In this document: positions 1 through 64,000 of the stretch, piece after piece | Numbering within the stretch: position 1 is the stretch's first letter | Layout of the letters: each line of letters opens with the position of its first letter | From: Candidatus Latescibacterota bacterium | GTDB taxonomy: Bacteria > Latescibacterota > UBA2968 > GCA-2709665 | Assembly: GCA_965203805.1 (NCBI GenBank) | Contig: OZ241917.1 | Span: 1,376,001-1,440,000, forward strand | Reading direction: 5' to 3' | Length of the DNA: 64,000 bases | Notes under the pieces: model-generated | Seen by the model: the letters and a program-made list of their open reading frames with translations, nothing else | The model's database searches: none | What the model was told of the DNA's origin: nothing | Made by a program: the position numbers and the translations under genes

Positions 1-1018
1 AGGCTTCATCGTCCGACTTGTCCCGCCGTTTGAGCGCCAGGCGCGCGCCGAGGCGCAGCGTTTCGAGCATATTGGCTTCGTCCGCGACGCCCTGCCCCGC
101 AATATCGAACGCCGTGCCGTGGTCCACGGACACCCGGACGATGGGCAGCCCCAGCGTCACGTTTACGGCGTCGTGAAATGCCACCAGCTTGACCGGCGCG
201 TGGCCCTGGTCGTGGTACATGGCCACCACGCCATCGAAACCGCCGTTGTACGCCTTCAGAAAAACCGTATCCGCGGGCAGCGGCCCGGAAACCCGCATCC
301 CCCCGGCATTCGCCTTCTGAACGGCCGGCCGGATCCGTTCAGCATCCTCCCGCCCCAGGACTCCCGCCTCTCCGGCGTGCGGATTCAGGCCGCACACGGC
401 AATGCGGGGATCCGGCCTGTCCATGTCCCCCAGGGCGCCGTGCAGCAGTCTGATCGTGTCGAAGACGCGCGTTTCCGTCACCTGTACCGGTACACGGCAC
501 AGCGCCAAGTGACCCGTGACGTGGGCCACGTTCAGGCGTTCGGACGCCAGCATCAATCGGACGTCCGGAACGCCGAGGTGATCCGCCAGCAGTTCCGTAT
601 GACCCGCGTAGCTGAACCCGGCCCTGTTCATCGCCTCCTTGTTCAGAGGCGCCGTTACGATCCCGCCGATCCGCCCCGCCACGGCCATGTCCACGGCTTC
701 AACCACCCATTTCACGGCTGCCCGGCCCGCCTCCGGACAGACCCGGCCCGTCTCAACCCGCGCGTGATCCAGGTCCACTGGCGCCCACAGATCGATCCGT
801 CCGAAGCGGTATCGCCCCTGTTCGGGCGCGTCGACCGCCCGGATCTCGAGCGTGCGCGAAGAATGCGCGAGGTTTGCGGCGAGAACATCCGGGTCGCCGA
901 CCACCAGCGGCCTGCAGAACGCATAGACCTCCGGGTGACTCAACGCCTTAACGATCACCTCCGGGCCGATGCCGCAGACGTCCCCCATCGTGATCCCCAG
1001 CAACGGTCGCGGTGTCAT
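1..1018 (-). CDS. pdxA: 4-hydroxythreonine-4-phosphate dehydrogenase PdxA family (could be the PdxA2 sugar-acid catabolic type); stop codon lies beyond the left edge
   Basis: Absent from the ORF track because it has no stop in the window. Manual translation from ATG 1018: MTPRPLLGITMGDVCGIGPEVIVKAL ... AMYHDQGHAPVK ... VNVTLGLPIVRVSVDHGTAFDIAGQG, the canonical PdxA motifs. Confidence 0.93.
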   Translation of the reverse strand, partial: MTPRPLLGITMGDVCGIGPEVIVKALSHPEVYAFCRPLVVGDPDVLAANLAHSSRTLEIRAVDAPEQGRYRFGRIDLWAPVDLDHARVETGRVCPEAGRAAVKWVVEAVDMAVAGRIGGIVTAPLNKEAMNRAGFSYAGHTELLADHLGVPDVRLMLASERLNVAHVTGHLALCRVPVQVTETRVFDTIRLLHGALGDMDRPDPRIAVCGLNPHAGEAGVLGREDAERIRPAVQKANAGGMRVSGPLPADTVFLKAYNGGFDGVVAMYHDQGHAPVKLVAFHDAVNVTLGLPIVRVSVDHGTAFDIAGQGVADEANMLETLRLGARLALKRRDKSDDEA

Positions 1019-1081
1019 TGTATCATCCTTCAGCGGCTCCGGGTCCCGACAACCGCACCCGGATTCAGCCCGCTGCGGCTG

Positions 1082-1945
1082 TTACCCTTTTTCGGGGCCC
1101 GAAGTCGCGTACACGTGCCGCGGCCGACCTCCGAAGGGTTCCCGGCCCAGGTACATCCGTGTGAAGCCGCGCTGCACGCAAAACCCGAACTCCTCGGCCA
1201 ACGCCTTGCCGTCCGGATTGACAAGCGGCACGTCGAAGAAGACCGGTTCGCCGACCAACCGGTCCAGCGCCCAGCAGAACAGAGCCCTGCCCGCCTGCTC
1301 GCGGGCCGCCACGAGCGGTCCGATCTGAAACGCGTTGCTGCCAGGCCTGACCATCACGTATCCCTCGATTCCGCCCCCATCCCCGGAAAAAACGCCGGAC
1401 AGGCCCCCTGAATCCCGATACAGATGCCTGAGCAGGTCATTCCGGCAGATGCCAAAGAGGGGGGTGTCGAAGGCAATTACGTCTGCCAGGTCCGCGCCGC
1501 GCATCGCCCGCACCGACGTCCACCGGCACGCCCGTCCGACCCCTTCCCGCCGCTCCAGCGCGTACTCGTCACGAAACCCGAGCGGCACGTACACGTTCCT
1601 CCCCAACGGCGTCGCGTCCAGTTTGATCGTGTCCACGCCACTGGCCTGGAGGTGCGCGATCCCGTGCCGCAACATCGCGGTACCGATTCCCTGACGCCGT
1701 CGCGCCGGCGGGACCAGCACCATCGCCACCCAGCCGCAGACCCCGCCGAACGTCACCGTCACAACCGTACCGGCGGGTTCGCTCCCGATCTCGGCCACGA
1801 AACAACCGTCGGGAGAAAGCGCGAGAAAACGCCGCCAGTCCTCCTCGACCTGGTTCCAGCCGGCCAACGTCTTGAACCGCATGCCGGTTGCAACGTCCGC
1901 CGCGGTCATCGTCCGGATGTGGAGGCTTTGCTCGATATTGGACAC
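1082..1945 (-). CDS. GNAT family N-acetyltransferase (two-domain, YitH-like)
   Basis: Acetyl-CoA motif VLVPPARRRQGIGTAML, LDATPLGRNVYVPLGF, C-terminal QIGPLVA. GTG start at 1945 chosen from an upstream GGAGG. Confidence 0.85.
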   Translation of the reverse strand: MSNIEQSLHIRTMTAADVATGMRFKTLAGWNQVEEDWRRFLALSPDGCFVAEIGSEPAGTVVTVTFGGVCGWVAMVLVPPARRRQGIGTAMLRHGIAHLQASGVDTIKLDATPLGRNVYVPLGFRDEYALERREGVGRACRWTSVRAMRGADLADVIAFDTPLFGICRNDLLRHLYRDSGGLSGVFSGDGGGIEGYVMVRPGSNAFQIGPLVAAREQAGRALFCWALDRLVGEPVFFDVPLVNPDGKALAEEFGFCVQRGFTRMYLGREPFGGRPRHVYATSGPEKG

Positions 1946-2025
1946 AGGCCCTCCGACGTTCTGCATCCGCCTGTGCCACGGGCGGCCGGCGGAACGTAAC
2001 GAGCGAACCACGGGCTACTCACCCG

Positions 2026-2056
2026 TTGACACGGCAATCCATACACTCCATATTAT
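2026..2056 (+). promoter_or_regulatory. possible sigma70-type promoter for the membrane protein gene
   Basis: TTGACA at 2026-2031 and TATTAT at 2051-2056 (19-nt spacer, suboptimal) in a divergent intergenic gap. Confidence 0.4.
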
Positions 2057-2164
2057 CGCCACTTCAGTCCCCGCCCGCAACGGCCGGAGCGTCGAATTCC
2101 GGACCTGAACCGTCCATAGCGCCTGGATTCTCACAACCCCGCGCAGGAGCCCGGACCCCACTCC

Positions 2165-4084
2165 ATGGCACAGATAGTCAGCCGCCGATCCGTCCTCATC
2201 GGCCTTGCGCTTACCATCGTCATCTGCCTCTTCGCGACTGACACCACCTACCGCCTGCGCGCCTCCCGCGTCTCCCTGGGCCACCTGCCCATGTCCCTCT
2301 GGCTTCCGTTCCTGCTCCTCTTCCTTGGCAACCGGATCCTGCAAATCCTCCGTCCCCGCTGGTCCCTGAACGCCGGGGAGCTCGGTCTCGTCCTCTGCAT
2401 GGGATTCATCGGGGGCGCGTTCCCCACGAAGAATATCGCGGGCCGCCTGGTCGCCGTCCTCGCAACGCCGTATTACAAGGCCACGCCCGAAAACCGTTGG
2501 GGTGAGTACGTCACGGAACACCTGCGACCCTGGTCGGTCCCGGGCAACCGCGACGGCGCCATCACCCACCTGTGGGAAGGACTGCCCAAGGGTCAGCCCG
2601 TTCCGTGGGAAGTCTGGGCGGCGCCTCTCTTCTGGTGGTTCACGCTGCTGTTCGCACTCTTCTTCGCCTGCCTCTGCATCGCCGTGATGCTCCGCAAACA
2701 GTGGGTGGAACACGAACGAATCGTCTTTCCCCTGGCGCGGCTGCCGCTGATGATGATCTCCGATCCCGGGTCGGGCGCGATCCCGCTATTCAACAACCGG
2801 CGGTTCTGGGCGGGATTCGGGATCGGCATATTCGTTCTGGCGTGGAACGTGCTCCCCAGATTCTCGCACCGCGTCCCCTATATTCCGCTCGGCCCCACGT
2901 TTTCGAGCGCCCTCTCCCTCGGGCACGACTTCCCGCCGCTGCAAATCAAGTTCAACTTCGTCGTGGCCGCGTTCGGCTATCTCACGAACCTGGAGGTGCT
3001 TCTATCCGTCTGGCTCTTCCATGTGCTTTCGCTCCTCGAGATCGGCCTGACCAACCGGCTTGGCATCGCCGTGAGCAGCGAATATCACGGGGGCGTTCTT
3101 CTCCAGCAGGCGGGGGGATTCACAGCCCTTGTGTTTCTGGGCCTGTTCATTGCGCGAAAGCACATCGCCGGCGTGTTCCGCAGCCTCTGGCGGCGGCAGC
3201 CGGGAATGGACGACCGGGACGAACTGCTGTCCTATCGCGCCGCGGTGGTCGGCCTGTTCCTGTCCCTCGCCTACGCCGTGGCCTGGCTCCACGCGCTGGG
3301 TATTTCCATCCTGGCTGTAACCGTCCAACTGGGCCTGCTTCTGGTCTTTTTCCTCGGCCTGTCGAAAATCGTGGCCGAAACCGGCCTGGTCTACATCGAA
3401 ACGCCGCAACGCACCCAAGCGCTGACGGCGGCCATACTGGGCACACAGGTACAGACCGCCGACCACGTAGGTATGGCCCTTTCGGCCAACGTCGTGGAGA
3501 GCCACAGGCAATACATCCTGCCTTCGCTGGTACATGTCGCCCGAATCCAGCACAGCTTCCGGTGGAGCCGATCCCGCGCCACCGCGGCGCTCTGCGCGGC
3601 CTTCGTCGTCGGTTTCGTCGCTTCTGTCGCCTACACCCTCAACCTGTGTTACAGCGCGACAGGCGCCGCGAATATCCGCCACGTTTACGTATTCGGCGGC
3701 TACGGCCTTCGCATGTTCAATCGCGTGGTCACGTGGGCCGGGGCTCCGCCCACCTTTACGGGTACGGAACTCGCATTCCTGGCGGCCGGCGTTCTGGGCA
3801 CCCTGCTCCTGGGAATGCTCCGGCTTCGCTTTCCCTGGTGGCCGCTCCACCCTGTCGGCTTCACCGTCGGATATGCATTCCCCGTAAGGGTAACGGCATT
3901 CACAGTCTTTCTCGTGTGGGCCTTCAAGTCCCTTGTGCTCCGGTTCGGCGGCATCGCGCTCTACCGGAGTTTCCAGCCGTTCTTTGTGGGTCTGCTGATG
4001 GGCTACACCCTCGGCGTGGGCATCTCCACACTCACCGATGCCATCTGGTTCCCCGGTGACGGTAAAATGGTACACACATGGTGA
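2165..4084 (+). CDS. polytopic membrane protein, DUF6785/DUF6784-like (putative transporter)
   Basis: 639 aa with many hydrophobic segments; family-typical motifs RKQWVEHERIVFPL, SKIVAETG, WWPLHPVGF, PFFVGLLMG. Confidence 0.75.
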   Translation: MAQIVSRRSVLIGLALTIVICLFATDTTYRLRASRVSLGHLPMSLWLPFLLLFLGNRILQILRPRWSLNAGELGLVLCMGFIGGAFPTKNIAGRLVAVLATPYYKATPENRWGEYVTEHLRPWSVPGNRDGAITHLWEGLPKGQPVPWEVWAAPLFWWFTLLFALFFACLCIAVMLRKQWVEHERIVFPLARLPLMMISDPGSGAIPLFNNRRFWAGFGIGIFVLAWNVLPRFSHRVPYIPLGPTFSSALSLGHDFPPLQIKFNFVVAAFGYLTNLEVLLSVWLFHVLSLLEIGLTNRLGIAVSSEYHGGVLLQQAGGFTALVFLGLFIARKHIAGVFRSLWRRQPGMDDRDELLSYRAAVVGLFLSLAYAVAWLHALGISILAVTVQLGLLLVFFLGLSKIVAETGLVYIETPQRTQALTAAILGTQVQTADHVGMALSANVVESHRQYILPSLVHVARIQHSFRWSRSRATAALCAAFVVGFVASVAYTLNLCYSATGAANIRHVYVFGGYGLRMFNRVVTWAGAPPTFTGTELAFLAAGVLGTLLLGMLRLRFPWWPLHPVGFTVGYAFPVRVTAFTVFLVWAFKSLVLRFGGIALYRSFQPFFVGLLMGYTLGVGISTLTDAIWFPGDGKMVHTW

Positions 4085-4100
4085 AACGCGCGGGACCGCT

Positions 4101-5123
4101 TCACGGCTTGCGCGGCAGGGACCGCACCCCCTCATCTCCGAACATGAACGAAAGCAGGGCGAAGCGCTTGCCGGTCGTCACCTCCGTGACCTCGTGCAGG
4201 TGCGAACAGGAAAACACCACCGCACCGCCGGCGCCGGGTTTGTAGAGATGGGGGCCGAATTCCGGAAACCGCAGGTGCCCGCCCGAGTACCGTTCGTTCA
4301 GGTTCAGCGTGAGCGCAAACCGCCGGTGCGCGGTCGATGGGCTCAGGTTGTCCCGGTGCGCGTGAAAAAACCCGCCGGACGCGGCGTCGTAGCAAGCTAT
4401 CTTGAACCCCTCAAACCGCGTGGCGCGGTACGCGAACGCCCGCTGCAACTCCGGAATCACCCTGCGGCCGATGGCGGACGAAAGCAACCTGACCAGCTTG
4501 TCATCCTCTACGGTATGGTCCCTGCGGCTCTTCTGTCCGGCGTCGATACGCGCTCCCCGTCCCGTACCCTTCGACTGCTCCACGCCGGTTTCCACGTTGC
4601 CTCTGTTTTCCCACACCCCCATCAGAAAATTGCAGATATCGGGATCCAGTACATTGGGAACCAGCAGTACGGGGGCCTGCGCGTCGACCACCCTGGGTTC
4701 GGTCTCGGCCCGCCTCGAATCCAGCACGTTTCTCACCTTGCGCGCCGCGTTGCGCGGGTCATCCAGCACGACCGACGCAAGCACGCGCAGATTCGGATCC
4801 AGCACGAATACGATGGATGCGGCTGGATCGCCGATCCGGTACGCGGAGCGGACCACGCCTTTCGCATCCACGAAAACCGGATGCGGAAACTGCGAATTTC
4901 GCGGCGGTTTGCAGGCCGAAACCGCAAGGACTTCCACGTCCCGTCGGTCCAGCGCGGCCGGGAAGCCCGCGAAGCGTTCATCCTCGCCAGGGGAAAAGAT
5001 CAGGACCGCGGGGGCGCCGCCCGCCTTTGAATAGAACCGTGACAGGGTCCCGTCGGGCGCAAGCGGAAGCACGAAGTCCGTGGCCCGCTCGCCTCGTTCC
5101 AGTCCCTGTGTCGGCGTCTTCAT
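4101..5123 (-). CDS. redoxin (AhpC/TSA)-like domain fused to 2OG-Fe(II) oxygenase
   Basis: N-terminal GERATDFVL...FVDAKGVVRSAY...FVLDPNLRV (thioredoxin-like); C-terminal HRD, GGHLRFPE, HLHEVTEVTTGKR (HxD...H iron triad plus Arg). Confidence 0.82.
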   Translation of the reverse strand: MKTPTQGLERGERATDFVLPLAPDGTLSRFYSKAGGAPAVLIFSPGEDERFAGFPAALDRRDVEVLAVSACKPPRNSQFPHPVFVDAKGVVRSAYRIGDPAASIVFVLDPNLRVLASVVLDDPRNAARKVRNVLDSRRAETEPRVVDAQAPVLLVPNVLDPDICNFLMGVWENRGNVETGVEQSKGTGRGARIDAGQKSRRDHTVEDDKLVRLLSSAIGRRVIPELQRAFAYRATRFEGFKIACYDAASGGFFHAHRDNLSPSTAHRRFALTLNLNERYSGGHLRFPEFGPHLYKPGAGGAVVFSCSHLHEVTEVTTGKRFALLSFMFGDEGVRSLPRKP

Positions 5124-5353
5124 GTCTCGGCTATCCGTTGCAATGGGGCAGGCAATTGATGAAACCGGTGTGTCCGGCGCCGCGTCCAACCCAGAACCGG
5201 GATCAACCGCCGGGAACTGCAAAAAGAGAGGGATTTCCGGCCTTTCGGATTCTCCGGGGGACAAAAGATACCCGCAGGGACGGGTACGTCAAAGCACAAA
5301 TGACCCCAGCGGGTGCGGGCGGCGGCGCCGGCTGCGGCCTCCTTTGAAATCCC

Positions 5354-5383
5354 TTGCAACAATCCGCATAACACGCCTATAAT
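5354..5383 (+). promoter_or_regulatory. sigma70-type promoter for the GT4-DUF445-LMF operon
   Basis: TTGCAA (5354-5359), 18 nt, perfect TATAAT (5378-5383). Confidence 0.65.
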
Positions 5384-5460
5384 GCGTCAGTTATTATGGG
5401 CACATCAGGCTTGACCCGGTCAGTCTTTCGGGGCTGCGCCCTGTCGTGAACGGACCATCG

Positions 5461-6549
5461 ATGATTCCCGGACCACGCATCCTCTTTATCGCCCGGCGGT
5501 ATCCGCCGTCGGTTGGCGGCATCCAGACCTACGCGGAGGAGCTCTACTCCAGACTTCGCCGGCGGTGCCCGGTGACGCTCATTGCTCTCGGCAGGGAGCC
5601 GCTCGTTCACCTGGCCTGGTTCATGCCCTACGCATTTTGCGCTGCCGTGTTTCACATACTCCGTCGCCGTCCCGACGTGATATTTTTTATGGACGGGGTT
5701 ACGGCCGCCCTGGCGCCGTTTCTGCGCCCCTTTACGCCGGCGCGGTTTGCGGTGACCGTCCACGGCACGGAATTGACGTTCCGCCGCGCGGTTTTCAGCC
5801 ACCTGATGCGGGCGGGCGCGCTGGCGTGCGACCGGACCGTTACAGTCAGCCGTACCACGGGTGCGCTTGCCGCCGGGATCGGCCTTCCGGCGGCCAGAAC
5901 GCGCGTTATCTATCAGGGCATTCAAGTCGCCATCCCGACCGACGCCGAGCATCGGCGGCTCAAAGACCGCTTTGAAAGGGCGCACGGCCTGAGCCTGGAA
6001 GAACACCCCGTTCTCCTGAACTACGGGCGCCAGGTCCGGCGGAAGGGCGTGGTCGACTTCATCGAAAACGGCGTCTTCCTGATGCGGGAGGATATCCGCC
6101 TGATCATCAGCGGCAGCGGCCCCATGCAGGATGGGATCCGGGCCGCCATTAAATCCCGGAATCTGGGAAGCCGAGTCTTCGCTCCGGGCCGATTGGACGA
6201 TGCGACGGTGGCGATGCTTCGCCGCGAGGCGCAACTCTTCCTGATGCCGAACATCCATCTTCGCCACGACGCGGAAGGGTTCGGCATTGCCCCGCTCGAG
6301 TGTCTGTATGCGGGGCTGCCCGTGGTCTATTTCAACGTGGACGCCCTGGGCGAAAGCCTGCGCGACGGCGGCTACGGTGTGCCGCCGGGCGATTATTCCG
6401 GCTTCGTCGATCGGATCCACCGGTACCTGGACCTCTCCCACGAAGACAAGGAACGGGAGCGCGCGCGCGTCCGGGCCTTTGTGCGGCGTGAGTATTCCTG
6501 GGAAAAGACCACGGCGGAATATCTGGATGTGTTTACCGGACATGCCTGA
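5461..6549 (+). CDS. glycosyltransferase family 4 (GT-B)
   Basis: YPPSVGGIQTY, GRQVRRKG, EGFGIAPLE (ExFG..xxE), YSWE. Confidence 0.9.
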   Translation: MIPGPRILFIARRYPPSVGGIQTYAEELYSRLRRRCPVTLIALGREPLVHLAWFMPYAFCAAVFHILRRRPDVIFFMDGVTAALAPFLRPFTPARFAVTVHGTELTFRRAVFSHLMRAGALACDRTVTVSRTTGALAAGIGLPAARTRVIYQGIQVAIPTDAEHRRLKDRFERAHGLSLEEHPVLLNYGRQVRRKGVVDFIENGVFLMREDIRLIISGSGPMQDGIRAAIKSRNLGSRVFAPGRLDDATVAMLRREAQLFLMPNIHLRHDAEGFGIAPLECLYAGLPVVYFNVDALGESLRDGGYGVPPGDYSGFVDRIHRYLDLSHEDKERERARVRAFVRREYSWEKTTAEYLDVFTGHA

Positions 6550-6606
6550 ACACCGGGATCGGACCCGAAGCGACGGCATCCCGTCAATTCTTATTCTGAG
6601 CCTTCA

Positions 6607-7320
6607 ATGAACAAAAGCCTGCTGACAAACCTCATATCGCTCGGGCTCATCGGCGCAGGTACGATCAGTCCGTTATATCGGGAACAGATCCTGACCGTCG
6701 GCCTGTTCGCGACATCGGGCGCGCTCACGAACTGGTTGGCCGTACACATGCTCTTCGAAAGAGTTCCCGGGCTGTACGGATCCGGTGTGGTGCCCGCGCG
6801 CTTCGGAGAATTCAAAGCCGGGATTCGAAAGCTCATCATGGAGCAGTTCTTCACGCGCGAGAAGGTGGAAGAGTTCCTCGCCATGGAATCCCCGCACGAC
6901 ACCGAGCCCTTCAACCCGGACCCGGTTGTCGACGCCGTTGATTACGATCGCATCTATGCCGGTTTCGTCGACGTCGTCCTCGCCTCGCCATTTGGCGGCA
7001 TGCTCGGCATCGTGGGCGGCGCCAGAGCGCTTGAACCGCTGCGGGACCCCTTCAAGACCAAGATGAAGGAGGAACTCCGCGATATGCTGCTCTCCCGCAC
7101 TTTCAGAGACGCCATCATCGACGGACTGCAAAGCGCTCACGCCGGCGAAGCCCTGGTGGCCAGGGCGGACACGATCGTGACCCGCCGGCTGGAGGAACTC
7201 ACACCCGAAATGGTCAAGCGGATCGTTCAGGATATGATCCGCGAACACCTTGGCTGGCTTGTGGTCTGGGGCGGCGTTTTCGGCGGTTTCCTCGGACTCG
7301 CGGCCAGTTTCGTCCGGTAG
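6607..7320 (+). CDS. DUF445 family membrane protein
   Basis: GALTNWLAVHMLFERVPGLYGSGVVP and C-terminal HLGWLVVWGGVFGGFLG. Confidence 0.85.
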   Translation: MNKSLLTNLISLGLIGAGTISPLYREQILTVGLFATSGALTNWLAVHMLFERVPGLYGSGVVPARFGEFKAGIRKLIMEQFFTREKVEEFLAMESPHDTEPFNPDPVVDAVDYDRIYAGFVDVVLASPFGGMLGIVGGARALEPLRDPFKTKMKEELRDMLLSRTFRDAIIDGLQSAHAGEALVARADTIVTRRLEELTPEMVKRIVQDMIREHLGWLVVWGGVFGGFLGLAASFVR

Positions 7321-7326
7321 GATCCC

Positions 7327-9129
7327 ATGTTCGTGTACGACGGAAACTGCGGCTTCTGCGTACAATGGGTGGAACGCATTCGCGGCGCCGCCGGCGACGG
7401 GGTGGCGTTCGCGCCGTCGCAGGAGGTCGGCGGCCGGTTTCCACAGATCACTCCGGAGCAATTCGAAACCGCCGTCCAGTGGATCGGTCCGGACGGTGAA
7501 GTCTTCAGCGGCGCCGGAGCGGCATTGCGCGTGCTTGCGTTCACCGGGCCTGCGGGGAGGTTGTCTTGGTGGGCTTACCGGCGCCTGCCCCTGTTTGCCG
7601 CGTGCGCTGAAGCGTGTTACCGTCTGGTCGCCCGCAACCGGAAAACGGCGTCAACCGTCACCCGGTGGCTCTGGGGCCGGGACCTCAGCCGGCCCGGGTA
7701 CCGAACGTCCGCCGACCTGTTCCTGCGCGCCCTGGCCGTGATCTACCTGATTGCCTTCCTGTCATTCTGGGTGCAGGCGCACGGCCTCATCGGCGCCCAG
7801 GGCATCCTCCCGATCGATGAATCCATTCGACTGGCCGCGGAAAAGGGCAACCCGCTGCGGTTCCCCACCCTTTTCTGGTTCGATCAGAGCGACGCCTTCA
7901 TCCACGGCCTCTGCGGCGCGGGTACGCTGCTTGCAATCGTCGCAGCGCTCGTTCCCGTTTCCGCCCCGCTCTTCCTGCTGTTGTGGATCGGATACCTTTC
8001 CGTCGTCACGGGCGGCGGCCCCTTTCTGTCCTTTCAGTGGGATGTCCTTCTCCTGGAAGCCGGTCTGCTGGCCGTGTTTCTCGCGCCCTGGAAGCTCTCG
8101 CTGCGGCGGGACGCCCCCGAGCCCCCGCGACTCGTCGCGTGGCTCTATCGCTGGCTGCTGTTCCGGTTCATGTTCGCATCCGGCATCGTAAAGCTCACCA
8201 GCGGCGACGCGACCTGGCGCGACCTCAGCGCACTCACCTACCACTACCAGACACAGCCCCTTCCCAATCCGCTGGCGTGGTACGTGCACCATCTGCCGGA
8301 AAGCATCCACGTCGTTTCCGTAGCCGCGATGTTCACCGTCGAGCTGGCGGTTCCCTTCTTCATCTTCGCACCTCGACGCCTCCGGATTGCGGCCTGCGCG
8401 TTGCTTGCCGGCCTGCAGCTCGCTATCGCGCTCACGGGAAACTACACCTATTTCAACCTGCTCGCGGCGGCCCTCTGTCTCTGGCTGATCGACGACGCGT
8501 CGTGGCCGAAACGCCTGAGAGCGCCGCGTCCCGGCTCCAAACCGGGATCCCCGAGACTGCAGAGACTGGCGGCCGTTCCGCTTGCCGGTCTGATCGTGAC
8601 CCTGAGCCTCGTGTATCTCTACAGCTTCAGCCTGCGAATGAGACCCCGCTGGCCTGAACCCCTGATCGCGCTCAACAGGGCCGTGGCCCCATTCAACATG
8701 GTGAACAACTACGGCCTCTTCCAGCTGATGACCACCCGAAGGCCGGAAATCGTCATCGAAGGCAGCCGGGACGGCAGGACCTGGATGCCCTACGAATTTC
8801 GGTACAAACCCGGCGCACCGGACAGACGCCCCCTGGTTGCAGCGCCGCACCAGCCCCGTCTGGACTGGCAGATGTGGTTCGCCGCGCTCGGCCATTACCG
8901 GCAGAGTCCGTGGTTCGTCCACTTCTGTCTGCGACTGCTCGAAGGATCGCCGCCAGTGACCGACCTGCTTGCCCGGAATCCCTTTCCCGACGGCCCGCCG
9001 CGTTACCTGCGGGCGCAGCTGTACGACTATCGCTTCACAACCCCGGACGAAAAGAGCCGGTCCGGAGACTGGTGGAAGCGCACGTTTCTCAGGGCGTATC
9101 TACCGAAGATTCAGCTGAAACAGCCGTGA
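7327..9129 (+). CDS. DCC1-like thiol-disulfide oxidoreductase (DUF393) fused to lipase maturation factor (LMF) family protein
   Basis: N-terminal YDGNCGFC (DxxCxxC); LMF motifs FQWDVLLLEAG, WLLFRFMFASGIVKL, HYQTQPLPNP, TGNYTYFN, RPEIVIEGS, PHQPRLDWQMWFAAL. Confidence 0.9.
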   Translation: MFVYDGNCGFCVQWVERIRGAAGDGVAFAPSQEVGGRFPQITPEQFETAVQWIGPDGEVFSGAGAALRVLAFTGPAGRLSWWAYRRLPLFAACAEACYRLVARNRKTASTVTRWLWGRDLSRPGYRTSADLFLRALAVIYLIAFLSFWVQAHGLIGAQGILPIDESIRLAAEKGNPLRFPTLFWFDQSDAFIHGLCGAGTLLAIVAALVPVSAPLFLLLWIGYLSVVTGGGPFLSFQWDVLLLEAGLLAVFLAPWKLSLRRDAPEPPRLVAWLYRWLLFRFMFASGIVKLTSGDATWRDLSALTYHYQTQPLPNPLAWYVHHLPESIHVVSVAAMFTVELAVPFFIFAPRRLRIAACALLAGLQLAIALTGNYTYFNLLAAALCLWLIDDASWPKRLRAPRPGSKPGSPRLQRLAAVPLAGLIVTLSLVYLYSFSLRMRPRWPEPLIALNRAVAPFNMVNNYGLFQLMTTRRPEIVIEGSRDGRTWMPYEFRYKPGAPDRRPLVAAPHQPRLDWQMWFAALGHYRQSPWFVHFCLRLLEGSPPVTDLLARNPFPDGPPRYLRAQLYDYRFTTPDEKSRSGDWWKRTFLRAYLPKIQLKQP

Positions 9130-9168
9130 CGGCGCAAAGGGGGGTTTGGGTGGCGCCAATCCGATCGT

Positions 9169-10125
9169 TCAGTGCGCCAGCGCGTCTCTGACCACGTCCG
9201 CAATCCCGGGATAGAGACGCGGGGTTTCGAGATTGCACAACACGACGTGGCCGTCGACGTACCTGCCCGCGATCTCGAACTCCGCCCGTACCCGTTCGGG
9301 AGAACGCACCAGATACGGGTCCGAATAAAGGCCGATAAACGGTACGAACGTGTTGCGTTTCGGGACCTCGAGCCGCTTCATCTCCGCGGTCTCGAATGCC
9401 ACCCGCTCCAGGCTCCAGTGCGGAGGATAGAACCAGGAAATCGTCTGCGTACAATAGTCCAGTCGCAGCCGGTTTCCGTAATATTCGTTGGGATAGAACG
9501 GCGGCCAGACGTGGTTGGTCACAATCGCGTTCGGTTTGATGGCCTTTGCGTGTTCGTACAGGACATCGGAAACCGCTAACAGGCTCTCTTCCGACATTCT
9601 CGCGAGCATTTCGGGTTCGTGCGCTCCGGGACGTTCCGCGGCCATCGACTTCCGGATGGCCGCGCATCGATCGCAGAAACACGCATAGTGGTTCCTGAAA
9701 CCGAACCCGTCGAACGCAACGCCGTCCGCGAGTTCGAGCGCCCTGCTTACCCGCTCCTTCAGAAACGATCTTGAAGCCTCGTGCTCGAAGCAGAGCGTCG
9801 GGCCGTCCTGAACGATGGAGAACCACCGGTGCGACAGGAGCTGGAAATTGGCCGGCGTGCCCTCGTGCCCCGTGCGGGCGATTTCATCCTCGGCGGGCAG
9901 CAACCGTTGCAGACACTCCGGATGCGCGATTGCGAACGCGTCTGAAGGCCTGGCGTACACGATGGCGACGATCTTCACGTCCAATTCGGCGCCGCGTCGC
10001 ACCATCGCCTCGGACGGATCCCGCACGATCAGGGTATCGAAGCCCAGCTCGCCCGCGAATTCCACGATCTCCCGCTGCTGCGTTTCGGTCTCCACCGGCA
10101 GATGCCAGTCCCACGCCGCCTTCAT
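9169..10125 (-). CDS. hypothetical protein, probable glycoside-hydrolase-like TIM barrel with CxCxxC motif
   Basis: AGELGFDTLIV, LCF, DGVAFDGFGF, ACFCDRC resemble GHL/GH42-like barrels. Start taken at MKAAWDW. Confidence 0.5.
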   Translation of the reverse strand: MKAAWDWHLPVETETQQREIVEFAGELGFDTLIVRDPSEAMVRRGAELDVKIVAIVYARPSDAFAIAHPECLQRLLPAEDEIARTGHEGTPANFQLLSHRWFSIVQDGPTLCFEHEASRSFLKERVSRALELADGVAFDGFGFRNHYACFCDRCAAIRKSMAAERPGAHEPEMLARMSEESLLAVSDVLYEHAKAIKPNAIVTNHVWPPFYPNEYYGNRLRLDYCTQTISWFYPPHWSLERVAFETAEMKRLEVPKRNTFVPFIGLYSDPYLVRSPERVRAEFEIAGRYVDGHVVLCNLETPRLYPGIADVVRDALAH

Positions 10126-10170
10126 GACTTCACTCCCCGCCCTTTTCTTAGTCGCGCCTTCGTTGTATTT

Positions 10171-10194
10171 GTAGCGGCAACCCTGGTGGCTGCC
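10171..10194 (+). repeat. GTAG-type REP-like palindrome
   Basis: GTAGC-GGCAACC-CTGGT-GGCTGCC: GTAG tetranucleotide followed by a 7-bp imperfect stem, intergenic. Confidence 0.5.
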
Positions 10195-10239
10195 AACATC
10201 ATGGCGCTCGCACCGCGATTGACATCGCCGCGCCATATC

Positions 10240-10281
10240 GCTGACCGGTTCAAGCTGAATGCTGAGAGCTGGCAGCTGTTT
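10240..10281. repeat. degenerate 7-bp tandem repeat (GCTGnnn)
   Basis: GCTGACC ggttcaa GCTGAAT GCTGAGA GCTGGCA GCTGTTT, strict 7-nt period. Confidence 0.6.
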
Positions 10282-10284
10282 CAG

Positions 10285-11460
10285 CTACAATTGATCGGCC
10301 GCTTTCCTGATTGCATCCGCCATCTTTCGAACCCGGTCCTGCGTATTGTCCGGATGCATCGGGATCAACACGGCACGGCTGAGTATGTCCAGGGAATCTC
10401 TGCACATATCCATCGAGTAGGTCACGTTCAGCTTGCGGTTCGCCGGAAAGTTGTACGGATTCATATCGGGGTGATGCGCGCCCTGCTTCCTCATGACCGG
10501 ATCCCACCGGGTATAGACGTGCCGCCCGGTATCGATCGGCAGGAATCCTCGGGTACCATTCCCACTCAGACCATCTGCGAAAACCCTCGCCGATTTCTCG
10601 TTCGGAAAGATAAATCCCAGGTTGCTTCCACATTCGTACGAAAGACTGTTGTTGACGATGGAGGTCAGTCCGGCCGCCTCCCCGGCCTTCAGCAGATGGC
10701 GCTTATGTGCGCCCATCTTTTCCAGCATCCCGTCGAGGCGTCGCAACTGGGCATTCAGAATGGCGCCGGAAACCTCCGGCGCCCTGAAATTCATGCCCGC
10801 GAACTGCTCATCCTCCTTCTTCCGGTCCGGATTCCAATAGTACGAGCAGCAATCCGAGGCCACGGAGGCGCGACCGAAAACCGCTTTGTTGTTGGTGACG
10901 AATGCCCCGCCTTCGCCGCTGGATATATTCTTGTAGAAGTTGAAGCTGAAGGCGCCCGCGTGTCCGATCGAACCCAGCATCCGGCCCTCGTAGGCGCCGC
11001 CCACCGCCTGGCACGCGTCCTCCAGTACGAGCAGCTTATGCCTGCGCGCAATACGCATCAGCGCTTTCATATTGCAAGGCAGACTCCACATATGCACGGG
11101 AATGATCGCTTTGGTATGGCGCGTCAGGCGGCGCTCGACGCCATGGGGCGAAAGCGTGATGGATTCATCCACATCGGCCACGACAGGAATCGCCCCCGCC
11201 GCCAGCACGGCCAGCGCGGTGGCCATATAGGTACACGCAGGGACAATGACTTCAGCGCCGGGGCCCACCTTCAACCCCACCAGCGCGCAATACAACGCCG
11301 AAGTCCCGCTGGTGGTCATTCTGGCGTACTTCACGCCCAGATGCTTCGCCCAGCCGGCCTCGAACCGGTCGCATTCTCCCGTACGTCCGTACCGAAAGAT
11401 GCCGCCATCGTCGAACAGCCGTTTGACGCGCCCCAGTTCCAGGTCGCCGATTCTGTACAC
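10285..11460 (-). CDS. DegT/DnrJ/EryC1/StrS family PLP aminotransferase
   Basis: TSGTSAL, IIPVHMW, VLEDACQA, FSFNFYKNISSGEGG (PLP Lys), GMNFR. Confidence 0.92.
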   Translation of the reverse strand: MYRIGDLELGRVKRLFDDGGIFRYGRTGECDRFEAGWAKHLGVKYARMTTSGTSALYCALVGLKVGPGAEVIVPACTYMATALAVLAAGAIPVVADVDESITLSPHGVERRLTRHTKAIIPVHMWSLPCNMKALMRIARRHKLLVLEDACQAVGGAYEGRMLGSIGHAGAFSFNFYKNISSGEGGAFVTNNKAVFGRASVASDCCSYYWNPDRKKEDEQFAGMNFRAPEVSGAILNAQLRRLDGMLEKMGAHKRHLLKAGEAAGLTSIVNNSLSYECGSNLGFIFPNEKSARVFADGLSGNGTRGFLPIDTGRHVYTRWDPVMRKQGAHHPDMNPYNFPANRKLNVTYSMDMCRDSLDILSRAVLIPMHPDNTQDRVRKMADAIRKAADQL

Positions 11461-11478
11461 GGTACCCCCTTTTGCCGT

Positions 11479-12132
11479 TTACACGCCGGTCTCGCTCGAC
11501 GGGTTGAAATCTTGTGCCTTGGATTGCAGTTGCCTGAGGACGTACGCACGGGCAAGCAGCGTTAGCGGCACGGTCAGGAACAGACCCACCAGCAGGCAGA
11601 GCGCGCCACCCACATTGATCAGCACCGTGAGCAGACCGAAAAGAAACAGGCGCCATCTTGCGCCCCTGGTCGTTTCGGCGCTGCGGCGCAGGGCCGCCAC
11701 CGCACCCGCGCCTTCATCTGCGATGTGATAGGCGTAGAATTGAAACAACACCATCAGAAAAATCCCCGGTACGACAATCAGAACCAGGCCGACCAGCACC
11801 GCCAACGTTGCGATGATCGTCGCGATAAAGTACGCCGGCGCCAGCGGATAGTGAATGAACAGATCGGACACGCGCACCCTTCGACCGTCGTGCAAACGCA
11901 GGGCCACGACGATCAGGCCCACGTCCATGACGATACCCGCGACAAGCGCGAGGATCCCGACAACAAACGCCCAGCCCTCTGAGTACGCGTTCACCTTGAA
12001 GACGATGCCGTTCAGGATCAGCGTGATCGCCAGGTACAGAAGCCCGAGCCAGAAAAAAAACGTGAGGTTGTCCAATGTTGTCCGCCAACCGTACCGCAGC
12101 GCGCCGGCAATGGAAAACCTATGTGCGTTCAT
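11479..12132 (-). CDS. integral membrane protein (DUF975/GPDPase-membrane-domain-like)
   Basis: Several TM segments; LIVVPGIFL, AVAALRRSAETTRGARW, GLFLTVPL. Confidence 0.7.
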   Translation of the reverse strand: MNAHRFSIAGALRYGWRTTLDNLTFFFWLGLLYLAITLILNGIVFKVNAYSEGWAFVVGILALVAGIVMDVGLIVVALRLHDGRRVRVSDLFIHYPLAPAYFIATIIATLAVLVGLVLIVVPGIFLMVLFQFYAYHIADEGAGAVAALRRSAETTRGARWRLFLFGLLTVLINVGGALCLLVGLFLTVPLTLLARAYVLRQLQSKAQDFNPSSETGV

Positions 12133-13309
12133 AATCGGCTTCCGTTTCGCAGAAAAGAGAATCCCTGGACGGTTGAGTCCCCGTGTTCGACAGCATCCGC
12201 GCCTTGGTCCTGCACTCCTCGTATTCGCCCCCGGCACTGGAATCGTGGGTCACGCCGCTTCCCACGCCGAATTCCGCAACGCCTTTCTCCCGATCGACGG
12301 TCACTGTACGTATGGCGACGTTGAACTGCGCCTCGGGACCGGGAGATACGTACCCGATGCTGCCTGTATAGACGCCGCGCGGGGAGTCCTCCAATTCCGA
12401 GATGATTCCCATGGTCCGCACCTTCGGCGCGCCTGTGACGGACCCGCAGGGAAAGGCCGCCCGCAGGAGGTCCGGGACGCCCAGGCCGGAACGGAGACGA
12501 GATTGCACGGTAGACGTCATCTGCAGGACCGTTTCATACCGCTCCACGTCCCACAACACCGGTGTCCGGACGCTGCCGGTTTCGGATACCCGCCCCAGAT
12601 CATTGCGCAGCATGTCCACAATCATCACGTTCTCCGCGCGGTCTTTCGGCGACCACTTCAAGTCGTCGAACAAAATCCGGTCCTCTTCCGGCCACCGGCC
12701 CCGACGCCGTGTCCCTTTCATTGGACGAGCCGTGAGTTGGCCTGATTTCAAGCGGAAGAACAGCTCGGGAGACGCAGACAGCACCTGAAACCGGCCGGAG
12801 TCCACGTAAGCCGAATACGCCGTCGGCTGCGACCGGCTCAGGTCTGAATAGAAGGCGGCGGCGTCCCCTTCAAAATCAGCCCGCATCCGGTAGGTGAAAT
12901 TGACCTGATACGTATCGCCGGCGGCGATGTAGGCGCGAATCCCGGCCACCACGTCTTCGTACTCATCCCTGCCGATGGACGGGCGCCACGCCGAATGCGA
13001 ATATGCGCGTCGGGAGCGGGAACGGCCACCCGCGGCCGGCATCCGCCGCTCAAACAACCCGAACCATACGAGGGGCATTGCGCCGGGCGGACGGGTCTTC
13101 AGCGCGGGATCCAAACCGGCGGCCGCCTCGTACGCGATGTATCCCGCGGCGTGCAGACCGCGGGATACGGCGCGTTCCACTTCCGTCAGCGCCGCGTACA
13201 CGTCCGCCGTACAGCGGGCGACGACCTGATCGACGCATCCGGAAAACGTGTATGAAGCGCCATCCTGATCGGTACGATTGCATTCAAGCAGCACCGCAGG
13301 TTCATTCAT
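12119..13309 (-). CDS. pabB: aminodeoxychorismate synthase component I
   Basis: AGDTYQVNFT, SASPELFF, RPMKGT, KDRAENVMIVDMLRNDLGRV, FPCGSVTGAPK, RGVYTGSIG, FNVAIRT. Confidence 0.92.
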   Translation of the reverse strand: MNEPAVLLECNRTDQDGASYTFSGCVDQVVARCTADVYAALTEVERAVSRGLHAAGYIAYEAAAGLDPALKTRPPGAMPLVWFGLFERRMPAAGGRSRSRRAYSHSAWRPSIGRDEYEDVVAGIRAYIAAGDTYQVNFTYRMRADFEGDAAAFYSDLSRSQPTAYSAYVDSGRFQVLSASPELFFRLKSGQLTARPMKGTRRRGRWPEEDRILFDDLKWSPKDRAENVMIVDMLRNDLGRVSETGSVRTPVLWDVERYETVLQMTSTVQSRLRSGLGVPDLLRAAFPCGSVTGAPKVRTMGIISELEDSPRGVYTGSIGYVSPGPEAQFNVAIRTVTVDREKGVAEFGVGSGVTHDSSAGGEYEECRTKARMLSNTGTQPSRDSLFCETEADYERT

Positions 13310-13343
13310 ATGCAACCCGACGCGTTTGACAGGGAGTAGACGA

Positions 13344-14147
13344 TCAATTCTTCGCCCAGTTTCCGTACACGTCCACCTCCACGCCCTCCACCTTCGGCCG
13401 GACGCCCTTTACGATAAAGCCGGGCCGCCCCATGCCCTGCCCGCCCTCCTGTCGGTTGCGGGGGTCCCTGAATCCCAGCCGCACGAGGCGGCGCCAGTTG
13501 CCGCTGTGATTGACCGCCGACCCGTGAATGGTCCACAGGTAAAACAGGACCACGTCGCCGGCTTTTGCCGGGACCGATACGGCGTCCTGGAGCCGATACT
13601 GGTCCGTGGGAAGATGCGGGGCGGTGCCGGCGCCCGTAATATGCTGCAGCTTGCCCAGCCGGTGGGACCCCTTGAGGAACTTGATGCATCCGCTGGTCTC
13701 ATCGGCGTCGTCCAGGTGCACCAGGCAATCCGCGTACCGCCCGTCTTCGTGCGGAAAGAACGGCAAGTCCTGGTGCATGGGAAACGGCGCCCCCTTGTCC
13801 GGCGGCTTCGCGTGCAGCGTGACATGGTGCAACTCAACGGCATCCGATCCCAGGAGATCGCCGACCGAGGCACCCAATTCCCGCTTCGTGATGGCGCGGG
13901 ACCAGGCCGCCGAATAATGCTGCAACTCGTGGATGGCCACCAGCGTTGCCACCGCGTCCTCCTCTTCGTCCATATACTCTTTCCGCCAGGGCCCTTTCCA
14001 CGCGGAGTCCCAGTTCGCGAACTCCGTCATGATGTAGTCCAGTTCATCGCCCATCTCACGGACTTCCCCTGGAGAGAACATGCCTTCGAGACGGATGTAT
14101 CCATTTTCACGAAAAAAGGCGACCTGCGCTTCGCTCAGCGATTCCAT
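13344..14147 (-). CDS. phytanoyl-CoA dioxygenase (PhyH) family 2OG-Fe(II) dioxygenase
   Basis: FFRENGY, KPP...PMHQD, GCIKFLKGSH, AGDVVLF...HGSAVNHSGNWR. Confidence 0.9.
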   Translation of the reverse strand: MESLSEAQVAFFRENGYIRLEGMFSPGEVREMGDELDYIMTEFANWDSAWKGPWRKEYMDEEEDAVATLVAIHELQHYSAAWSRAITKRELGASVGDLLGSDAVELHHVTLHAKPPDKGAPFPMHQDLPFFPHEDGRYADCLVHLDDADETSGCIKFLKGSHRLGKLQHITGAGTAPHLPTDQYRLQDAVSVPAKAGDVVLFYLWTIHGSAVNHSGNWRRLVRLGFRDPRNRQEGGQGMGRPGFIVKGVRPKVEGVEVDVYGNWAKN

Positions 14148-14183
14148 AACAGGAAATCTCCCCTATGTTGTCGCGCGCCTCGT

Positions 14184-14564
14184 CTACCTGCCGCCGATGA
14201 CAATGAGGAACGCGCTTTCTTCTACGGCCTTTACGGCGTGGCGGAGGTTTGCCGTGAAGGAAACTGCAGAACCGGATTCCAACGTCGCCTCCTCGGCTCC
14301 GGACGATATCCGGATTCGTCCACTCAGAAGAACCACCGTGGCGGGGCCCGGGGCCCTGTGTTCGTGCAGTACCGCGCCCTCCTTCATAACAGTAAGGACC
14401 ACGGTCATCTCATCCCCTCGAACCAGGGAAAGCGCGTTCCGACCGGATTCAGCGAAGGCGTCTTCCACCATAAGCTGTTCGGCCATGGCGTGTAACGGAA
14501 AAGACTCGATCCACGTCTCGTTAACTTTCAAAGGTCGGTAGGGTCGCTCAAAAGCTCTAACCAT
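14184..14564 (-). CDS. small cupin domain protein
   Basis: GAVLHEHRAPGPATVVLLSG ... HAVKAVEESAFLI. Confidence 0.8.
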   Translation of the reverse strand: MVRAFERPYRPLKVNETWIESFPLHAMAEQLMVEDAFAESGRNALSLVRGDEMTVVLTVMKEGAVLHEHRAPGPATVVLLSGRIRISSGAEEATLESGSAVSFTANLRHAVKAVEESAFLIVIGGR

Positions 14565-14640
14565 TCCGTGAACTCCTCATTGAGGCCACAGGTATCAGGA
14601 TCGGACTCTCATGGGTCCTCATCCCGGGATGAATGGCGGA

Positions 14641-16140
14641 TCAGGACCCGGGTACCGGATTCTCGTGAAACCAGCCCTTCAGGCTCGGATACAGGTCGCG
14701 GTACCGGCGAAACCGCTTCTCGTAATCGGCCGCGCGCTTCGCTCCGCTCCGGACGGCTTCGCCCAGCTTTACCGAGCGTTCGCAGGCCGCTTCAAAGTCT
14801 GGAAACACGCCCACGCCCACGCCGGCGATCACGGCCGCGCCGAGCGCCGACGCGTCCTGCACCTCCAACACCCTGACCTCGCGCCCGAACACGTCGGCCT
14901 GGATCTGACGCCATAGCGCGGACCTCGCGCCGCCTTCGCCGATTCGCAGGTCCTCGATGGGCAGCCCGATGTCCTCGAAACACTCCAGAGAGCGCTTCAG
15001 ATCGAACGCCACGCCCTCCATCAGCGAACGCACCAGGTGCGCTCTCGTATGGCGCAGCGTCAGACCCATCCAGCCGCCCCGGGCACGCGCGTCGGGGTGG
15101 GGCGTTGCCGATCCCTCCAGCCATGGAAGGAAGAAGAGCCCTTCGCTGCCGGCGGGGGCATCCTCCGCCTGCCGCGTCAGCGCGGCGACGTCTTCTCCCA
15201 ACTGATCGCTCAACCATGCCAGACTCGCCCCGCATGTATACGAACACCCGAGCCAGAAATAGGCGCCGGGGACTGAGTGACACATCGGCCAGAGCCTGTT
15301 GAAAGCGGCGGGATCCAGACTCTCCGCGAACGCGAGCGCGTGCCCCGCCGTACCGATGCCCACGTTGACAACGCCTGGCCGGATGACGCCGCTGCCCACG
15401 GCGAGGCACGAAACGTCGCCGCCGCCCGCGCAGACGGGCGTTTTCGCGGCAAGTCCCATCTCCCGGGAGGCCCGCCCGGTCAGCGTCCCGATCTCCTCGG
15501 GAGACTCCGAAATGACGGGAAACAGGCTGCGGCGCACCTCCAAGGCGTCCAGAATCTCGCCGCTCCAATCCCTCGCCCGAAGGTCCGCGGCCGCGGTTAC
15601 GGACGCGTCCGACACGTCCGTCCCGAACGTCCCCGTCATCCGGAACCGCACCCAGTCCTTCGGGATCAGCACGTACCGTGCGTCCCGGTAGACATCCGGC
15701 TCGTGAGCGCGCACCCACAACACCTTCGCCAGCGTGTTGATGGGATTCATCACCTGCAGGGCCCGGGTCCGCAGCAGATCGCCTGCGCGTGCGTTCGCCG
15801 CGTCGCATTCGGGCTGTGAGCGACGGTCGAGCCAGAGGATGGGCGCCCTGAGCGGGTTGCCGACGCCGTCCACGAACACGGCGCCGTTCATATGACCGGA
15901 CAGCGACACGCTGCGTACTTCCGCCACAGACCGTCCCTGCTTCCGGAGTTCGACCGCCACCGCGCGGGTTGTTCTGCAGATCGCCTCCCACCAGTCATCC
16001 GCGTTCTGCTCCACCCAGCCGGGATGCGGCGTCCGCATGGCGTAACTTGCGCTGGCCGAAGCCAGTACGTCGCCGCCTTCATCCAGCACGATCGTCTTTG
16101 CGCCGGATGTCCCAATGTCAATTCCGATTACCAGTGGCAT
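14641..16140 (-). CDS. xylB: FGGY-family carbohydrate kinase (xylulokinase-like)
   Basis: IGIDIGTSGAK, PGWVEQ, ILWLDRR, PKDWVRFRMTG, TDVSDAS, GGGD, MEGVAF, GGARSALWRQIQADVFG. True substrate uncertain. Confidence 0.85.
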   Translation of the reverse strand: MPLVIGIDIGTSGAKTIVLDEGGDVLASASASYAMRTPHPGWVEQNADDWWEAICRTTRAVAVELRKQGRSVAEVRSVSLSGHMNGAVFVDGVGNPLRAPILWLDRRSQPECDAANARAGDLLRTRALQVMNPINTLAKVLWVRAHEPDVYRDARYVLIPKDWVRFRMTGTFGTDVSDASVTAAADLRARDWSGEILDALEVRRSLFPVISESPEEIGTLTGRASREMGLAAKTPVCAGGGDVSCLAVGSGVIRPGVVNVGIGTAGHALAFAESLDPAAFNRLWPMCHSVPGAYFWLGCSYTCGASLAWLSDQLGEDVAALTRQAEDAPAGSEGLFFLPWLEGSATPHPDARARGGWMGLTLRHTRAHLVRSLMEGVAFDLKRSLECFEDIGLPIEDLRIGEGGARSALWRQIQADVFGREVRVLEVQDASALGAAVIAGVGVGVFPDFEAACERSVKLGEAVRSGAKRAADYEKRFRRYRDLYPSLKGWFHENPVPGS

Positions 16141-16178
16141 AGATCGGACCGTGCAATGCGCGCGACGTGCCTGCCGCG

Positions 16179-17102
16179 TTACGCGCCCGCGAGAAAACGC
16201 CGCGGGTTCTCTACCAGCAGGTCCCGGATCGCACCGTCGGATACCCCTTCTTCCCTCAGCCTGGGCACGAAACGGGTCAGCACGTAGTCCAGACCCGGAC
16301 CGCCTCCGTAGCTTCGCCAGTAACTGGGGCGGCCCAGGTCGTTGCCCAGCAGAATACGATCGCCCAACCCGGCCTCAATCATCCGCTTGAGAACGGAAAT
16401 GCGCAATTCATCGGGGCCGTACTTCACTTTGCCCGGGCAGTCGTAACCCAGGTAGGCGCCGATCTCCGCAATGCGCCGGTGCTCCCAGAAATCCGGATTC
16501 CTGTCCATGTGGCTCAGACATATCCGGCCCGGCGGTACACCCAGCGCGTCCAGGAGTGCCACCTGATCGTACCCCATCGTTCCGGCTTCCGTGTGCGTCA
16601 TCACGGGCACGCCCGTCTCCGCGTGCACCTTCGCCGCGATGCGCATCAGCTTCCTGTCGGCCTCCTGAAACGTATTGTATCCGCTGCCACCCTTGACGAC
16701 GCCGGCCTTGACGCCGGTGCCGTCGATCCCTGTCTGAATGTCCCGGATACAACTTCTGATCATGGTGTCTTCGTCCTGGTTCAGGATCGCGCGGTCGCAG
16801 AAATAGGGCTTGTTGTACCCCGTGATCACAATCACGTGCACGTCCGGCACCCGGTCCGCAATCCGTACGACCTGCCGAACGTTGCGGCCGAAGTCAATCG
16901 CCGACATTTCGACCAGCGTCCTGCCGCCCGCCCGCGCCCAGGAACGAAGCTCGTCGGCCGACCGGTCCACGTCATTCAACCTGAAATCTCCATCTTCCCT
17001 GAGCAGCCAGTCCGGAGCGTCGAAATAGAGGTGTTCGTGATAATCCACAACACCCAGGTCTCCGCCATCGACCTCCCCCCGAACCGTCATCACTGTGCCC
17101 AT
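16179..17102 (-). CDS. phosphotriesterase-family amidohydrolase (probable sugar-phosphate lactonase)
   Basis: DYHEHL (HxH), GVVKGG (carbamylated Lys position), MTHT, LSHMDRNPD, LGND, ENPRR. Confidence 0.88.
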   Translation of the reverse strand: MGTVMTVRGEVDGGDLGVVDYHEHLYFDAPDWLLREDGDFRLNDVDRSADELRSWARAGGRTLVEMSAIDFGRNVRQVVRIADRVPDVHVIVITGYNKPYFCDRAILNQDEDTMIRSCIRDIQTGIDGTGVKAGVVKGGSGYNTFQEADRKLMRIAAKVHAETGVPVMTHTEAGTMGYDQVALLDALGVPPGRICLSHMDRNPDFWEHRRIAEIGAYLGYDCPGKVKYGPDELRISVLKRMIEAGLGDRILLGNDLGRPSYWRSYGGGPGLDYVLTRFVPRLREEGVSDGAIRDLLVENPRRFLAGA

Positions 17103-17111
17103 CTCGCACCC

Positions 17112-17861
17112 CTACTCGTGTTCCAGCCCGGAAAGGAATTCCGTCCACGCCCTCACGATGCGCGCCACACACCCGTGAAACCATCGTTCGCCCTTCTCCG
17201 CGGATGCGACCGTGGCATCGCCGAACACCCCCGACCGGGACAGACTGCCCAGGGGCAGCGTGGACATCTCGTACCCGGCCGACAGCGGCGGATACTCCCG
17301 CACGGCCAGGTCCATCCTGACGGATTCGGGCTTCAGGTAGAGCATCAGGGAGGTTTCAAACTCCTCCGCGTGAAAATTCATCGGCATCCACTGGGGCGAC
17401 TCCGCGTCCGCCATCACTTCCGCCAGGCCCGGATAGAAGACGTTCAATACCTTCACATTCAGTTCGTCGACCAGCTCTCTGGCGGTGAACTTCAACGGAG
17501 CCGGATTCGCGCCATGTCCCGAAAGCGTCATCAGCGCCCGGCAGCCGCTGCGGTGCATGCTGCGCGCCAGGTCCTTCACCACGGACCTGAAGGTATCGAA
17601 GGAGAACGTAAGCGTCCCCGGATAATCGCGCCAACTCCAGGAGTACCCCACGCGCACCGCCGGCAGCACGAGACCCGAACTCTCTTTCGCGACGTCCAGG
17701 GCCAGCGCCTCCGCAAGCACCGTGTCCGTATTCTGCGGCAGATGGGGTCCGTGCTGCTCCGTTGCCCCAAGAGGCAGAATCGCGAACGGCGTGTCCCTCA
17801 GGAAGTCCCTGCACTCCGGCCACGTGGCCGTTGCCGCGTCCAGCCAATTCGACTCCGTCAC
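17112..17861 (-). CDS. creatininase / creatinine amidohydrolase family protein
   Basis: LPLGATEQHGPHLPQNTD, SGHGAN, HAEEFETS, SGVFGDATVASAEKG. GTG start at 17861. Confidence 0.9.
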   Translation of the reverse strand: MTESNWLDAATATWPECRDFLRDTPFAILPLGATEQHGPHLPQNTDTVLAEALALDVAKESSGLVLPAVRVGYSWSWRDYPGTLTFSFDTFRSVVKDLARSMHRSGCRALMTLSGHGANPAPLKFTARELVDELNVKVLNVFYPGLAEVMADAESPQWMPMNFHAEEFETSLMLYLKPESVRMDLAVREYPPLSAGYEMSTLPLGSLSRSGVFGDATVASAEKGERWFHGCVARIVRAWTEFLSGLEHE

Positions 17862-17878
17862 GTCAAAATCTCCGGTAC

Positions 17879-18066
17879 AGAAAAAACCCTGAAGGCGGTA
17901 AGAGGGTAGACGGTAGATGACATCCGTGCCCGTCTGGTTTCTCCTTTTGCCTCCGGCACGAAATGAAGCCGCACCAGGCAATCACGTCCTCTCCCCTCTT
18001 ACGTCTAACGTCTCCCCGCCTTTAGGGCAGGGTTTTCTTCTACCGTCTACCCTCTCCCGTCTCACC
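17879..18066. repeat. intergenic palindromic element with heptamer repeats
   Basis: Perfect 17-bp inverted repeat AGAGGGTAGACGGTAGA (17901-17917) / TCTACCGTCTACCCTCT (18039-18055); 7-mers TACCGTC TACCCTC TCCCGTC and TTACGTC TAACGTC. Confidence 0.7.
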
Positions 18067-18073
18067 AGTCTTG

Positions 18074-18889
18074 TCAAGCTTTATATAGACTCTCAGTTGG
18101 AATATCCGTGATCAGGGCGTGGCCGGGTGTATAGGAGACCGCGAGCGGCAGCCGGGCCTGCTGGGCCGCCAGGCTCGGCGTCACGCCGCATGCCCAGTAG
18201 AGGCGGTCGGTGCCCTCGGGGACCCGTATCGCATTGCCCGATATCGTCGTGTCGAGTTCCTTGATGCCCAGTTCCCGGCCGTTATTCCTGCCCAGCGGCG
18301 CCCCATGGCATTCCGGGAAGTGACTCGTGTACTCCCATACAGCGTCGCAACGGCCCGGGAGAAAGCTGCGCAGGGTCACCGCCATCTTGCTCCGGAACCT
18401 GCCCACCGGTTCGCAATCCAGGTCCGTCAGCTGAATACACGGCCCGAAGGCCGGTTCGTACCCCTTCTCCACCAGGAGCCCGTCGAAAGACACGCTGGAA
18501 CCGATCAGAAACGTGACCATGCGCCCGGTAAAGAGGTCGACCACGTCACGCCGCTGCTCGACCACCTCGCCCTCCCGGATCACGTCATAGGAGCCCAGGT
18601 CCGTGCGGATATCGAGCCCGCTCGCGAATTCGGGACAATCGGTATCGCCAGCGGGCATCACGGCCAGCAAAGGACACGGTTTCGGGTTCGCCCTGCAGAA
18701 TCCCTCGAACTCCTTAGCGTAGTCCCGGTCCATCATGACCACGTTCACGCAGAGGTACCCCGAAAGCGCGCGGGATGCCACGGTCTTCAGGGTATTCCTG
18801 CGGCACGCGAGGCGCACCTCCAGCGGAGATCGAAATATTACGGGTTCGGCCAACGCGCTTCCCCCTGTCAGTCCGTTGATAAAGTCCAT
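18074..18889 (-). CDS. DUF1445 family protein (D-glutamate cyclase-like hydro-lyase)
   Basis: FCRANPKPCPLL, DIRTD, FLIGSSVSF, HGAP, WACGVTP, PGHALITD. Confidence 0.85.
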   Translation of the reverse strand: MDFINGLTGGSALAEPVIFRSPLEVRLACRRNTLKTVASRALSGYLCVNVVMMDRDYAKEFEGFCRANPKPCPLLAVMPAGDTDCPEFASGLDIRTDLGSYDVIREGEVVEQRRDVVDLFTGRMVTFLIGSSVSFDGLLVEKGYEPAFGPCIQLTDLDCEPVGRFRSKMAVTLRSFLPGRCDAVWEYTSHFPECHGAPLGRNNGRELGIKELDTTISGNAIRVPEGTDRLYWACGVTPSLAAQQARLPLAVSYTPGHALITDIPTESLYKA

Positions 18890-18897
18890 CCGGGCTG

Positions 18898-20181
18898 CTA
18901 TAGAAGCTGCTGATGCTGAAGCACGACCTTCCTGAACGCCGCCGCGAACTGATCGATGAACCCGTCCGCGGCCTGGATATGCCCCGGATAGGACAGCACC
19001 CGCCCGCGGATCGCTTCGGAAACCGGGAAATCTCCCTCGCGATAACGGGGCAGGGGCACATTTGCCGGCCCATCGTGACCCGCTCCCCAGAGACCGGGCA
19101 GATCCCTTGTATAGATGGACCTGAGATGTTCCATGTGCCCCACGCCGGGGCCGTTCAGCGGCGCGCCCTCGGCCCGCATGGCCTCCACGAAACGGGACGC
19201 GGGCAACCCGCCCAGCGGTTCCGGTTCGTAGATGAACTTGATCCCGCCGTAGAGCTCCACGCCCCGGGCTTTCCTGTAGTTGCAGACCGGCCGGATCCCC
19301 GGGAGCCCCTCGATTCTTCGGAACAGGGCCTCCCGGTTGGCTTCAAACCGGTCCAGGCGTTCGGGAAGGTGCTCGAGGGAGACCAGGCCGATTGCCATAG
19401 CCAGCGGATGCGGCCGCCATTTCCATCCGAGGAGCTGCGGATCCAATTCGCGGTAGACCGGGTTCGTGAGTTCCTGCACCGCGCCCGGCCGGTGGAGGTG
19501 GCAGTAGATCAACGCGCGCTCGTACAGCTCGCGGTCGTTCGTCGCCACGATGCCGGCCTCGCCGCCCGCGACCGGCTTGCCTCCGGGCGTGGCGCCCTGC
19601 ATGCTGAAGCACGCGATATGCCCCAGGTTTCCGATCTTCACGCCGCCCCACTCGCTGCCGTGCGCGTGAGCCGCATCCTCCACGACCACCAGGTCATGGG
19701 CGTCCGCCAGGTCCAGCAGCCGGTCCATATCGCACACCCGACCGCAGGAATGGATCGGTGAAATCACACGGGTCCTGTCCGTGATGCGCCCCGCGACGTC
19801 GTCCGGATCCATCAGCAGCGTCTCCGGATCGATCTCGCAGAATACGGGCGTGGCGCCCATATGCAGCGCACCCGCGTAGCTGCCGATGTAACCGACGGAT
19901 GGTGTGATGAATTCATCGCCGGCGCCCAGCCCCGCGGCGAAGAATCCGCTGGCCAGCGCTGTATGCCCGTGGCTGGTCGACAGCACGTACCTGCAACCGA
20001 CGTATTCCGCGAAGCGTTCTTCGAATTCTCTTGGAACCCCCGATCCCGATCCGGAGAGATATCCTTCGTCGATCAGGGCGCACACCGCGGCTTTCTCTGC
20101 TTCAACAGGACGACGCCATTGCTCTCCACTTTCGGCCGTAATGGCCTTGTCTCCACCAAGAATTGCCAGTTCCCCGGCCAT
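18898..20181 (-). CDS. DegT/DnrJ/EryC1/StrS family PLP aminotransferase
   Basis: ELAILGG, GATPVFCEID, VVEDAAHAHG, CFSMQGATPGGKPVAGGEAG. Confidence 0.88.
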   Translation of the reverse strand: MAGELAILGGDKAITAESGEQWRRPVEAEKAAVCALIDEGYLSGSGSGVPREFEERFAEYVGCRYVLSTSHGHTALASGFFAAGLGAGDEFITPSVGYIGSYAGALHMGATPVFCEIDPETLLMDPDDVAGRITDRTRVISPIHSCGRVCDMDRLLDLADAHDLVVVEDAAHAHGSEWGGVKIGNLGHIACFSMQGATPGGKPVAGGEAGIVATNDRELYERALIYCHLHRPGAVQELTNPVYRELDPQLLGWKWRPHPLAMAIGLVSLEHLPERLDRFEANREALFRRIEGLPGIRPVCNYRKARGVELYGGIKFIYEPEPLGGLPASRFVEAMRAEGAPLNGPGVGHMEHLRSIYTRDLPGLWGAGHDGPANVPLPRYREGDFPVSEAIRGRVLSYPGHIQAADGFIDQFAAAFRKVVLQHQQLL

Positions 20182-20210
20182 CCGAAATCTCCTCTGTCTC
20201 AGATTACGAA

Positions 20211-20239
20211 CCCCGCGCCGAAGCTCGCTTCGGGCGGGG
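20211..20239. repeat. GC-rich intergenic hairpin (REP-like or RNA-stabilising stem)
   Basis: CCCCGC-G-CCGAAG-CTCG-CTTCGG-GCGGGG; no U-tract. Confidence 0.45.
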
Positions 20240-20294
20240 CCTGGTGTCCTGTCTCAACACTCACGCTCGGACGAAAGTTCCGTACGGCGACACC

Positions 20295-21143
20295 TCACGG
20301 CACGACGGCCGCCTCACCAAAGTTATCCCGGATCCAGTGTTTGAGGGGCACATCCGCATCGGTCGGCGACGTATACCCCATCCCCCCCGTGGCCGCGCCC
20401 AGCAACTGGCGCTGGATGGGGTCGCACCGGTCCATATAATGGTCGACCGTCATATTGTCCCTCGGCCGCAACCAGCGGTAACTGTAGCCGTAGAACAGCA
20501 CTTTCCGCGTCACGTCCGAATGATTCCTCCCGGCCGCGTGCCAGAGGCGGCGATCGAAAAATACCGCCGTGCCCGCCGGCACCCGTACCGGCGTGGCGTC
20601 GGGCGGATCCGACGCACCGTCTTCAGGAAAGCTCAGGCGATTCCTCAAATGACTTCCCGGCACAATGTGGAAATTGCCCCGATTCGGTTCCGTCGTATCG
20701 GTCAGGAAATAGCCGACCTTGAGGGAGACCCGCGGTCTGGGCGCGGCATCCAGTTCGATGTTCAGGCGCCCGCTGTCCTGGTGCCAGCCCAGGCGCCATT
20801 CTCGCGTCCGTTCCTCTGCCGGCTCGGGCGGGGTGACAATCAGGTGTGAGTGGTACAGCTGAATATTCCAACCCAGGATACCCCATACCTTCGGAAACGT
20901 AACGGGCCAATCCAGTAATGCCATAAACTCATCGTCGGCGCCGACGAAATCCGTCATATTCATACGTGCGTGAGGACCCAGGCCGTTCTCGGCAAGATAG
21001 TTCTCGTACAACCCGTCGACAACCCGGCCCAACGCGGAGACCCGCTCCTGAGGAATTGCATCTTCAATGATCAGAAAGCCGTCTCGTTCGAACTTCGACT
21101 TCTCCTCGCGGGTCAATCCATTCTCAAGACATGCGGCATCCAT
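20295..21143 (-). CDS. PhyH family 2OG-Fe(II) dioxygenase
   Basis: FERDGFL, GWHQD, IVPGSH, AGTAVFFDRRLWHAAGRNHSDVTRK; GGAGG upstream of ATG 21143. Confidence 0.9.
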   Translation of the reverse strand: MDAACLENGLTREEKSKFERDGFLIIEDAIPQERVSALGRVVDGLYENYLAENGLGPHARMNMTDFVGADDEFMALLDWPVTFPKVWGILGWNIQLYHSHLIVTPPEPAEERTREWRLGWHQDSGRLNIELDAAPRPRVSLKVGYFLTDTTEPNRGNFHIVPGSHLRNRLSFPEDGASDPPDATPVRVPAGTAVFFDRRLWHAAGRNHSDVTRKVLFYGYSYRWLRPRDNMTVDHYMDRCDPIQRQLLGAATGGMGYTSPTDADVPLKHWIRDNFGEAAVVP

Positions 21144-21214
21144 CGGTCTCCCTCCTGGAAGATTCGGATCACTTCTTTGCCGGCTGATCACCTCAATCCG
21201 GGGGCCCGCAGCCG

Positions 21215-22480
21215 TCAGAGCGTGGAACCCAACCCCACGGTTTCAGGGCTGTCAAGTCGATGCAGACCGTTCACGGGCTCGAAAATACCCGCCATGCGCG
21301 GCAGCCATTCGATGTTGGCGTCCGGCGTAAATTGAGGGGAGTTGATTTCCACACCGTTGACCATGGGCACGTGTGCCGCGAACAGCGCGGCGTGGATTGC
21401 CGCGAACCCGGGATTCGTCAGGTCCTGCAGCGCAAGTCGCATGCCGTTCTCGCGCGCCCACGCGGCAGCCACCAACGCGAAACTGTGGCCCTTGCAGGTC
21501 TTCAGGGCCAGTCCGCTCCACCCCTGACGTTTCGCTTCCTCGAGCAAACTCAAGCTCGTGAGACCCTCATCCAGAAACACCGGCTTCAGCCGTGTCACCG
21601 CCCGCCAGTCCTGGGGATGCAGCAGGATATCCCGGCCCGTGGGCTGTTCCAGGTACTTCAACGCACGGAAGGCCCCGGTATCCGCGGCCCCGAGGCGTTC
21701 CAGATAGTCCAGCACGCTCTGCGCGTCCGGATTGGCTTCGTTGCTGTCGACGGTCAGCGCCGGTTCGGTAACGCCATGCCCGCGCGCGGCCCGGTACACC
21801 TCAACGGTCCTGGCCGCGTCCGCGGCATTATCCCTCCCCGGTATTTTCAGCTTGAAACAGCGGTAGCCGCGTTTGCTGATGACCCGCTTCAGATCCGTCC
21901 CCAGGTCGTCGGAACTCCCCACGACCCACCACGCGGGCAACCGGGACCGGGGTGTCTGACACAGACGTTGAATCGCCGCGCACGCGCCGCCGCCGGAAAA
22001 GTAACCGTCGACGTCCGGAAACGGCGTGGCGCCGGCGTAGAAACCGAACGCGGACACGCCGGCCGCAATGCCGACAGCATCGTGGATGGCGGCGTCGAAG
22101 GGACTGGCGCACATCGCGCGCGCGAGGATCGGAGGCGACGGTTCGCTCGCGACAGCCTCGTGGAGCCGCATCCCGAGAACCAGCGGATGCGCGGGCTCGC
22201 CGCCGCAGCGCGCAAACAGTCCCCCGGCGAGACGTCTGCAGAAACCGCGCAGCGCTTCGTCCCGAAATTCGTGCGTCAACCCAGGGTGCGGCCAGGCCCA
22301 GACGTCGCTGAGATAGATGGCTCCCCTGCCCCGGGCTTCGCGCCCGGCCACGCGAACGGTGACGACGGCACGGGCTTCCGTGAGTTCCGTAATTGTACCG
22401 GAACTCAGATGGAGCGGGGTATTCAGCTTCCGGGGAATGAACGCGACGTCCGCGTCCACGACCTCAGTGTTAAAGTCCAT
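21215..22480 (-). CDS. enolase superfamily protein (mandelate racemase/muconate lactonizing-like)
   Basis: FKLK (KxK), VDSNE, YLEQP, FLDEG metal ligands, ALKTCKG, QDLTNP. Confidence 0.8.
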   Translation of the reverse strand: MDFNTEVVDADVAFIPRKLNTPLHLSSGTITELTEARAVVTVRVAGREARGRGAIYLSDVWAWPHPGLTHEFRDEALRGFCRRLAGGLFARCGGEPAHPLVLGMRLHEAVASEPSPPILARAMCASPFDAAIHDAVGIAAGVSAFGFYAGATPFPDVDGYFSGGGACAAIQRLCQTPRSRLPAWWVVGSSDDLGTDLKRVISKRGYRCFKLKIPGRDNAADAARTVEVYRAARGHGVTEPALTVDSNEANPDAQSVLDYLERLGAADTGAFRALKYLEQPTGRDILLHPQDWRAVTRLKPVFLDEGLTSLSLLEEAKRQGWSGLALKTCKGHSFALVAAAWARENGMRLALQDLTNPGFAAIHAALFAAHVPMVNGVEINSPQFTPDANIEWLPRMAGIFEPVNGLHRLDSPETVGLGSTL

Positions 22481-22510
22481 ACCAAGCGGGGGTGGCCCCG
22501 GTAACGTCCC

Positions 22511-23503
22511 TCATTCAAATTCCGACACAAGCACCGCCTCATCCCGCTCCGCGCTCTGCTTGGCCGCTTCGATGACGGCCATCGTATGCCGGACGGACCG
22601 GCCGCTGGCATCGGGGGTACCGCCCTCCAGACAGCAGTCGGCGAACTCGCGTATCTGATTCCCCATTCCACTGCTCGCGTCGTCGATCACCACTTCCTCG
22701 CCATTGAGCGACAGGCGCCCGTGGGTGAACATCATCGATCCCAGGCTGCCCATGATAAACTGGTCATGCTGCCCGGAGTGACAGACGACCGACTGCGACA
22801 GCACGCTCACCGCGCCATTGGCGTGGTTCATCACCGCGGTATAGGAATCCTTCTGTCCACGGTAGCGGTCCGTACTCTCGGATCCCTGAGCGAAGACCCT
22901 GACCACCGGCGAATCCATGTACCAGTGCAGAATGTCGTACTCATGCGGCCCGAAGCAATAAAGCACGCAGATGCCGCCGGCCTCCAGATCCAGGTACCAA
23001 TGGGTGTCCTGTCCCGGAGCGGGCGCGGGATTGAAGTTGCCCAACCGGCGTCGGAGCAGGTGACCCACCTGACCGATCACGCCGTCGGCGATGAGCTGCT
23101 TGACTTTGAGGCTGACCGGATAGTAACGCATCACCTGGCCGACCATCAGGACGCGGTCCGCATTTTCACACGCCGCGATCATCCGGTCGCACTCGTCGAG
23201 CGTGAGCGCCATGGGCTTCTCCACGAGGACGTGTTTGCCGGCTTCCGCGGCTGCCACGACCTGCGCACCGTGCTGGTTATGCGGCGTGCACACGTGGACA
23301 GCCTCGACCTCAGGGTCGTCCAGCATGGCGTCCAGGTCGGTATAGGCCCTCGCGCCGAATTCGGCCGCGGCCGCCTCCGCCGGTTCCGCGTAAATGTCCA
23401 TCACGGCCGCCGTTCTGATGTTTTCGGTCTCCGCGATGGCGCGCATATGCGACCGCGCGATACCTCCCGCGCCGACCATGCCTACGGATAACACGTCGCC
23501 CAT
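22511..23503 (-). CDS. Gfo/Idh/MocA family oxidoreductase
   Basis: VGMVGAGGIA Rossmann motif, CTPHNQH, AGKHVLVEKPMA. Confidence 0.92.
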   Translation of the reverse strand: MGDVLSVGMVGAGGIARSHMRAIAETENIRTAAVMDIYAEPAEAAAAEFGARAYTDLDAMLDDPEVEAVHVCTPHNQHGAQVVAAAEAGKHVLVEKPMALTLDECDRMIAACENADRVLMVGQVMRYYPVSLKVKQLIADGVIGQVGHLLRRRLGNFNPAPAPGQDTHWYLDLEAGGICVLYCFGPHEYDILHWYMDSPVVRVFAQGSESTDRYRGQKDSYTAVMNHANGAVSVLSQSVVCHSGQHDQFIMGSLGSMMFTHGRLSLNGEEVVIDDASSGMGNQIREFADCCLEGGTPDASGRSVRHTMAVIEAAKQSAERDEAVLVSEFE

Positions 23504-23559
23504 TACGTATCTCCCCAATCGCTTGATCAGGATTCATTCGGTTTATGATTCAATCTCGA

Positions 23560-24417
23560 TCAAAGTACCATCTTCTTTTCCGCCGGCTCCAGGTTGTCGT
23601 AATTCCAGAGCTGCCTGCCCGCAACGACCTTTTTCAGGTTGCCCGCGCCGCCGGGCGCTTCGAGGCCGTACAGCCCCAGTTTGCGGTCGAGCCAGGCGAC
23701 CTCGAGGTCCGTCAGCTCCGCGCGCACGGCGTCCACGCCCAGCGAGGCGATCCGCCCGCCCACGTAGATCGTACCGTCGTACATGGAATCTCCGAGATTC
23801 TCGTCGGCGTCCCCAAGCACGATCATCCGACCGCGCTGCATCATGAATCCGGAGAGCATGCCGGTCCGGCCGGCCACCAGGATCGTCCCGCCCTTCATAT
23901 TTATGCCCGTCCTGCCTCCGACGTCCCCCCTGCATACCAGGTCGCCGCCCCGCAGCGCCGCGCCGAAAGACGAACCCGCGTTCTTCTCCACAACCACGGT
24001 GCCCGCCATCATATTTTCCGCGCACGACCAGCCCACGCGTCCCCGGATCCTCACGTTCGGACCGTCAATAAGCCCCACGGCGAAGTATCCGAGCGACCCA
24101 TCGAAATCCAGTTTCAGCCGATTCAGAATCCCCGAACCGAGCGAGTGCTTGGCGTTGGGGTTCCGCACCACGACGTGGCCGAAGCCCGCTTCCATCAGTT
24201 GCCGGATCTTCCGGTTCACTTCGCGGATCGACATCGGCGCCGCGTCGAACTCGGCACAACTGTCGAAGTCCACGCTAAGCGATCCGGGGTACACCAGCTC
24301 CGCACCCTCTTCAGCACGGAAGAACACCCGGTTCGTCCGATTTGCAAGCGGCTCGTCGTGCAGCCCCATCGCGTGGGACCGGTGTGTCCTATCGCCGCCC
24401 GCGTCTAATTTTGCCAT
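23560..24417 (-). CDS. GXGXG (GltB/FmdC/FwdC C-terminal) domain protein, MgsB/GlxC-like, copy 2, with an N-terminal extension
   Basis: NPNAKHSLG, GSLGYF, GRVGWSCAENMMAG, GINMKGG, GFMMQRG, GDSMYDG, AGRQLWNYD. Confidence 0.85.
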   Translation of the reverse strand: MAKLDAGGDRTHRSHAMGLHDEPLANRTNRVFFRAEEGAELVYPGSLSVDFDSCAEFDAAPMSIREVNRKIRQLMEAGFGHVVVRNPNAKHSLGSGILNRLKLDFDGSLGYFAVGLIDGPNVRIRGRVGWSCAENMMAGTVVVEKNAGSSFGAALRGGDLVCRGDVGGRTGINMKGGTILVAGRTGMLSGFMMQRGRMIVLGDADENLGDSMYDGTIYVGGRIASLGVDAVRAELTDLEVAWLDRKLGLYGLEAPGGAGNLKKVVAGRQLWNYDNLEPAEKKMVL

Positions 24418-25340
24418 ACCCGCACTTCTCCGGCGTAGGGGTCCACGGTCTCGATTTCCTGGGGCAGGACGGTCCGGATCGCGACTTCCTCGGAGGCAAG
24501 CAGGGTTTCCCCCTCGCCTTCGTAGAGCACCATCGGCTTGGCCGCCATGGTGTCTTTGGCCATGCCCAGGCTGTCGGTTGTGGCGACCAGATAGGTAAAC
24601 ACCCCGTCCAGTTCCTGTACGGACCGCACCATCGCATCCTCCAGCGAAACCGAGCGATCGAGGCTGTCCGCGATATACACCGCGATCAGTTCCGAATCGC
24701 AGTCCGACACGAAGCGGTGCCCGCGGCGCTCGAGGTCGCGGCGCATGGACCAGTAATTGGTCAACTGTCCGTTATGTACGACCGAGATATCGCCGAACGG
24801 ATACGCCCAGTAAGGATGCGCGGAACGGATGTCCACGTCGGACTCGGTGGCCATGCGGACGTGCCCGATGGCGTGGGTGCCCACGAACGAACCCATCCCG
24901 TACTGCCCGCACACCTCGTTGGCGTCGCCCAGGTCCTTGACGAGTTCCAGCGCGCTGCCGATCGACAGGATTTCCACGCCCTCAACGTCTTCGATGAAAT
25001 CCGCGAAACGGCGCAGGTCCCCATCGAATCTGACGCGGTACAGGAACGCGTATTCCGTCGGCTGGTCTGCCGACAGGATTTCGCCCCCGAGCGAACCGAT
25101 CCGATCATCCACCTCCGCCCTGCGACGCGCGATCTGATCCTGGATTTCGAACCCGGACCCCAGGTCTTCCTTCTCGGCCGCCTTGAAACGCATCGCCAGC
25201 ACCCCCGCGGCCGGCTCGCCGTACACCGCAAACCCCGTGGAGTCCGGACCCCGGTGCTTCATCGCCTGAAGCATCCTGGTCATCTCGTTCCCGATGCGGC
25301 CTGTCTTGTTCCGGTGGATAATTCCCGCGATCCCGCACAT
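24405..25340 (-). CDS. class II glutamine amidotransferase, MgsA/GlxB-like, copy 2
   Basis: MCGIAG (Cys2 nucleophile), HRGPDSTG, IGHVRMATES, VVHNGQLTNY, DSELI, ASEEVAI. Confidence 0.88.
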   Translation of the reverse strand: MCGIAGIIHRNKTGRIGNEMTRMLQAMKHRGPDSTGFAVYGEPAAGVLAMRFKAAEKEDLGSGFEIQDQIARRRAEVDDRIGSLGGEILSADQPTEYAFLYRVRFDGDLRRFADFIEDVEGVEILSIGSALELVKDLGDANEVCGQYGMGSFVGTHAIGHVRMATESDVDIRSAHPYWAYPFGDISVVHNGQLTNYWSMRRDLERRGHRFVSDCDSELIAVYIADSLDRSVSLEDAMVRSVQELDGVFTYLVATTDSLGMAKDTMAAKPMVLYEGEGETLLASEEVAIRTVLPQEIETVDPYAGEVRVWQN

Positions 25341-25361
25341 ACGCGCCTCGTTTCTGCCGAA

Positions 25362-26843
25362 CTATGGCAGGCAATCCCAGTAGGTCTCCAGGTCCCAGTC
25401 GCTCACCGTTGCCAGAAACCGCTCCCACTCGTCGCGCTTGTAGTGCATGTACACGTCGTACATCTCGCCCGGAAGCGAAGACCGGATCACCTCGTCCCGC
25501 GCCAGTTCGTCCAGCGCATCGCCGAGCGTGGTGGGCAGCTTTGTGACCTCTTTGCCTTCTTCGATCGCCTCGTAGATATTGCGGTGCTCCGGTTCGCCGG
25601 GATCGATGTCCCGCCGGATCCCGTCGTCGAACGCTTTCAGCAGCGCGCCCGCCATCAGGTAGGGGTTCACCATCGCGTCCACGGCCCGGTATTCGAACCG
25701 CCCGGGGCCGGACACCCGGAGCCCGCACGTGCGGTTCTGATACCCCCAGTCGGAATAGACAGGCGCCCAGAATCCCGTCTCCCACAGTCGCCGGTAGGAG
25801 TTCACCGTGGAACACCCGATGGCCGTCAGCGCCGGCAGGTGTTCGATCACGCCGCCGATGCACCGCAGGCCGGTGGGCGCCGGCTCCCGTCTGCCGGGGA
25901 GGGGCATGAACAGATTCTCCCCGCCCTCCCGGTGTGTGAAGACGTCATCCATTCCGGGCAGTGATTCGTTTCCGAGCGGCTTCAGTACGCCCTCTCCGCC
26001 GCGCCACAGAGAAAGATTGTGGTGGCAACCCGACGCCGAGACGCCCATGAAGGGCTTGCACATGAAACACGCGATCAGGTCGTGCTCCCGGGCGACCTGC
26101 GCGCAGATCTGCCGGTACGTCGTGAGCCGGTCGCAGGTGGCCAGCGCGTCGTCGAACGTGAAATTCAACTCCAGCTGTCCCGGCGCGTCTTCGTGGTCTC
26201 CCTGAATCATGTCCAGCCCCATCGCCCGGCCGTATTCGATCACTTTCATGACCACCGGACGGAGGGACTCGAACTGATCGATGTGGTAGCAGTAGGGTTT
26301 GCTGAAACCGTCCGCGGGTTTGCCGTCGGGACCCTTTTGCAGCCACATCATCTCCGGTTCGGCGCCGTGGCGCATGCGCATTCCGTCGTGGTCCTGCGCG
26401 AATTGCGCGTGGATGCGCCGGAGGTTGCCCCTGCAGTCCGCGGTAAGATAACCGCCGGGATTTTCCAACTCGTCCCGGTTCCGGAAGAGCGTGCAGAAGA
26501 CCCGCGCCAACCGCTTGTCCCACGGCAACTGCACGAAGGTCTCCGGATCCGGAATTCCCACGAGTTCCGACGCCTCGGGACCGTACCCGATATAATTGTC
26601 GTACCGGTCCATGAACAGGTTGGCCGTTGCGCCGTAGACGAGCTGGAATCCGCGTTCGGCGGTCCGCTCCCAGTGGTCTGCCGGGATACCCTTGCCCACC
26701 ACCCGGCCCGTCACTGAAATAAACTGGTAGTAGATGTAGGTGATGCCAAGCGCGTCGATCTTTTCGCGCACCTCGCGCACCCGCTCGGCCCTCCCCTCTT
26801 TATGGACATAAGCGTCCAGTTCCGTTGCGGCCTGATTCGTCAT
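25362..26843 (-). CDS. glutamine-synthetase-like gamma-glutamyl-amine ligase (GmaS-like role)
   Basis: GAEPEMM, DHEDAPGQLELNF, FMCKPF...SGCHHNLS, VNSYRRL, WGYQNRT, RFEYR...NPYL; flap reads GFWAP rather than GYEAP. Confidence 0.85.
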   Translation of the reverse strand: MTNQAATELDAYVHKEGRAERVREVREKIDALGITYIYYQFISVTGRVVGKGIPADHWERTAERGFQLVYGATANLFMDRYDNYIGYGPEASELVGIPDPETFVQLPWDKRLARVFCTLFRNRDELENPGGYLTADCRGNLRRIHAQFAQDHDGMRMRHGAEPEMMWLQKGPDGKPADGFSKPYCYHIDQFESLRPVVMKVIEYGRAMGLDMIQGDHEDAPGQLELNFTFDDALATCDRLTTYRQICAQVAREHDLIACFMCKPFMGVSASGCHHNLSLWRGGEGVLKPLGNESLPGMDDVFTHREGGENLFMPLPGRREPAPTGLRCIGGVIEHLPALTAIGCSTVNSYRRLWETGFWAPVYSDWGYQNRTCGLRVSGPGRFEYRAVDAMVNPYLMAGALLKAFDDGIRRDIDPGEPEHRNIYEAIEEGKEVTKLPTTLGDALDELARDEVIRSSLPGEMYDVYMHYKRDEWERFLATVSDWDLETYWDCLP

Positions 26844-26888
26844 AGACAACCCTTCCTATCTGAAATGGCGTTTCCTGTCCGCGGACGC

Positions 26889-27569
26889 CTACCGGGACTC
26901 CAGTGCCAAGACGGCGCTCCGGCCGACCGGGGCGATCCGGAGATCCGCCCCGGCCTCCAGGAGGATATCCCACAGATACGCCGCCAGAGACCGCGCCCCG
27001 AGGACCGAAAAGGCGGGCAAATCCGCAGCATCGCGACGAATGACCAGTTGGGTCGTCCTGGCGACGCTGGTCTGCTTCGCGGCGCCGTCCGGTAACGCGC
27101 CGTTCGCGAAGTCCAGACCGCACACCCGGCTCATCAGTGTTGAAGCGGACGTCCCCAGTACCCGGATTTCGGACCAGGCATGGGTCAGATTCGTCACCGT
27201 AACGAACCTGGCGGACGCCTGCTGCGTCAGTCCTCTGCGAACCGCGATGTCCCGACCGGGGGACGTGCTTACGAAGAAACAGTCGTCACGAAGCCGGTAT
27301 ACGCGTTCGGAATCCGCCGGCACCCGGCTTCCGATTGCCACCGGCTGCGATCCCCAGACCGATCCCGCTTCCTCTCCCTCGACCATGATCTTGCCGTTGG
27401 CCGTCTCATCCGCCAGCGCCACGCCCCGCCTGGCCGCGGACGTTTCCGCTTCCGGCGTGGAGTACACCTCCGGAATCCGCCAACCGAATGATTCCGCGAA
27501 TTGCGCCCCGAGGTCCCGCGCCGTTTCGTGAAGCGGCGACAATTTCACCGGCGCCGACGATCGGTTCAC
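26889..27569 (-). CDS. soxG: sarcosine oxidase gamma / N-methylglutamate dehydrogenase D-like subunit (GcvT-like)
   Basis: LSPLHE, RVCGLDF, QTSVART, RSLAAYLWDILLEAG; GTG start overlaps the upstream TGA (GTGA). Confidence 0.75.
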   Translation of the reverse strand: MNRSSAPVKLSPLHETARDLGAQFAESFGWRIPEVYSTPEAETSAARRGVALADETANGKIMVEGEEAGSVWGSQPVAIGSRVPADSERVYRLRDDCFFVSTSPGRDIAVRRGLTQQASARFVTVTNLTHAWSEIRVLGTSASTLMSRVCGLDFANGALPDGAAKQTSVARTTQLVIRRDAADLPAFSVLGARSLAAYLWDILLEAGADLRIAPVGRSAVLALESR

Positions 27570-30493
27570 GTCTGCAACCTTTCTCCGCCGGGGTCGTAGA
27601 AGGGCCCGTGGTGAACATACGCGTCTTCGAGCTCGCCATTTCTGCGAATCTGAAACGACGTTCCGGCTTTCGCGGCCACGTTCGCAGGCAGCCAGCACAG
27701 GCCGATGGTCTCCCCGAGCGCCGGACTGAAGCGGCACGACGTCAACCAGCCGATGATCTCCTGTCTGCCGTTCCCGTCCAGGCGCACCGCCTGCAGCCCT
27801 TCTTCCGGCACGAGGTCAGGCCGGGCCATCCTGAAGCCCACGAGCCGCTGCGCCGTCCCCCGTTCCGACATCCTGGTCAACATGGGCTTGCCCAGGAAGT
27901 CCCGCTTGTTCAATTTCACGGCCCATTCCATATTCGCGGAAAATGGATCGGTCAGCGCGTCCGTGTCCTGGCCGACGATGATATGCGCCTTCTCCAGGCG
28001 GAGCACACGCTGGGCCTCCACGCCGAACGGCGCGATGTCGAATTCCTTCCCGGCCGCCATCAGCGCCTCCCAAACGTGCATTCCGAAAGACGCCGGGCAG
28101 TGGATTTCGTAGGAAAGCTCGCCCGTAAACCCGATGCGCAGAACCCTGCAAAGCACCCCGGCGACGCGGGTCGACCGGACACGCATGTACGGAAACTTCG
28201 GATTGCCCAGGTCCCGGTCCGTGAGAAGCCCAAGCACCTCCCTCGACCTCGGTCCCGCCAGGTTGAACGCAGCGTAGGAATCGGTGAGGTTGACCGCGTG
28301 CACCCCGTCTCCCCAGCCCGACTGAGCCCACCATTGAATCCATTCGAACACCGTCGTCGCGCCCGTGGACGTGGTGCTCATATACCATTCGTCTTCCTGA
28401 ATGCGGGCGCAAACGCCGTCGTCGATCACCACCCCTTCGTCGTTGCACATCACGCCGTACCGGACGCGGCCGACGCCCAGCTTACGCCACTGGTTGACGT
28501 ACAGCCTTTCGAGCAATTCAGGCACGCCCGGCCCGGTCAACTGGATCTTGCCCAGCGTACTCACGTCCATCAGACCCACCCGCTCGCGCACGGCCTTCAC
28601 TTCGGCGACGGGGTCCCCATAGTCTTCCGGGCGCAGCCAGAGGCCCGCCACCATCATCCTGGCGCCCCGCTCCAGATGCCACTGATGCGCGGGAGACACC
28701 TGAACGGGCTCCATGTTCTGGCCGGCCAGCGCGCCCAGCGTTACCGGCGCCACAGGCGGACGCGACGTGGTCTTTCCCGTCTCCTGCACCTGCGCGCCGT
28801 TCGCGCGGGCACAAAGATGCACCGTATTCATGGAGCACATCCTGCCCTGGCACGGACCCATGGAAATCGTGCTGTACCGTTTCAACAGCTCGAGACTGTC
28901 GTACCCTTCGACGATTGCCGTCTGCAAATCCACGTCGGTGACGTCTTCGCAATAGCAGAGAAACCTCTTTTTCCTGCCGGGTACCACCGTACGTGCAGAC
29001 GTCCGCACCGGCTCACCGGCCTTGCGGGCATGCAGGTCGGCGATTTCGGACGCGGCGGGACCGTCCCCGAAGCCCAGGAAGGCGGCGGCGCACCTTCCCG
29101 CGATTCGCCCGTCTTCGATGGCGCAGGCGGCCGTGCCGGCGCCCGCGGCGCGGCCCGCCACGAACATGCCTTCAGGCGCCTCCGCCGCCCGCGATTCCGA
29201 ACGTTGCTCATCGTAAACGGACTCGCCGCCCGCCATATGGAACAACGCGAGGTCCGGCGTCCAGCCCACGCTCACGACAACCAGGTCGCAAGGCACGTTT
29301 TGCGCCGCGGACCGGTCCGCCTCTCCCAGCGGACCGATCCGGGCGACCCTGGCTGCCTGAACGCGTTTCGACCCGACAGCCTCCAGAACGGTGTGCCGGA
29401 AATACGCGGGCACGCCGCGGGAAATCAGTTCGCCGGCGGCCGAATTCGGGGACGAGTGCCGTTCATCCACGACCGCGGCGATTTCAACGTTCGCCTCCGC
29501 CAGCTCCGCGGCCACGTCCCATCCATCGTCATTCGCCGTGACAACCAGGGCCCTCTCGCCCGGCTTCACGCCGTAGAGACGGACCAGCCGCTGCACAGCG
29601 CTTCCCAGCATCACTCCGGGGAGGTCATTGTGGTCGAACAGCAGCGGCGTCTCGATGGCGCCGGGCGCGACGACCACGGACTTCGCCCGTATCTTGAACA
29701 GTCGCGAACCCTTCACCGCGGCCAGCCAGTTGTCCTGGTACCAGCCCAGGACCGCCGTATCCGTGTAGACTTCAATGTCCGAACGGTTCGCCACCGACGA
29801 CCGCAACGTCTCCAACCGGCCGGGTCGGGACGGCGAATAGCGCAGCCGACCGCCCAGAGACGGCTCGACGTCGAAAAGCGCGACGCCTGCGCCCTGTTCC
29901 GCCGCCGCAACGGCCGCGGCCATCCCCGACGGCCCGCCGCCGATCACCGCCACGTCGGCGTGCAGGTACTCTTTGTCGAACGCGCCGGGCCGCGACGCGA
30001 GGTCCACTTTGCCCAGCCCCGCCGCACGGCGCAACACGTGCTCGTACGACGGCCAGAGCGCGGCGGGCCGGATAAAGGTCTTGTAGTAGAAACCCACCGG
30101 CATCAGCGGCGCGGCCAACTGCGTGAGCGAAAGCAGGTCGCGGTCAAGCGACGGCTGCGCGTTCTGGGAACAAACGGCCATTCCCGTTTCGACGCGGCGC
30201 GTGCACGCCCGGACGTTCGGCTCGTCGCCAATCTGGACCAGACAGTTCGGACATTGGCCCGCGCAGCACAGCAGACCCCTGGGCCGGTGATACTTGAACG
30301 ACCGGCTGAAGACCCGCACCCCGGAGGCGGCCAATGCCGATGCTATCGTGTCGCCCTCGTATCCGGCATAGTCCCGCCCGTCGAAGGTAAACGCCACGCG
30401 GGTCCCGCGATCGATCACCTCGCCGCTGCGCGGCGTCAGCCTGCGGGCATCCGTACCTGAACCGGCCTGAAGATGGGTCGTTTCAGTCGTCAT
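27566..30493 (-). CDS. soxA: sarcosine oxidase alpha / N-methylglutamate dehydrogenase large subunit
   Basis: GDTIASAL, SRSFKYHRPRG, GFYYKTF, VIGGGPSG, NDLPGVM, CYCEDV...GPCQG, TTSRPP, DVSTLGK, FTGELSYE, LRLEK. Confidence 0.93.
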   Translation of the reverse strand: MTTETTHLQAGSGTDARRLTPRSGEVIDRGTRVAFTFDGRDYAGYEGDTIASALAASGVRVFSRSFKYHRPRGLLCCAGQCPNCLVQIGDEPNVRACTRRVETGMAVCSQNAQPSLDRDLLSLTQLAAPLMPVGFYYKTFIRPAALWPSYEHVLRRAAGLGKVDLASRPGAFDKEYLHADVAVIGGGPSGMAAAVAAAEQGAGVALFDVEPSLGGRLRYSPSRPGRLETLRSSVANRSDIEVYTDTAVLGWYQDNWLAAVKGSRLFKIRAKSVVVAPGAIETPLLFDHNDLPGVMLGSAVQRLVRLYGVKPGERALVVTANDDGWDVAAELAEANVEIAAVVDERHSSPNSAAGELISRGVPAYFRHTVLEAVGSKRVQAARVARIGPLGEADRSAAQNVPCDLVVVSVGWTPDLALFHMAGGESVYDEQRSESRAAEAPEGMFVAGRAAGAGTAACAIEDGRIAGRCAAAFLGFGDGPAASEIADLHARKAGEPVRTSARTVVPGRKKRFLCYCEDVTDVDLQTAIVEGYDSLELLKRYSTISMGPCQGRMCSMNTVHLCARANGAQVQETGKTTSRPPVAPVTLGALAGQNMEPVQVSPAHQWHLERGARMMVAGLWLRPEDYGDPVAEVKAVRERVGLMDVSTLGKIQLTGPGVPELLERLYVNQWRKLGVGRVRYGVMCNDEGVVIDDGVCARIQEDEWYMSTTSTGATTVFEWIQWWAQSGWGDGVHAVNLTDSYAAFNLAGPRSREVLGLLTDRDLGNPKFPYMRVRSTRVAGVLCRVLRIGFTGELSYEIHCPASFGMHVWEALMAAGKEFDIAPFGVEAQRVLRLEKAHIIVGQDTDALTDPFSANMEWAVKLNKRDFLGKPMLTRMSERGTAQRLVGFRMARPDLVPEEGLQAVRLDGNGRQEIIGWLTSCRFSPALGETIGLCWLPANVAAKAGTSFQIRRNGELEDAYVHHGPFYDPGGERLQT

Positions 30494-30770
30494 CTGCGCC
30501 CTCGCGGGCCTCGTCTGCCTGCCAGACGTACGTCTTCAGGACTTCCTGCGTCTTCGTATGCCGTTCCGCCAGAAACCACAGGCCGCACCCCGCCTGGTGA
30601 AACCACCACGCTTTCTCCACGCCCAGCCTGTTGTCGCGCAGATAGAGATACGCGGCCAGTTCCGCGTCGCCGCAAGCGTCGGGGTCCGGAGGACGGGGAT
30701 TGTATTCACCCCCGAAGCGGAACTCGCTGACGTTTCGTTCGCCGCAATTCGGACAGGATAGAATCAACAT
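30483..30770 (-). CDS. soxD: sarcosine oxidase delta subunit
   Basis: LSCPNCGERNVSEFRFGGE ... WFHQAGCGLWFLAERHT (Zn ligands). Confidence 0.92.
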   Translation of the reverse strand: MLILSCPNCGERNVSEFRFGGEYNPRPPDPDACGDAELAAYLYLRDNRLGVEKAWWFHQAGCGLWFLAERHTKTQEVLKTYVWQADEAREGADDD

Positions 30771-30842
30771 CAAACGCTCGGATTCCGGGTCCGCGCTGAA
30801 ACCTGCATGACCGCAAGGCCGACCCTGTTCGCCACTTTGCCG

Positions 30843-32081
30843 TCAATGACCCACCGACGCCGCGCCCTTTTCGCCGACCAGGTCGAATTCCTCGAACCTG
30901 GACAGGCGGAACGGTCGAATCAGGTCCGGGGTGCGTTCGCTGGCGATCAGTTCGGCCATGGTGCGGCCGCAAATGGGGGATGCCTTGAACCCGTAGGTGC
31001 CCCAACCCACGTCCACGAGAAAGCCGTGCACCGGCGTAACGCCCATGATGGGACTGTAGTCGGGCGTCATATCGCACAGCCCCGCCCACTGGCGCAACAC
31101 CCGCACCCTGCTCAGGAACGGAAACAGCTCCAGCATGTGTCCGGCGATGCTCTCCATAAACGCCAGCGAAGAATCCATCGAATAGGACGTATAGGGATCC
31201 ACGCTCGCGCCCATCACCAGTTCGCCGCGGTCGGACTGGCTTACGTACACGTGCAGGCTTCCCGACACGATGACCACGTCCAGAAACGGCTTCAGGGGCT
31301 CGGTGACGCATGCCTGAAGCGGAAAGGTGGTCAGGGGCAGGCGAACGCCCGCCATGTCGGCGATGGTCGACCCCCATCCCGCCGTCGCGTTCAACACCGT
31401 ACCGGTCTTGATGTATCCCCCCGTCGTTTCCACGCCGACCACGCGGTCGCCCTGCACGTCAATCCCGGTTACCGCGGTCTGCTGGTGGATGTGAACGCCT
31501 CGCCGGTCGGCCTGGTGGGCATAACCCCATACGACGGCGTCGTGACGGACGATGCCGCCGGGAGGATGGTACAGAGCGGCCAGAATCGGGTAGCGGGGAT
31601 GATCGCTGACGTCGATGCCCGGGCACAGCCTCTCGATTTCATCGGGCCATATCAGCTCCGACACAACGCCCTGAAGCTTATTCACCTCCGCCCGCCGGCG
31701 CATGGTGCGCACCGCCCCGTCGGTATGCGCCAGCGTGAGGTGCCCGCGCTGGCTGAACATGACGTTGAAGTCCAGCTCCGTCGCCATCCGCTCGTACAGC
31801 CGCACGCTTTCATCGTAGAAGCGCACGCCTTCAGGGGTCAGGTAATTGCTGCGGATAATGGCGGTATTCCGCCCGCTCCCTCCGGAACCGATGTACCCCC
31901 GTTCAATGATGGCGACGTCCGTTATGCCGTGTTCCACGGCCAGATAGTAGGCGCAGGCCAGCCCGTGGGCGCCTCCGCCCACGATCACCACGTCGTAACG
32001 GTCCTTGACGGGACGCGGCCGCCACATCCTGGGCAAGAGCCCGTTCCCGTTCAGCGCCTGGCGGATCAGCTTGAATGACAC
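30843..32081 (-). CDS. soxB: sarcosine oxidase beta / N-methylglutamate dehydrogenase FAD subunit
   Basis: YDVVIVGGGAHGLA, GSGRNTAIIRSNY, FSQRGHLTLAH, LQACVTEP, RQWAG...TPDYSPI, GWGTYGFKA. GTG start inferred. Confidence 0.92.
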   Translation of the reverse strand: MSFKLIRQALNGNGLLPRMWRPRPVKDRYDVVIVGGGAHGLACAYYLAVEHGITDVAIIERGYIGSGGSGRNTAIIRSNYLTPEGVRFYDESVRLYERMATELDFNVMFSQRGHLTLAHTDGAVRTMRRRAEVNKLQGVVSELIWPDEIERLCPGIDVSDHPRYPILAALYHPPGGIVRHDAVVWGYAHQADRRGVHIHQQTAVTGIDVQGDRVVGVETTGGYIKTGTVLNATAGWGSTIADMAGVRLPLTTFPLQACVTEPLKPFLDVVIVSGSLHVYVSQSDRGELVMGASVDPYTSYSMDSSLAFMESIAGHMLELFPFLSRVRVLRQWAGLCDMTPDYSPIMGVTPVHGFLVDVGWGTYGFKASPICGRTMAELIASERTPDLIRPFRLSRFEEFDLVGEKGAASVGH

Positions 32082-32133
32082 GAAACCGTCCCTTATAACC
32101 CGGGCCTGTACCCGACGACGCGGGAGTCCACTT

Positions 32134-33480
32134 CTATTGCCAGCCGGGTCCGCCCCCGGCGACACGGTTCGTACCGACCAGCGGAAGATTGCAGATCATG
32201 GACGCTTCCGAAGTCAGCGCGCGCATGTCTTCCGGCTCCAGGTCGTGTACGTCGGCCTTGCCGCACGCCCGCGCCAGAATCTGAATTTCTGACGTCATGG
32301 CCTGCAGGAGGTTGGCCACGCGCTCGGCTGCTTCGTCCACGTGGAGCCTCGCCATCAGATCGGCGTCCTGCGTGGTTATGCCCACCGGACAGCGACCTGT
32401 ATGGCAGTGATGACAGCGGTATGGCTCCGCGCCCAGCGCCCGATAGTCCTCCACGTGAATCGGTTTGTTGCAGTTCAATGCCATCAGTGCCGCCGTGCCG
32501 ATGTATACCGCGTCGGCGCCCAGCGCCATGGCCTTGGCGGCGTCGACGCCGTTCCGGATGCCGCCCGCGATGATCAGCTGCACCTTTCCGTACATGCCGA
32601 TATCTTCGAGCGCCGCCCGCGCCTCACATACCGCCGCCAGCGTGGGAATGCCCGTATGCTCCTGGCAGATTTCCGCGGACGCCCCGGTGCCGCCCTCCAT
32701 GCCGTCCACCACGACCACGTCGGCCCCGGCCTTGGCCGCCAGGCGGACGTCGTCGAATACCCGCGTGGCGCCCATCTTGACGAAAATCGGGACCTGCCAG
32801 TCCGTGGCCTCACGCAACTCCTCAATCTTGATGATCATATCGTCCGGACCCAGGAAATCCGGGTGCCGCGCAGGACTCCGCTGGTCCACGCCGAGGGGCA
32901 GGTCCCGCTGCGACGCCACGTCGCCGAGCACCTTGGCGCCCAGCAGCAATCCCCCCGTGCCGGGCTTGGCGCCCTGTCCGATCGTGAGTTCGATCCCGTC
33001 GGCGACCCGGAGGTCGTGCACGTTGATCCCGTACCGGGACGGCAGGACCTCGTAGACCAGCACCTTGCTTTCCTCCCGCTCCGCCTTCAACATCCCGCCG
33101 TCGCCGGTCGTATTGGAGGACCCGACCATGTTGGCGCCGCGAGCCAGCGCCACCTTGGCGTTGTAGGACAGCGCGCCCCAACTCATGCCGGTGATCATGA
33201 TGGGCGTATCCAGCACGATGGGTTTTTCCGCATAACGACCGCCGAGAACCGTTTCCGCCGAGCAGCGCTCCCGGTATCCTTCCAGCGGAATTCGCGTCAA
33301 CGTGCAGGGAATGAAGGTCAGGTCGTCGAACGTGGGCCACCGCCGTTCCCGCAACGTACCGAACCCACGAATCCGGTACCGACCCAGTTCGGCCTTCACC
33401 TGGATGTCTTCGATGACGGCGGGCGTGAACGTACCGCTGGCCTGCGCCGGATGAAAGCTCCCGTTTTGGTCTTCCACCAT
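32134..33480 (-). CDS. FMN-binding glutamate synthase family subunit, MgsC/GlxD-like
   Basis: ITGMSWGALS, TTGDGGM, GQGAKPGTGG, RSPARHPD, DGMEGGTGA, AGGIRNG, CHHCHTGRCPVGITTQD (3Fe-4S). Confidence 0.92.
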   Translation of the reverse strand: MVEDQNGSFHPAQASGTFTPAVIEDIQVKAELGRYRIRGFGTLRERRWPTFDDLTFIPCTLTRIPLEGYRERCSAETVLGGRYAEKPIVLDTPIMITGMSWGALSYNAKVALARGANMVGSSNTTGDGGMLKAEREESKVLVYEVLPSRYGINVHDLRVADGIELTIGQGAKPGTGGLLLGAKVLGDVASQRDLPLGVDQRSPARHPDFLGPDDMIIKIEELREATDWQVPIFVKMGATRVFDDVRLAAKAGADVVVVDGMEGGTGASAEICQEHTGIPTLAAVCEARAALEDIGMYGKVQLIIAGGIRNGVDAAKAMALGADAVYIGTAALMALNCNKPIHVEDYRALGAEPYRCHHCHTGRCPVGITTQDADLMARLHVDEAAERVANLLQAMTSEIQILARACGKADVHDLEPEDMRALTSEASMICNLPLVGTNRVAGGGPGWQ

Positions 33481-33554
33481 TGTCGCCCTGTTCGGATTGA
33501 ATGCGGATCGGTACGCCGCCGCCGGCATGCGCCGACGGATCTCGCCGTTCAGCC

Positions 33555-34250
33555 TTACAACGCTTCCCGCCAGACCGCGCGCTCGTCCTTGTCGAAATTC
33601 CAGAGCTTGCGCCCGGCCACCACTTTCTTGAACGACGTTACGTCCAGCCGCCTGTCCAGATGTTCCTGTACGGAAGCGCTCAGAAAGGCGAGATCGGCCT
33701 CGCCGGGCGTTTCGACCACCGCGTCATTGCCGAGTTCCGCGATCTCTCCCCCAACGAAACATTCGGTCTCGTACATCGAATCGGCGAAGGCGTCGCCGGT
33801 GTCGCCGCAAACAATAATGCGACCCCTCTGTCCCATGAAGCCGGCCATATACCCGCAATCCCCGCCGACGACGATCAGCCCGCCCTTCATTGCCACGCCC
33901 AGCCGCGCTGAGGCGTGACCCCGTACGACCACGGTCCCCCCGCGAACGGACGCCGCGGAACCGTTGCCCGCGTTGCCGTGGACGATGACCTTCCCGCTCA
34001 TCATCGACTCCGCCAGACCCCATCCCGCGCTTCCCTTCACCTCGACGGTCGCCCCGTCTATCATGCCGCCGCAATAATATCCCACGCTACCCTCCAGCGT
34101 GAGATGGACCGGATCCAGGAGCGCCACGCCGAGGTTATGCCGCGCGCACGGGTCGAGGACACGCACCCTGCTTTCCCCCGCGGCAACGAACGCCCGGATC
34201 TCCCGGTTGATCTCCCGTGTCGTCTTTCCGTTGCAGGTCAGTTGTGCCAT
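33555..34250 (-). CDS. GXGXG domain protein, MgsB/GlxC-like, copy 1
   Basis: TREINREIR, ARHNLGV, GSVGYYCGG, GWGLAESMMSG, GVAMKGG, GFMGQRG, AGRKLWNFD. Confidence 0.88.
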   Translation of the reverse strand: MAQLTCNGKTTREINREIRAFVAAGESRVRVLDPCARHNLGVALLDPVHLTLEGSVGYYCGGMIDGATVEVKGSAGWGLAESMMSGKVIVHGNAGNGSAASVRGGTVVVRGHASARLGVAMKGGLIVVGGDCGYMAGFMGQRGRIIVCGDTGDAFADSMYETECFVGGEIAELGNDAVVETPGEADLAFLSASVQEHLDRRLDVTSFKKVVAGRKLWNFDKDERAVWREAL

Positions 34251-35143
34251 AGCCGCATGTCCTTCGCACGGGCTTCAACCACGTCGTAGGCGCCATCGAG
34301 GGCCGAACGGAACGCGATCTCTTCCGTGGCCACCGCCGCAAAATCGGCCGTTTCCGCAAAGAGCAACGGCTTGAACGCGTAGGGGTCCCGAACGAAGCCG
34401 ACAGCGTCGGGTGTGGCCACCAGATAGCTGAACGAGCCGTCCAGTTCTACCAGAGAGGCGGCCATCGCCGCCTCCAGGTCCTTTCCGTCCGCAAGTTTCC
34501 GGTGCAGGTACATTCCGATAATTTCGGAGTCGTTCTCGGTATAGAACCTTGCGCCGTCCTGCTCGTAGATGCGCCGCAACTTGTGATAGTTGGTGATGTG
34601 CCCGTTGTGCACAACGGCAAGATCGGGATGTCCGTGGGCCCAGAACGGCTGTGAGTGGCTCAGATCGATTCGGGACTCGGTGGAAAGGCGGGTGTGGCCG
34701 ATGCCGTGGGTCCCTTCGAAGCCGGATATCCCGTATGTCTCGTCCAGATTGCGCGGAGATCCGACCTGCTTTACAATTTCCAGCCGGCGCCCCATGCTCA
34801 CCACCTCGACACCGTCGCCCGCGGCCTCGATGGCCTGCTCGAGTCGTCTGGCTTCGCCTCCGTACACGAGAGCAAGCCGCAGGTATTCCGCCGTGCGGGC
34901 GTGCTCTGACACGACACCGAATGCCTCCGCCCGCGAAACGACCCGCCGCGCCGTCGCCTCGTAATCTGCATCTTCCCCCAGACTCACGCGCAACACCAGA
35001 CGCCCGTCCCGCCCCTCGCCATACAGTGCAACGCCTGCCGAGTCCGGCCCTCGGCAATCCAGCGCGTTCAGCATTTTCAAGACGGTCTGACCAAGCCCGC
35101 AGGCGTTCTCCTGACGGTTCCAGAATCCCACAATTCCGCACAT
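34238..35143 (-). CDS. class II glutamine amidotransferase, MgsA/GlxB-like, copy 1
   Basis: MCGIVG, CRGPDSAG, IGHTRLSTES, VHNGHITNY, ENDSEII, RDPYAFKPL, ATEEIA. Confidence 0.9.
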   Translation of the reverse strand: MCGIVGFWNRQENACGLGQTVLKMLNALDCRGPDSAGVALYGEGRDGRLVLRVSLGEDADYEATARRVVSRAEAFGVVSEHARTAEYLRLALVYGGEARRLEQAIEAAGDGVEVVSMGRRLEIVKQVGSPRNLDETYGISGFEGTHGIGHTRLSTESRIDLSHSQPFWAHGHPDLAVVHNGHITNYHKLRRIYEQDGARFYTENDSEIIGMYLHRKLADGKDLEAAMAASLVELDGSFSYLVATPDAVGFVRDPYAFKPLLFAETADFAAVATEEIAFRSALDGAYDVVEARAKDMRLWHN

Positions 35144-35202
35144 TGTCTTTTCTCCGGAAATGCACAAAAAAATCCGTACCGACTTCGATGAAGCGGGTAC
35201 GG

Positions 35203-35231
35203 ATGATCGCACCGCACCGGATAAATGTCAA
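35203..35231 (-). promoter_or_regulatory. sigma70-type promoter for the amine-utilisation operon
   Basis: Minus strand TTGACA (35231-35226), 17 nt, GATCAT (35208-35203) preceded by TGc (extended -10). Confidence 0.5.
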
Positions 35232-35257
35232 GCCAAACTTGGTTTGCGCCCCGTCCC

Positions 35258-36607
35258 CTATCGGGCGGCCCCGCAGCACCGCTTGAATTTTCTTCCGCTG
35301 CCGCAGGGACACGGCTCGTTACGGCCCGCGCTTCGGGCCCGGGAGGCCGCCCGTCGGGATTCCCTGGCCCGCACCCAATGCATCACGTTCGCCGCGGGCC
35401 GGCCGGCCGCGAGTTCTTTCGCCATCATTTGCATGTAGGGGTCCACGTGGCCGAAGAACATCTTGTACCCCGTGCAGAGGTAGTTCAGCCCTGCCTCCCC
35501 GTCGGGCGTGTGGATGAACCTCTGCTTGGGGCAGCCCCCGTTGCAGGCAAACTTGTAGTCGCAGGCCCTGCAGTACGCCGGCAGCGTATCCCGCTTGTCG
35601 GAACCGAATTTTTCCTGCAGGGGGCTGGACACCATTTCACGAATGCTCTTTTCGCGGACGTTGCCGAGATTGTACCGGGGATAAACGAAATGGTCGCAGG
35701 AATACAGATCTCCATTGTGTTCGATGATCAGCGCCCTGCCGCACTTTTCCGCGAAGATGCAGAGACTGGCGTCCTGGCCCATCCAGCTTCCCAGCGCGAT
35801 ATCGAACATCTGGACGAAATACCGGCCAACGTCCTTCCGGACCCATTCGTCGAAGACCGCGCAAAGGAACCGGCCGTACTGCGCCGAGCCCACCGACCAC
35901 TTCGAAACCTGAGCCCGCCCGTCGAACTCCGGCGCCACAAGCTCCAGGAGATCGTCACCAGGCGAGTCCGCGATTCGCTCCACAATCGGGATGAACTGCA
36001 TGTAGCGGCTCCCGATGGACTTGAGAAAGCGATACACTTCCACCGGATAATCCGCGTTATGGGCCTGCAGCACCGTGAGGGTATTGTACTCCACCCGGTG
36101 TTTCTTCAGGACGTCCAGACCCGCCATCACGCGGTCGAACGTGGGCTTTCCCCCTTTGTCCACTCGGTACCTGTCGTGCATCTCCCGCGGTCCGTCCACG
36201 GACAATCCCACCAGAAACCCGTGTTCAGCCAGAAACTCCCCCCACTCGTCGTCGAGCAGGATTCCGTTGGTCTGGAAGGCGTTCGTGATGGTCCTGCCAT
36301 CGGCATACGTCTCCTGGAAGTCCACCGCCCGCCGGTAGAAATCCACGCCCATCAGCGTGGGTTCGCCGCCCTGCCAGGCGAAATGCACCTCCGGAACATC
36401 CTGCGCTTCGATGTAATGGCGGACGTACAACTCCAGCGTCTCGTCGTCCATTCGCCAGTTCCCGCCGGCGTCGGGATACAGCTTTTCCTTCTCCAGGTAG
36501 AAACAGTACTTGCAGTCGATATTGCAGACGGCGCCGGATGGCTTTGCCATCACGTGACAGGCCTCGGCGCCCTGGATGGTCGTCTCGTCGATTGCCATTT
36601 CGGTCAT
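35258..36607 (-). CDS. anaerobic sulfatase maturase (radical SAM/SPASM) with C-terminal SEC-C motif
   Basis: KPSGAVCNIDCKYCFY, WQGGEPTL, QTNG, YSCDHFV, CRACDYKFACNGGCPK, GRNEPCPCGSGRKFKRCCG. Confidence 0.93.
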   Translation of the reverse strand: MTEMAIDETTIQGAEACHVMAKPSGAVCNIDCKYCFYLEKEKLYPDAGGNWRMDDETLELYVRHYIEAQDVPEVHFAWQGGEPTLMGVDFYRRAVDFQETYADGRTITNAFQTNGILLDDEWGEFLAEHGFLVGLSVDGPREMHDRYRVDKGGKPTFDRVMAGLDVLKKHRVEYNTLTVLQAHNADYPVEVYRFLKSIGSRYMQFIPIVERIADSPGDDLLELVAPEFDGRAQVSKWSVGSAQYGRFLCAVFDEWVRKDVGRYFVQMFDIALGSWMGQDASLCIFAEKCGRALIIEHNGDLYSCDHFVYPRYNLGNVREKSIREMVSSPLQEKFGSDKRDTLPAYCRACDYKFACNGGCPKQRFIHTPDGEAGLNYLCTGYKMFFGHVDPYMQMMAKELAAGRPAANVMHWVRARESRRAASRARSAGRNEPCPCGSGRKFKRCCGAAR

Positions 36608-36657
36608 CCGGTTTGAAATGCCACGGCCTGCGCCCGGCATACGCTGCAGGAACCCGT

Positions 36658-37503
36658 CTACGCGTCGTCCAACGCGGCAGGATCGAACGACCTGACGTGC
36701 GCGTCGCCGCCGCTTGCAGTCCCCTTCCACGCGTAGGGGTCTTCTCCCGCCACCATAATGATGCCCCGGTAGTCTGCCCTCGCCATCCTTCCATCGTCCG
36801 GCGCGTGCCACGGCAGAAGCGAGTAAGCGTTCATGTAGTGATTCACCAGGACCCTCCGGAACCGGTCGGAGCGGTTCTTTCGCGAGCGGTGCAACAGGTA
36901 ACCGTTAAAAAAAACCACGGCTCCCGCACGGCACGCCACCGGTATTTCACCCTGGTCATCGAAGCCGTAGGACTCCTGGGCGGAGTCGAACTCGTCCGGC
37001 CGCCCGTGCGAACGCTGGGGAAACAGATAGCCGGTCCGGTGGGACCCGGGAAGGACCCACATGCACCCATTCTCTACGGTCGCGTCGTCCAGCGCGTACC
37101 AGGCGCCGGTAAGGCTTCTGTCGCGCGTGGGGATGTACACCTCGTCCTGATGCCAGGCCTGGCCGGGAAACCCGGGCGGCTTGATGAACAGCATGGTCTG
37201 CATGCATTTGACGTCGGGCGCCACCAGCCGTGAAAGCGCCCTGGAAACCCCCCGATGCGCGAGGGCCCTCCGCATGAACGGGCTGATGTGGTGCGGCTGG
37301 TGGATGCACAGATATTGCGAAAGGGCCGCTTCGTCGGACATCACGTTGGGCACCGGCTTGAGACTCTCGCTTTTGTAAGCTCCGCGACAGAGCTTTACCG
37401 CATCACCACGAATAGACGCCACGTCCTCTTCGCTCAGCAGCCCTTCTACGACCAGATACCCCTGTTCCCGGTAGGACTCGACCTGTGCTATCGAAAGTTC
37501 CAT
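36658..37503 (-). CDS. PhyH family 2OG-Fe(II) dioxygenase
   Basis: YREQGY, FIKPPGFPGQAWHQD, ENGCMWVLPGSH, LLHRSRKNRS. Confidence 0.92.
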   Translation of the reverse strand: MELSIAQVESYREQGYLVVEGLLSEEDVASIRGDAVKLCRGAYKSESLKPVPNVMSDEAALSQYLCIHQPHHISPFMRRALAHRGVSRALSRLVAPDVKCMQTMLFIKPPGFPGQAWHQDEVYIPTRDRSLTGAWYALDDATVENGCMWVLPGSHRTGYLFPQRSHGRPDEFDSAQESYGFDDQGEIPVACRAGAVVFFNGYLLHRSRKNRSDRFRRVLVNHYMNAYSLLPWHAPDDGRMARADYRGIIMVAGEDPYAWKGTASGGDAHVRSFDPAALDDA

Positions 37504-37550
37504 CGCATATCCCCGCGTTTACGACGGTTTCCGCTGACGTAACTTACTGA

Positions 37551-37579
37551 AAAATAATCGCGGGTCGCCCGATTGTCAA
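37551..37579 (-). promoter_or_regulatory. sigma70-type promoter for phyH/maturase
   Basis: Minus strand TTGACA (37579-37574), 17 nt, TATTTT (37556-37551). Confidence 0.55.
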
Positions 37580-37623
37580 TGCCGGGCGTTACCGTCCGGG
37601 TTCAAACAACATCGTACCGGACA

Positions 37624-38787
37624 TCACACTTTGGAAGACCGGGGTCTCTCCCCGAATTCCGACGCGGATATCACCCGATCGTACACCGCCTCCAGCCGGA
37701 TGCCCAGCTTCCGCATGTCGTGGGCGTCTTCAGCGTGCGCCCGCCCCGCCCGGCCGATGTCGTCCCGCAGACGGCGGGACGTCAGCAGCGCATCCAGACC
37801 CTCCGCAAGTCCGTCCGCGTCCCGTTCCGGGAACAACAACGCGCACCGGCCGTCGGGCGCCACCGTCGGGATGTCTGCATGGAGCGAGGAGACGATCGGC
37901 AGCCCGGAAGCCATCGCTTCGATCAACGCCACCGGCGCCCCCCCTTCCGAGTCGCCATCCGAAGCGGTCACGCTGGGATACAACAGGACGGTTGCCCGTG
38001 CGAGTTCCTCCAGACAGGCCCCGTGGGGCAGCATGCCCAGCAGGGCGACGCGGTCACCGAGTCCGAGTCGGAAGATTTCCTTCTCCACCTCCGATCGCAG
38101 TTCGCCGTCGCCGATAATGCGCACCTTCAGGCCGGGATGCGACCCCAGGATTTTTCGGCACGCCCGGAGCCCGTATATGTGCCCCTTTTTCTCGCGGAAA
38201 TTGGCATACATCAGCACCGCCGCCTGCTCCCTGGCCTCAGGCGGCGCCTGCGCGATCTTCTCGAGGTCGACGCCCAGGCGTTGAACGCGGACCTTATCGG
38301 GAGGACATCCGATGGAGACCAGCGATTCGCCCATATGCGGTCCCTCGACCAGGAAGAGTTCGCCCTCACGAAACAGCCGGCCAAACCGGCGCCTCCACAG
38401 CCGCCGGCGCGGCAGCGCGGACGCATCCATCCCGTAGAACGTGGTTACCATTGGCACCCGTGCGCTTCGCCGCGCCGCCAGGCAGAAATATCCCTCCTGT
38501 CCGAAATGGGCATGGACGATCCCGGCGCGTTCTTCCCTGAGGACATTGCCGTAGCCGGCGTACGTGCCCCGGAACTTGCGTATCACCCGGTAGACCGACC
38601 GGCGCAGCCGCGGCAGGTTTTCGCTCGAATGGAGCGTTGCAACCGGGAATTCGTCCTCGTTACGCCGGGCCTGTGTCAACACGACGGGCCGATATCGCGT
38701 GAGGCTGCGGATCTGATCGTAACACCAGACCATCGTCAAAGTGAGAAACGGATTCGCACAGTGCGCCACCGTCGGCTTCTCCGGCAT
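37624..38787 (-). CDS. glycosyltransferase family 4 (WcaL-like)
   Basis: VHAHFG, TFYGMD, EKKG, PSVTASDGDSEGGAPVALIEAMASGLPIVSS. Confidence 0.9.
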   Translation of the reverse strand: MPEKPTVAHCANPFLTLTMVWCYDQIRSLTRYRPVVLTQARRNEDEFPVATLHSSENLPRLRRSVYRVIRKFRGTYAGYGNVLREERAGIVHAHFGQEGYFCLAARRSARVPMVTTFYGMDASALPRRRLWRRRFGRLFREGELFLVEGPHMGESLVSIGCPPDKVRVQRLGVDLEKIAQAPPEAREQAAVLMYANFREKKGHIYGLRACRKILGSHPGLKVRIIGDGELRSEVEKEIFRLGLGDRVALLGMLPHGACLEELARATVLLYPSVTASDGDSEGGAPVALIEAMASGLPIVSSLHADIPTVAPDGRCALLFPERDADGLAEGLDALLTSRRLRDDIGRAGRAHAEDAHDMRKLGIRLEAVYDRVISASEFGERPRSSKV

Positions 38788-38876
38788 TCACAATTCCTCT
38801 CGATCGTACGTCGACGCCCGATACGCGGCGCCTGGCGGATCGGCAGCCAGCGCGCGCTCCCGCCGTGACGAAACAC

Positions 38877-38905
38877 TTGACACCCCGCACCGCATCGCAT
38901 AATAT
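38877..38905 (+). promoter_or_regulatory. sigma70-type promoter for rhaB
   Basis: TTGACA (38877-38882), 17 nt, TAATAT (38900-38905); GAAGGAG RBS before ATG 38960. Confidence 0.6.
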
Positions 38906-38959
38906 CGCAAACGATCAACCCGCGCACAACGCGAAGAAGGCGATCCGGAAGGAGTCGCG

Positions 38960-40450
38960 ATGCCCCAGACCTACCTCGCGTTCGATCTCGGCGCGTCCAG
39001 CGGACGGGCCGTTATCGGCCGCTTCGACGGAAAGGTCGTAGAACTCGAGGAAATCCACCGCTTCGCCAACGGCCCGGTCACCGTTGCGGGAGGGCTCTAT
39101 TGGGATGCCCTTCGGCTCTATGAAGAAATGCTCGCCGGGCTTCGAAAATGCGTGCAGATCTCCGGACCGGAGCTCGCGGGCATCGGCATCGACACCTGGG
39201 GCGTGGATTTCGCGCTCCTGGACGGTGGCGACGAACTCCTGGGGAATCCCCGCTGCTACCGGGATCCACGGGTCCAGGGGATGTTGAAAAGGGCGATCAG
39301 CCGCGTCTCAAGAGCGGAAATCTTCGAGCAGACCGGCCTGCAGTTCCTGGAAATCAATACGCTCTATCAGCTGCTGTCGATGACGGAGAGGAATGCCCCG
39401 CACCTTCGAATGGCACGCACGTTCCTGATGATGCCGGACCTGTTCAATTTCTGGCTGACCGGCCGCAAGGTTTGCGAGTTTTCGAATGCCACCACCACCC
39501 AGTTCTACAATCCGAAATCGGGCGGATGGGCAACCGACCTGCTGGACCGTCTCGACATCCCCAAAGACATGCTTCCCGAGATCGTTCCGCCGGGAACGTC
39601 CCTGGGAGCGCTTCGCCCGGAGATTGCAGCGGATGCCGGCGTCCGGTCCGGCGACGTGATCGCCCCGGCGTGCCACGACACCGGATCCGCCGTGGCGGCC
39701 GTTCCCTTTTCGAGCGCCGATGCGGCCTACATCAGTTCCGGCACCTGGGCGCTGCTCGGTACGGAACTTCAGGTCCCGAACGTAACCCCGGAAGCCCTTC
39801 GATACAACTTTACCAACGAGGGCGGCGTGTGCGGAACGTTCCGGTTTTTAAAGAACGTCACCGGGCTGTGGATCGTCCAGGAATGCAGACGCATCCGGGA
39901 GAACCAGGGTCGCGCTTTCTCTTTCTCCGACCTCGTCCTGCTGGCGGAAGCAGCGCCCGCATTGACCTCGTTCATCGACCCCGACCACCCGGACTTTCTT
40001 GAGCCGGGAGATATGCCTGCGCGAATCCGCGCGTACTGCAAGCGGACGGGACAGACGGAACCCGCCACCGACGGCGCCGTCATCCGGTGCGCCCTGGAGA
40101 GCCTCGCCCTCAAGTGCCGATACGTCCTGGAGGATCTCGAGTCGGTCCTCAACCGGAAACTGCGCACGATCCACATCGTGGGCGGGGGTATCCGGAACAC
40201 CCTCTTGAACCAGTTTACCGCCAATGCAGCCGGACGCCCGGTTCTCACGGGTCCGGCCGAGGCCACCGCGCTGGGAAACGTACTCGTGCAGGCATACGCA
40301 CGGCGAGAAATCGATTCCCTCGCCGGTATCCGCGAAGTCGTTCGCAACTCCACGGAACTCGCGACCTTCGAGCCTGACGGCGGCGGCGCGTGGGAAGACG
40401 CGTACGCCCGTTTTCGTCGGCTGTTGAACGATCAGACCGGCCTCGACTGA
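38960..40450 (+). CDS. rhaB: rhamnulokinase family carbohydrate kinase
   Basis: LAFDLGASSGR, EIHRF, GIDTWGVDF, YRD, INTLYQL, HDTGSAV, SSGTWAL, FTNEGG, LKNVTGLW, EATALGN. Confidence 0.9.
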   Translation: MPQTYLAFDLGASSGRAVIGRFDGKVVELEEIHRFANGPVTVAGGLYWDALRLYEEMLAGLRKCVQISGPELAGIGIDTWGVDFALLDGGDELLGNPRCYRDPRVQGMLKRAISRVSRAEIFEQTGLQFLEINTLYQLLSMTERNAPHLRMARTFLMMPDLFNFWLTGRKVCEFSNATTTQFYNPKSGGWATDLLDRLDIPKDMLPEIVPPGTSLGALRPEIAADAGVRSGDVIAPACHDTGSAVAAVPFSSADAAYISSGTWALLGTELQVPNVTPEALRYNFTNEGGVCGTFRFLKNVTGLWIVQECRRIRENQGRAFSFSDLVLLAEAAPALTSFIDPDHPDFLEPGDMPARIRAYCKRTGQTEPATDGAVIRCALESLALKCRYVLEDLESVLNRKLRTIHIVGGGIRNTLLNQFTANAAGRPVLTGPAEATALGNVLVQAYARREIDSLAGIREVVRNSTELATFEPDGGGAWEDAYARFRRLLNDQTGLD

Positions 40451-40469
40451 GAAAGGCTGCGCCAGGCAA

Positions 40470-43400
40470 TCAGAAGAGGCTGAGCTGATCCGCCTGCCTG
40501 ACCCGCCGCTGCGCGGCCAGGCGTTCCCGCTTCAGGAGTCCCGTTGGAATATCCTCGAGGAACCGGGACGGCGCCGGGCGGGTCCGTTCGCCGAAACGCA
40601 ACCTGCTCCGCGCGCAGAGCATCACGGCCTCGTCCTTTGCACGGGTCAGTCCCACGAACAGCAGCCGCCGCTCCTCCTCCGGGTCCGCGTCCGCGTGCGG
40701 AATCAGACCCTCCTCAACGCCGCAGATGAACACCACCGGATACTCCAGCCCCTTGGATGCATGCAGGGTAGACAACGTCACAGCCTCCGCCGGCGGCCGC
40801 GCAACCCCGCCGATACGTATGTAATCCGCGTCTGCGCCCAGCACAAGTGTATCGAGGAATCTCCGCATCGTTTCGAAGCTGACCGCCATTCGCGCCAGGC
40901 GGTCCAGATCGTCGTCCTCTTCCGACCCGGCCACTTCCTTCCAACGCCTGACCAGGACTTCGACGGATTCCGTTTTCGCCAGGGTTCTGAACGCCGCGGC
41001 TGCATCGCTCAGCGCCGAAACCTTCTCACTCACGGATGACGGCAGGTCGCTATCGACGATGCCATCATCGGTTCGGGGAATCCGATCGAGCGCTGCCTTT
41101 CCAGGATGAAAAACGGGGATCGCCAGCGCGCGCAGGAGACGTGAGCGTGCTCCGGGCCGGAACGCGTAGTTGAAGAACGCGAGTGCGTGCCGTACAGGCT
41201 CCGACGAGAGGAACCCCTTCTGACCAACCACACGGTACGGCAGTCCTTCTTCCACAAAGCATCGCTCAATCGCCTCCGCCTGGCGGCCGGTCCTGAACAA
41301 CACGACAAAATCCGACAGACTGCGGTCGCCCCGTCCCGTTGCCGGATCCCGTCCACCTGCCTCACCGGCCTGCAGCATATCCGCGCCGCCCATCATCCGG
41401 CTGATCTCACGGACCACCGCAATCCCCTCCGCCGTCTCCCCTGGCACGGAAACCAGGCGGACGGCAACGCCCTCTCCGCGAACGGCTTCCAGCCGGCCCG
41501 CACTCCGGATCACTGAGGTTGCCGCATCGACAACCTGCCGCGTGGCACGGTACGTTCTCTTCAGAACAAACGTCCGTGCGGCCGGAAGATCCTCGCGCAG
41601 CCTGCGAAAATACGCGGGACTCGCGCCACGGAATCCGTAGATGGCCTGGTCCGGATCGCCGATGACGAACAGACCGGCGCCATTGCGGGAGAGCGCAGTC
41701 ACCAGCCGGTACTGCACCGCATTCACGTCCTGGAACTCGTCCACGAGCACGTGCCCGAACCGATTTAGGACCCGGTCGGATGCTTCGTCGCCTTGCCGCA
41801 GCACCGCCAGAAACTCCAGCAGAATATCGTCGTAGTCCCAGACACCCAGCCTGTGCAACCGGCCCTGGTACGCCTGGTAGAGGCCGCGCAATTTCTCCGG
41901 CGCCTCCAACAGCGGATCGGTCTTCGCCAGTGAGATCGCCGACCGGGCATCCCGGACGGACAGGCCGATATCCGCATCGGCGATAATCTCCGCCACTACC
42001 TGCGCGGCCTCCGCCTCGTCGATCACCTGCCGCATCTCTCCGGGTCGGCAGGACTTCATCAGGTCCAGCGCCGCAGCGTGGAAAGTACCAAGCATCAGCC
42101 CGTTCAGCCCGTTGGCCCGGGGCAACAGCGCGCGAACACGTTCCCGCATTTCCGCGGCGGCCTTATTGGTAAACGTCACCGCCAGGATCGACGCCGGGTG
42201 CACACCCTCCTCCCCGATCAGCCTGGCGACACGATGGGTCAATACCCGTGTCTTGCCAGTGCCTGGACCCGCCTCTACGATCACCGGACCGGCGTCACAG
42301 ATAACAGCCGCCCGCTGTACTTCGTCCAATCCGCCCGGGTCCGCGACGTCGCCTGTCTCTTGCGCTTCACCGTTCCCGCCAGCGGGCGCTTCGGCCTGCG
42401 GCGGCGTTTTGGATGGCGTCACCGGCGTCGGCGCTTCCGGTCCGGAGGGCAGATCGAACAGCGCGGGCTGGCGGCTCAGGCGAGCGCGGTCCTCGTCCGA
42501 GAACACCTGGATTCGCCCGTACACACCGTCGTAGCCGGCGGCAATTTTCACCTCCCCGGTCCGCATTCGCCGCACGCCTTCCGCCACGAGCGGTTCGCCG
42601 GCGACGGCAATCGCTTCGGGGGACGCATCCCGCAAAATGCCGAGTTCGGGCCCCATGTCCGCAAGCAGCCTTTCGTACACCCCCTGGACTCTCTTGCTGG
42701 TTGGCCCCACACCGAGCACGGAACCGATAATCTCCGGCAGCGGAATCAGATTCTCATACGGCGGCGCCACGGCCGGCCTGCCGCCCTCCTCCCGGTCCGC
42801 CAACTGCTCGACGCGGTGCAGTACGCCCACGGTCAACCGCTTGCCGCATTCCGGGCACACACAATCCGCCGCAAGCGACTGCCTCGGCTCCCAGCAGATT
42901 CCGCATTTCCGATGCCCGTCCAGGTGATACTTGCCTTCTTCGGGATAGAACTCGAGCGTCCCCAGGAACCGATCGGGATCTCTGGTTTTCAGCGCGTCGT
43001 ACATGCCCCGGTACGACAATTCGGTATCGAAACAGGTGGCCTCCCGCGCCAGTTTCTGCGGGGAATGCGCGTCCGAATTGGAAACGATCGCATACCTGTC
43101 CAGCATCGACAGGCGCCAGTTCATCGGCGGATCCGACGAGAGCCCCGTCTCCACGGCGAAGATCGCCGGCAGCATGTCCTCGAAACACTCCTCGAGTGTG
43201 TCGAACCCGGAACTGGCGCCCAGCACCGCAAAATGGGGCGTCCAGATATGCGCCGGAATGAACAGCGCGTCGCCGGCCGCTTCCATGCAGATTTCCACGA
43301 GGTCCCGGCTGTCCAGGCCGAGGATAGGCCGCCCGTCCGATTTAAGGTTTCCGATGTCTCCCAGGCGGGCATTCAACCGCTCGACCGCCTCGAAACCGGG

Positions 43401-43739
43401 CATCAGTACGACGTGGTGCACCTTGCGGGTCCGGTCGTTCTTCTTGTAGATCACGCTGATCTCGGTAGACAGCACAAACCGAACCGTTCCCCGGCACCGT
43501 TCCGGGAGGTCATCGTCCACCGCAGCCTGCAGGGCCGGCTTTAGCCGGAACAGCCCCTCCTCCGCGGGCTCCAGGCGGTCCTTCAGCTCCTCGATCCATT
43601 CGGGATGGGTGAAATCGCCCGTTCCGACCACGTTCACGCCCTTGAGCGCGGACCACTTGTAGAGATTCTCCGGGTTCAGTTGACGGCTCGTCGCCCTGGA
43701 AAACCGGGAGTGCAGGTGTACGTCCGCCACAAATCGCAT
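40470..43739 (-). CDS. endonuclease Q-like PHP domain fused to UvrD/PcrA superfamily-1 helicase
   Basis: N-terminal ADVHLHSRFSRATS, GTGDFTHP, PAHIWTP, ETGLSSDP, NSDAHS, GKYHLDGHRKC..C...CPECG; C-terminal AGPGTGKT, TFTNKAA, VDEFQD, GDPDQAIYGFRG, TLHASKGLE, EERRLLFVGLTRA. Confidence 0.92.
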   Translation of the reverse strand: MRFVADVHLHSRFSRATSRQLNPENLYKWSALKGVNVVGTGDFTHPEWIEELKDRLEPAEEGLFRLKPALQAAVDDDLPERCRGTVRFVLSTEISVIYKKNDRTRKVHHVVLMPGFEAVERLNARLGDIGNLKSDGRPILGLDSRDLVEICMEAAGDALFIPAHIWTPHFAVLGASSGFDTLEECFEDMLPAIFAVETGLSSDPPMNWRLSMLDRYAIVSNSDAHSPQKLAREATCFDTELSYRGMYDALKTRDPDRFLGTLEFYPEEGKYHLDGHRKCGICWEPRQSLAADCVCPECGKRLTVGVLHRVEQLADREEGGRPAVAPPYENLIPLPEIIGSVLGVGPTSKRVQGVYERLLADMGPELGILRDASPEAIAVAGEPLVAEGVRRMRTGEVKIAAGYDGVYGRIQVFSDEDRARLSRQPALFDLPSGPEAPTPVTPSKTPPQAEAPAGGNGEAQETGDVADPGGLDEVQRAAVICDAGPVIVEAGPGTGKTRVLTHRVARLIGEEGVHPASILAVTFTNKAAAEMRERVRALLPRANGLNGLMLGTFHAAALDLMKSCRPGEMRQVIDEAEAAQVVAEIIADADIGLSVRDARSAISLAKTDPLLEAPEKLRGLYQAYQGRLHRLGVWDYDDILLEFLAVLRQGDEASDRVLNRFGHVLVDEFQDVNAVQYRLVTALSRNGAGLFVIGDPDQAIYGFRGASPAYFRRLREDLPAARTFVLKRTYRATRQVVDAATSVIRSAGRLEAVRGEGVAVRLVSVPGETAEGIAVVREISRMMGGADMLQAGEAGGRDPATGRGDRSLSDFVVLFRTGRQAEAIERCFVEEGLPYRVVGQKGFLSSEPVRHALAFFNYAFRPGARSRLLRALAIPVFHPGKAALDRIPRTDDGIVDSDLPSSVSEKVSALSDAAAAFRTLAKTESVEVLVRRWKEVAGSEEDDDLDRLARMAVSFETMRRFLDTLVLGADADYIRIGGVARPPAEAVTLSTLHASKGLEYPVVFICGVEEGLIPHADADPEEERRLLFVGLTRAKDEAVMLCARSRLRFGERTRPAPSRFLEDIPTGLLKRERLAAQRRVRQADQLSLF

Positions 43740-43769
43740 CGGGGTTCCTTTAGCCTACGTGATTTACAA

Positions 43770-44013
43770 ACATGGACTTACATGGATGAACAGGATGAAC
43801 AGGATAAAGACCAACGAAAAAGAAAATCACAAGATCTGAAAAATTCATAGACATAGCCCGACATGGATAGACAGGATGAACAGGATGAATACCAACGGCA
43901 ACGGCAAGAGCCAGAAGACATGATAATTCACCAACACAAACTTACATGGATGGAAAGGATGGAAACGAAGAAGCACGAGAAAACGAGAAGACGAAAAAAC
44001 GCGGGAAAACGAG
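43770..44013 (+). repeat. purine-rich intergenic scar with three ACATGGAT(G/A) 9-bp-period repeat blocks
   Basis: TTACATGGATGAACAGGATGAACAGGATAA (~43778), ACATGGATAGACAGGATGAACAGGATGAA (43861), TTACATGGATGGAAAGGATGGAAA (~43942), then ACGAGAAA-like repeats. Confidence 0.7.
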
Positions 44014-44118
44014 TAACTGCAGTGAGTCGAATCACCATAGAACGCGCGTCGTCACTCCGCCCACTCTGAAACCCGACATTGTACTGGCCGTGCCCGACTC
44101 CGGTGGCGGTCGCCGACC

Positions 44119-44712
44119 TCAAATGTCGTACGAAGGCTTCACGTCCCTATCGTATTTGTCGCGACTGGCCGACACGCATTGAAAGACCTGGTAACCGTTG
44201 ATTTCGACCCACATGTAGATCCTGTGGCAGATGTCGCAGACCCTCAGGACGTGGCCGCCGGGACGCTTCTCTTCGCGGTACATGATATCGTCATAGCCAC
44301 CGAGAAGGCGTGCGATATCGTCCCTTGAACTTCGATCGAGGAGCAACCCGATAATCTCACGCGGAAGGTCGGCCGCGGCCTGGCGCAGACGGTTGGTGTC
44401 CACGTCCCACGGGGATTTGAGCCCCGATCCGCACGCGCACCAGCGGTCGCTCATATCCCAGTCCTTACGAAACCACCACTGGTCGAGGATACGTCTGCAA
44501 GACATGCAGAATTCGTACGAATCCGTGGGATCCATACCCTCATTTCGGATCAGATCGCCGATCCGGTCGCGCTCATTCTGCGGCAAGTCTCCGAGCTTTA
44601 CGGTCGGCGTGTGACACCACCGGCATCGACGGGAACTCTTCCGTAGAAATATAACCAGCGCGATAAACCCGATGATCAGAAGCGCCGAGAAAACCAGATG
44701 CCCGGTTCCCAT
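44119..44712 (-). CDS. membrane-anchored Cys-rich (double zinc-ribbon) protein of unknown function, paralogue 3
   Basis: N-terminal TM then CRWC, CMSC, CAC, CDIC, YMWVEINGYQVFQCVS; aligns by eye along its full length with the two upstream ORFs. Confidence 0.8.
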   Translation of the reverse strand: MGTGHLVFSALLIIGFIALVIFLRKSSRRCRWCHTPTVKLGDLPQNERDRIGDLIRNEGMDPTDSYEFCMSCRRILDQWWFRKDWDMSDRWCACGSGLKSPWDVDTNRLRQAAADLPREIIGLLLDRSSRDDIARLLGGYDDIMYREEKRPGGHVLRVCDICHRIYMWVEINGYQVFQCVSASRDKYDRDVKPSYDI

Positions 44713-44768
44713 CTATATTACTCCTCAGCCGACCCCGCGGGTGCGCGGCGCCGTTCTTCCGCGTATAT

Positions 44769-45365
44769 TCAGGTTTCAATCTGGCGGCGGTCCGATACCC
44801 CCTCGTATTTTTCACGCCCCGACGAAACACACTGAAAAACCTGAAAACCCTTGATCTCAACCCACATATATACCCTGTGGCAGATATCGCACACCCGAAG
44901 CGGATGCTCTTCCGGACTCCGCTCGAAGCGGTAATCCAGATCGTCATATCCGCGACGGAGATGCGCCATCTCGTCGGGGCTGTAGCGTTCTGAAAGCAAT
45001 GTGATAACAGCCGGAGGCAGGTCCGCCACCGCCTGCCTGAGTTTCCTTGGATCGACATCCCACGGAATCGACAGTTCATAGCCGCAAGCGCACCACCTGT
45101 CGTGCACATCCCAGTCCGCCCCAAACCACCACTCGTCATAGATTCGCCGACAGGCCTCGCACAATTCGTACGAAACCTCGGGATCCATACCTTCTTCCCG
45201 GATGAGATCGCCGATCTGCGCACGCTCCGCGTCCGGTAAATCCCCGATTTTTCGTGTTGGCGAATGGCACCAGGCGCACAGGTGGGAGTCCCTCCGGAGA
45301 AACACCATCAACGCGATGACTCCCCCGATCAAAACTGCTGCGAAAATCAGATACCAGATTATCAT
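44769..45365 (-). CDS. membrane-anchored Cys-rich (double zinc-ribbon) protein of unknown function, paralogue 2
   Basis: TM, CAWC, CEAC, CAC, CDIC, YMWVEIKGFQVFQCVS. Confidence 0.8.
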   Translation of the reverse strand: MIIWYLIFAAVLIGGVIALMVFLRRDSHLCAWCHSPTRKIGDLPDAERAQIGDLIREEGMDPEVSYELCEACRRIYDEWWFGADWDVHDRWCACGYELSIPWDVDPRKLRQAVADLPPAVITLLSERYSPDEMAHLRRGYDDLDYRFERSPEEHPLRVCDICHRVYMWVEIKGFQVFQCVSSGREKYEGVSDRRQIET

Positions 45366-45446
45366 TGCAATTGACCCTCGCCGAGCCCGGAGCCCGGCAT
45401 CAACGCACTCCCCGGAAAACCGGTAGACATCATTCGCGCCCCGACA

Positions 45447-46028
45447 TCAGTCCGGCCGATCGTATTTGGCCGTGTCGCCCGATACAACCTGGAATACCTG
45501 AAAGCCCTTGACTGGCAACCACATATAGATCCGGAAACAGCTTCTACAGACGAACAGGATATGGTCGTTGGACACGGACGAGTACAGACGTTCGTGCAGC
45601 CCTTCCTTCCCGTATTTTCGCTCAATATACGCCATGATTTCCGAGGGGATTCCACGCAGCGCGGATTTCAGCGCATCGGTATCGACGATCAAAGCGGGTC
45701 GCGACAGGTCGCAGCCACAGGCGCACTGGCGATCGATCAACTCCCAGTCCATGCGGTGCGGGCGATTGTCGCTGAACCAGCGCCAGTCGTAAACGCGCTT
45801 GCACTTCGGACAGACCTCGTACTTCTCCGGCTCCCCGGGCATTTCCTCTTCCTGAATCAGCCGCCGTACCTGTTCCGCTTCGTCACGCGGCAAACGTTCG
45901 ATCGGCGCCGTCGATTTCATACACCATCTGCATCGACGTATCCGGTGCTTCGTCAGAAACACGACGACGATAACCGCAGCCATAACGCCTGCTGTAAAGA
46001 TGGCGATTTCTTCGACGGCAACGTCCAT
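45447..46028 (-). CDS. membrane-anchored Cys-rich (double zinc-ribbon) protein of unknown function, paralogue 1 (most divergent)
   Basis: TM, CRWC, CPKC, CAC, CRSC, YMWLPVKGFQVFQVVS; start set at MDVAVEE by alignment with its paralogues. Confidence 0.78.
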   Translation of the reverse strand: MDVAVEEIAIFTAGVMAAVIVVVFLTKHRIRRCRWCMKSTAPIERLPRDEAEQVRRLIQEEEMPGEPEKYEVCPKCKRVYDWRWFSDNRPHRMDWELIDRQCACGCDLSRPALIVDTDALKSALRGIPSEIMAYIERKYGKEGLHERLYSSVSNDHILFVCRSCFRIYMWLPVKGFQVFQVVSGDTAKYDRPD

Positions 46029-46267
46029 GGAGACGTCCGCTCTGACGTAAACCTGGATCGGATGATTGCGACAGTTGAATTGTTGTGATTTCAGGCAGGT
46101 AATGTACTGTTCAGTATAGCGTTTCGCCGTTCGAAATACAAGCACCGAGACAATGGCGAAACCGGGACATTTCGCGTCATCGTCGACTCACCCAATAGGG
46201 GCCCTTGCAGCGCCGCGTAAGGTGGACGATAGACCGGGAACTCGGCGACCGTTGAGCCCAAATCAGA

Positions 46268-46296
46268 TTGACCGGACGTTCGATTCCGCCTATATT
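46268..46296 (+). promoter_or_regulatory. sigma70-type promoter for the defence operon
   Basis: TTGACC (46268-46273), 17 nt, TATATT (46291-46296), about 150 nt upstream of the helicase start. Confidence 0.55.
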
Positions 46297-46445
46297 GCTC
46301 ACCCTACGTAATTTTACAACTATGTAGTCCATATTCGAGTGCTTTGATCGAAAACCCGAACGATCAAATGGTACCGTGATTCGCAGCGGATAATGGTCCG
46401 CATATTGCATCCGTATGACAATGATATCGGCGAGGGAGTCTTGAT

Positions 46446-49400
46446 TTGAGCGTTGAAACCCCGATTCGTGAAGGACAGACCCTGACAGGACCACAGTTTG
46501 ATGAACCGATGCATGTGGAAACGATCCGCACCAACGGCGTTGGCGTCTGGATTGCCGGGCTCGTCGGTCAGCGAACAGAAAGGTTCCGAAGGGTCACGTT
46601 AACGTCCGATGATATCGCCAATCTGACCATCGCCGACTCCTCGCTCTCGTACGAAGGTGACGGCAGACTACTGCGCATCGGTCTGCAGGCATACTCACTC
46701 GGCATTGCCTACGAGTTCGACCCCTATTTCGGACTATCTATCTCGCGTGTTGATCCACTTCCCCACCAACTCGAAGCCGTCTACGAACACCTTCTCAAGC
46801 TGCCAACGGTACGCTTCCTTCTCGCCGACGACGCGGGAGCGGGCAAAACCATCATGGCGGGACTGTTGATCCGGGAACTCAAACTCCGTGGACTGATCGA
46901 ACGCATTCTCGTGGTGTGCCCCGCAAATCTCGCATTTCAATGGCAACGCGAATTGAACGAAAAATTCGACGAGAAATTCTTTGTACTCAAAGGCGGCGAC
47001 CTACGTGACCAATTCGGCGTCAATCAATGGCTGGAACAAAACCAGATCATTACGTCGCTCGACCTCGCCAAACGCAGCGAAATCCTTCCTGGATTGGAGC
47101 AGGTTCGGTGGGACCTGGTAATTGTCGACGAAGCGCACCGCATGTCCGCGCGTGATGAGACTCACAAGAGCCAGCGGTACCGCCTTGGGGAAATGCTGCG
47201 GGACAGTGCAGACCACGTGTTGTTACTGACCGCCACGCCACATAAGGGAGATCCACAGAACTTTACCCTGTTCTTGCAGCTACTCGATCGCGACGCATAC
47301 GCCGATGTCAGTTCCATCCGCGAGGCAATGAATCAAAGGCGCGCGCCGTTCTACCTGCGCCGTACCAAAGAAGCCATGGTCTACTTTCCCGAGCGTCAGG
47401 AAAATGGCACGTGGACCGCAAAACCTGTGTTCACCAGACGAATCCCACGCACCGCGGATTTCGCAATCGATGGTCCCGAGTTTGAACTTATCGGACAATT
47501 ACCCGATTCGTTAAACGACAATGCACTCGAGCCGCAGCCCACGGCGACGACCCGCGGGCGCGCGCAGTCGGATTCTTAATGGCCTTGTACCAGCGCCGAC
47601 TCGCCTCAAGCACGTACGCTGTACGGCGATCCCTTGAGAATCGGGCGACACGCCTGGAGAAGGGCCTCAAGGAAGCACAGGTCCTGGTACAGAAAGCGCC
47701 ACCCAACATCCCCGATCCGGAAGACCTTGAGGAACTGGAGGACGCTGAACGCGAGCGACTTGAACGAATTCTCGAGGCAATAACATTGGCCGGAAACGCT
47801 GAGCAGGTACGCGAAGAAATTGCGGAACTCAGGAAGCTTGCGGAAGAAGCAAAGGAGGTCGAAGGCTCCAATGATGAAGCAAAATTAAACACGCTACAGA
47901 AGATCATGCAGGAACAAGGGTTTTTCGAACAGCGGGACCAGCGACTGCTGATTTTTACCGAGTTCAAGGACACACTCGACTATCTGATGCAACGCTTAAA
48001 GGACTGGGGCTTCAGCGTCGGCTGCATCCATGGCGGGATGAAACCAGGTTCTCGAGACGAACCCGGAAGCCGGCTCCATACCGAACAACAGTTCCGCGAA
48101 GGCAACATTCAGGTTCTCGTCGCCACTGAAGCTGCCGGAGAAGGGATCAACCTGCAGTGTTGCCACATCCTGTTTAACTACGATATCCCATGGAACCCAA
48201 ACCGACTCGAACAGCGCATGGGCCGCATCCACCGATACGGTCAACGGCGAGACTGCCTGATCTTCAACTTCGTCGCCACCAACACAATTGAAGGGCGGGT
48301 GTTACAACGACTCTTGGAGAAGCTGCAGGAGATCCGCGAAGCCCTTGATGACGACGCGGTATTCAACGTTGTGGGCGAAGTGTTGCCGTCCTCTCGGGTC
48401 GAGCGGGTACTGCGGGAATTTTACGCCGGCAAACTCGGCGAGGAAGACTTTGAAGACCGGCTCTTGAAGGACGTCGACGAAGGGAAGTTTCGGTCTATTT
48501 GCCAGACGGCGCTGGAAGGTCTGGCCTCCAGGAGGCTGAATCTGGACATGCTGATTGAGCGTCGGGCACGTGCGCAAGAGCGTCGTGTCGTTCCAGAAAC
48601 AATTGCACGCTTTATCACGGAGTGCGCCCGAGATGCGAGTCTTAACCTGAAGCCGGTAACTCGCCTAACACATACCTATGAACCTGGTCGAACGCCGACC
48701 GTATTGAAGCGGTACGAAACAGATTCGGACTGGAAACTGCCCGAATTGGCGGTCCGGTATCCTCGGTTGTCCACCGACCGTGACGCGGCCGAAGAACACA
48801 ACCTTGAGTGGGTGACTCCCGGACACCCTCTGTTTGAAGCCCTGCGCCGACACAGTCTGGACCTCAGTCAGGCCGCTTTTGCTAACGGCGCATGCTTCCA
48901 TTCTCTCACACATGACGCCCCGGCGCGTTTCGACTTTTACCGTGCGCGGGTGGTGGACGGTCTCGGAAGAGTTATCCACGAACGGCTGTTCACCGTTGAG
49001 ATATCGAGTGAAGGCGCCCCGAGCCTAAGCGGTCCTGACGCCCTTGGTGACTTGATTCCGACAAAGAACCCGGATAAATTGCCGGAGGTGGCCTCGCTTA
49101 CGGAAGAGACAGCCTGGCTGAACGAGCACGCGCTGCTTCCCTTCATTGAGGAAGTTCGCACGGAGCGGCTGGCCGAGATGGATCGAATTGCCGAGCACGT
49201 AGAACTTTCCTTGACGGAAGTACTTCAGCGGATCGATGAAGAAATAGGCCGCGCCGCTGAAGAAGTCGAGAATGACGTGACCGGCGCCGAAGGTCGCCTG
49301 GCACAGGCCGAAGCCCGACATGGCGAGGTCCTTACGCGACGCGAGCGCAGACGTGAGGAACTTGAACAACAACGCGCGGTAACACTTCAGGCCGTCGAGC

Positions 49401-49831
49401 GGTTGGCAAGCGCACTCGTCCTCCCTCATCCCGAGAACGAGACCCTGGACGTCCGGCGGCTGCGCCCCCATCCTGAAACTGAAATGACCGCCATGCGGGT
49501 GGTTATGGAACACGAAACCGCACAGGGACGCCAAGTGTACGACGTCCATAAGAAAAACCTCGGTTACGACGTCACTAGCCTTGATCTGCGATCAGGCGAA
49601 TTGCGACTGATCGAAGTAAAGGGATTGGCTCGCGACTCAGGTAGCATCCTCCTCACACCGAACGAACGCCGCGTCGCCGAAGATCGTCCTGATTGCTTTT
49701 GGCTCTACGTCGTCACCAACTGCGCGAACGAGCCAGAACTTCAAGAACCGATCAAAGATCCCGCGCGGTATCCGTGGCAGAAAGTGACCAAAGTGGCACA
49801 CTACTATTTAAGCGTGAATGCTCTCAAATAG
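46446..49831 (+). pseudogene. SNF2-family helicase with C-terminal DUF3883 (PD-(D/E)xK-like) domain, split by a 1-nt frameshift near 47488 (pseudogene, split gene or assembly error)
   Basis: ORF 46446-47579 has LLADDAGAGKT, DEAH, TATP; ORF 47579-49831 has LIFTEF, GEGINLQ, WNPNRLEQRMGRIHRYGQ, GYDV...IEVKG. Adding one T at GAACTT^ATCGG gives an open in-frame join, EFELYRTITRFVKRQ...AVGFLMALYQRR. Confidence 0.85.
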
Positions 49832-49889
49832 CCGATTGAATTCACAGAAGCGATCTTGTCGCGTCTCGATATGAGAAAGCACTGTTAGC

Positions 49890-52800
49890 GTGAACGCCCA
49901 CGATCTATACAATGCGGGCACTGTCGACGGAATTATCCCGGAAGGCGATGCCGCGCGCCAAGCAGTTGATTCTCTTCGAGGATATGCGTATCAGGTCCTG
50001 GCGGCGACGCTCGCGTGGCTCGATATCGACGAAGATTGTCAACTGTTTCTGGAAGTCGCAGAAGACTACGCGACCATTGCGAAACATACGCTTGATGCTG
50101 TTCAGGTCAAATACACGAAGGGATCGGGATCGGTCACGCTGAATAGCGAAGATATCCGCAATGCAGTTGTCACGTTTATCGATCTCTTCGAACGAAATCC
50201 TGATATTCAGGTTGAACTCCGTTATTTTACCACATCGGAAATAGGAAAAGAGCAAGCAATTGCTGACCGCCCGGCCGGGATGGCCGGGCTGAAGTATTGG
50301 TGTAAAGTCGCCTCTGGTGCGGACCTTAAGCCCCTCCGCTCAATATTAGAGAGCGAGAAGTTCCCGGAATCCGTAAGGGATTTCGCCAGGGCTCGCTGTG
50401 ACACTGCGCTTCGCCGTGATCTCATTAAGAGAATAAGATGGGATTGCGGTAAGCCGGACTTTTCGACTCTTCGCCACAGACTGGAAGAACGTCTAATTGT
50501 CGTAGGCCGCGACCGATTCAAACTTCCGGCTGCAGTAGCGCGAGGGCTTGCCGATCTTCTGCTCTATCAGGTACTTAAAAAAAGCATCGCGGAGACATCC
50601 CAAGATCGCGTTCTCACGCGCGGAGCCCTTTACTCCGAGATCGATGCCGCCACCCAGATCTCAGTGTCGCAGTGGTCTTTTGACGCTCTTGTGAGATCTG
50701 CCACGCGCAGCATGGCGGGAATGCTTAAAGGAGACTCGGGCCTAAGCAATCCAATTTCCATTTCAGATACAGAATGGCTTATAGACGGTACCACGCTTCC
50801 CGCGCCCCAAGGCATGGTACCACGCGCTGCGCTCGAGTCCGCCGTGGCCGATGCCCTCAGAAATTTCGGCGCGGGCGTGATTGTGGGTAGCAGCGGGCTT
50901 GGGAAGTCGAACCTGTCAAGGGCTGCCGCAGTCGCGCATCCCGGCACCTTCCATATGGTGGGATTTAGAGACATAGGAGCGAACGAAACAAGCCGAATTC
51001 TCGAAATGGTTCTTGCCCGATTCGGGGGGCTGCAGTCGTCAGTTCTGATCCTGGACGACCTTAACCAAATCGACGACACATATGTTAAATTGTCGCTGGC
51101 GCGTGTCATTGAAGGTTCGCGACGGAACAACCGCGTCGTGCTCGTAACATGTGACCGGCGCCCTTCTTCGACTACGTTGGCCAAAATTGGCCTCAATCAA
51201 GGTTGCGTCGTCGAATGTCCGTACTTTTCCGAGAAGGAGGTTTGTTCGCTCGTCATAAAAAATGGAGGTGATCCGAAAAGATGGGGCAAACTCGCCTATA
51301 TCGCCGGAGCCGCCGGCCATCCGCAACTTACTCACGCTTTCGTAATTGGAATGGCGACGAGAAGATGGCCAGCTAGTGAGTTTAGAGACCTCATTAATCG
51401 TGGCATGTCTACCGAAGAGATCGATGCCACTCGCCTCGAAGTTCGACGGAGTTTGGTTTCTCGGCTTCCTGAGGAAACACGGAACCTTCTGTATCGGCTT
51501 AGCCTTACGATCGGACGCTTCAATCGGTCTACGGCGTTGGCCATAGGTGAGATACGCCCACAACTGTCCCGAGCTGGGGAATCTATCGACCAGCTCGTCG
51601 GACCGTGGATAGAACCCGTCGGACAAGATTTATTCCGCGTTTCCCCGCTTGCAAGTAGCATTGGGCGTGAGATGTTGTCTCCTGACGTCCAACAACGCAT
51701 CCATGAAATCCTCGCAGTCCAGATGCTCAGAAAACGCACGATCGATGCACGCGACGCCGACACAATATTGGCACATGCGATATTAGGCAAGTCACCGCAA
51801 AGCTTATTTTCGATCGCTCAAGGTGTGCTGTCGGCTGATCCTCTCAACGTCGAGATGCTTTCGGAACAGTTCTTACTCTTGCGCTTCGCCCGAGCCGACG
51901 TGCCAATCTTGGCGGATGATCCCTTTGTCTCTGGAATTGTTCGGCTCGCGCAATTCAAGCTTGCGGCGGCTACCGGTAAATCAGCCGAGATCGCAGAAAT
52001 CGCGACAACGTTTTACAACGAAATTCGGTGCATGCCAGCTGGCGAACTGAAGTCCGCCCTTGAAGCAATGGGGGTCTTCGTCGTGCTCGGTACGATGGGA
52101 GTCGCGAACCATATTGACAACTGGGTCACCCTATTACTTGAATTTAAGACTTCAGGAATAAACAATGCTTTTTTTCAGGACAGGATTGCCGGTGCCATGT
52201 CCGATCTGGATGGATTGAATTACGTTGACGCGCTTTTTGACCTCGGAAGTGCTGGTCTCACTTCAATAGGTAAACTTGAACAAATCATCAACGAACTCGA
52301 CAAACTGAATGAGAGCGACCGAGCGCTGTTGTTGACGCAGACAGACGAAACGTCCTCCGATTATTCAGTGTTAATCAACGGCACTTGGGCTGCACAGACA
52401 AACCGCGCGGATTTTGACGCGTGCGACGCCGCAGTTCGTTACCAGCGGATGGCGAAAATGACGCGGAGTTGGGGTATCCGCACGTTCTCACTCCAATGTT
52501 CGGTTGCCCAAGCGGTGATCCTTGACGAGCATGAGAACAAGAAAGATCGTGCTGTGGAAGTTCTCAACGAGACAGCTACGGCCCTGGGCGACGACCCAAT
52601 CCTTCGTAGCGCTTTAGCGAATATTCACTCGCGCCATCATGAAAATCAGGCCGCCTTCGAAATCTATCGTAGTTTGGCGGATCATGTTGGCGGAACCGAT
52701 CCAGCTGAGCGTGCGTTCTTGCTGCGTAAGGCGGCTATGAGCGCTGCAAAATGCGACGAATGGTCGCTAGCGGCAACCTGGTTTCTTGACGCGCAGAGTG

Positions 52801-53999
52801 CTGCTGAATTAGCCGAAGGCGATACAATGGACGCGTTCGCGATCGGCTTGGGGGCCGACTCGGCGGTGGCCGCTCTTAAGGCTGGAAATGTAGTCCAGGC
52901 GTTTAAGCGCCTTGCGGACTCGTTACAGGCCTTAGCTGACGTTGACCCAGAAGCGACATTGCAAGCGACATACTGCCACCTTGTTATTCGCCAAACCGTA
53001 CTTTGGGCACAATTCCAAATCGAGGGAAGCAAAGCCCTGATTGGCGGAGAGCGTATAGGAATGGAGCCGGGTTCCTGCAGCAATCCAAGTCCCTCGCCCG
53101 CAATCCGGGAACAGCCACTTGCACATATTGATGTCGCCTGGTATATGTTGGCTAAGGCGGAGGCCACCGCCGACATCGACGCAGGAATCTCAGCGACGCT
53201 TGTCGATCGCTTGGCGCAGGGTCCCATCCCAGCAATGGAAGTAGACCTGCGGACGAAAGCAATACAAGCGCACATCAATAGGCTCGATGCCAAGAGGTTT
53301 ACGGCTCATTTCATGCCCTACGTTGAATCGGCCGTATACTTGTCAAAGGAAACCCGTCGATTTCGGCCGACGTTCGATCCGTTGGCGCCGGAAAGAGGAC
53401 TGATACCCGCGCTGGACGAAAATCAGCCGTTTGACTCTGCGGCTGAAGAGGCGGCTAATGATGCCATCATTGCCTATGGCATCATTTCTTCAATGAAAGA
53501 ACAACCTGACGCCATGAAGGAGCTTGAAAACGCCTTAGAATGCCGATTCACCGGCCAGTTTCCCGGTAAACAGTTATTCGCATATTGGCACAAGAAGACT
53601 GGGGCTCTTTCGCAACTTGATCAAACTGTGGTAACGATCGCGAAAACGCATCTTCGTAACGAGCACGTGGAACCCTATTTTTTTTGGATGACCGGGCTAC
53701 GTTTCTTTGAGAGGATCAACCAATCTATGTTCAAGGATCTCCTTACACCCCGGCTCGCCGCCTGGCAGAGGGCTGGTTGGAAGCGAATAATAGCTGTAGA
53801 GTCGTTTCGCCTTACAAGACCTAGACATACTGTGCCCCCTATTGAGAAAATTCTGGCGATACCGGTCGATGATCGGCGCTTTGTCGCAAGGCTTCTTCTT
53901 GCAACCTCCGAGGCCGTCGACTCTCCCTCTCCCCTGGGGTCGGCGTACCGTCGTAGCCTTAAGGCTATGGCAAGGAATGAAGAATCGCACAAGGAATGA
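49890..53999 (+). CDS. large putative defence protein: Cap4/DUF4297-like nuclease + P-loop (STAND-like) NTPase + helical-repeat C-terminus (Avs-like)
   Basis: N-terminal RGYAYQ...LEVAEDY...AVQVK; Walker A GSSGLGKS; Walker B VLILDD; AGHPQL (GxP-like); long Ala/Leu-rich helical C-terminus; 1369 aa. Confidence 0.68.
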   Translation: MNAHDLYNAGTVDGIIPEGDAARQAVDSLRGYAYQVLAATLAWLDIDEDCQLFLEVAEDYATIAKHTLDAVQVKYTKGSGSVTLNSEDIRNAVVTFIDLFERNPDIQVELRYFTTSEIGKEQAIADRPAGMAGLKYWCKVASGADLKPLRSILESEKFPESVRDFARARCDTALRRDLIKRIRWDCGKPDFSTLRHRLEERLIVVGRDRFKLPAAVARGLADLLLYQVLKKSIAETSQDRVLTRGALYSEIDAATQISVSQWSFDALVRSATRSMAGMLKGDSGLSNPISISDTEWLIDGTTLPAPQGMVPRAALESAVADALRNFGAGVIVGSSGLGKSNLSRAAAVAHPGTFHMVGFRDIGANETSRILEMVLARFGGLQSSVLILDDLNQIDDTYVKLSLARVIEGSRRNNRVVLVTCDRRPSSTTLAKIGLNQGCVVECPYFSEKEVCSLVIKNGGDPKRWGKLAYIAGAAGHPQLTHAFVIGMATRRWPASEFRDLINRGMSTEEIDATRLEVRRSLVSRLPEETRNLLYRLSLTIGRFNRSTALAIGEIRPQLSRAGESIDQLVGPWIEPVGQDLFRVSPLASSIGREMLSPDVQQRIHEILAVQMLRKRTIDARDADTILAHAILGKSPQSLFSIAQGVLSADPLNVEMLSEQFLLLRFARADVPILADDPFVSGIVRLAQFKLAAATGKSAEIAEIATTFYNEIRCMPAGELKSALEAMGVFVVLGTMGVANHIDNWVTLLLEFKTSGINNAFFQDRIAGAMSDLDGLNYVDALFDLGSAGLTSIGKLEQIINELDKLNESDRALLLTQTDETSSDYSVLINGTWAAQTNRADFDACDAAVRYQRMAKMTRSWGIRTFSLQCSVAQAVILDEHENKKDRAVEVLNETATALGDDPILRSALANIHSRHHENQAAFEIYRSLADHVGGTDPAERAFLLRKAAMSAAKCDEWSLAATWFLDAQSAAELAEGDTMDAFAIGLGADSAVAALKAGNVVQAFKRLADSLQALADVDPEATLQATYCHLVIRQTVLWAQFQIEGSKALIGGERIGMEPGSCSNPSPSPAIREQPLAHIDVAWYMLAKAEATADIDAGISATLVDRLAQGPIPAMEVDLRTKAIQAHINRLDAKRFTAHFMPYVESAVYLSKETRRFRPTFDPLAPERGLIPALDENQPFDSAAEEAANDAIIAYGIISSMKEQPDAMKELENALECRFTGQFPGKQLFAYWHKKTGALSQLDQTVVTIAKTHLRNEHVEPYFFWMTGLRFFERINQSMFKDLLTPRLAAWQRAGWKRIIAVESFRLTRPRHTVPPIEKILAIPVDDRRFVARLLLATSEAVDSPSPLGSAYRRSLKAMARNEESHKE

Positions 54000-54150
54000 G
54001 CTAAGTTGGCCGTACGCGATATTCTTTCCGTCCCGGAGCAATGGCAAATCGACAGCCATCGATTCGGGATCGGTCGATCAGATTATCTGTGTATCAGGTT
54101 GCGGTAGATTTCTTTGAAACCATCCTTCTCTGTGTGGAGGAACGCGAACC

Positions 54151-57120
54151 TTGATCCCTAGCGAATGTAAACGCCTCGCTGAGGTCGACTTCCCGATCGA
54201 GGAGGTTTCGCGACACGCGGCAAAAGAGAAGTCCATTCGACATGGCCACCCCTCGACCCTTCACTTGTGGTGGGCGCGACGACCGTTGGCCTCGTCAAGG
54301 GCCGTTTTGATGGCGTTGCTTTTGCCGGACCCTTGTGATGAATACTGTCCCGAGGAGTTTAAGAAAAAAGCTCGTGAGAGCCTTCTTTGTCTTAATGGAC
54401 GACCACAAGGTTGGACGACTGCCATCCGATCAGATGAAGGATTGAGCCGCATCATTTTAAAGTTCATCGCCGACTTTGCCGATTGGAAGAACGCGGCGAA
54501 TAGCGATTACTTGAAGACAGGCAGGGCGCTGGTGAAGGCGGCACACGGCGAGGAGCCACCGCTGGTGGTTGACCCTTTTGCAGGCGGGGGCTCAATTCCG
54601 TTGGAGGCGTTGCGGCTGGGTTGCGAGGCGTTCGCGAGCGATCTGAATCCGGTGGCGTGCCTGATCCTCAAAGTGATGCTGGAGGACATCCCACGCCACG
54701 GACGGGGGCTAGCTGACGAGTTGCGTCGCGTCGGCAGAGATATAAAGCACGATGCTGAACTCGAGTTCGCGGATCTGTACCCCAGAGACCCAGATGGTGC
54801 AACGCCGATTGCCTATTTGTGGGCGCGCACGGTGCGTTGCGAAGCGCCCAAATGCGGCGCAGAGATTCCGCTGATGCGTTCGTTCTGGCTGTGCAAGAAG
54901 GCCAAGCGCAAACGGGCATTGCGGCATCGAGTGGAACGGAGCGAAGTTGGGCCGGCGCGCGTCGAATTCGAGATCTTTGAACCGGACTCGGACGACGAAG
55001 TCCGAAGCGGGACAGTGACCCGCGCCAAAGCCACCTGCCTTTGCTGCGGTGCGGTGCTGCCGCCGGAGCGAGTGCGGGCGCAACTTGCGGCTGAGCGGGG
55101 CGGGGCGGATGTGATTTTTGACGCAGAGGGACGACGGACAGGTGGGGCGCGGATGACGGCAGTGGTGACGATCAAGTCTGGGGAGGCCGGGCGGCACTAT
55201 CGGCTGCCGACAAACGCGGATTACGCGGCGGCGCGAAGGGCTCATGAGCGTGTATCGCAGTATTTGATCGAATGGGAGAAGGAAGGGAAGCACGGACCTC
55301 GTCCGGTGCCGGATGAGCCGACACCTGCTGGAGGCGGATCGGGTGCGGGTCGTGCATTCAGCTTGCAACGCTACGGTATGATGCAGTGGGGCGACTTGTT
55401 TACGGCGCGGCAGAAGGCTGCTTTGGTGGGGTTAGGGACGCTACTCTCCACTGAATGCTCAAGAAACTATGAATTGGCCAAATCATTACTCGTGGGTCGG
55501 ATGGCGGACTTCCTTGTTTCCTTAGCACGATGGAAACCAGATGCAGAGTGCCCTGTTCAGGCTCTTGCTCGACAAGCGGTGCCAATGGTTTGGGATTTTG
55601 TTGAAGCTAACCCGTGGAGTGGTGCCACGGGTTCAATTGAAAGCCAAGCCAAACGAATGGCAGATTCTGTTGAATCGGTATGTATTCCGTTCGAGGATAC
55701 TGGACAAATTGAGCACATAGACGCTACCGCCCACCCACTCCCTGACCAGACCGCAGGAGTCTGGTTTACCGACCCACCCTATTACGACGCCATACCCTAT
55801 TCCGATCTCTCCGACTTTTTTTTCGTATGGCTCAAGCGGACGCTGCCAGATCACCCGTTGCTACGCGATCCGTTCGATCCACACAACCCACTCTCGCCTA
55901 AGACGGCCGAGGCCGTACAGGACGAAACCAAGCAAGCCGACGGCCTACCCAAAAACCGCGAGTGGTTTGAGGAAACAATGGCGAAAGCCTTCGCCGAGGG
56001 TCGCCGCGCGCTAAGCGAGGATGGCGTTGGCTCGGTGGTCTTCGCTCACAAAACCACCGAGGGCTGGGAGGCGTTGCTCTCCGGTATGATTCGAGGAGGT
56101 TGGACCATCACCGGCTCTTGGCCGATTGCAACCGAAATGGCGTCGCGCCTGCGAGCCCGCGAGTCCGCCGCTCTCGCCACCAGCATCCACCTTATCTGCC
56201 GCACCCGTCCCGATGATGCCGGCATCGGCGACTGGGGTGACGTCCTACGAGAATTGCCCGTTCGCGTCGCGGAATGGATGCAGCGCTTACAGCGCGACGG
56301 CATTCGTGGTGCTGATCTGGTGTTCGCCTGCATCGGTCCTGCGTTGGAGATATTCAGCCGCTTTCGTAAAGTTGAGACCGCCGAGGGTAAGACAGTCGCC
56401 CTGGCCGAGTACCTCGAGCGGGTATGGGAAGTGGTCGGTCGTGCCGCGTTGCAACAGGTACTCGGGGCTGCCCAGGCCGGCGCGCTCGAAGAGGACGCAC
56501 GCCTGACAGCGCTCTTTCTTTGGACTTTACAGACCACTGAAGTGCGTTCAGACGACGGGAAACCGGAGCAGCCAGAGGAGGAAGGGGCCATTACAGCTAC
56601 CGCAAAGGGCTTAAGCCTACCCTTTGACGTCGTGAGGCGATTTGCCCAGCCCATGGGCATCAACCTCGATACCTGGACTGACCGCATTATCGGCCAGGAA
56701 AAAGGCGTTGTACGCCTGCTGCCGGTGTCAGAGCGCGCAGGAAGTCTCTTTGGTGCGGAAGGGACAACTATGGTCGCTGAACGTATCGAACGCGATCCAC
56801 ATTGGGATGTTCAACAGAAACTCTTTGCGAATTTGGACGGGCCTGCGCCATCACTCGTTCGCGAACCTAGGATAGGATACGGCGAATCGGCTGACGACGA
56901 ATCCGATCGGGCGCCTGGCGACACCACGCTCGACCGCGTACACGCCGCGATGCTATTTCAGTCGAGCGGACACGCCAACGCATTGAGGGAATTGATTGGC
57001 GCAGAACAGGATCGCGGCCCAGACTTCCTTCGACTTGCGAATGCGTTGTCGGCGCTGTATCCAAGAGGCAGCAACGAGAAACGCCTGCTGGACGCTATGC
57101 TGCTGGCAGTTCCAAGGTAG
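54151..57120 (+). CDS. DUF1156-domain amino-DNA methyltransferase with zinc ribbon
   Basis: RLAEVDFP, EKSIRHGHPSTLHLWWARRPL, DPFAGGGSIPLEA (SAM binding), DLNPVA, YLWARTVRCEAPKCG, TCLCCG, FTDPPYYD; GGAGG RBS before TTG. Confidence 0.92.
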   Translation: MIPSECKRLAEVDFPIEEVSRHAAKEKSIRHGHPSTLHLWWARRPLASSRAVLMALLLPDPCDEYCPEEFKKKARESLLCLNGRPQGWTTAIRSDEGLSRIILKFIADFADWKNAANSDYLKTGRALVKAAHGEEPPLVVDPFAGGGSIPLEALRLGCEAFASDLNPVACLILKVMLEDIPRHGRGLADELRRVGRDIKHDAELEFADLYPRDPDGATPIAYLWARTVRCEAPKCGAEIPLMRSFWLCKKAKRKRALRHRVERSEVGPARVEFEIFEPDSDDEVRSGTVTRAKATCLCCGAVLPPERVRAQLAAERGGADVIFDAEGRRTGGARMTAVVTIKSGEAGRHYRLPTNADYAAARRAHERVSQYLIEWEKEGKHGPRPVPDEPTPAGGGSGAGRAFSLQRYGMMQWGDLFTARQKAALVGLGTLLSTECSRNYELAKSLLVGRMADFLVSLARWKPDAECPVQALARQAVPMVWDFVEANPWSGATGSIESQAKRMADSVESVCIPFEDTGQIEHIDATAHPLPDQTAGVWFTDPPYYDAIPYSDLSDFFFVWLKRTLPDHPLLRDPFDPHNPLSPKTAEAVQDETKQADGLPKNREWFEETMAKAFAEGRRALSEDGVGSVVFAHKTTEGWEALLSGMIRGGWTITGSWPIATEMASRLRARESAALATSIHLICRTRPDDAGIGDWGDVLRELPVRVAEWMQRLQRDGIRGADLVFACIGPALEIFSRFRKVETAEGKTVALAEYLERVWEVVGRAALQQVLGAAQAGALEEDARLTALFLWTLQTTEVRSDDGKPEQPEEEGAITATAKGLSLPFDVVRRFAQPMGINLDTWTDRIIGQEKGVVRLLPVSERAGSLFGAEGTTMVAERIERDPHWDVQQKLFANLDGPAPSLVREPRIGYGESADDESDRAPGDTTLDRVHAAMLFQSSGHANALRELIGAEQDRGPDFLRLANALSALYPRGSNEKRLLDAMLLAVPR

Positions 57121-57332
57121 TGGACAAAATCCCACTGTCGGACGTAATACAACCGAAGCCCCGCGAACACCAGCGGTCACTCTGACTGATTGACCTGAAC
57201 GAAACGGGTCGACAGTAGCGCCTGCGCCGTCACCCCGCACGCGTTCATCGACAAAGATGCGCTGAACGTTCTCCCATTTCCTGAACCGTAAAACGACCTT
57301 ACGCGAAAAGTATCGGCTTCACCGAGGCAATC

Positions 57333-59015
57333 GTGATCCGGCGAGTTACGATAACGAACTTCAAGCGTTTCCGAAACCAGGCCTTTGAACTGGCGGACTC
57401 AGTCGTACTGGCCGGACCGAACAATGCAGGTAAGTCCACGTTACTCCAGGCGATTACAATGTGGAAGTTCGGTCTGGACCGCTGGATTTCTCAGCGCGTG
57501 GGAGGCAGGGCCGTTACCAGGTCCGGCATTGCGATACCGCGAGCCGATATTACTGCTGTCCCGCTCCGTGAAATGAATTTGCTCTGGGAAGATCGCCGGG
57601 TCACCGGGCCGCGCGGGATGTCGGGCAGCCGGCGGCTTATCGAAATCGTCGTCGAAGGCGAAGCGAACGGGGAATCCTGGACCTGTGGCATCGAACTCCA
57701 GTACGCCAATCCCGAGTTGGCATACGTACGGCCACTGGACGCGAAAAGTCTCGATAGAGAAACCTTGCGAAATTTCCCTCCGGAGGCGGCGCGGCAACTC
57801 AATATCGTTCACGTTCCTCCGCTTTCCGGCGTTGAGCGCGATGAGCCGCGGCGTGACAGAGGAATGCAGGACCTGTTGGTGGGACAGGGTCGGCCAGGCG
57901 AAATCCTGCGCAATCTCCTCCTGGAGATCGCCGAGAGCAAAGAAAGAGGGCGTTGGTTATCTCTTGCACGTCACATCAAGGAACTCTTTCGGATCGAATT
58001 GCTTAAGCCTGTCTATTCTCCTGCGCAACCATACATTGTGTGCGAGTACCGAGAGCCGGGGCACACCCGGCCACTGGATCTCTCAAACGCAGGAAGCGGT
58101 ACACTGCAAGTGCTTCTCTTATTCGCGTTCCTGTATGCCCGTCCCGCAACGGTGATATTGCTTGACGAGCCGGACGCCCACCAGCACGTCATTCTTCAAC
58201 GACAGGTCTACGACCTCATTCGCAAAGTTGCGCACGAACGTGGCGGGCAGATTATTGTTGCGACACATTCTGAGGTCGTTCTTGATGCGACTGAGCCCGA
58301 GCGGGTGATCGGGCTTTTTGGAAGCGCGCCGCGTTCGCTGGCTAGCGAGACGGAACGGAATCAACTCAGGGAGGCACTTAAACGCGTTACCACGACCGAT
58401 CTGTTGCTGGCTCAGGAAGTCGGCGCCGTTCTCTACGTTGAAAGCGAGACTGACGAAAGGATCCTCTCGGTATGGGCGCATCTCCTGGATCATCCTGCTC
58501 GACGATTCTTCGAGCGGCCTTTTGTCCATTGGTTGAGCGGACGAAGCCTGCGCGAGGCGAAAGCACATTTTTTCGCAATGCAAGCAGTGTTTCCAGGGCT
58601 GCCCGCAGTCTGTCTTCTCGACGGAGACAATCTCGACAGACCAGACTCCGAAATGACGGGCGCCGGCCTCGAGCTACTTCGGTGGCGTCGCTACGAGATT
58701 GAAAATTACCTCTTACAGCCGGAGGCAATAAAGCGTTTTGTCGACTTCCCGCTTATGAATTCAAAAATTGAAGCCGCGTTCTGGAGTCAAGTGCCCCGCG
58801 GTACCGATCTCTTTGGAAACCACGTGTCGTTAGAACGCGTAAAAGCCAGCGACGAGTTTCTTGTGCCACTTTTGGACGAGGTTGGCAAGAGGACACCGAA
58901 GCGAGATCTATATTTGTTAGCTACGACTATGGAGGAAGAGGAGATCCATCCCGAGATACGCGAAAAACTCGATCGCATCGCAGCATCGCTCAATACGCGT
59001 GAGTCGTCAGAATAG
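57333..59015 (+). CDS. ABC-type ATPase fused to TOPRIM-like domain (OLD/PARIS-like ATP-dependent nuclease)
   Basis: ITNFKRF, GPNNAGKS (Walker A), LSNAGSG (signature), LLDEPDAHQH, ATHS; TOPRIM LYVESETD, LLDGD, RRYEIENYLL. Confidence 0.82.
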   Translation: MIRRVTITNFKRFRNQAFELADSVVLAGPNNAGKSTLLQAITMWKFGLDRWISQRVGGRAVTRSGIAIPRADITAVPLREMNLLWEDRRVTGPRGMSGSRRLIEIVVEGEANGESWTCGIELQYANPELAYVRPLDAKSLDRETLRNFPPEAARQLNIVHVPPLSGVERDEPRRDRGMQDLLVGQGRPGEILRNLLLEIAESKERGRWLSLARHIKELFRIELLKPVYSPAQPYIVCEYREPGHTRPLDLSNAGSGTLQVLLLFAFLYARPATVILLDEPDAHQHVILQRQVYDLIRKVAHERGGQIIVATHSEVVLDATEPERVIGLFGSAPRSLASETERNQLREALKRVTTTDLLLAQEVGAVLYVESETDERILSVWAHLLDHPARRFFERPFVHWLSGRSLREAKAHFFAMQAVFPGLPAVCLLDGDNLDRPDSEMTGAGLELLRWRRYEIENYLLQPEAIKRFVDFPLMNSKIEAAFWSQVPRGTDLFGNHVSLERVKASDEFLVPLLDEVGKRTPKRDLYLLATTMEEEEIHPEIREKLDRIAASLNTRESSE

Positions 59016-59045
59016 CGATTCTCCATTATCCATAGGAACTCAGGA

Positions 59046-61844
59046 ATGCCTCTCGATCCCTGGTACAGGGCAACTACGCTTCGCAAGGAAGTACGGGAAG
59101 GTCGTTCGTTCAGCCCGGACGAGTTCGCGATTGCCCTCGAGCAGGTCGTCAACGGAAGTGCGCCGGAGGATTACAGCGATCCGGTCCAGTTTTTCTCGCG
59201 TACCTGTTTTACACGGGCATTGAATGAGCATACAGGTATGGTTCTGAGACGCCTTTTCGGGAGGACGGAAAACACAGCCCCGGTGTTAACACTCGTCACT
59301 CAGTTTGGTGGTGGCAAAACTCATACGCTGACAGCGCTCTACCACATTGCAAACATGGGAACCAATGCCTCCGGATTGCCGGGCCTTGCAGGTCTCCTGA
59401 ACGAGGCAGGCGTGTCCCGTGTCCCCGGCGTTAAAGTTGGCGTGTTCGTCGGCAATGCCTGGGACCCCTCGGAAGGACGGGAGACGCCCTGGATCGATCT
59501 GGCCCGGCAATTGGCTGGCGATAAGGGCGTTGCTTCGCTCGGCGGCGCGGCACGGAATACCCCACCAGGTACCGAGGCACTCAGCAAAGTGTTCGCGGAT
59601 GCGGATGCGCCTGTACTGCTGCTCTTCGATGAAGTCCTCAACTTCGTGAACCGACATCGAGGCCTGGCCGAGAGTTTTCACGCCTTTCTCCAGAATATGA
59701 CCGTAGCAATCACCGGGACCACTCACGCCGCTGCTGTTATCAGTTTGCCGCGAAGTCAGGTAGAGATGACCGACTGGGATCAGCAATGGCAGGACCGTAT
59801 AACCAAAGTCGTGCGCCGAGTCGCCCGCGACCTGATCGCCAATGATGAGTCCGAGATCAGTGAAGTTGTCCGCCGCAGACTATTTGAGAACCTCGGTAAA
59901 GATCGGGTACGCAAAAAAGTATCGAAAGCATACGCCGACTGGTGCTTTGAACGAACGGCACGACTCCCGTCCGAATGGTTGGCGGTCGATACGGCAACTA
60001 CAGAAGCGAGGGCAAAGGAGTTTTTGCGGAGTCGATTCGAAGCGTGTTATCCGTTTCACCCCGCAACGCTTTCGGTGTTTCAGCGTAAATGGCGAGCGCT
60101 TCCCCAATTTCAACAGACCCGGGGAGCTCTCGCCCTGCTGGCGCAATGGGTTTCATGGGCCGCAAGGCAGCAATTCAACAAAGCCCGTCGTGAGCCCCTG
60201 ATTACGCTGGGTTCAGCGCCATTGGATGTGCCCGAATTTCGGGCCGTTGTCCTTGGGCAGTTGGGTGAGGCCCGGCTTGACGTGGCAATTGACGCGGACA
60301 TTGCAGGCCGAGTGTCCCACGCGAGATCCCTTGATAAGGACGCCACGGGCGCACTTCGCGACATTCACCGGCGCGTGGGTACGACCATCCTGTTCGAGTC
60401 ATCCGGCGGGCAGGTGGATAAGGTTGCCCATTTGCCTGAACTGCGCTTTGCCCTGGGAGAGCCCGAAGTCGATACCGCCACCATAGACAACGCCGCGACA
60501 GATCTGGAAAAATCCGGTTTTTTCATCCGGAAGGTGGGTACGGACGGCTATCGTATCCACCACCAGGCCACATTAAAAAAGGTCGTAAGTGACCGTTTGG
60601 CATCGCTTGACGAAGATGCGGATATCAACCCGGCTATTCGTAAACTCATCCTGGCTGAATTCAAATCCGGCGCAACCCTACCGGTGGTCGAATTTCCAAA
60701 GGAGAGCGCCGATATCCATGATTCGCCGCGCCTCGTCCTTGTCGTCGCCGACCCCGATACCCAATTTTCAGATTCTTCCAATGGACATCCGCGCCAATCC
60801 GTGACTGTGAAGCGCATCCAAAATTGGACTACGGAACGCGGCAGTTCGCCGAGGCTTTACCCGGGCTCGTTGGTTTGGTGCGTCTGTAGACCGGGGCGAG
60901 AGCTCCGTCAGAAAGTGGAGCTATGGCTCGCTTGGCAGCGGATTGAACACGAAATACGCGAGGGCGTACTTGGCGTTGAATACGACCGCTCGGACTTCAC
61001 TGACGTCCGGACGCAGGTCAAAGATGCCCACGAGGCTGCCAAAGACGAAGCATGGGCGAGTTATCGCTTCGTCGCACTTGCGGACACACGAGAAGAGCAC
61101 GGCCTCAAGATCATCGATCTCGGCGCAGGTCATGCAAGTACTGGGGAGACCCTGTGCGGTCGAGTCCTCGGCGCCCTCAAGGGTGAGGCCCTCCTTAACG
61201 AATCCGTAGGCGCCGGCTATATCGAGCGGCACTGGCCACCGGCGTTTTCGGAAACCGCGGCCTGGCCGCTGACCAGCCTGCGTCAGAGTTTTCTTAATGG
61301 ATCGCTCACCCGGTTGATCGATCCGGACACGATTCTCCGTCGTAGGATTGTTGAGTTCGTAAAGAATGGTGACTTCGGCCTGGCCTCCAGACCCACGGAC
61401 AACGGTCGATACGAGCGAACTTGGCACGCAGAGGCCATCGAAGCCGAAGAAGTGGCGTTCGAGCCAAACGTCTTCCTGATCACAAAGAAGAAAGCGGCGG
61501 AACTTAAAGCAACGACCCCGGAACCGACACATCCGCATCCTGAACCAATTCCACAACCAGAACCTGATCCCCACCCGGGGCCTGACCCAGCACCTGAACC
61601 GGTACCGAGTCCCGGCCACGAAAAAACCACCGTCAGACTTTCAGGTTCGTTGCCTTCCGAAGTCTGGAACCGTCTTGGTACCAAACTGCTGCCCAAACTG
61701 CGCGCAGGAGAGGACTTTAGTTCGCGAATCGATCTTTCAGTACGTATCGACGCCTGGTCAGCCGAGAACACAATCAACGAATTGCGGCGAATTCTCGATG
61801 ACCTTGGCATAGTCGACCAGATTCAAATCGACGTTTCGGATTGA
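59046..61844 (+). CDS. DUF499 family AAA+ ATPase
   Basis: DPWYRATTLRKEV, DEFAIAL, TQFGGGKTHTL, LLLFDEV, EVVRRRLFE, YPFHP, FQQTRGAL. Confidence 0.9.
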   Translation: MPLDPWYRATTLRKEVREGRSFSPDEFAIALEQVVNGSAPEDYSDPVQFFSRTCFTRALNEHTGMVLRRLFGRTENTAPVLTLVTQFGGGKTHTLTALYHIANMGTNASGLPGLAGLLNEAGVSRVPGVKVGVFVGNAWDPSEGRETPWIDLARQLAGDKGVASLGGAARNTPPGTEALSKVFADADAPVLLLFDEVLNFVNRHRGLAESFHAFLQNMTVAITGTTHAAAVISLPRSQVEMTDWDQQWQDRITKVVRRVARDLIANDESEISEVVRRRLFENLGKDRVRKKVSKAYADWCFERTARLPSEWLAVDTATTEARAKEFLRSRFEACYPFHPATLSVFQRKWRALPQFQQTRGALALLAQWVSWAARQQFNKARREPLITLGSAPLDVPEFRAVVLGQLGEARLDVAIDADIAGRVSHARSLDKDATGALRDIHRRVGTTILFESSGGQVDKVAHLPELRFALGEPEVDTATIDNAATDLEKSGFFIRKVGTDGYRIHHQATLKKVVSDRLASLDEDADINPAIRKLILAEFKSGATLPVVEFPKESADIHDSPRLVLVVADPDTQFSDSSNGHPRQSVTVKRIQNWTTERGSSPRLYPGSLVWCVCRPGRELRQKVELWLAWQRIEHEIREGVLGVEYDRSDFTDVRTQVKDAHEAAKDEAWASYRFVALADTREEHGLKIIDLGAGHASTGETLCGRVLGALKGEALLNESVGAGYIERHWPPAFSETAAWPLTSLRQSFLNGSLTRLIDPDTILRRRIVEFVKNGDFGLASRPTDNGRYERTWHAEAIEAEEVAFEPNVFLITKKKAAELKATTPEPTHPHPEPIPQPEPDPHPGPDPAPEPVPSPGHEKTTVRLSGSLPSEVWNRLGTKLLPKLRAGEDFSSRIDLSVRIDAWSAENTINELRRILDDLGIVDQIQIDVSD
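61516..61614 (+). repeat. Pro-X dipeptide linker within the DUF499 ATPase
   Basis: PEPTHPHPEPIPQPEPDPHPGPDPAPEPVPSP precedes a small C-terminal domain. Confidence 0.75.
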
Positions 61845-61990
61845 GAGCACCTACGCGAAGGCACACGAAAAGAGCCAGATTTCGGCACGCTCTCTCACGT
61901 CTCAACAGTGTATTTTGTGTTCGTTAGAAATCAGATCGGGCTAGTCGGGGAAGTTCGAATTCGCCGTTTTTCTATAGGCATGAGCAAGCG

Positions 61991-62317
61991 ATGAAGACAA
62001 CAGGAATTGACCAGAGTACGCTAGACGAGATCATCCGGCGCGTCGTTGATGTCGCCCGGCCGGAAAAGATCATCCTGTTCGGGTCCGCCGCCCGGGGCGA
62101 GATGAACCGTCACAGCGACGTGGACTTGCTTATTATCAAAGACGGCGCGGATGCGCTTGAACTTATGGGCGAAATCTATATGAATCTCGATGGCGTCGGC
62201 GCAGCTGTCGACGCTGTTGTCGTAACGCCCGACGATTTAGAGCGGTATCGGGATAGTCACGCTGTGATCATCAAGCCCGCGTTGAAAGAAGGCAGGGTCG
62301 TATATGAATCCTCCTGA
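61991..62317 (+). CDS. minimal nucleotidyltransferase (MNT) antitoxin
   Basis: IILFGSAARGEMNRHSDVDLLII (GS-x10-DxD), 108 aa. Confidence 0.9.
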   Translation: MKTTGIDQSTLDEIIRRVVDVARPEKIILFGSAARGEMNRHSDVDLLIIKDGADALELMGEIYMNLDGVGAAVDAVVVTPDDLERYRDSHAVIIKPALKEGRVVYESS

Positions 62318-62693
62318 GCGATTCCCACCCGATGATCCGCGGGAATGGCTGAACCGCGCCAGAAGTAGCCTGGCAATCGCGAATAACCGAATTCCTGACG
62401 TTTACCTGGAAGACCTGTGCTTTGAAGCCCAGCAGGCAGCCGAAAAGGCCATCAAAGCCGTGATGATCAAGCGAGGCGTCGATTTCCCGTATGTACATGA
62501 CCTTGCCCGATTGCTTTCCCTGCTCAAAGAAGCGGACGAATCGATCCCAGACGTCGTCGGACAGGCCGGAAAGCTCACTCGATTCGCCACAATCACTCGC
62601 TATCCGATGAACCAGGCAGTCACTGATCAGCACTATCTGGAGGCGCTGTCCACCGCCGAAGCAGTCGTTCGGTGGGCGGAGGGGCGTGTGTGA
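62304..62693 (+). CDS. HEPN domain protein (partner of MNT)
   Basis: EWLNRA, CFEAQQAAEKAIKA, HDLARLL, TRYP; overlaps the MNT gene by 14 nt. Confidence 0.9.
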   Translation: MNPPERFPPDDPREWLNRARSSLAIANNRIPDVYLEDLCFEAQQAAEKAIKAVMIKRGVDFPYVHDLARLLSLLKEADESIPDVVGQAGKLTRFATITRYPMNQAVTDQHYLEALSTAEAVVRWAEGRV

Positions 62694-62695
62694 TC

Positions 62696-63520
62696 ATGCG
62701 AGCCGCATTCGTTGTGTTGGCGATGGTTTCGACCGTCGTAATCGGTCAGCCGGCCGTCGCGACCGAGGCGATTCAGGCCGTGTCGACCGATTCGGCTGCG
62801 AGCGCTCCCGCGACGCCCTTTGCGCGAGGCGCCTTCTATCTTCGTGCCGGGGCCGTTTTGGACTGGCCGTCGGGGACGCGGTTCGGAGACAGGGATTGTG
62901 AAAGCACGTCGCCGGCGGCGCTCTATGGATGCGGGGAGGGCGTGGACGGCGCTGCCCTCGGCGCCGCGGGTGATTTCGATAGAACCACCGGATTCACAGT
63001 CGGCATCGGCTACATTGCCTCCAGTCGGGTCCGCGTCGAAGCCGAGGTTCAGTACCGCATGGAGTTTTCTTTCAACGGCCGCGCCAATTTCACGCAAACC
63101 ACGGGCCGTCAGGACGTCTTGGCCGACCTGTCCTCTCTTTCCACGCTTCTCAGCGCCTTTGCAGACCTCCCCGGGCGGGGGCCGTTCAATCCGCACGTCG
63201 GGGTCGGCGGCGGCCTGTCGCGCAATTCCATCGGCGAGACCCGCATGGAGTTCCCCAGGACAACCACGGTCGTGCCGGGCGCAAGTCGGGTTGGGTTCGC
63301 ATGGATGTTGACCGCGGGCGTTGCGGCGCGGGTCCGGGAAAAGATGACGGTGGACGTGGGGTGGCGGTACGTGAATTCAGGCGCCGTGGAGACGGGAAGG
63401 GCCATGGGTCGAATCGTCTGGCGCGATGGCAGCCGCGATCCGTTGGAACTCGAACTGGCGGAGACCTGGGCGAATCTGTCCAGCCACGGGCTTCGCGTGT
63501 CTCTACGTTACGGACTCTGA
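62696..63520 (+). CDS. outer-membrane beta-barrel protein (opacity/porin-like) with signal peptide
   Basis: Signal-like N-terminus, FYLRAG, VGIGY, RVEAE, FNPHVGVGGG, FAWMLTAGV, VDVGWRYVNSG, terminal LRVSLRYGL. Confidence 0.78.
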   Translation: MRAAFVVLAMVSTVVIGQPAVATEAIQAVSTDSAASAPATPFARGAFYLRAGAVLDWPSGTRFGDRDCESTSPAALYGCGEGVDGAALGAAGDFDRTTGFTVGIGYIASSRVRVEAEVQYRMEFSFNGRANFTQTTGRQDVLADLSSLSTLLSAFADLPGRGPFNPHVGVGGGLSRNSIGETRMEFPRTTTVVPGASRVGFAWMLTAGVAARVREKMTVDVGWRYVNSGAVETGRAMGRIVWRDGSRDPLELELAETWANLSSHGLRVSLRYGL

Positions 63521-63563
63521 GCTCGATTCCCGCCGAAAACGGTGGAAACCGGGGAACCGCGGC

Positions 63564-64000
63564 ATGACGACGTACAGCGTCTATTTTGCGGGCGAACTCT
63601 TCGACCACAAACATCTCATCGGCAATGCGATCCTGGCAGAGGCCATTGAGCGCGAATCAGATGGACGGTACGCCTGCATCGTGCCGCAACACCTCGAACA
63701 GGCCACGGAACGGGCGGTCGACATCCGGAACCAGGACCTGAAGCAGGTAATGGCCTGCGACCTGGGCCTGTTCAACTTCGACGGTACGGACCTGGATTCG
63801 GGCACGGTCGTGGAATTCATGCTGGCCAAATTCCTGGACATTCCGTCGGTCATTCTGCGGTCCGACTTCCGGTCTTCCGGAGACCAGGACAAGGACGGCG
63901 ACGCGTGGAACCTGATGTGCTCGTTCTACCCTCGCGTCCGCACGCTCGGGTTCAACGCGATGGCCTGGTACCAGGAAGCGCGGGACGGCGCATCGGACCT
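63564..64000 (+). CDS. nucleoside 2-deoxyribosyltransferase family protein (partial, runs off the right edge)
   Basis: Absent from the ORF track; manual translation MTTYSVYFAGELF...VPQ...IRNQDL...FDGTDLDSGTVVEF...LRSDFR...WNLM. Confidence 0.85.
   Translation, partial: MTTYSVYFAGELFDHKHLIGNAILAEAIERESDGRYACIVPQHLEQATERAVDIRNQDLKQVMACDLGLFNFDGTDLDSGTVVEFMLAKFLDIPSVILRSDFRSSGDQDKDGDAWNLMCSFYPRVRTLGFNAMAWYQEARDGASD

Follow-up and report, generated by a model that had tools for sequence, protein, structure and literature searches.

Positions 44119 to 46028 of the window (the whole stretch of 64,000 nucleotides that was analysed) hold a tandem array of three genes for an apparently undescribed, Latescibacterota-restricted family of small membrane-anchored proteins. 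We propose, with somewhat less than even confidence, that these are bitopic inner-membrane proteins which would act as membrane-tethered zinc-ribbon adaptors, and that their array is transcribed from its own promoter beside a defence hotspot. In this conserved family a transmembrane (TM) anchor is followed by a ribbon of the Mut7-C kind and then by a split ribbon that surrounds a helical insert, and its members are found only in a phylum that has been little studied and is mostly associated with sponges. The reading of the triplet as a part of the adjacent Hma defence operon is corrected here.

Three paralogous genes under purifying selection

All three genes are located on the minus strand: copy 1 (type T1, 44119..44712, 197 aa), copy 2 (type T2, 44769..45365, 198 aa) and copy 3 (type T3, 45447..46028, 193 aa from its ATG). 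The open frame of copy 3 extends beyond the ATG at 46028 to a GTG at 46145. The ATG is the real start, because the orthologues have an MDV(A/S)..E N-terminus in common and because the GTG frame would overrun a conserved promoter-like motif at 46113-46141. Copy 2 is 61% and copy 3 39% identical to copy 1, and each contains a single N-terminal TM helix, in agreement with the three tandem paralogues of about 195 aa reported in a preliminary description of this DNA. Eight Cys are invariant in the alignment of the three paralogues. Invariant columns (copy-1 numbering) are C30/W32/C33, C69/C72/R74/D77, D84/W85 and D89/R90/C92/A93/C94/G95, followed in the C-terminal part by C159/C162/R164/Y166/M167/W168, G173/Q175/V176/F177/Q178/V180/S181 and K186/Y187; every element of the motif string given earlier corresponds to such a column. 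Among 22 diverse family members the eight Cys are invariant or nearly so, and 7 Cys are invariant among 45 soluble domains of the family.

The paralogues differ mainly in the helical insert and in surface charge. The insert is 52% identical between copies 1 and 2 and 12–19% identical when either is compared with copy 3, whereas the zinc knuckles are 53–80% identical, so that the inserts are indeed divergent between paralogues, as had been stated. The soluble part of copy 1 has a net charge of -1 and a pI of 6.3; that of copy 2 is strongly acidic (-12, pI 4.9), and that of copy 3 has +2 and a pI of 8.1. Copy 3 is the most divergent copy; its helical insert is shorter, and 6 extra residues follow the first ribbon. 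Within an orthologue group the situation is different: dN/dS is 0.16 for T1 (n=7; orthologues in 6 other loci of the genus), 0.26 for T2 (n=9; 8 other loci) and 0.22 for T3 (n=9; 8 other loci), and for the helical insert it is 0.11–0.21. The triplet thus consists of real, constrained genes, each paralogue type being a conserved orthologue group under purifying selection, and the idea of a diversifying array has to be given up. The proposed internal duplication of each protein stands in part. An hhalign comparison of half 1 (residues 27-88) with half 2 (residues 89-182) gave an alignment of 23 columns in the region of the second knuckle of each half (probability 86.9%, E 4e-6); the whole halves do not align.

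Membrane topology and putative zinc sites

The charge flanking the TM helix averages -0.7 before and +4.2 after the helix, and in 52 of 52 members the more positive side is the one that follows it. This fits the positive-inside rule with a cytoplasmic Cys domain, which, being cytoplasmic, probably binds Zn; the assignment, already made in the preliminary description, draws solely on the Cys spacing and on this topology signal. In the reverse orientation the Cys-rich domain would be periplasmic and disulfide-bonded, and the proteins would be extracytoplasmic sensors or binding proteins. Eight Cys could in principle give four disulfides and the N-terminal helix could serve as a signal anchor, but the uniform charge asymmetry speaks against this orientation, as do the CxxC...CxxC spacing with flanking strands, which is zinc-ribbon-like, and the resemblance of the first module to the cytoplasmic Mut7-C ribbon. 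We consider it highly improbable.

Each protein has two CxxC-type knuckle pairs, with the eight conserved Cys arranged 2+2 and 2+2 as in Cys4 zinc ribbons. Confident AlphaFold2 models of copy 2 show strand-knuckle-strand patterns both at full length (pLDDT 86.4, pTM 0.76) and for the soluble part (pLDDT 83.8, pTM 0.80), with modelled strands at residues 36-39, 66-69 and 74-77 near the knuckles of the first site and at 97-99, 156-159 and 165-171 near those of the second. Each protein is composed of an outside N-terminus of 0–7 residues, a single TM helix and, in the cytoplasm, a domain of about 170 residues that is probably held together by the two presumed Zn sites. The first site (C30/C33 ... 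C69/C72) is a zinc ribbon of the Mut7-C kind whose knuckles are separated by a helix, and the second is a split ribbon (C92/C94 ... C159/C162) around a four-helix insert, followed by a small beta-sheet.

Relation to known families and folds

The family had not been recognised from the sequence, and database searches led to the same result: the three proteins have no matches in NCBIfam, PADLOC or PHROGs and none above threshold in Pfam. The zinc-ribbon end of Pfam Mut7-C (DUF82, PF01927) is matched weakly by 14 of the 22 members, with E values down to 3e-5 and over profile positions ~83-140 of 146. Against a gathering cut-off of 23.3 bits, copy 2 reaches 17.1 and copy 3 21.9, and copy 1 has no match. 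The likeness lies in the first Cys4 module (~residues 23-86), which reads CxxC, helix, CxxC-x-R-x-Y-x-x-W. The PIN-like nuclease part of Mut7-C (profile positions ~1-80) is missing from the triplet proteins, in which a TM helix precedes the matched region instead. Mut7-C proteins are soluble, whereas the proteins described here are anchored by this N-terminal helix and have as their second module a split ribbon that encloses a helical insert.

Two Cys4 knuckle pairs together with a TM helix also recall DZR (PF12773) and small zinc-ribbon membrane proteins. DZR is matched by one of the 22 members (E 2e-4) and by none of the other 21. DZR ribbons are adjacent, whereas each ribbon of the triplet proteins is interrupted by helices, and in typical DZR membrane proteins the ribbons precede the TM segments. 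Zinc-binding anti-sigma factors (ZAS, zf-HC2) were considered and rejected. In ZAS proteins a cytoplasmic HxxxCxxC domain at the N-terminus precedes a TM segment, and an ECF sigma gene is adjacent; in the triplet proteins the TM helix is N-terminal and the Cys domain comes after it. There is no match to zf-HC2, RskA_N is matched by only 3 of the 22 members at E 0.028 or worse, and in the window the array has no sigma-factor gene as a neighbour.

Searches at the level of structure gave equally little. A profile search of PDB sequences reached a best E of 0.19. With the full-length model, Foldseek gave no matches at E ≤ 0.001 in the PDB or in BFVD, VIA-align against 48,161 chains reached a best Z of 3.7 (5yfb_A, rmsd 3.0, 56 aligned) with no chain at Z ≥ 5, and a second VIA-align look at the PDB a best Z of 2.1. 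With the soluble-domain model Foldseek again gave no matches at E ≤ 0.001, and the best VIA-align Z was 3.4 with no chain at Z ≥ 5. These searches, carried out with the full-length and the soluble-domain model, do not prove a novel fold. The best ESM Atlas score, 0.82, was under the level counted as a lead. A literature search of titles and abstracts found no paper on the family, which does not prove that it is unpublished.

The weak structural matches of the four-helix insert bear on a different reading, in which the insert is an XRE-like helix-turn-helix (HTH) and the proteins are membrane-tethered DNA-binding regulators. About 10 of the 21 weak matches to the insert in the soluble-domain search are XRE-type, and the full-length search gave a similar pattern; they comprise the RodZ N-terminus (2wus_S, Z 2.9, rmsd 3.5, 58 aligned), XRE regulators, CapH, YdaS, HipB and C.AhdI. 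However, their Z values of 2.0–2.9 are far under the level at which the tool rates a match as meaningful, the soluble domain of copy 2 has a net charge of -12, conservation between the paralogues is lowest in the insert, and no Pfam HTH model matches. A regulatory role of this kind therefore appears quite unlikely. RodZ is itself a bitopic membrane protein; its HTH is N-terminal, before the TM helix, it has no zinc ribbons, and it shows no sequence match to the triplet; the Z values are at noise level.

A rare and patchily distributed family

The family is tiny, with 32 representatives among 1.84 billion proteins. It occurs in 34 of 168 Latescibacterota genomes, namely in 13 of 14 genomes of the genus to which the window belongs, in 14 of 21 genomes of genus g11 and in none of the 76 genomes of family f4 (genus, family, genome and locus labels are our own). 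Arrays in the genus consist of 1–3 copies per locus, with frameshifted copies in loci L008 and L015. Both in the window and in relatives, the GC content of the array (56–57%) is lower than that of the neighbouring core gene (63–65%). Because of the patchy distribution, the gain and loss of copies and the lower GC, we take the family to be accessory, and possibly conflict-related, rather than housekeeping. A lineage-specific housekeeping role would also fit, given the strong purifying selection and the fixed place beside a core gene in 13 of the 14 genus genomes. Searches for a mobile-element origin found no relative encoded in any of 43 candidate IMG/VR stretches, and neither 50,697 phage nor 72,556 plasmid records gave a tblastn match to copy 3. 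JGI metagenome contigs added only two loci; one of them (L067) has a DNA methylase gene two genes off, which is too thin for use.

A conserved promoter-like motif upstream of the array

Upstream of copy 3, on the minus strand, the motif TTGTAT-17-TATACT (46113..46141) forms an invariant block in an alignment of 10 loci and ends about 85 nt before the ATG. Within its 17-nt spacer TTTC-N7-GAAAC is conserved. The motif occurs once per locus, upstream of whichever family gene comes first, in 12 of 12 further loci of the genus with at most 3 substitutions, and at up to 3 mismatches it is unique in its own genome. Its -35 hexamer agrees with the consensus at 3 of 6 positions, and a generic promoter scan missed the site. 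We infer from this conservation that the array is transcribed from its own sigma-70-like promoter. Co-regulation with the defence operon through the shared divergent intergenic region, as first suggested, does not agree with the presence of this motif in all 12 related loci whatever the opposite flank carries.

Terminator-like sites were not commoner than in shuffled sequences, and Rfam gave no match at E ≤ 1 within 43000-47000. Short contigs from RNA libraries match copy 1 with 1 mismatch (X18, X20), and in a relative (X19) such contigs extend over copy 2 and over the junction of copies 3 and 2. They are a weak hint of transcription, for which DNA contamination could account; as they cover little of the stretch, lack of cover does not mean silence.

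The array borders a hotspot for differing defence islands

On the plus strand opposite the array lies an Hma-type defence island (46446..61844). Hma is a system of three proteins, HmaA, HmaB and HmaC (helicase, methylase and ATPase; Payne et al. 2021, PMC8565338). In the window, HmaA (46446-47579 and 47579-49831; PADLOC 4e-70 and 1.5e-92) is frameshifted near 47489, as judged against the intact homologue in locus L006. It is followed by an LmuA/DUF4297-like protein of 1369 aa (49890-53999; PADLOC LmuA 4e-12), HmaB (54151-57120; 1.7e-113), an AriA/GajA/HEC-01A-type ABC ATPase (57333-59015) and HmaC (59046-61844; 5.8e-92). Like many Hma loci, as described in a preprint (bioRxiv 10.1101/2024.01.29.577857), the island thus carries embedded genes. 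GC3 of the island is 0.55–0.63 vs 0.75–0.78 for core genes. The window contains no tRNA gene that could mark the hotspot.

The head-to-head arrangement with the defence operon noted previously is correct for the window, where the start of copy 3 at 46028 faces that of HmaA at 46446. This proximity suggests the possibility that the array is a component of the Hma operon, or is co-regulated with it. The two face each other across 417 nt here and are head-to-head in L006 as well, and the GC of the array is nearer to that of the island than to that of the core. Yet of the 13 genus loci only these two have Hma opposite the array; two more (L013, L014) retain remnants of it. The other loci carry DUF6079 with SLFN/Fic-like and methylase genes (L004), AAA_21/SMC-like with AlbA_2-HATPase_c_4 genes (L007, L013-L015), AlbA_2-HATPase_c_4 alone (L009, L012), ORFs without a Pfam match (L011), or no island at all with only MNT/HEPN and DUF1016 genes (L005, L008). 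Next to these other islands, or none, the array and its promoter-like motif persist. Furthermore, the triplet lies outside the operon and matches no PADLOC model, whether Hma or HEC, its three genes are intact although HmaA is frameshifted, and passages of PMC8565338 describe Hma as three genes without such a component. Membership of the triplet in Hma is thus largely refuted by synteny, and we regard either form of this link as very unlikely. Since the opposite flank varies while the array, the motif and the position of the core gene on the other side persist, the Hma link is incidental, and Hma is one interchangeable occupant of the hotspot, not a partner. Within the genus, the array is a fixed landmark between a core gene and a hotspot for differing defence islands. 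Together with its invariant motif it marks a fixed hotspot edge, which can be used as an anchor to catalogue defence islands in uncultured symbionts.

In genus g5 the family is found at a different chromosomal site and again borders defence genes: McrBC in L046, and GmrSD, a kinase and AAA_15 in L065. Outside the genus of the window the neighbourhoods are heterogeneous: of 18 annotated loci, 7 have a gene for defence, a toxin-antitoxin pair or a transposase within 4.5 kb, and the remaining 11 have none. Because the genomes look defence-rich, adjacency to the hotspot may be chance or merely flag variable DNA.

The constant flank: an EndoQ-UvrD fusion gene

The core gene on the other side of the array (40470..43739, minus strand) encodes a fusion of 1089 aa, composed of an endonuclease Q-like domain (residues 5-419) and a UvrD/PcrA-type helicase. 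The first domain matches PfuEndoQ (PDB 5zb8, E 2.9e-48), and the TIGR00375 and UvrD models match as well. A literature search on such fusions yielded a review, which does not prove that the fusion is unpublished. The array lies directly upstream of this gene on the same strand in the window and in 12 of 12 further genus loci, with gaps of about 80–380 nt. The family could therefore work with the nuclease-helicase, for example in its membrane tethering or regulation, and be co-transcribed with it. The minus strand shows no terminator-like site between the array and the fusion gene. In G003 (family f5) a distant family member stands head-to-head with an EndoQ-like gene that is not fused and shares 62% identity with the EndoQ domain of the window. 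On the other hand, in the three genomes of genera g5 and g11 in which the distance was checked (G060, G079, G083) the core gene, 76–77% identical, is 0.68–2.8 Mb away from the family genes. Adjacency was found in just 1 of 20 loci fetched from other genera. Linkage throughout the genus represents one evolutionary event. In 9 of 12 loci the EndoQ-UvrD start is immediately preceded by a dispersed repeat element, which would suit separate regulation. Complex prediction for the EndoQ domain (residues 1-435) and the soluble domain of the family gave a score of 0.00 in two runs, which is evidence neither way. Overall we consider a functional partnership with EndoQ-UvrD rather unlikely, though less so than membership in Hma.

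Exporter genes beside related loci

A different set of neighbours in genus g11 raises the question whether the proteins are immunity-like or accessory membrane parts of peptide or bacteriocin export, in which case the triplet would be an orphan array protecting against the products of relatives. In the g11 loci L047, L052 and L056 one paralogue type immediately precedes the genes for a polytopic membrane protein (193 aa, without family match), a cNMP-binding/C39-peptidase ABC exporter and HlyD. Downstream of a distant member in L063 there is likewise a C39-ABC exporter. In genus g11 such an exporter is adjacent in 3–5 of 18 loci, so that an immunity-type setting may apply there. Tandem divergent paralogues with gain and loss of copies also resemble immunity arrays. 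However, the exporter is missing from six other g11 loci (L049, L050, L051, L054, L058, L059), and the window and 12 genus loci are without an adjacent exporter, toxin or precursor gene. All 13 have EndoQ-UvrD at one flank and genes of defence or toxin-antitoxin systems at the opposite one, which is not the setting of an immunity array. The orthologues are conserved rather than hypervariable, and typical small membrane immunity proteins are unlike a conserved cytoplasmic Cys-rich domain. We therefore judge a role in export or its immunity to be improbable.

Possible role of the tethered proteins

We return to the proposed membrane-tethered adaptor. Gene reality, architecture, the topology signal, distribution, synteny and conservation of the promoter-like motif were observed directly, and Zn binding, promoter activity, partner binding and any conflict role are inferred from them. 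The TM helix would tether a zinc-stabilised binding module to the inner membrane face, where the module might capture or sequester a cytoplasmic macromolecule. Since copy 2 is so acidic, a protein would be a likelier partner than a nucleic acid. Differing mainly in insert and surface charge, the paralogues would therefore offer differing binding specificities.

A more far-reaching version takes the array to be a new type of stand-alone module against phages or mobile elements. Its proteins would be tethered zinc-ribbon sensors for an invader component at the inner membrane face, with specificities differing between paralogues and with the acidic copy 2 maybe a nucleic-acid mimic, and the module would be kept at hotspot edges in sponge-associated Latescibacterota. 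We offer this as a speculation with a small chance of being right, comparable to that of the export reading. If either a conflict role or the membrane tethering of a repair enzyme were true, the family would represent a new small module; if neither is, it would be a lineage-specific membrane protein of modest general interest. By way of analogy only, with neither sequence nor fold kinship, the triplet proteins fall into the same topology class as ZipA and RNase Y, which are bitopic and combine a very short outside N-terminus and one TM helix with a tethered cytoplasmic working domain.

The triplet encodes a lineage-specific, putative membrane zinc-ribbon family

The three tandem genes, all copies of the family in their own genome, are located on the reverse strand at 44119–44712 (copy 1, 197 aa), 44769–45365 (copy 2, 198 aa) and 45447–46028 (copy 3, 193 aa counted from the ATG). 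In an alignment of the triplet, copies 1 and 2 share 61% identity, and copies 1 and 3 share 39%. Identity among the window copies peaks in the knuckles (53–80%) and is lowest in the transmembrane (TM) helix, the helical insert and the tail; within the insert it amounts to 52% between copies 1 and 2 and to 12–19% in comparison to copy 3. Each element of the motif string in the preliminary description is an invariant column of this alignment. Cys 30, 33, 69, 72, 92, 94, 159 and 162 (copy 2 numbering) are invariant or nearly so among 22 diverse members, and seven of the eight are invariant among 45 soluble domains. An internally duplicated architecture had also been proposed. When profiles of the two halves were compared, the alignment was confined to 23 columns surrounding the second knuckles (probability 86.9%, E = 4e-6); a duplication is therefore plausible for the second-knuckle element, but the alignment does not extend to the whole halves.

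None of the three proteins reached a curated model in Pfam, NCBIfam, PADLOC or PHROGs, in line with the earlier impression of an unrecognised family, which is apparently undescribed. The sole recurrent family signal was the zinc-ribbon end of Pfam Mut7-C (PF01927), matched by 14 of 22 members at profile positions ~83–140 of 146 (best E = 3e-5). Because the match is restricted to the ribbon end, with the profile's nuclease part missing, and the window copies score under the gathering cut-off, we regard the first ribbon as Mut7-C-like by its sequence and the whole protein as lying outside the Mut7-C family.

All 52 family proteins analyzed carry a single strongly hydrophobic N-terminal segment, the membrane anchor, and no second one. 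In every one of them positive charge is higher in the 12 residues that follow this segment than in the few that precede it (mean +4.2 vs -0.7). From the well-established positive-inside rule the eight-Cys domain is predicted to be cytoplasmic, as had been suggested from the triplet. This location favours zinc ligation over disulfides; a periplasmic disulfide domain runs against the charge pattern and is extremely improbable. AlphaFold2 models were confident both for copy 2 at full length (pLDDT 86.4, pTM 0.76) and for the soluble part of it, modelled from a 45-row alignment (pLDDT 83.8, pTM 0.80). In these models the TM helix is followed by a first presumed Cys site consisting of knuckle, strand, long helix and hairpin; in the second presumed site a CxC knuckle leads into four short helices and then a sheet of three strands with the last CxxC. 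No significant match came from sequence and fold searches of solved structures, viral structures or the ESM Atlas, which does not by itself prove a new fold. The lone pattern among the weak fold-search rows was a likeness of the four-helix insert to XRE-type HTH domains (Z 2.0–2.9). We treat it as a lead only, and a membrane-tethered HTH regulator appears quite improbable.

The array is the fixed edge of a defence-island hotspot

Other species of the genus yielded a homologous array at 12 loci, and its genes form three orthologue groups, one per window copy (T1, n = 7; T2, n = 9; T3, n = 9, window copies included). The median pairwise dN/dS within groups is 0.16 for T1, 0.26 for T2 and 0.22 for T3, and the helical insert shows values of 0.11–0.21. 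The triplet and the family thus exist as first described, being real, constrained genes. The paralogues are of old origin and purifying selection acts on each of them, so "diversifying", if it means continuing positive selection, does not apply to the array. Its gene content differs among species: T3-T2-T1 is present in the window, L006 and L010, T3-T2 in L004, L007, L009 and L011 as well as in L008 (T3 frameshifted), T2-T1 in L005, T3-T1 in L012 and L013, and T1 only in L014 and, frameshifted, in L015.

When the sequences preceding the first family gene were aligned across 10 loci, an invariant block emerged, GCTTGTATTTC-N7-GAAAC-N-CTATACTG, which parses as TTGTAT, a 17-nt spacer and TATACT. 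Each of the 12 genus loci has it once, differing by no more than 3 substitutions, ahead of whichever paralogue leads, and it is unique in its own genome. In the window this promoter-like motif is located at 46113–46141, ~85 nt ahead of the copy 3 ATG at 46028, a placement that also rules out the longer GTG frame as the gene. The TTGTAT-17-TATACT arrangement may have promoter activity. Short RNA-library contigs on copy 1 (1 mismatch) and, in a relative, on copy 2 and the copy 3/copy 2 junction give a weak hint of transcription.

Opposite the array, on the side away from the EndoQ-UvrD fusion gene, gene content changes from species to species. The window carries the HmaA/B/C defence island (Hma, 46446–61844, forward strand) with embedded genes, and L006 an intact Hma with a kinase/ORC-like gene. 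DUF6079, SLFN/Fic-like and methylase genes are found in L004, an AAA_21/SMC-like ATPase with AlbA_2-HATPase_c_4 in L007, L013, L014 and L015, AlbA_2-HATPase_c_4 alone in L009 and L012, ORFs without Pfam match in L011, and only a nucleotidyltransferase/HEPN (MNT-HEPN) pair with a DUF1016 nuclease in L005 and L008. The MNT-HEPN pair (61928–62690, forward strand) closes the island in the window; in L005 and L008, which have no island, its orthologues directly adjoin the promoter region of the array. Because of this varying content and the closing pair, we conclude that this side is an insertion hotspot for defence islands with the Hma operon as one occupant. The island boundary lies between ~46299 and ~46430, since upstream homology to L005 stops near the former and Hma homology begins near the latter position. 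GC3 of the triplet (0.65–0.71) is intermediate between core (0.75–0.78) and island (0.55–0.63), and the GC offset of the family genes from EndoQ-UvrD is also present in relatives.

Whichever genes lie opposite, the array retains a regulatory region of its own. The earlier reading, in which a diversifying sensor array is wired to the defence operon, is unsupported, and it is very improbable that the family is part of Hma, next to which it is found in the window and L006. The point of interest is rather its position as the fixed edge of the hotspot.

Two genes embedded in the island, at 49890–53999 (1369 aa, N-terminus matching LmuA/DUF4297, PADLOC 4e-12) and 57333–59015 (a 560-aa ABC ATPase matching NsnB, AriA, GajA and HEC-01A models), both on the forward strand, fit the pattern of embedded defence genes described for Hma in bioRxiv 10.1101/2024.01.29.577857. 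HmaA (46446–47579 and 47579–49831, forward strand) is split by a single frameshift near 47489 relative to the intact 1137-aa L006 homologue, with residues 9–357 in one frame and 358–1137 in another; either the gene is a pseudogene or the assembly contains an error here.

The constant flank

Downstream of the array an EndoQ-UvrD orthologue follows on the same strand in 12/12 genus loci (gap ~80–380 nt). In the window this fusion (40470–43739, reverse strand, 1089 aa) joins an endonuclease Q-like part (PDB 5zb8, E = 2.9e-48; TIGR00375) to a UvrD/PcrA-type helicase; a literature search for an endonuclease Q-UvrD fusion found no paper on one. Beyond it lie core genes for an FGGY kinase, a glycosyltransferase, PhyH and a radical SAM enzyme. 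Within the order EndoQ-UvrD belongs to the conserved core genes; it is 76–77% identical in two other genera, g5 and g11 (frames of 1097–1291 aa), where it is located 0.68–2.8 Mb from the family genes (genomes G060, G079, G083), and the family has no link to it there. One distant member, in genome G003, is head-to-head with a stand-alone EndoQ-like gene. A partnership with EndoQ-UvrD, to which the constant adjacency within the genus would point, is therefore doubtful.

Between copy 1 and EndoQ-UvrD we noticed three tandem ~82-nt units (43762–43980). Their 26-nt core, ACATGGATGGACAGGATGAACAGGAT with variants, occurs at 52 places in its own genome (0 for the reversed control) and directly upstream of the EndoQ-UvrD start in 9/12 genus loci, and in a sponge metagenome run the depth of the repeat is far above its flanks. 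It is a dispersed intergenic repeat.

Distribution and neighborhoods in other genera

We found 22 relatives in a collection of 5.8 billion proteins and 32 representatives (E ≤ 0.001) among 1.84 billion cluster representatives; 12 genome loci were labelled Candidatus Latescibacterota (9), Gemmatimonadota (2) or "uncultured bacterium" (1). Distribution within the phylum set is patchy, with copy turnover: 34 of 168 genomes have a match (genus 13/14, g5 2/2, g11 14/21, a few elsewhere), and family f4 none (0/76). A 52-row tree, excluding fragments and frameshifted copies, contains three genus types, two g11 types (one grouping with g5) and a distant clade with members from f5, f7 and metagenomes; it does not resolve the deep branching. 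Sponge metagenome-labelled runs from two studies contain 54–74% of sampled words of the stretch, and in one (X5) the array is covered with few differences.

We annotated 18 loci from other genera (106 ORFs submitted). Loci of g5 once more adjoin defence genes: L046 has McrBC, and L065 has GmrSD, a kinase and AAA_15. Others have a PIN gene near the family gene (L051), an integrase with AbiEii/AbiEi (L058), AbiEii (L064) or transposases (L052, L063). In L047, L052 and L056 (g11) one paralogue heads a conserved cluster, followed by a polytopic membrane protein (193 aa, no family match), an ABC exporter with cNMP-binding and C39-peptidase domains, and HlyD, with TPR and glycosyltransferase genes close by. 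The rest adjoin ordinary metabolic or envelope genes. Given these mixed neighborhoods, the family tends to occur in variable DNA, at hotspot edges in the genus, without a universal partner gene. An exporter or immunity component, as the g11 cluster might suggest, is unlikely, and a stand-alone membrane-tethered anti-invader module has a similarly small chance.

We tentatively favour an accessory zinc-ribbon adaptor that is tethered to the membrane and independent of Hma. Two zinc sites would lend stability to a binding module located at the inner face of the membrane. The paralogues would bind different, probably protein, partners and not one shared nucleic-acid ligand, because their largest differences are found in the insert and in the net charge of their soluble parts (copy 2, -12; copy 1, -1; copy 3, +2).

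In L055 (3645–5969, reverse strand) the frame of a cNMP/C39 ABC exporter opens with ~65 residues matching the family N-terminus (E = 2e-15), probably what is left of a family gene that lies upstream of the exporter and is in frame with it.

Follow-up and report, generated by a model that had tools for sequence, protein, structure and literature searches.

The locus at positions 46446 to 61844 of the window, the 64,000-nucleotide stretch analysed here, conforms to a pattern already in the literature and is an unremarkable case of it: a Hma operon, an anti-phage set of helicase, methylase and ATPase genes, with an independent defence gene in each internal gap. The preferred reading, to which a probability of about 0.85 is assigned, is of a Hma defence operon whose gaps are insertion hotspots, each with one self-contained, autonomous cargo gene, and whose helicase gene, hmaA, is broken here. 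The initial annotation had described five co-oriented genes, an arrangement confirmed by the ORF list and the domain matches. The five genes are read as six open reading frames, because the helicase gene lacks one base. The features are as follows.

46268-46296, + strand: highest-scoring promoter-like site ahead of hmaA, TTGACC-17-TATATT, 10 of 12 positions, a consensus match only
46446-49831, + strand: hmaA, encoding an Snf2 helicase that ends in a NOV_C/DUF3883 PD-(D/E)xK nuclease; carries a one-base deletion
46446-47579, + strand: ORF 1 (hmaA), 377 aa, SNF2-rel_dom/ResIII
47487-47489, + strand: hmaA frameshift, one T absent from a short T run
47579-49831, + strand: ORF 2 (hmaA), 750 aa, Helicase_C and NOV_C (DUF3883)
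49890-53999, + strand: ORF 3, cargo 1, Avs-like, 1369 aa, with a Cap4/DUF4297/LmuA-like N-terminus, a P-loop and helical repeats
54151-57120, + strand: ORF 4, hmaB, 989 aa, DUF1156 N6-adenine-type DNA methyltransferase
57333-59015, + strand: ORF 5, cargo 2, 560 aa, OLD-like ABC ATPase (aa 1-351) followed by what is probably a TOPRIM nuclease domain
59046-61844, + strand: ORF 6, hmaC, 932 aa, DUF499 ORC/Cdc6-like ATPase
61991-62317, + strand: MNT, minimal nucleotidyltransferase, antitoxin-type partner of HEPN
62304-62693, + strand: protein with a HEPN domain, whose gene shares 14 nt with that of MNT

The chassis is the catalogued Hma system, also known as the Type-1 DUF499-centred BREX-related system (Type-1 BR). 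Its three genes lie on the same strand in the order A-B-C and match the PADLOC models for HmaA (4.1e-70 over profile positions 35-319 and 1.5e-92 over 375-1132), HmaB (1.7e-113) and HmaC (5.8e-92 over aa 1-850). The helicase also matches Pfam SNF2-rel_dom, Helicase_C and NOV_C (3.3e-21) and bears GYDV...IEVKG at its C-terminus. HmaB matches Pfam DUF1156 (3.4e-23) and has the motifs VDPFAGGG at aa 140 and DPPY at aa 541, and HmaC matches Pfam DUF499 (1.5e-14) and has the P-loop FGGGKTHT. The initial annotation had compared the locus with a DUF499-DUF3780-DUF1156-helicase system, reportedly described by Gao et al. 2020, which given the PADLOC matches was the wrong system to choose. The same matches place the chassis among arrangements already catalogued, as Hma or Type-1 BR, the finding that the annotation itself had named as counting against its proposal. 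Its observation that a separate DUF3780 gene is lacking did hold. A domain search of the six operon proteins and the flanking ORFs found no match to DUF3780 or HKD/PLD, and the intergenic spacers, which in operon order after hmaA measure 58, 151, 212 and 30 nt, leave no space for a further gene, DUF3780 included. The Hma curation rule given in Payne 2024 calls for single, co-oriented copies of all three genes, with no pseudogene among them. The window locus agrees with this rule in strand and copy number but departs from it in the hmaA deletion, so that strict PADLOC-style curation would discard the locus.

The genes fit the extent first given for the locus, yet the end coordinate omits an MNT-HEPN pair (61991-62693) that follows hmaC and belongs to the same low-GC island as the operon. 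The MNT protein matches Pfam Polbeta (6e-12) and NTP_transf_2 (1.9e-10) as well as PADLOC PDC-S09 (2.9e-10), and its partner matches Pfam HEPN (1.5e-26). MNT homologs are found inside the A-B gap of many orthologous Hma loci. There are no tRNA genes at 36000-64000, and the domain search found no integrase in the flanks scanned.

The lesion in hmaA was located by tblastn with the intact HmaA of a paralogous locus in the same genome (L012), which shows the frame switch at about 47487-47489. Past this point the N-terminal frame reads 30 out-of-frame codons to a TAA at 47577-47579, and the protein is truncated after the helicase N lobe. The break had been placed at the TAATG overlap at 47579, where it does not lie; a natural split of the helicase at that overlap was considered and rejected, given that the frame changes 90 nt upstream and that relatives encode the protein in one frame. 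An extra T behind 47487 is present in contigs of sequencing runs X4, X5 and X8, and near-identical relatives from two other studies (X4; X5 with X8) have the intact hmaA frame. The extra T is missing from run X3 (0 of a depth of 8.27), which comes from another sample of the study behind the window. The frameshift, seen in two samples of one study, could be a systematic sequencing error that both share. Taken as real, the deletion means that the restriction arm is probably inactive in this strain; the other two hma genes and both cargo genes remain intact.

It is rather unlikely that the whole operon is a decaying relic in this strain, with restriction lost and an arrangement that says nothing about present function. 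The truncation of HmaA and the same state in the second sample are what such a relic would look like, and other orthologous loci likewise have a frameshifted hmaB or an interrupted hmaA (L050, L052, L063, L065, L075). However, the lesion is single, all other genes have full-length open frames, and near-identical relatives from two other studies have the intact frame. What is left once the helicase is lost, a methylase and an ATPase along with two autonomous cargo genes, can also still be of use.

Promoter and terminator scans contribute little to the picture. Between 45800 and 62600, 10 promoter-like sites were found, compared with 7.4 +/- 3.1 in shuffled sequence, which is chance level, so the site upstream of hmaA is not evidence of function. 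Terminator-like sites over the same interval also occur at chance level (22 compared with 19 +/- 4.2), with none inside the junctions. Contigs from an RNA library (X8) lie on hmaA, the cargo 1 gene and hmaB, although contigs cannot show transcription.

The description of the gaps as cargo slots is drawn from orthologous loci, defined by HmaC proteins 72-84% identical to that of the window and found in 22 other genomes among 168 searched. The A-B gap holds genes and is at least 0.8 kb in all 15 loci where it is visible, and the B-C gap holds genes and exceeds 1 kb in 21 of 22; what the gaps contain differs from locus to locus. Four further DUF499 loci in the same genome hold other cargo in the same gaps. 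Their cargo includes a 2TM effector alongside a CBASS cyclase (2.5e-113), as well as HEC-04 (3.1e-43), PDC-M68, Ppl (3e-128), PDC-M38 and HEC-01. The alternative suggested in the initial annotation, of junctions that serve as slots for exchangeable cargo, is therefore well supported, and it is already published. Insertion of defence genes between hma genes was described in a 2024 preprint by Payne and coworkers, who found embedded genes in 931 of 1,485 Hma systems and describe 'guilt by embedding' and the HEC systems. Liu 2024 (PMC11232893) counted insertions in 66.5% of hma systems and called the site a 'defence gene insertion hotspot', and a study that equates Hma with Type-1 BR (NAR 2026, PMC12839542) lists embedded OLD-ABC/TOPRIM, HEPN(+MNT) and Schlafen modules in many taxa.

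The variation in gap content also bears on whether the five proteins might be obligate subunits of a single system of a new type, for which tight co-orientation is the sole support. Among the 23 orthologous chassis as seen, the window alone has both cargo genes. One other locus (G055) has the cargo 1 gene and lacks the cargo 2 gene; six others have the cargo 2 gene, and in the three of these with a visible A-B gap, the gap is occupied by other genes and never by the cargo 1 gene. Given in addition that the chassis by itself is already catalogued, a five-gene machine is hardly credible.

Cargo 1, in the A-B gap, resembles the Avs proteins, with a predicted Cap4-type nuclease at its N-terminus and a putative repeat sensor at its C-terminus. 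Its parts are a Cap4/DUF4297-type nuclease (about aa 20-250), a STAND-type P-loop NTPase (about 295-585) and TPR-like helical repeats (about 600-1369). The N-terminus matches the PADLOC model for LmuA (4e-12, aa 23-247), the N-terminal piece matches Pfam Cap4_nuclease (1e-3), and comparison of the sequence profile with the PDB detects DUF4297 (8ziq, 3e-3). Walker A spans G333-K339, and nine residues (E55, E58, D59, K74, G333, G336, G338, K339, D390) do not vary among the 49 homologs aligned. Foldseek comparison of the model finds a STAND-TPR protein best (6mfv, 5.3e-8) and Avs3 second (8dgc, 3.7e-7), as well as SAMD9 and Apaf-1. In the model, a helical part (448-537) is followed by a beta-hairpin or winged-helix-like part (543-584). 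The NTPase matches classical AAA+ proteins as well as STAND proteins (VCP-like, 3e-6 by profile against the PDB; VIA Z about 12), and the profile search of the PDB returned AAA+ proteins and DUF4297, with no STAND or Avs entries. The TPR-like repeats at aa 723-1152 reach a VIA Z of 14.5, which is weak for helical repeats. At E<=0.01 no PADLOC Avs model matches cargo 1: the whole protein matches only LmuA and DUF4297, and aa 301-1369 match nothing.

The Cap4-STAND-TPR family to which cargo 1 belongs, with proteins of about 1365 aa, has 638 matches. Only one of the eight loci examined for context lies in Hma and seven lie outside, a small sample given that the related-locus search with a single Cap4-STAND protein yielded only five loci. 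One homolog lies between hsdM and hsdR (L003), another adjoins hsdS/hsdR (L002), and three have ordinary neighbours (L005, L077, L078). In the A-B gap, the gene is present in two of 15 orthologous loci and in one coral-metagenome contig, which covers 48251-54831 gap-free, the Cap4-STAND gene included.

Cargo 2, in the B-C gap, is an ABC ATPase with a probable TOPRIM nuclease domain. The ATPase head matches Pfam AAA_21 (1.1e-22) and AAA_15 (8.1e-21), and has Walker A (GPNNAGKS), a signature motif, Walker B (DEPD) and an H-loop; in the homolog alignment G28-K34, G254/G256, D278/E279 and H312 are invariant. Residues 1-351 resemble PtuA (VIA Z 18.4), and the best Foldseek matches are full-length proteins, an OLD nuclease (6p74, 7e-12) and GajA (1.4e-11). 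The C-terminal part is predicted to comprise a TOPRIM domain (about aa 360-460) and a helical tail. It has a beta-alpha-beta pattern at aa 366-450 and conserved acidic residues, with E370, D374, D430, E455 and E457 invariant and G431 and D432 present in at least 90% of homologs. By hhalign, its 'VLYVE.eTD' falls on the start of the Pfam OLD-like_TOPRIM domain of a protein from a paralogous locus (probability 78%, E 1.8e-5). Searched alone, aa 351-560 gave no usable Pfam match (E up to 10) or PADLOC match, with DUF4435 at E 0.29. Of the 'ABC ATPase-TOPRIM' identity first assigned to this protein, the ATPase half thus stands, while the TOPRIM half, unrecognised by Pfam and PADLOC, is suggested by the acidic residues, hhalign and Foldseek.

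The cargo 2 family, of 560 aa, has 3699 matches and is 71-95% identical over its best 120 clusters. Directly upstream of hmaC, the OLD-like gene is present in seven of 23 orthologous loci, the window included. Six of 13 close orthologs in the phylum lack Hma within 10 kb. Among these six, five lie amid housekeeping genes, for instance with a histidine kinase on one side and its sigma-54 regulator on the other, and next to the sixth (L058) a protein kinase/FGE-sulfatase gene is the only one recognised, the other two scanned neighbours being unmatched. Runs X5 and X8 have zero depth over 57214-58815, which covers the OLD-like gene, and one X5 contig differs after 57118. These observations are no more than a hint that the coral-metagenome relative is without the OLD-like cargo, and carry no weight in the reading of the locus.

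Because both families are found away from Hma, the cargo genes look autonomous. The initial annotation had also proposed another role, that of fail-safe guards in the manner of PrrC, with the Avs-like and OLD-like proteins kept silent by the Hma complex and fired once a phage inhibitor disables Hma. For ABC ATPase modules found inside Hma and BREX loci, a guard or back-up role is already in print (Payne 2024, Discussion; NAR 2026, PMC12839542), and one strand throughout, short spacers and the recurrence of the OLD-like gene at the B-C position in seven of 23 loci would fit it. The constant place of that gene upstream of hmaC, at a spacer of 30 nt, makes a functional link to Hma possible. However, PrrC is almost exclusively embedded (Payne 2024), whereas six of 13 OLD-like and seven of eight Cap4-STAND context loci lie outside Hma; the gap partners also vary between loci, and in the window the presumed guarded effector, HmaA, is broken and the 'guards' are intact. 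The guard role is therefore unsupported for these genes and appears improbable.

Under the preferred reading, of a restriction-modification-like Hma operon with autonomous cargo, the literature suggests that HmaB marks host DNA, that HmaC scans or assembles the complex, and that HmaA is the effector. If cargo 1 works like Avs3 and Avs7, its TPR-like sensor would recognise a protein of the phage, leading to oligomerisation through the STAND NTPase and to DNA cleavage by the Cap4 nuclease. Cargo 2 may be a sensor ATPase that licenses a TOPRIM nuclease, to judge by likeness of fold and motifs. The cargo genes are probably co-transcribed and travel with the operon, yet would act on their own.

The related loci offer a clue to how cargo enters the gaps. 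The borders of cargo often carry short direct copies of the ends of hmaB, in 9 of 20 and 7 of 22 related loci, compared with about zero in controls. In the A-B gap, the direct copies that part the cargo blocks reproduce the first 25-281 nt of hmaB; in the B-C gap they reproduce its last 32-138 nt. The window holds no copies of the hma gene ends elsewhere. Insertion of cargo together with a piece of hmaB, whether by single crossover (Campbell-type) or homology-facilitated, would be expected to leave such copies. A tentative extension is that hmaB ends may act as portable homology anchors, by which Hma loci acquire cassettes, stack them and swap them with one another, with no need for a dedicated recombinase; the window locus would then be 'clean', with one cassette per gap, and each cargo gene would be a single-gene defence system not yet catalogued, of the Avs and the OLD kind respectively. 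The available text of Payne 2024, Liu 2024 and NAR 2026 holds no discussion of hmaB-end copies at cargo borders, which may be a new observation.

Hma operons that harbour defence genes have already been counted in roughly a thousand genomes, and the window locus is a further case. Its interest lies in the two widespread cargo families, which are without a full-length PADLOC v2 model and by 'guilt by embedding' are good candidates for single-gene defence, and in the hmaB-end copies as a testable clue to the mechanism of embedding. The near-identical relatives with intact and broken hmaA are a natural comparison for the contribution of the helicase.

Compared with known systems, the window has the same three genes in the same A-B-C order as Hma (PADLOC; Payne et al. 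2021, PMC8565338), likewise without DUF3780, and differs in its frameshifted hmaA. An N-terminal HEPN fusion of HmaC occurs in 1370 of 2446 Type-1 BR taxa (NAR 2026, PMC12839542); the window HmaC is without it, whereas a paralog in the same genome (L015) has it (HEPN_Swt1, 3e-35). The DUF3780 system of the initial comparison fits Type-2 BR, whose ATPase, methyltransferase and Snf2 helicase are homologous to window genes. Type-2 BR has a stand-alone DUF3780 gene in 98% of taxa and an HKD-helicase (NAR 2026, PMC12839542), both missing from the window, where the helicase ends in NOV_C. Elsewhere in this genome, locus L013 shows the order DUF499...DUF1156-helicase and a PLD/PbeA-like N-terminus on its helicase.

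The cargo genes share their co-oriented placement in the A-B and B-C gaps with the Hma-embedded genes of Payne 2024 and Liu 2024 (PMC11232893), in which ABC ATPase-nuclease modules are the commonest cargo. In PADLOC v2, cargo 1 is matched at its N-terminus only (LmuA/DUF4297) and cargo 2 in its ATPase parts only, although the supplementary tables of the Hma papers may list these families. Cargo 1 has the same order of parts as Avs3 and Avs7 (8dgc; PMC12803255), namely a Cap4-type nuclease, a P-loop NTPase with a helical/winged-helix part, and TPR-like repeats. It is shorter, at 1369 aa compared with about 2000 residues in solved Avs3 chains, and differs from Avs in having no PADLOC Avs match (E<=0.01) and an NTPase equally near classical AAA+. 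PrrC, in the EcoprrI type I R-M locus, is likewise an ABC-type ATPase nuclease encoded between R-M-like genes, from which the window's cargo families differ in being frequently found outside Hma. Cargo 2 differs from GajA and PARIS in having no adjacent GajB- or AriB-like partner gene, and from OLD nucleases in a C-terminal 210 aa unmatched in Pfam and PADLOC and in an unusually conserved family. It also has no strong match to HEC-04, a validated ABC ATPase-TOPRIM fusion (Payne 2024) that is absent from the best 25 of its 139 PADLOC families (weakest listed 1.8e-12), whereas a 493-aa protein at the L012 locus of the same genome matches HEC-04 at 3.1e-43. With Class 1 OLD (Thermus scotoductus, 6p74), GajA, HEC-04 and PARIS AriA/AriB, cargo 2 nevertheless shares an ABC head followed by a domain that bears TOPRIM-type E...DxD acidic residues.

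The ORF listing gives six long open reading frames on the plus strand within 46446-61844, separated by spacers of 58, 151, 212 and 30 nt between the genes, and a small gene pair follows.

Genes of the Hma locus in the window
46446-47579, +, hmaA 5' part: SNF2/ResIII; PADLOC HmaA 4.1e-70 (profile 35-319)
47579-49831, +, hmaA 3' part: Helicase_C and NOV_C (DUF3883); PADLOC HmaA 1.5e-92 (profile 375-1132)
49890-53999, +, cargo 1 (Cap4-STAND): Cap4/DUF4297/LmuA-like N-terminus, then P-loop and helical repeats; 1369 aa
54151-57120, +, hmaB: DUF1156; DPPY at aa 541; PADLOC HmaB 1.7e-113
57333-59015, +, cargo 2 (OLD-like): ABC ATPase; 560 aa
59046-61844, +, hmaC: DUF499; PADLOC HmaC 5.8e-92
61991-62693, directly 3' of hmaC, MNT-HEPN pair: 108 aa and 129 aa, 14-nt overlap

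The five-gene arrangement described in the initial annotation is real, since domain searches recover each element that it named. The operon lies within a low-GC island (about 43000-62500; GC 0.52-0.59, versus 0.62-0.66 on either side). At the island edge, a minus-strand gene (40470-43739) encodes a 1089-aa protein; its aa 472-1064 are a UvrD/GajB-like helicase (PADLOC GajB 1.9e-69), and its N-terminal 470 aa are unrecognised. Three minus-strand ORFs without a family match follow at 44119-46145.

By their profile matches, the three core genes are Hma, a catalogued system. Hma was defined by Payne et al. 2021 (PMC8565338) as a three-gene operon of helicase, methylase and ATPase, and Liu et al. 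2024 (PMC11232893) showed that HmaA defends against T4 by means of its helicase and nuclease domains. A 2026 NAR survey (PMC12839542) renamed Hma the Type-1 DUF499-centred BREX-related system and set Type-2 apart by a stand-alone DUF3780 gene and an HKD-helicase. The DUF3780 system of Gao et al. 2020, with which the locus had been compared, fits Type-2, whereas the window matches the PADLOC Hma models. Therefore the gene order and the missing DUF3780, correctly observed but taken to be unusual, are simply the definition of Hma. Within hmaB, nearly all orthologs lose nucleotide similarity to the window over about 300-400 nt at 55320-55720 (aa ~390-520) and align again on either side, whereas one ortholog (L067) aligns across; the stretch is possibly a variable region for target recognition.

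The split of hmaA was mapped with an uninterrupted paralog from the same genome (L012, 1153 aa), which aligns to the window in two frames that switch at ~47487-47489 ('...DGPEFEL' in one, 'YRTITRFVKRQ...' in the other). The TAATG overlap at 47579 is thereby ruled out as the site of frame change. One base is lost in a short T run, after which the N-terminal frame continues through 30 wrong codons to a stop. The frameshift was checked against contigs of public sequencing runs, three of which come from two other studies. An extra T behind 47487 is present in X4, labelled sponge metagenome (4.3 of 4.3), in X5, labelled coral metagenome (29.8 of 29.8), and in X8, the RNA library belonging to X5 (36.3 of 36.3). 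It is absent from X3, a second sample probably from the same study as the window (0 of depth 8.27), and a shared systematic error is possible. In orthologs from other genomes, such as L062, both parts are in one frame. The lesion looks like a real strain-level mutation, given the absence of the T from X3, its presence in the other three runs and the single frame of the orthologs.

Cargo 1 belongs to a large and almost unannotated family, with 638 proteins at E<=1e-3 among 8000 candidates scored, the best 120 of which share 48-75% identity across almost their entire length. In a 49-member alignment, E55, E58, D59 and K74 are invariant, forming the PD-(D/E)xK signature of the Cap4-like part, as are G333, G336, G338 and K339 (Walker A) and D390. 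A structure model of aa 1-1200 (mean pLDDT 77.7) places a helical part and then a hairpin/winged-helix-like part after the nucleotide-binding fold. Its best Foldseek match is the STAND-TPR protein 6mfv (5.3e-8), followed by terminase-bound Avs3 (8dgc, 3.7e-7) and then SAMD9, Apaf-1 and MalT. The NTPase matches classical AAA+ equally well (VCP-like sequence profile, 3e-6; VIA Z about 12), and the TPR match, with Z up to 14.5, is in a range that helical repeats easily reach. None of the PADLOC Avs models matches cargo 1. It shares the architecture described for Avs3 and Avs7 (PMC12803255) and is called Avs-like here without placement in a named Avs family. In two other genomes, inserts of ~1.1-1.25 kb encoding a DDE_3 (IS630-type) transposase split the Cap4-STAND homolog at different sites (L001:12055-13307, query aa 686; L003:11707-12838, aa 570).

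The family of cargo 2 is very large (3699 proteins at E<=1e-3 among 8000 scored) and strikingly conserved, the best 120 of the 3699 being 71-95% identical. The initial annotation called an ABC ATPase-TOPRIM gene, and the first half is borne out: aa 1-351 form an ABC ATPase head (PtuA Z 18.4; also SMC, Rad50 and AriA). The C-terminal part is matched by no Pfam or PADLOC model. It is likely a TOPRIM domain because of its invariant acidic residues (E370, D374, D430, E455 and E457 in 48 sequences, with D432 in >=90%), its beta-alpha-beta pattern and the motif 'VLYVE.eTD', which hhalign aligns to the beginning of the OLD-like_TOPRIM domain (Pfam) in a different protein encoded by the window's genome (probability 78%, E 1.8e-5). 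The whole-protein model (pLDDT 84.6) matches the OLD nuclease of Thermus scotoductus best (6p74, 7e-12, 601 aligned columns) and also GajA (1.4e-11). Membership in HEC-04, the validated ABC ATPase-TOPRIM fusion of Payne 2024, was rejected: a genuine member in the window's genome scores 3.1e-43, whereas HEC-04 is absent from the best 25 PADLOC families for cargo 2.

The alternative raised in the initial annotation, that the gaps are exchangeable cargo slots, is well supported: gap content varies both within the genome and across orthologous loci. The window's genome has five DUF499 loci, and in the four besides the window's the corresponding gaps are filled by different genes.

Gap contents of the other DUF499 loci in the window's genome (contig C1)
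214-234 kb (L011): CBASS cyclase (2.5e-113) with 2TM effector, OLD-like ATPase-TOPRIM protein, DEAD helicase
433-449 kb (L012): HEC-04
4355-4374 kb (L013): PDC-M68/ABC-3C; order reversed, Type-2-like
4534-4573 kb (L014/L015): PD-T4-4-like, Ppl (3e-128), Schlafen, PDC-M38, HEC-01, M78 peptidase, two IS elements

The largest spans ~34 kb with its two IS elements inside; in its 1235-aa hmaB product (L014:12977-16684), aa 332-408 resemble a Y1 (IS200) transposase (Pfam 3.8e-7). Of 168 genomes searched in the phylum, 61 have HmaC-family genes, often more than one copy, and 22 genomes other than the window's have full-length HmaC orthologs (72-84% identity). Twenty-one of the 22 were compared; G123, whose contig begins with hmaC, was left out. 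Counting the window, all 15 visible gaps between hmaA and hmaB are occupied (0.8-8.2 kb), and 21 of 22 between hmaB and hmaC hold 1.2-5.7 kb, that of L074 being empty (283 nt). The contents include ThsB-TIR, PIN, HEPN, Schlafen, YhcG nuclease, HerA, ClpP-like protease, AAA_21 with DUF4276, a DUF433-PIN pair and IS elements. The OLD-like gene is in the gap before hmaC in 7 of 23 loci, and the Cap4-STAND gene is immediately upstream of hmaB in 2 of 15 (the window and L063, at 70% identity). The latter gene is also present on a 6581-nt contig of X5, which spans 48251-54831 without a gap and differs at 71 positions. Of 23 related loci compared, 14 have a homolog of the MNT-HEPN pair within the locus, usually immediately 5' of hmaB; the position of the pair in the window, 3' of hmaC, differs from the in-operon position in many orthologous loci.

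Short direct copies of hmaB gene ends stand between cargo blocks in related loci. In self-comparisons of 22 loci (the window and 21 orthologs), extra direct copies were found for the first 300 nt of hmaB in 9/20 loci and for the last 300 nt in 7/22, compared with 0/22 and 1/22 for two internal control segments, 0/15 for the hmaA 3' end, 2/21 for the hmaC 5' end and 0/22 for the hmaC middle. The sole internal match, in L076, results from truncation of the gene there and is an artefact. The 5'-end copies (25-281 nt, 77-97% identity) start at gene nt 1-2 in 13 of 16 cases, and the 3'-end copies (32-138 nt) end at the stop codon in 9 of 11. Copies occur in L047, L050, L051, L053, L064, L066, L068, L071, L072, L073 and L076; none was found in the window itself. 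The distant paralogous L011 carries a copy of hmaB nt 2-107 (L011:7512-7617) between CBASS and the OLD-like gene. The same cassette can rank first or second after hmaB depending on the locus, as the protease cassette does in L072, L073 and L047, and cassette similarity between loci exceeds that of both flanking hma genes in 4/6 comparisons, with 2/6 equal or mixed. This pattern fits cassette insertion or gain that would be anchored on hmaB-end homology. The terms 'direct repeat', 'homologous recombination' and 'remnant' are absent from the main texts of Payne 2024, PMC11232893 and PMC12839542. Outside Hma operons, L046 (G050:C11, around 9992-12023), which adjoins a PglZ gene, holds an OLD-like gene copy 97% identical in DNA, then the first 182 nt of hmaC fused to the terminal 130 nt of hmaB and, after these, an AAA_21-DUF4276 pair. 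It looks as if cargo had moved with stubs of the chassis genes attached.

The cargo proteins had also been proposed to act as fail-safe guards of Hma, an idea already in print in the Payne 2024 Discussion and in PMC12839542. It is a possible role, most of all for the OLD-like gene with its retained position adjoining hmaC, but none of the tests here supports it and both families also occur outside Hma. OLD-like orthologs at least 73% identical were found in 14 other genomes, of which 13 were examined and one was left out because its contig is only 1.5 kb. Six are in Hma loci, one (L046) is beside the PglZ gene with the short hmaC and hmaB fragments adjoining, and the remaining six lack Hma within 10 kb; three of these are flanked by a PAS histidine kinase on one side and a sigma-54 response regulator on the other. 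Likewise, 7 of 8 Cap4-STAND homolog loci are outside Hma: one between hsdM and hsdR, one adjoining hsdS/hsdR, two in other defence-like or mobile surroundings and three with ordinary neighbours. These contexts are marks of autonomous modules, as the Payne et al. 2024 preprint expected of embedded systems.

The initial finding thus correctly describes an Hma operon in which defence genes are embedded, and a new layered system is not needed as an interpretation. The modest value of the locus lies in two uncatalogued cargo families and a clue to cargo exchange; the embedding pattern in Hma was itself already implied in 2021 and has been in print since 2024.
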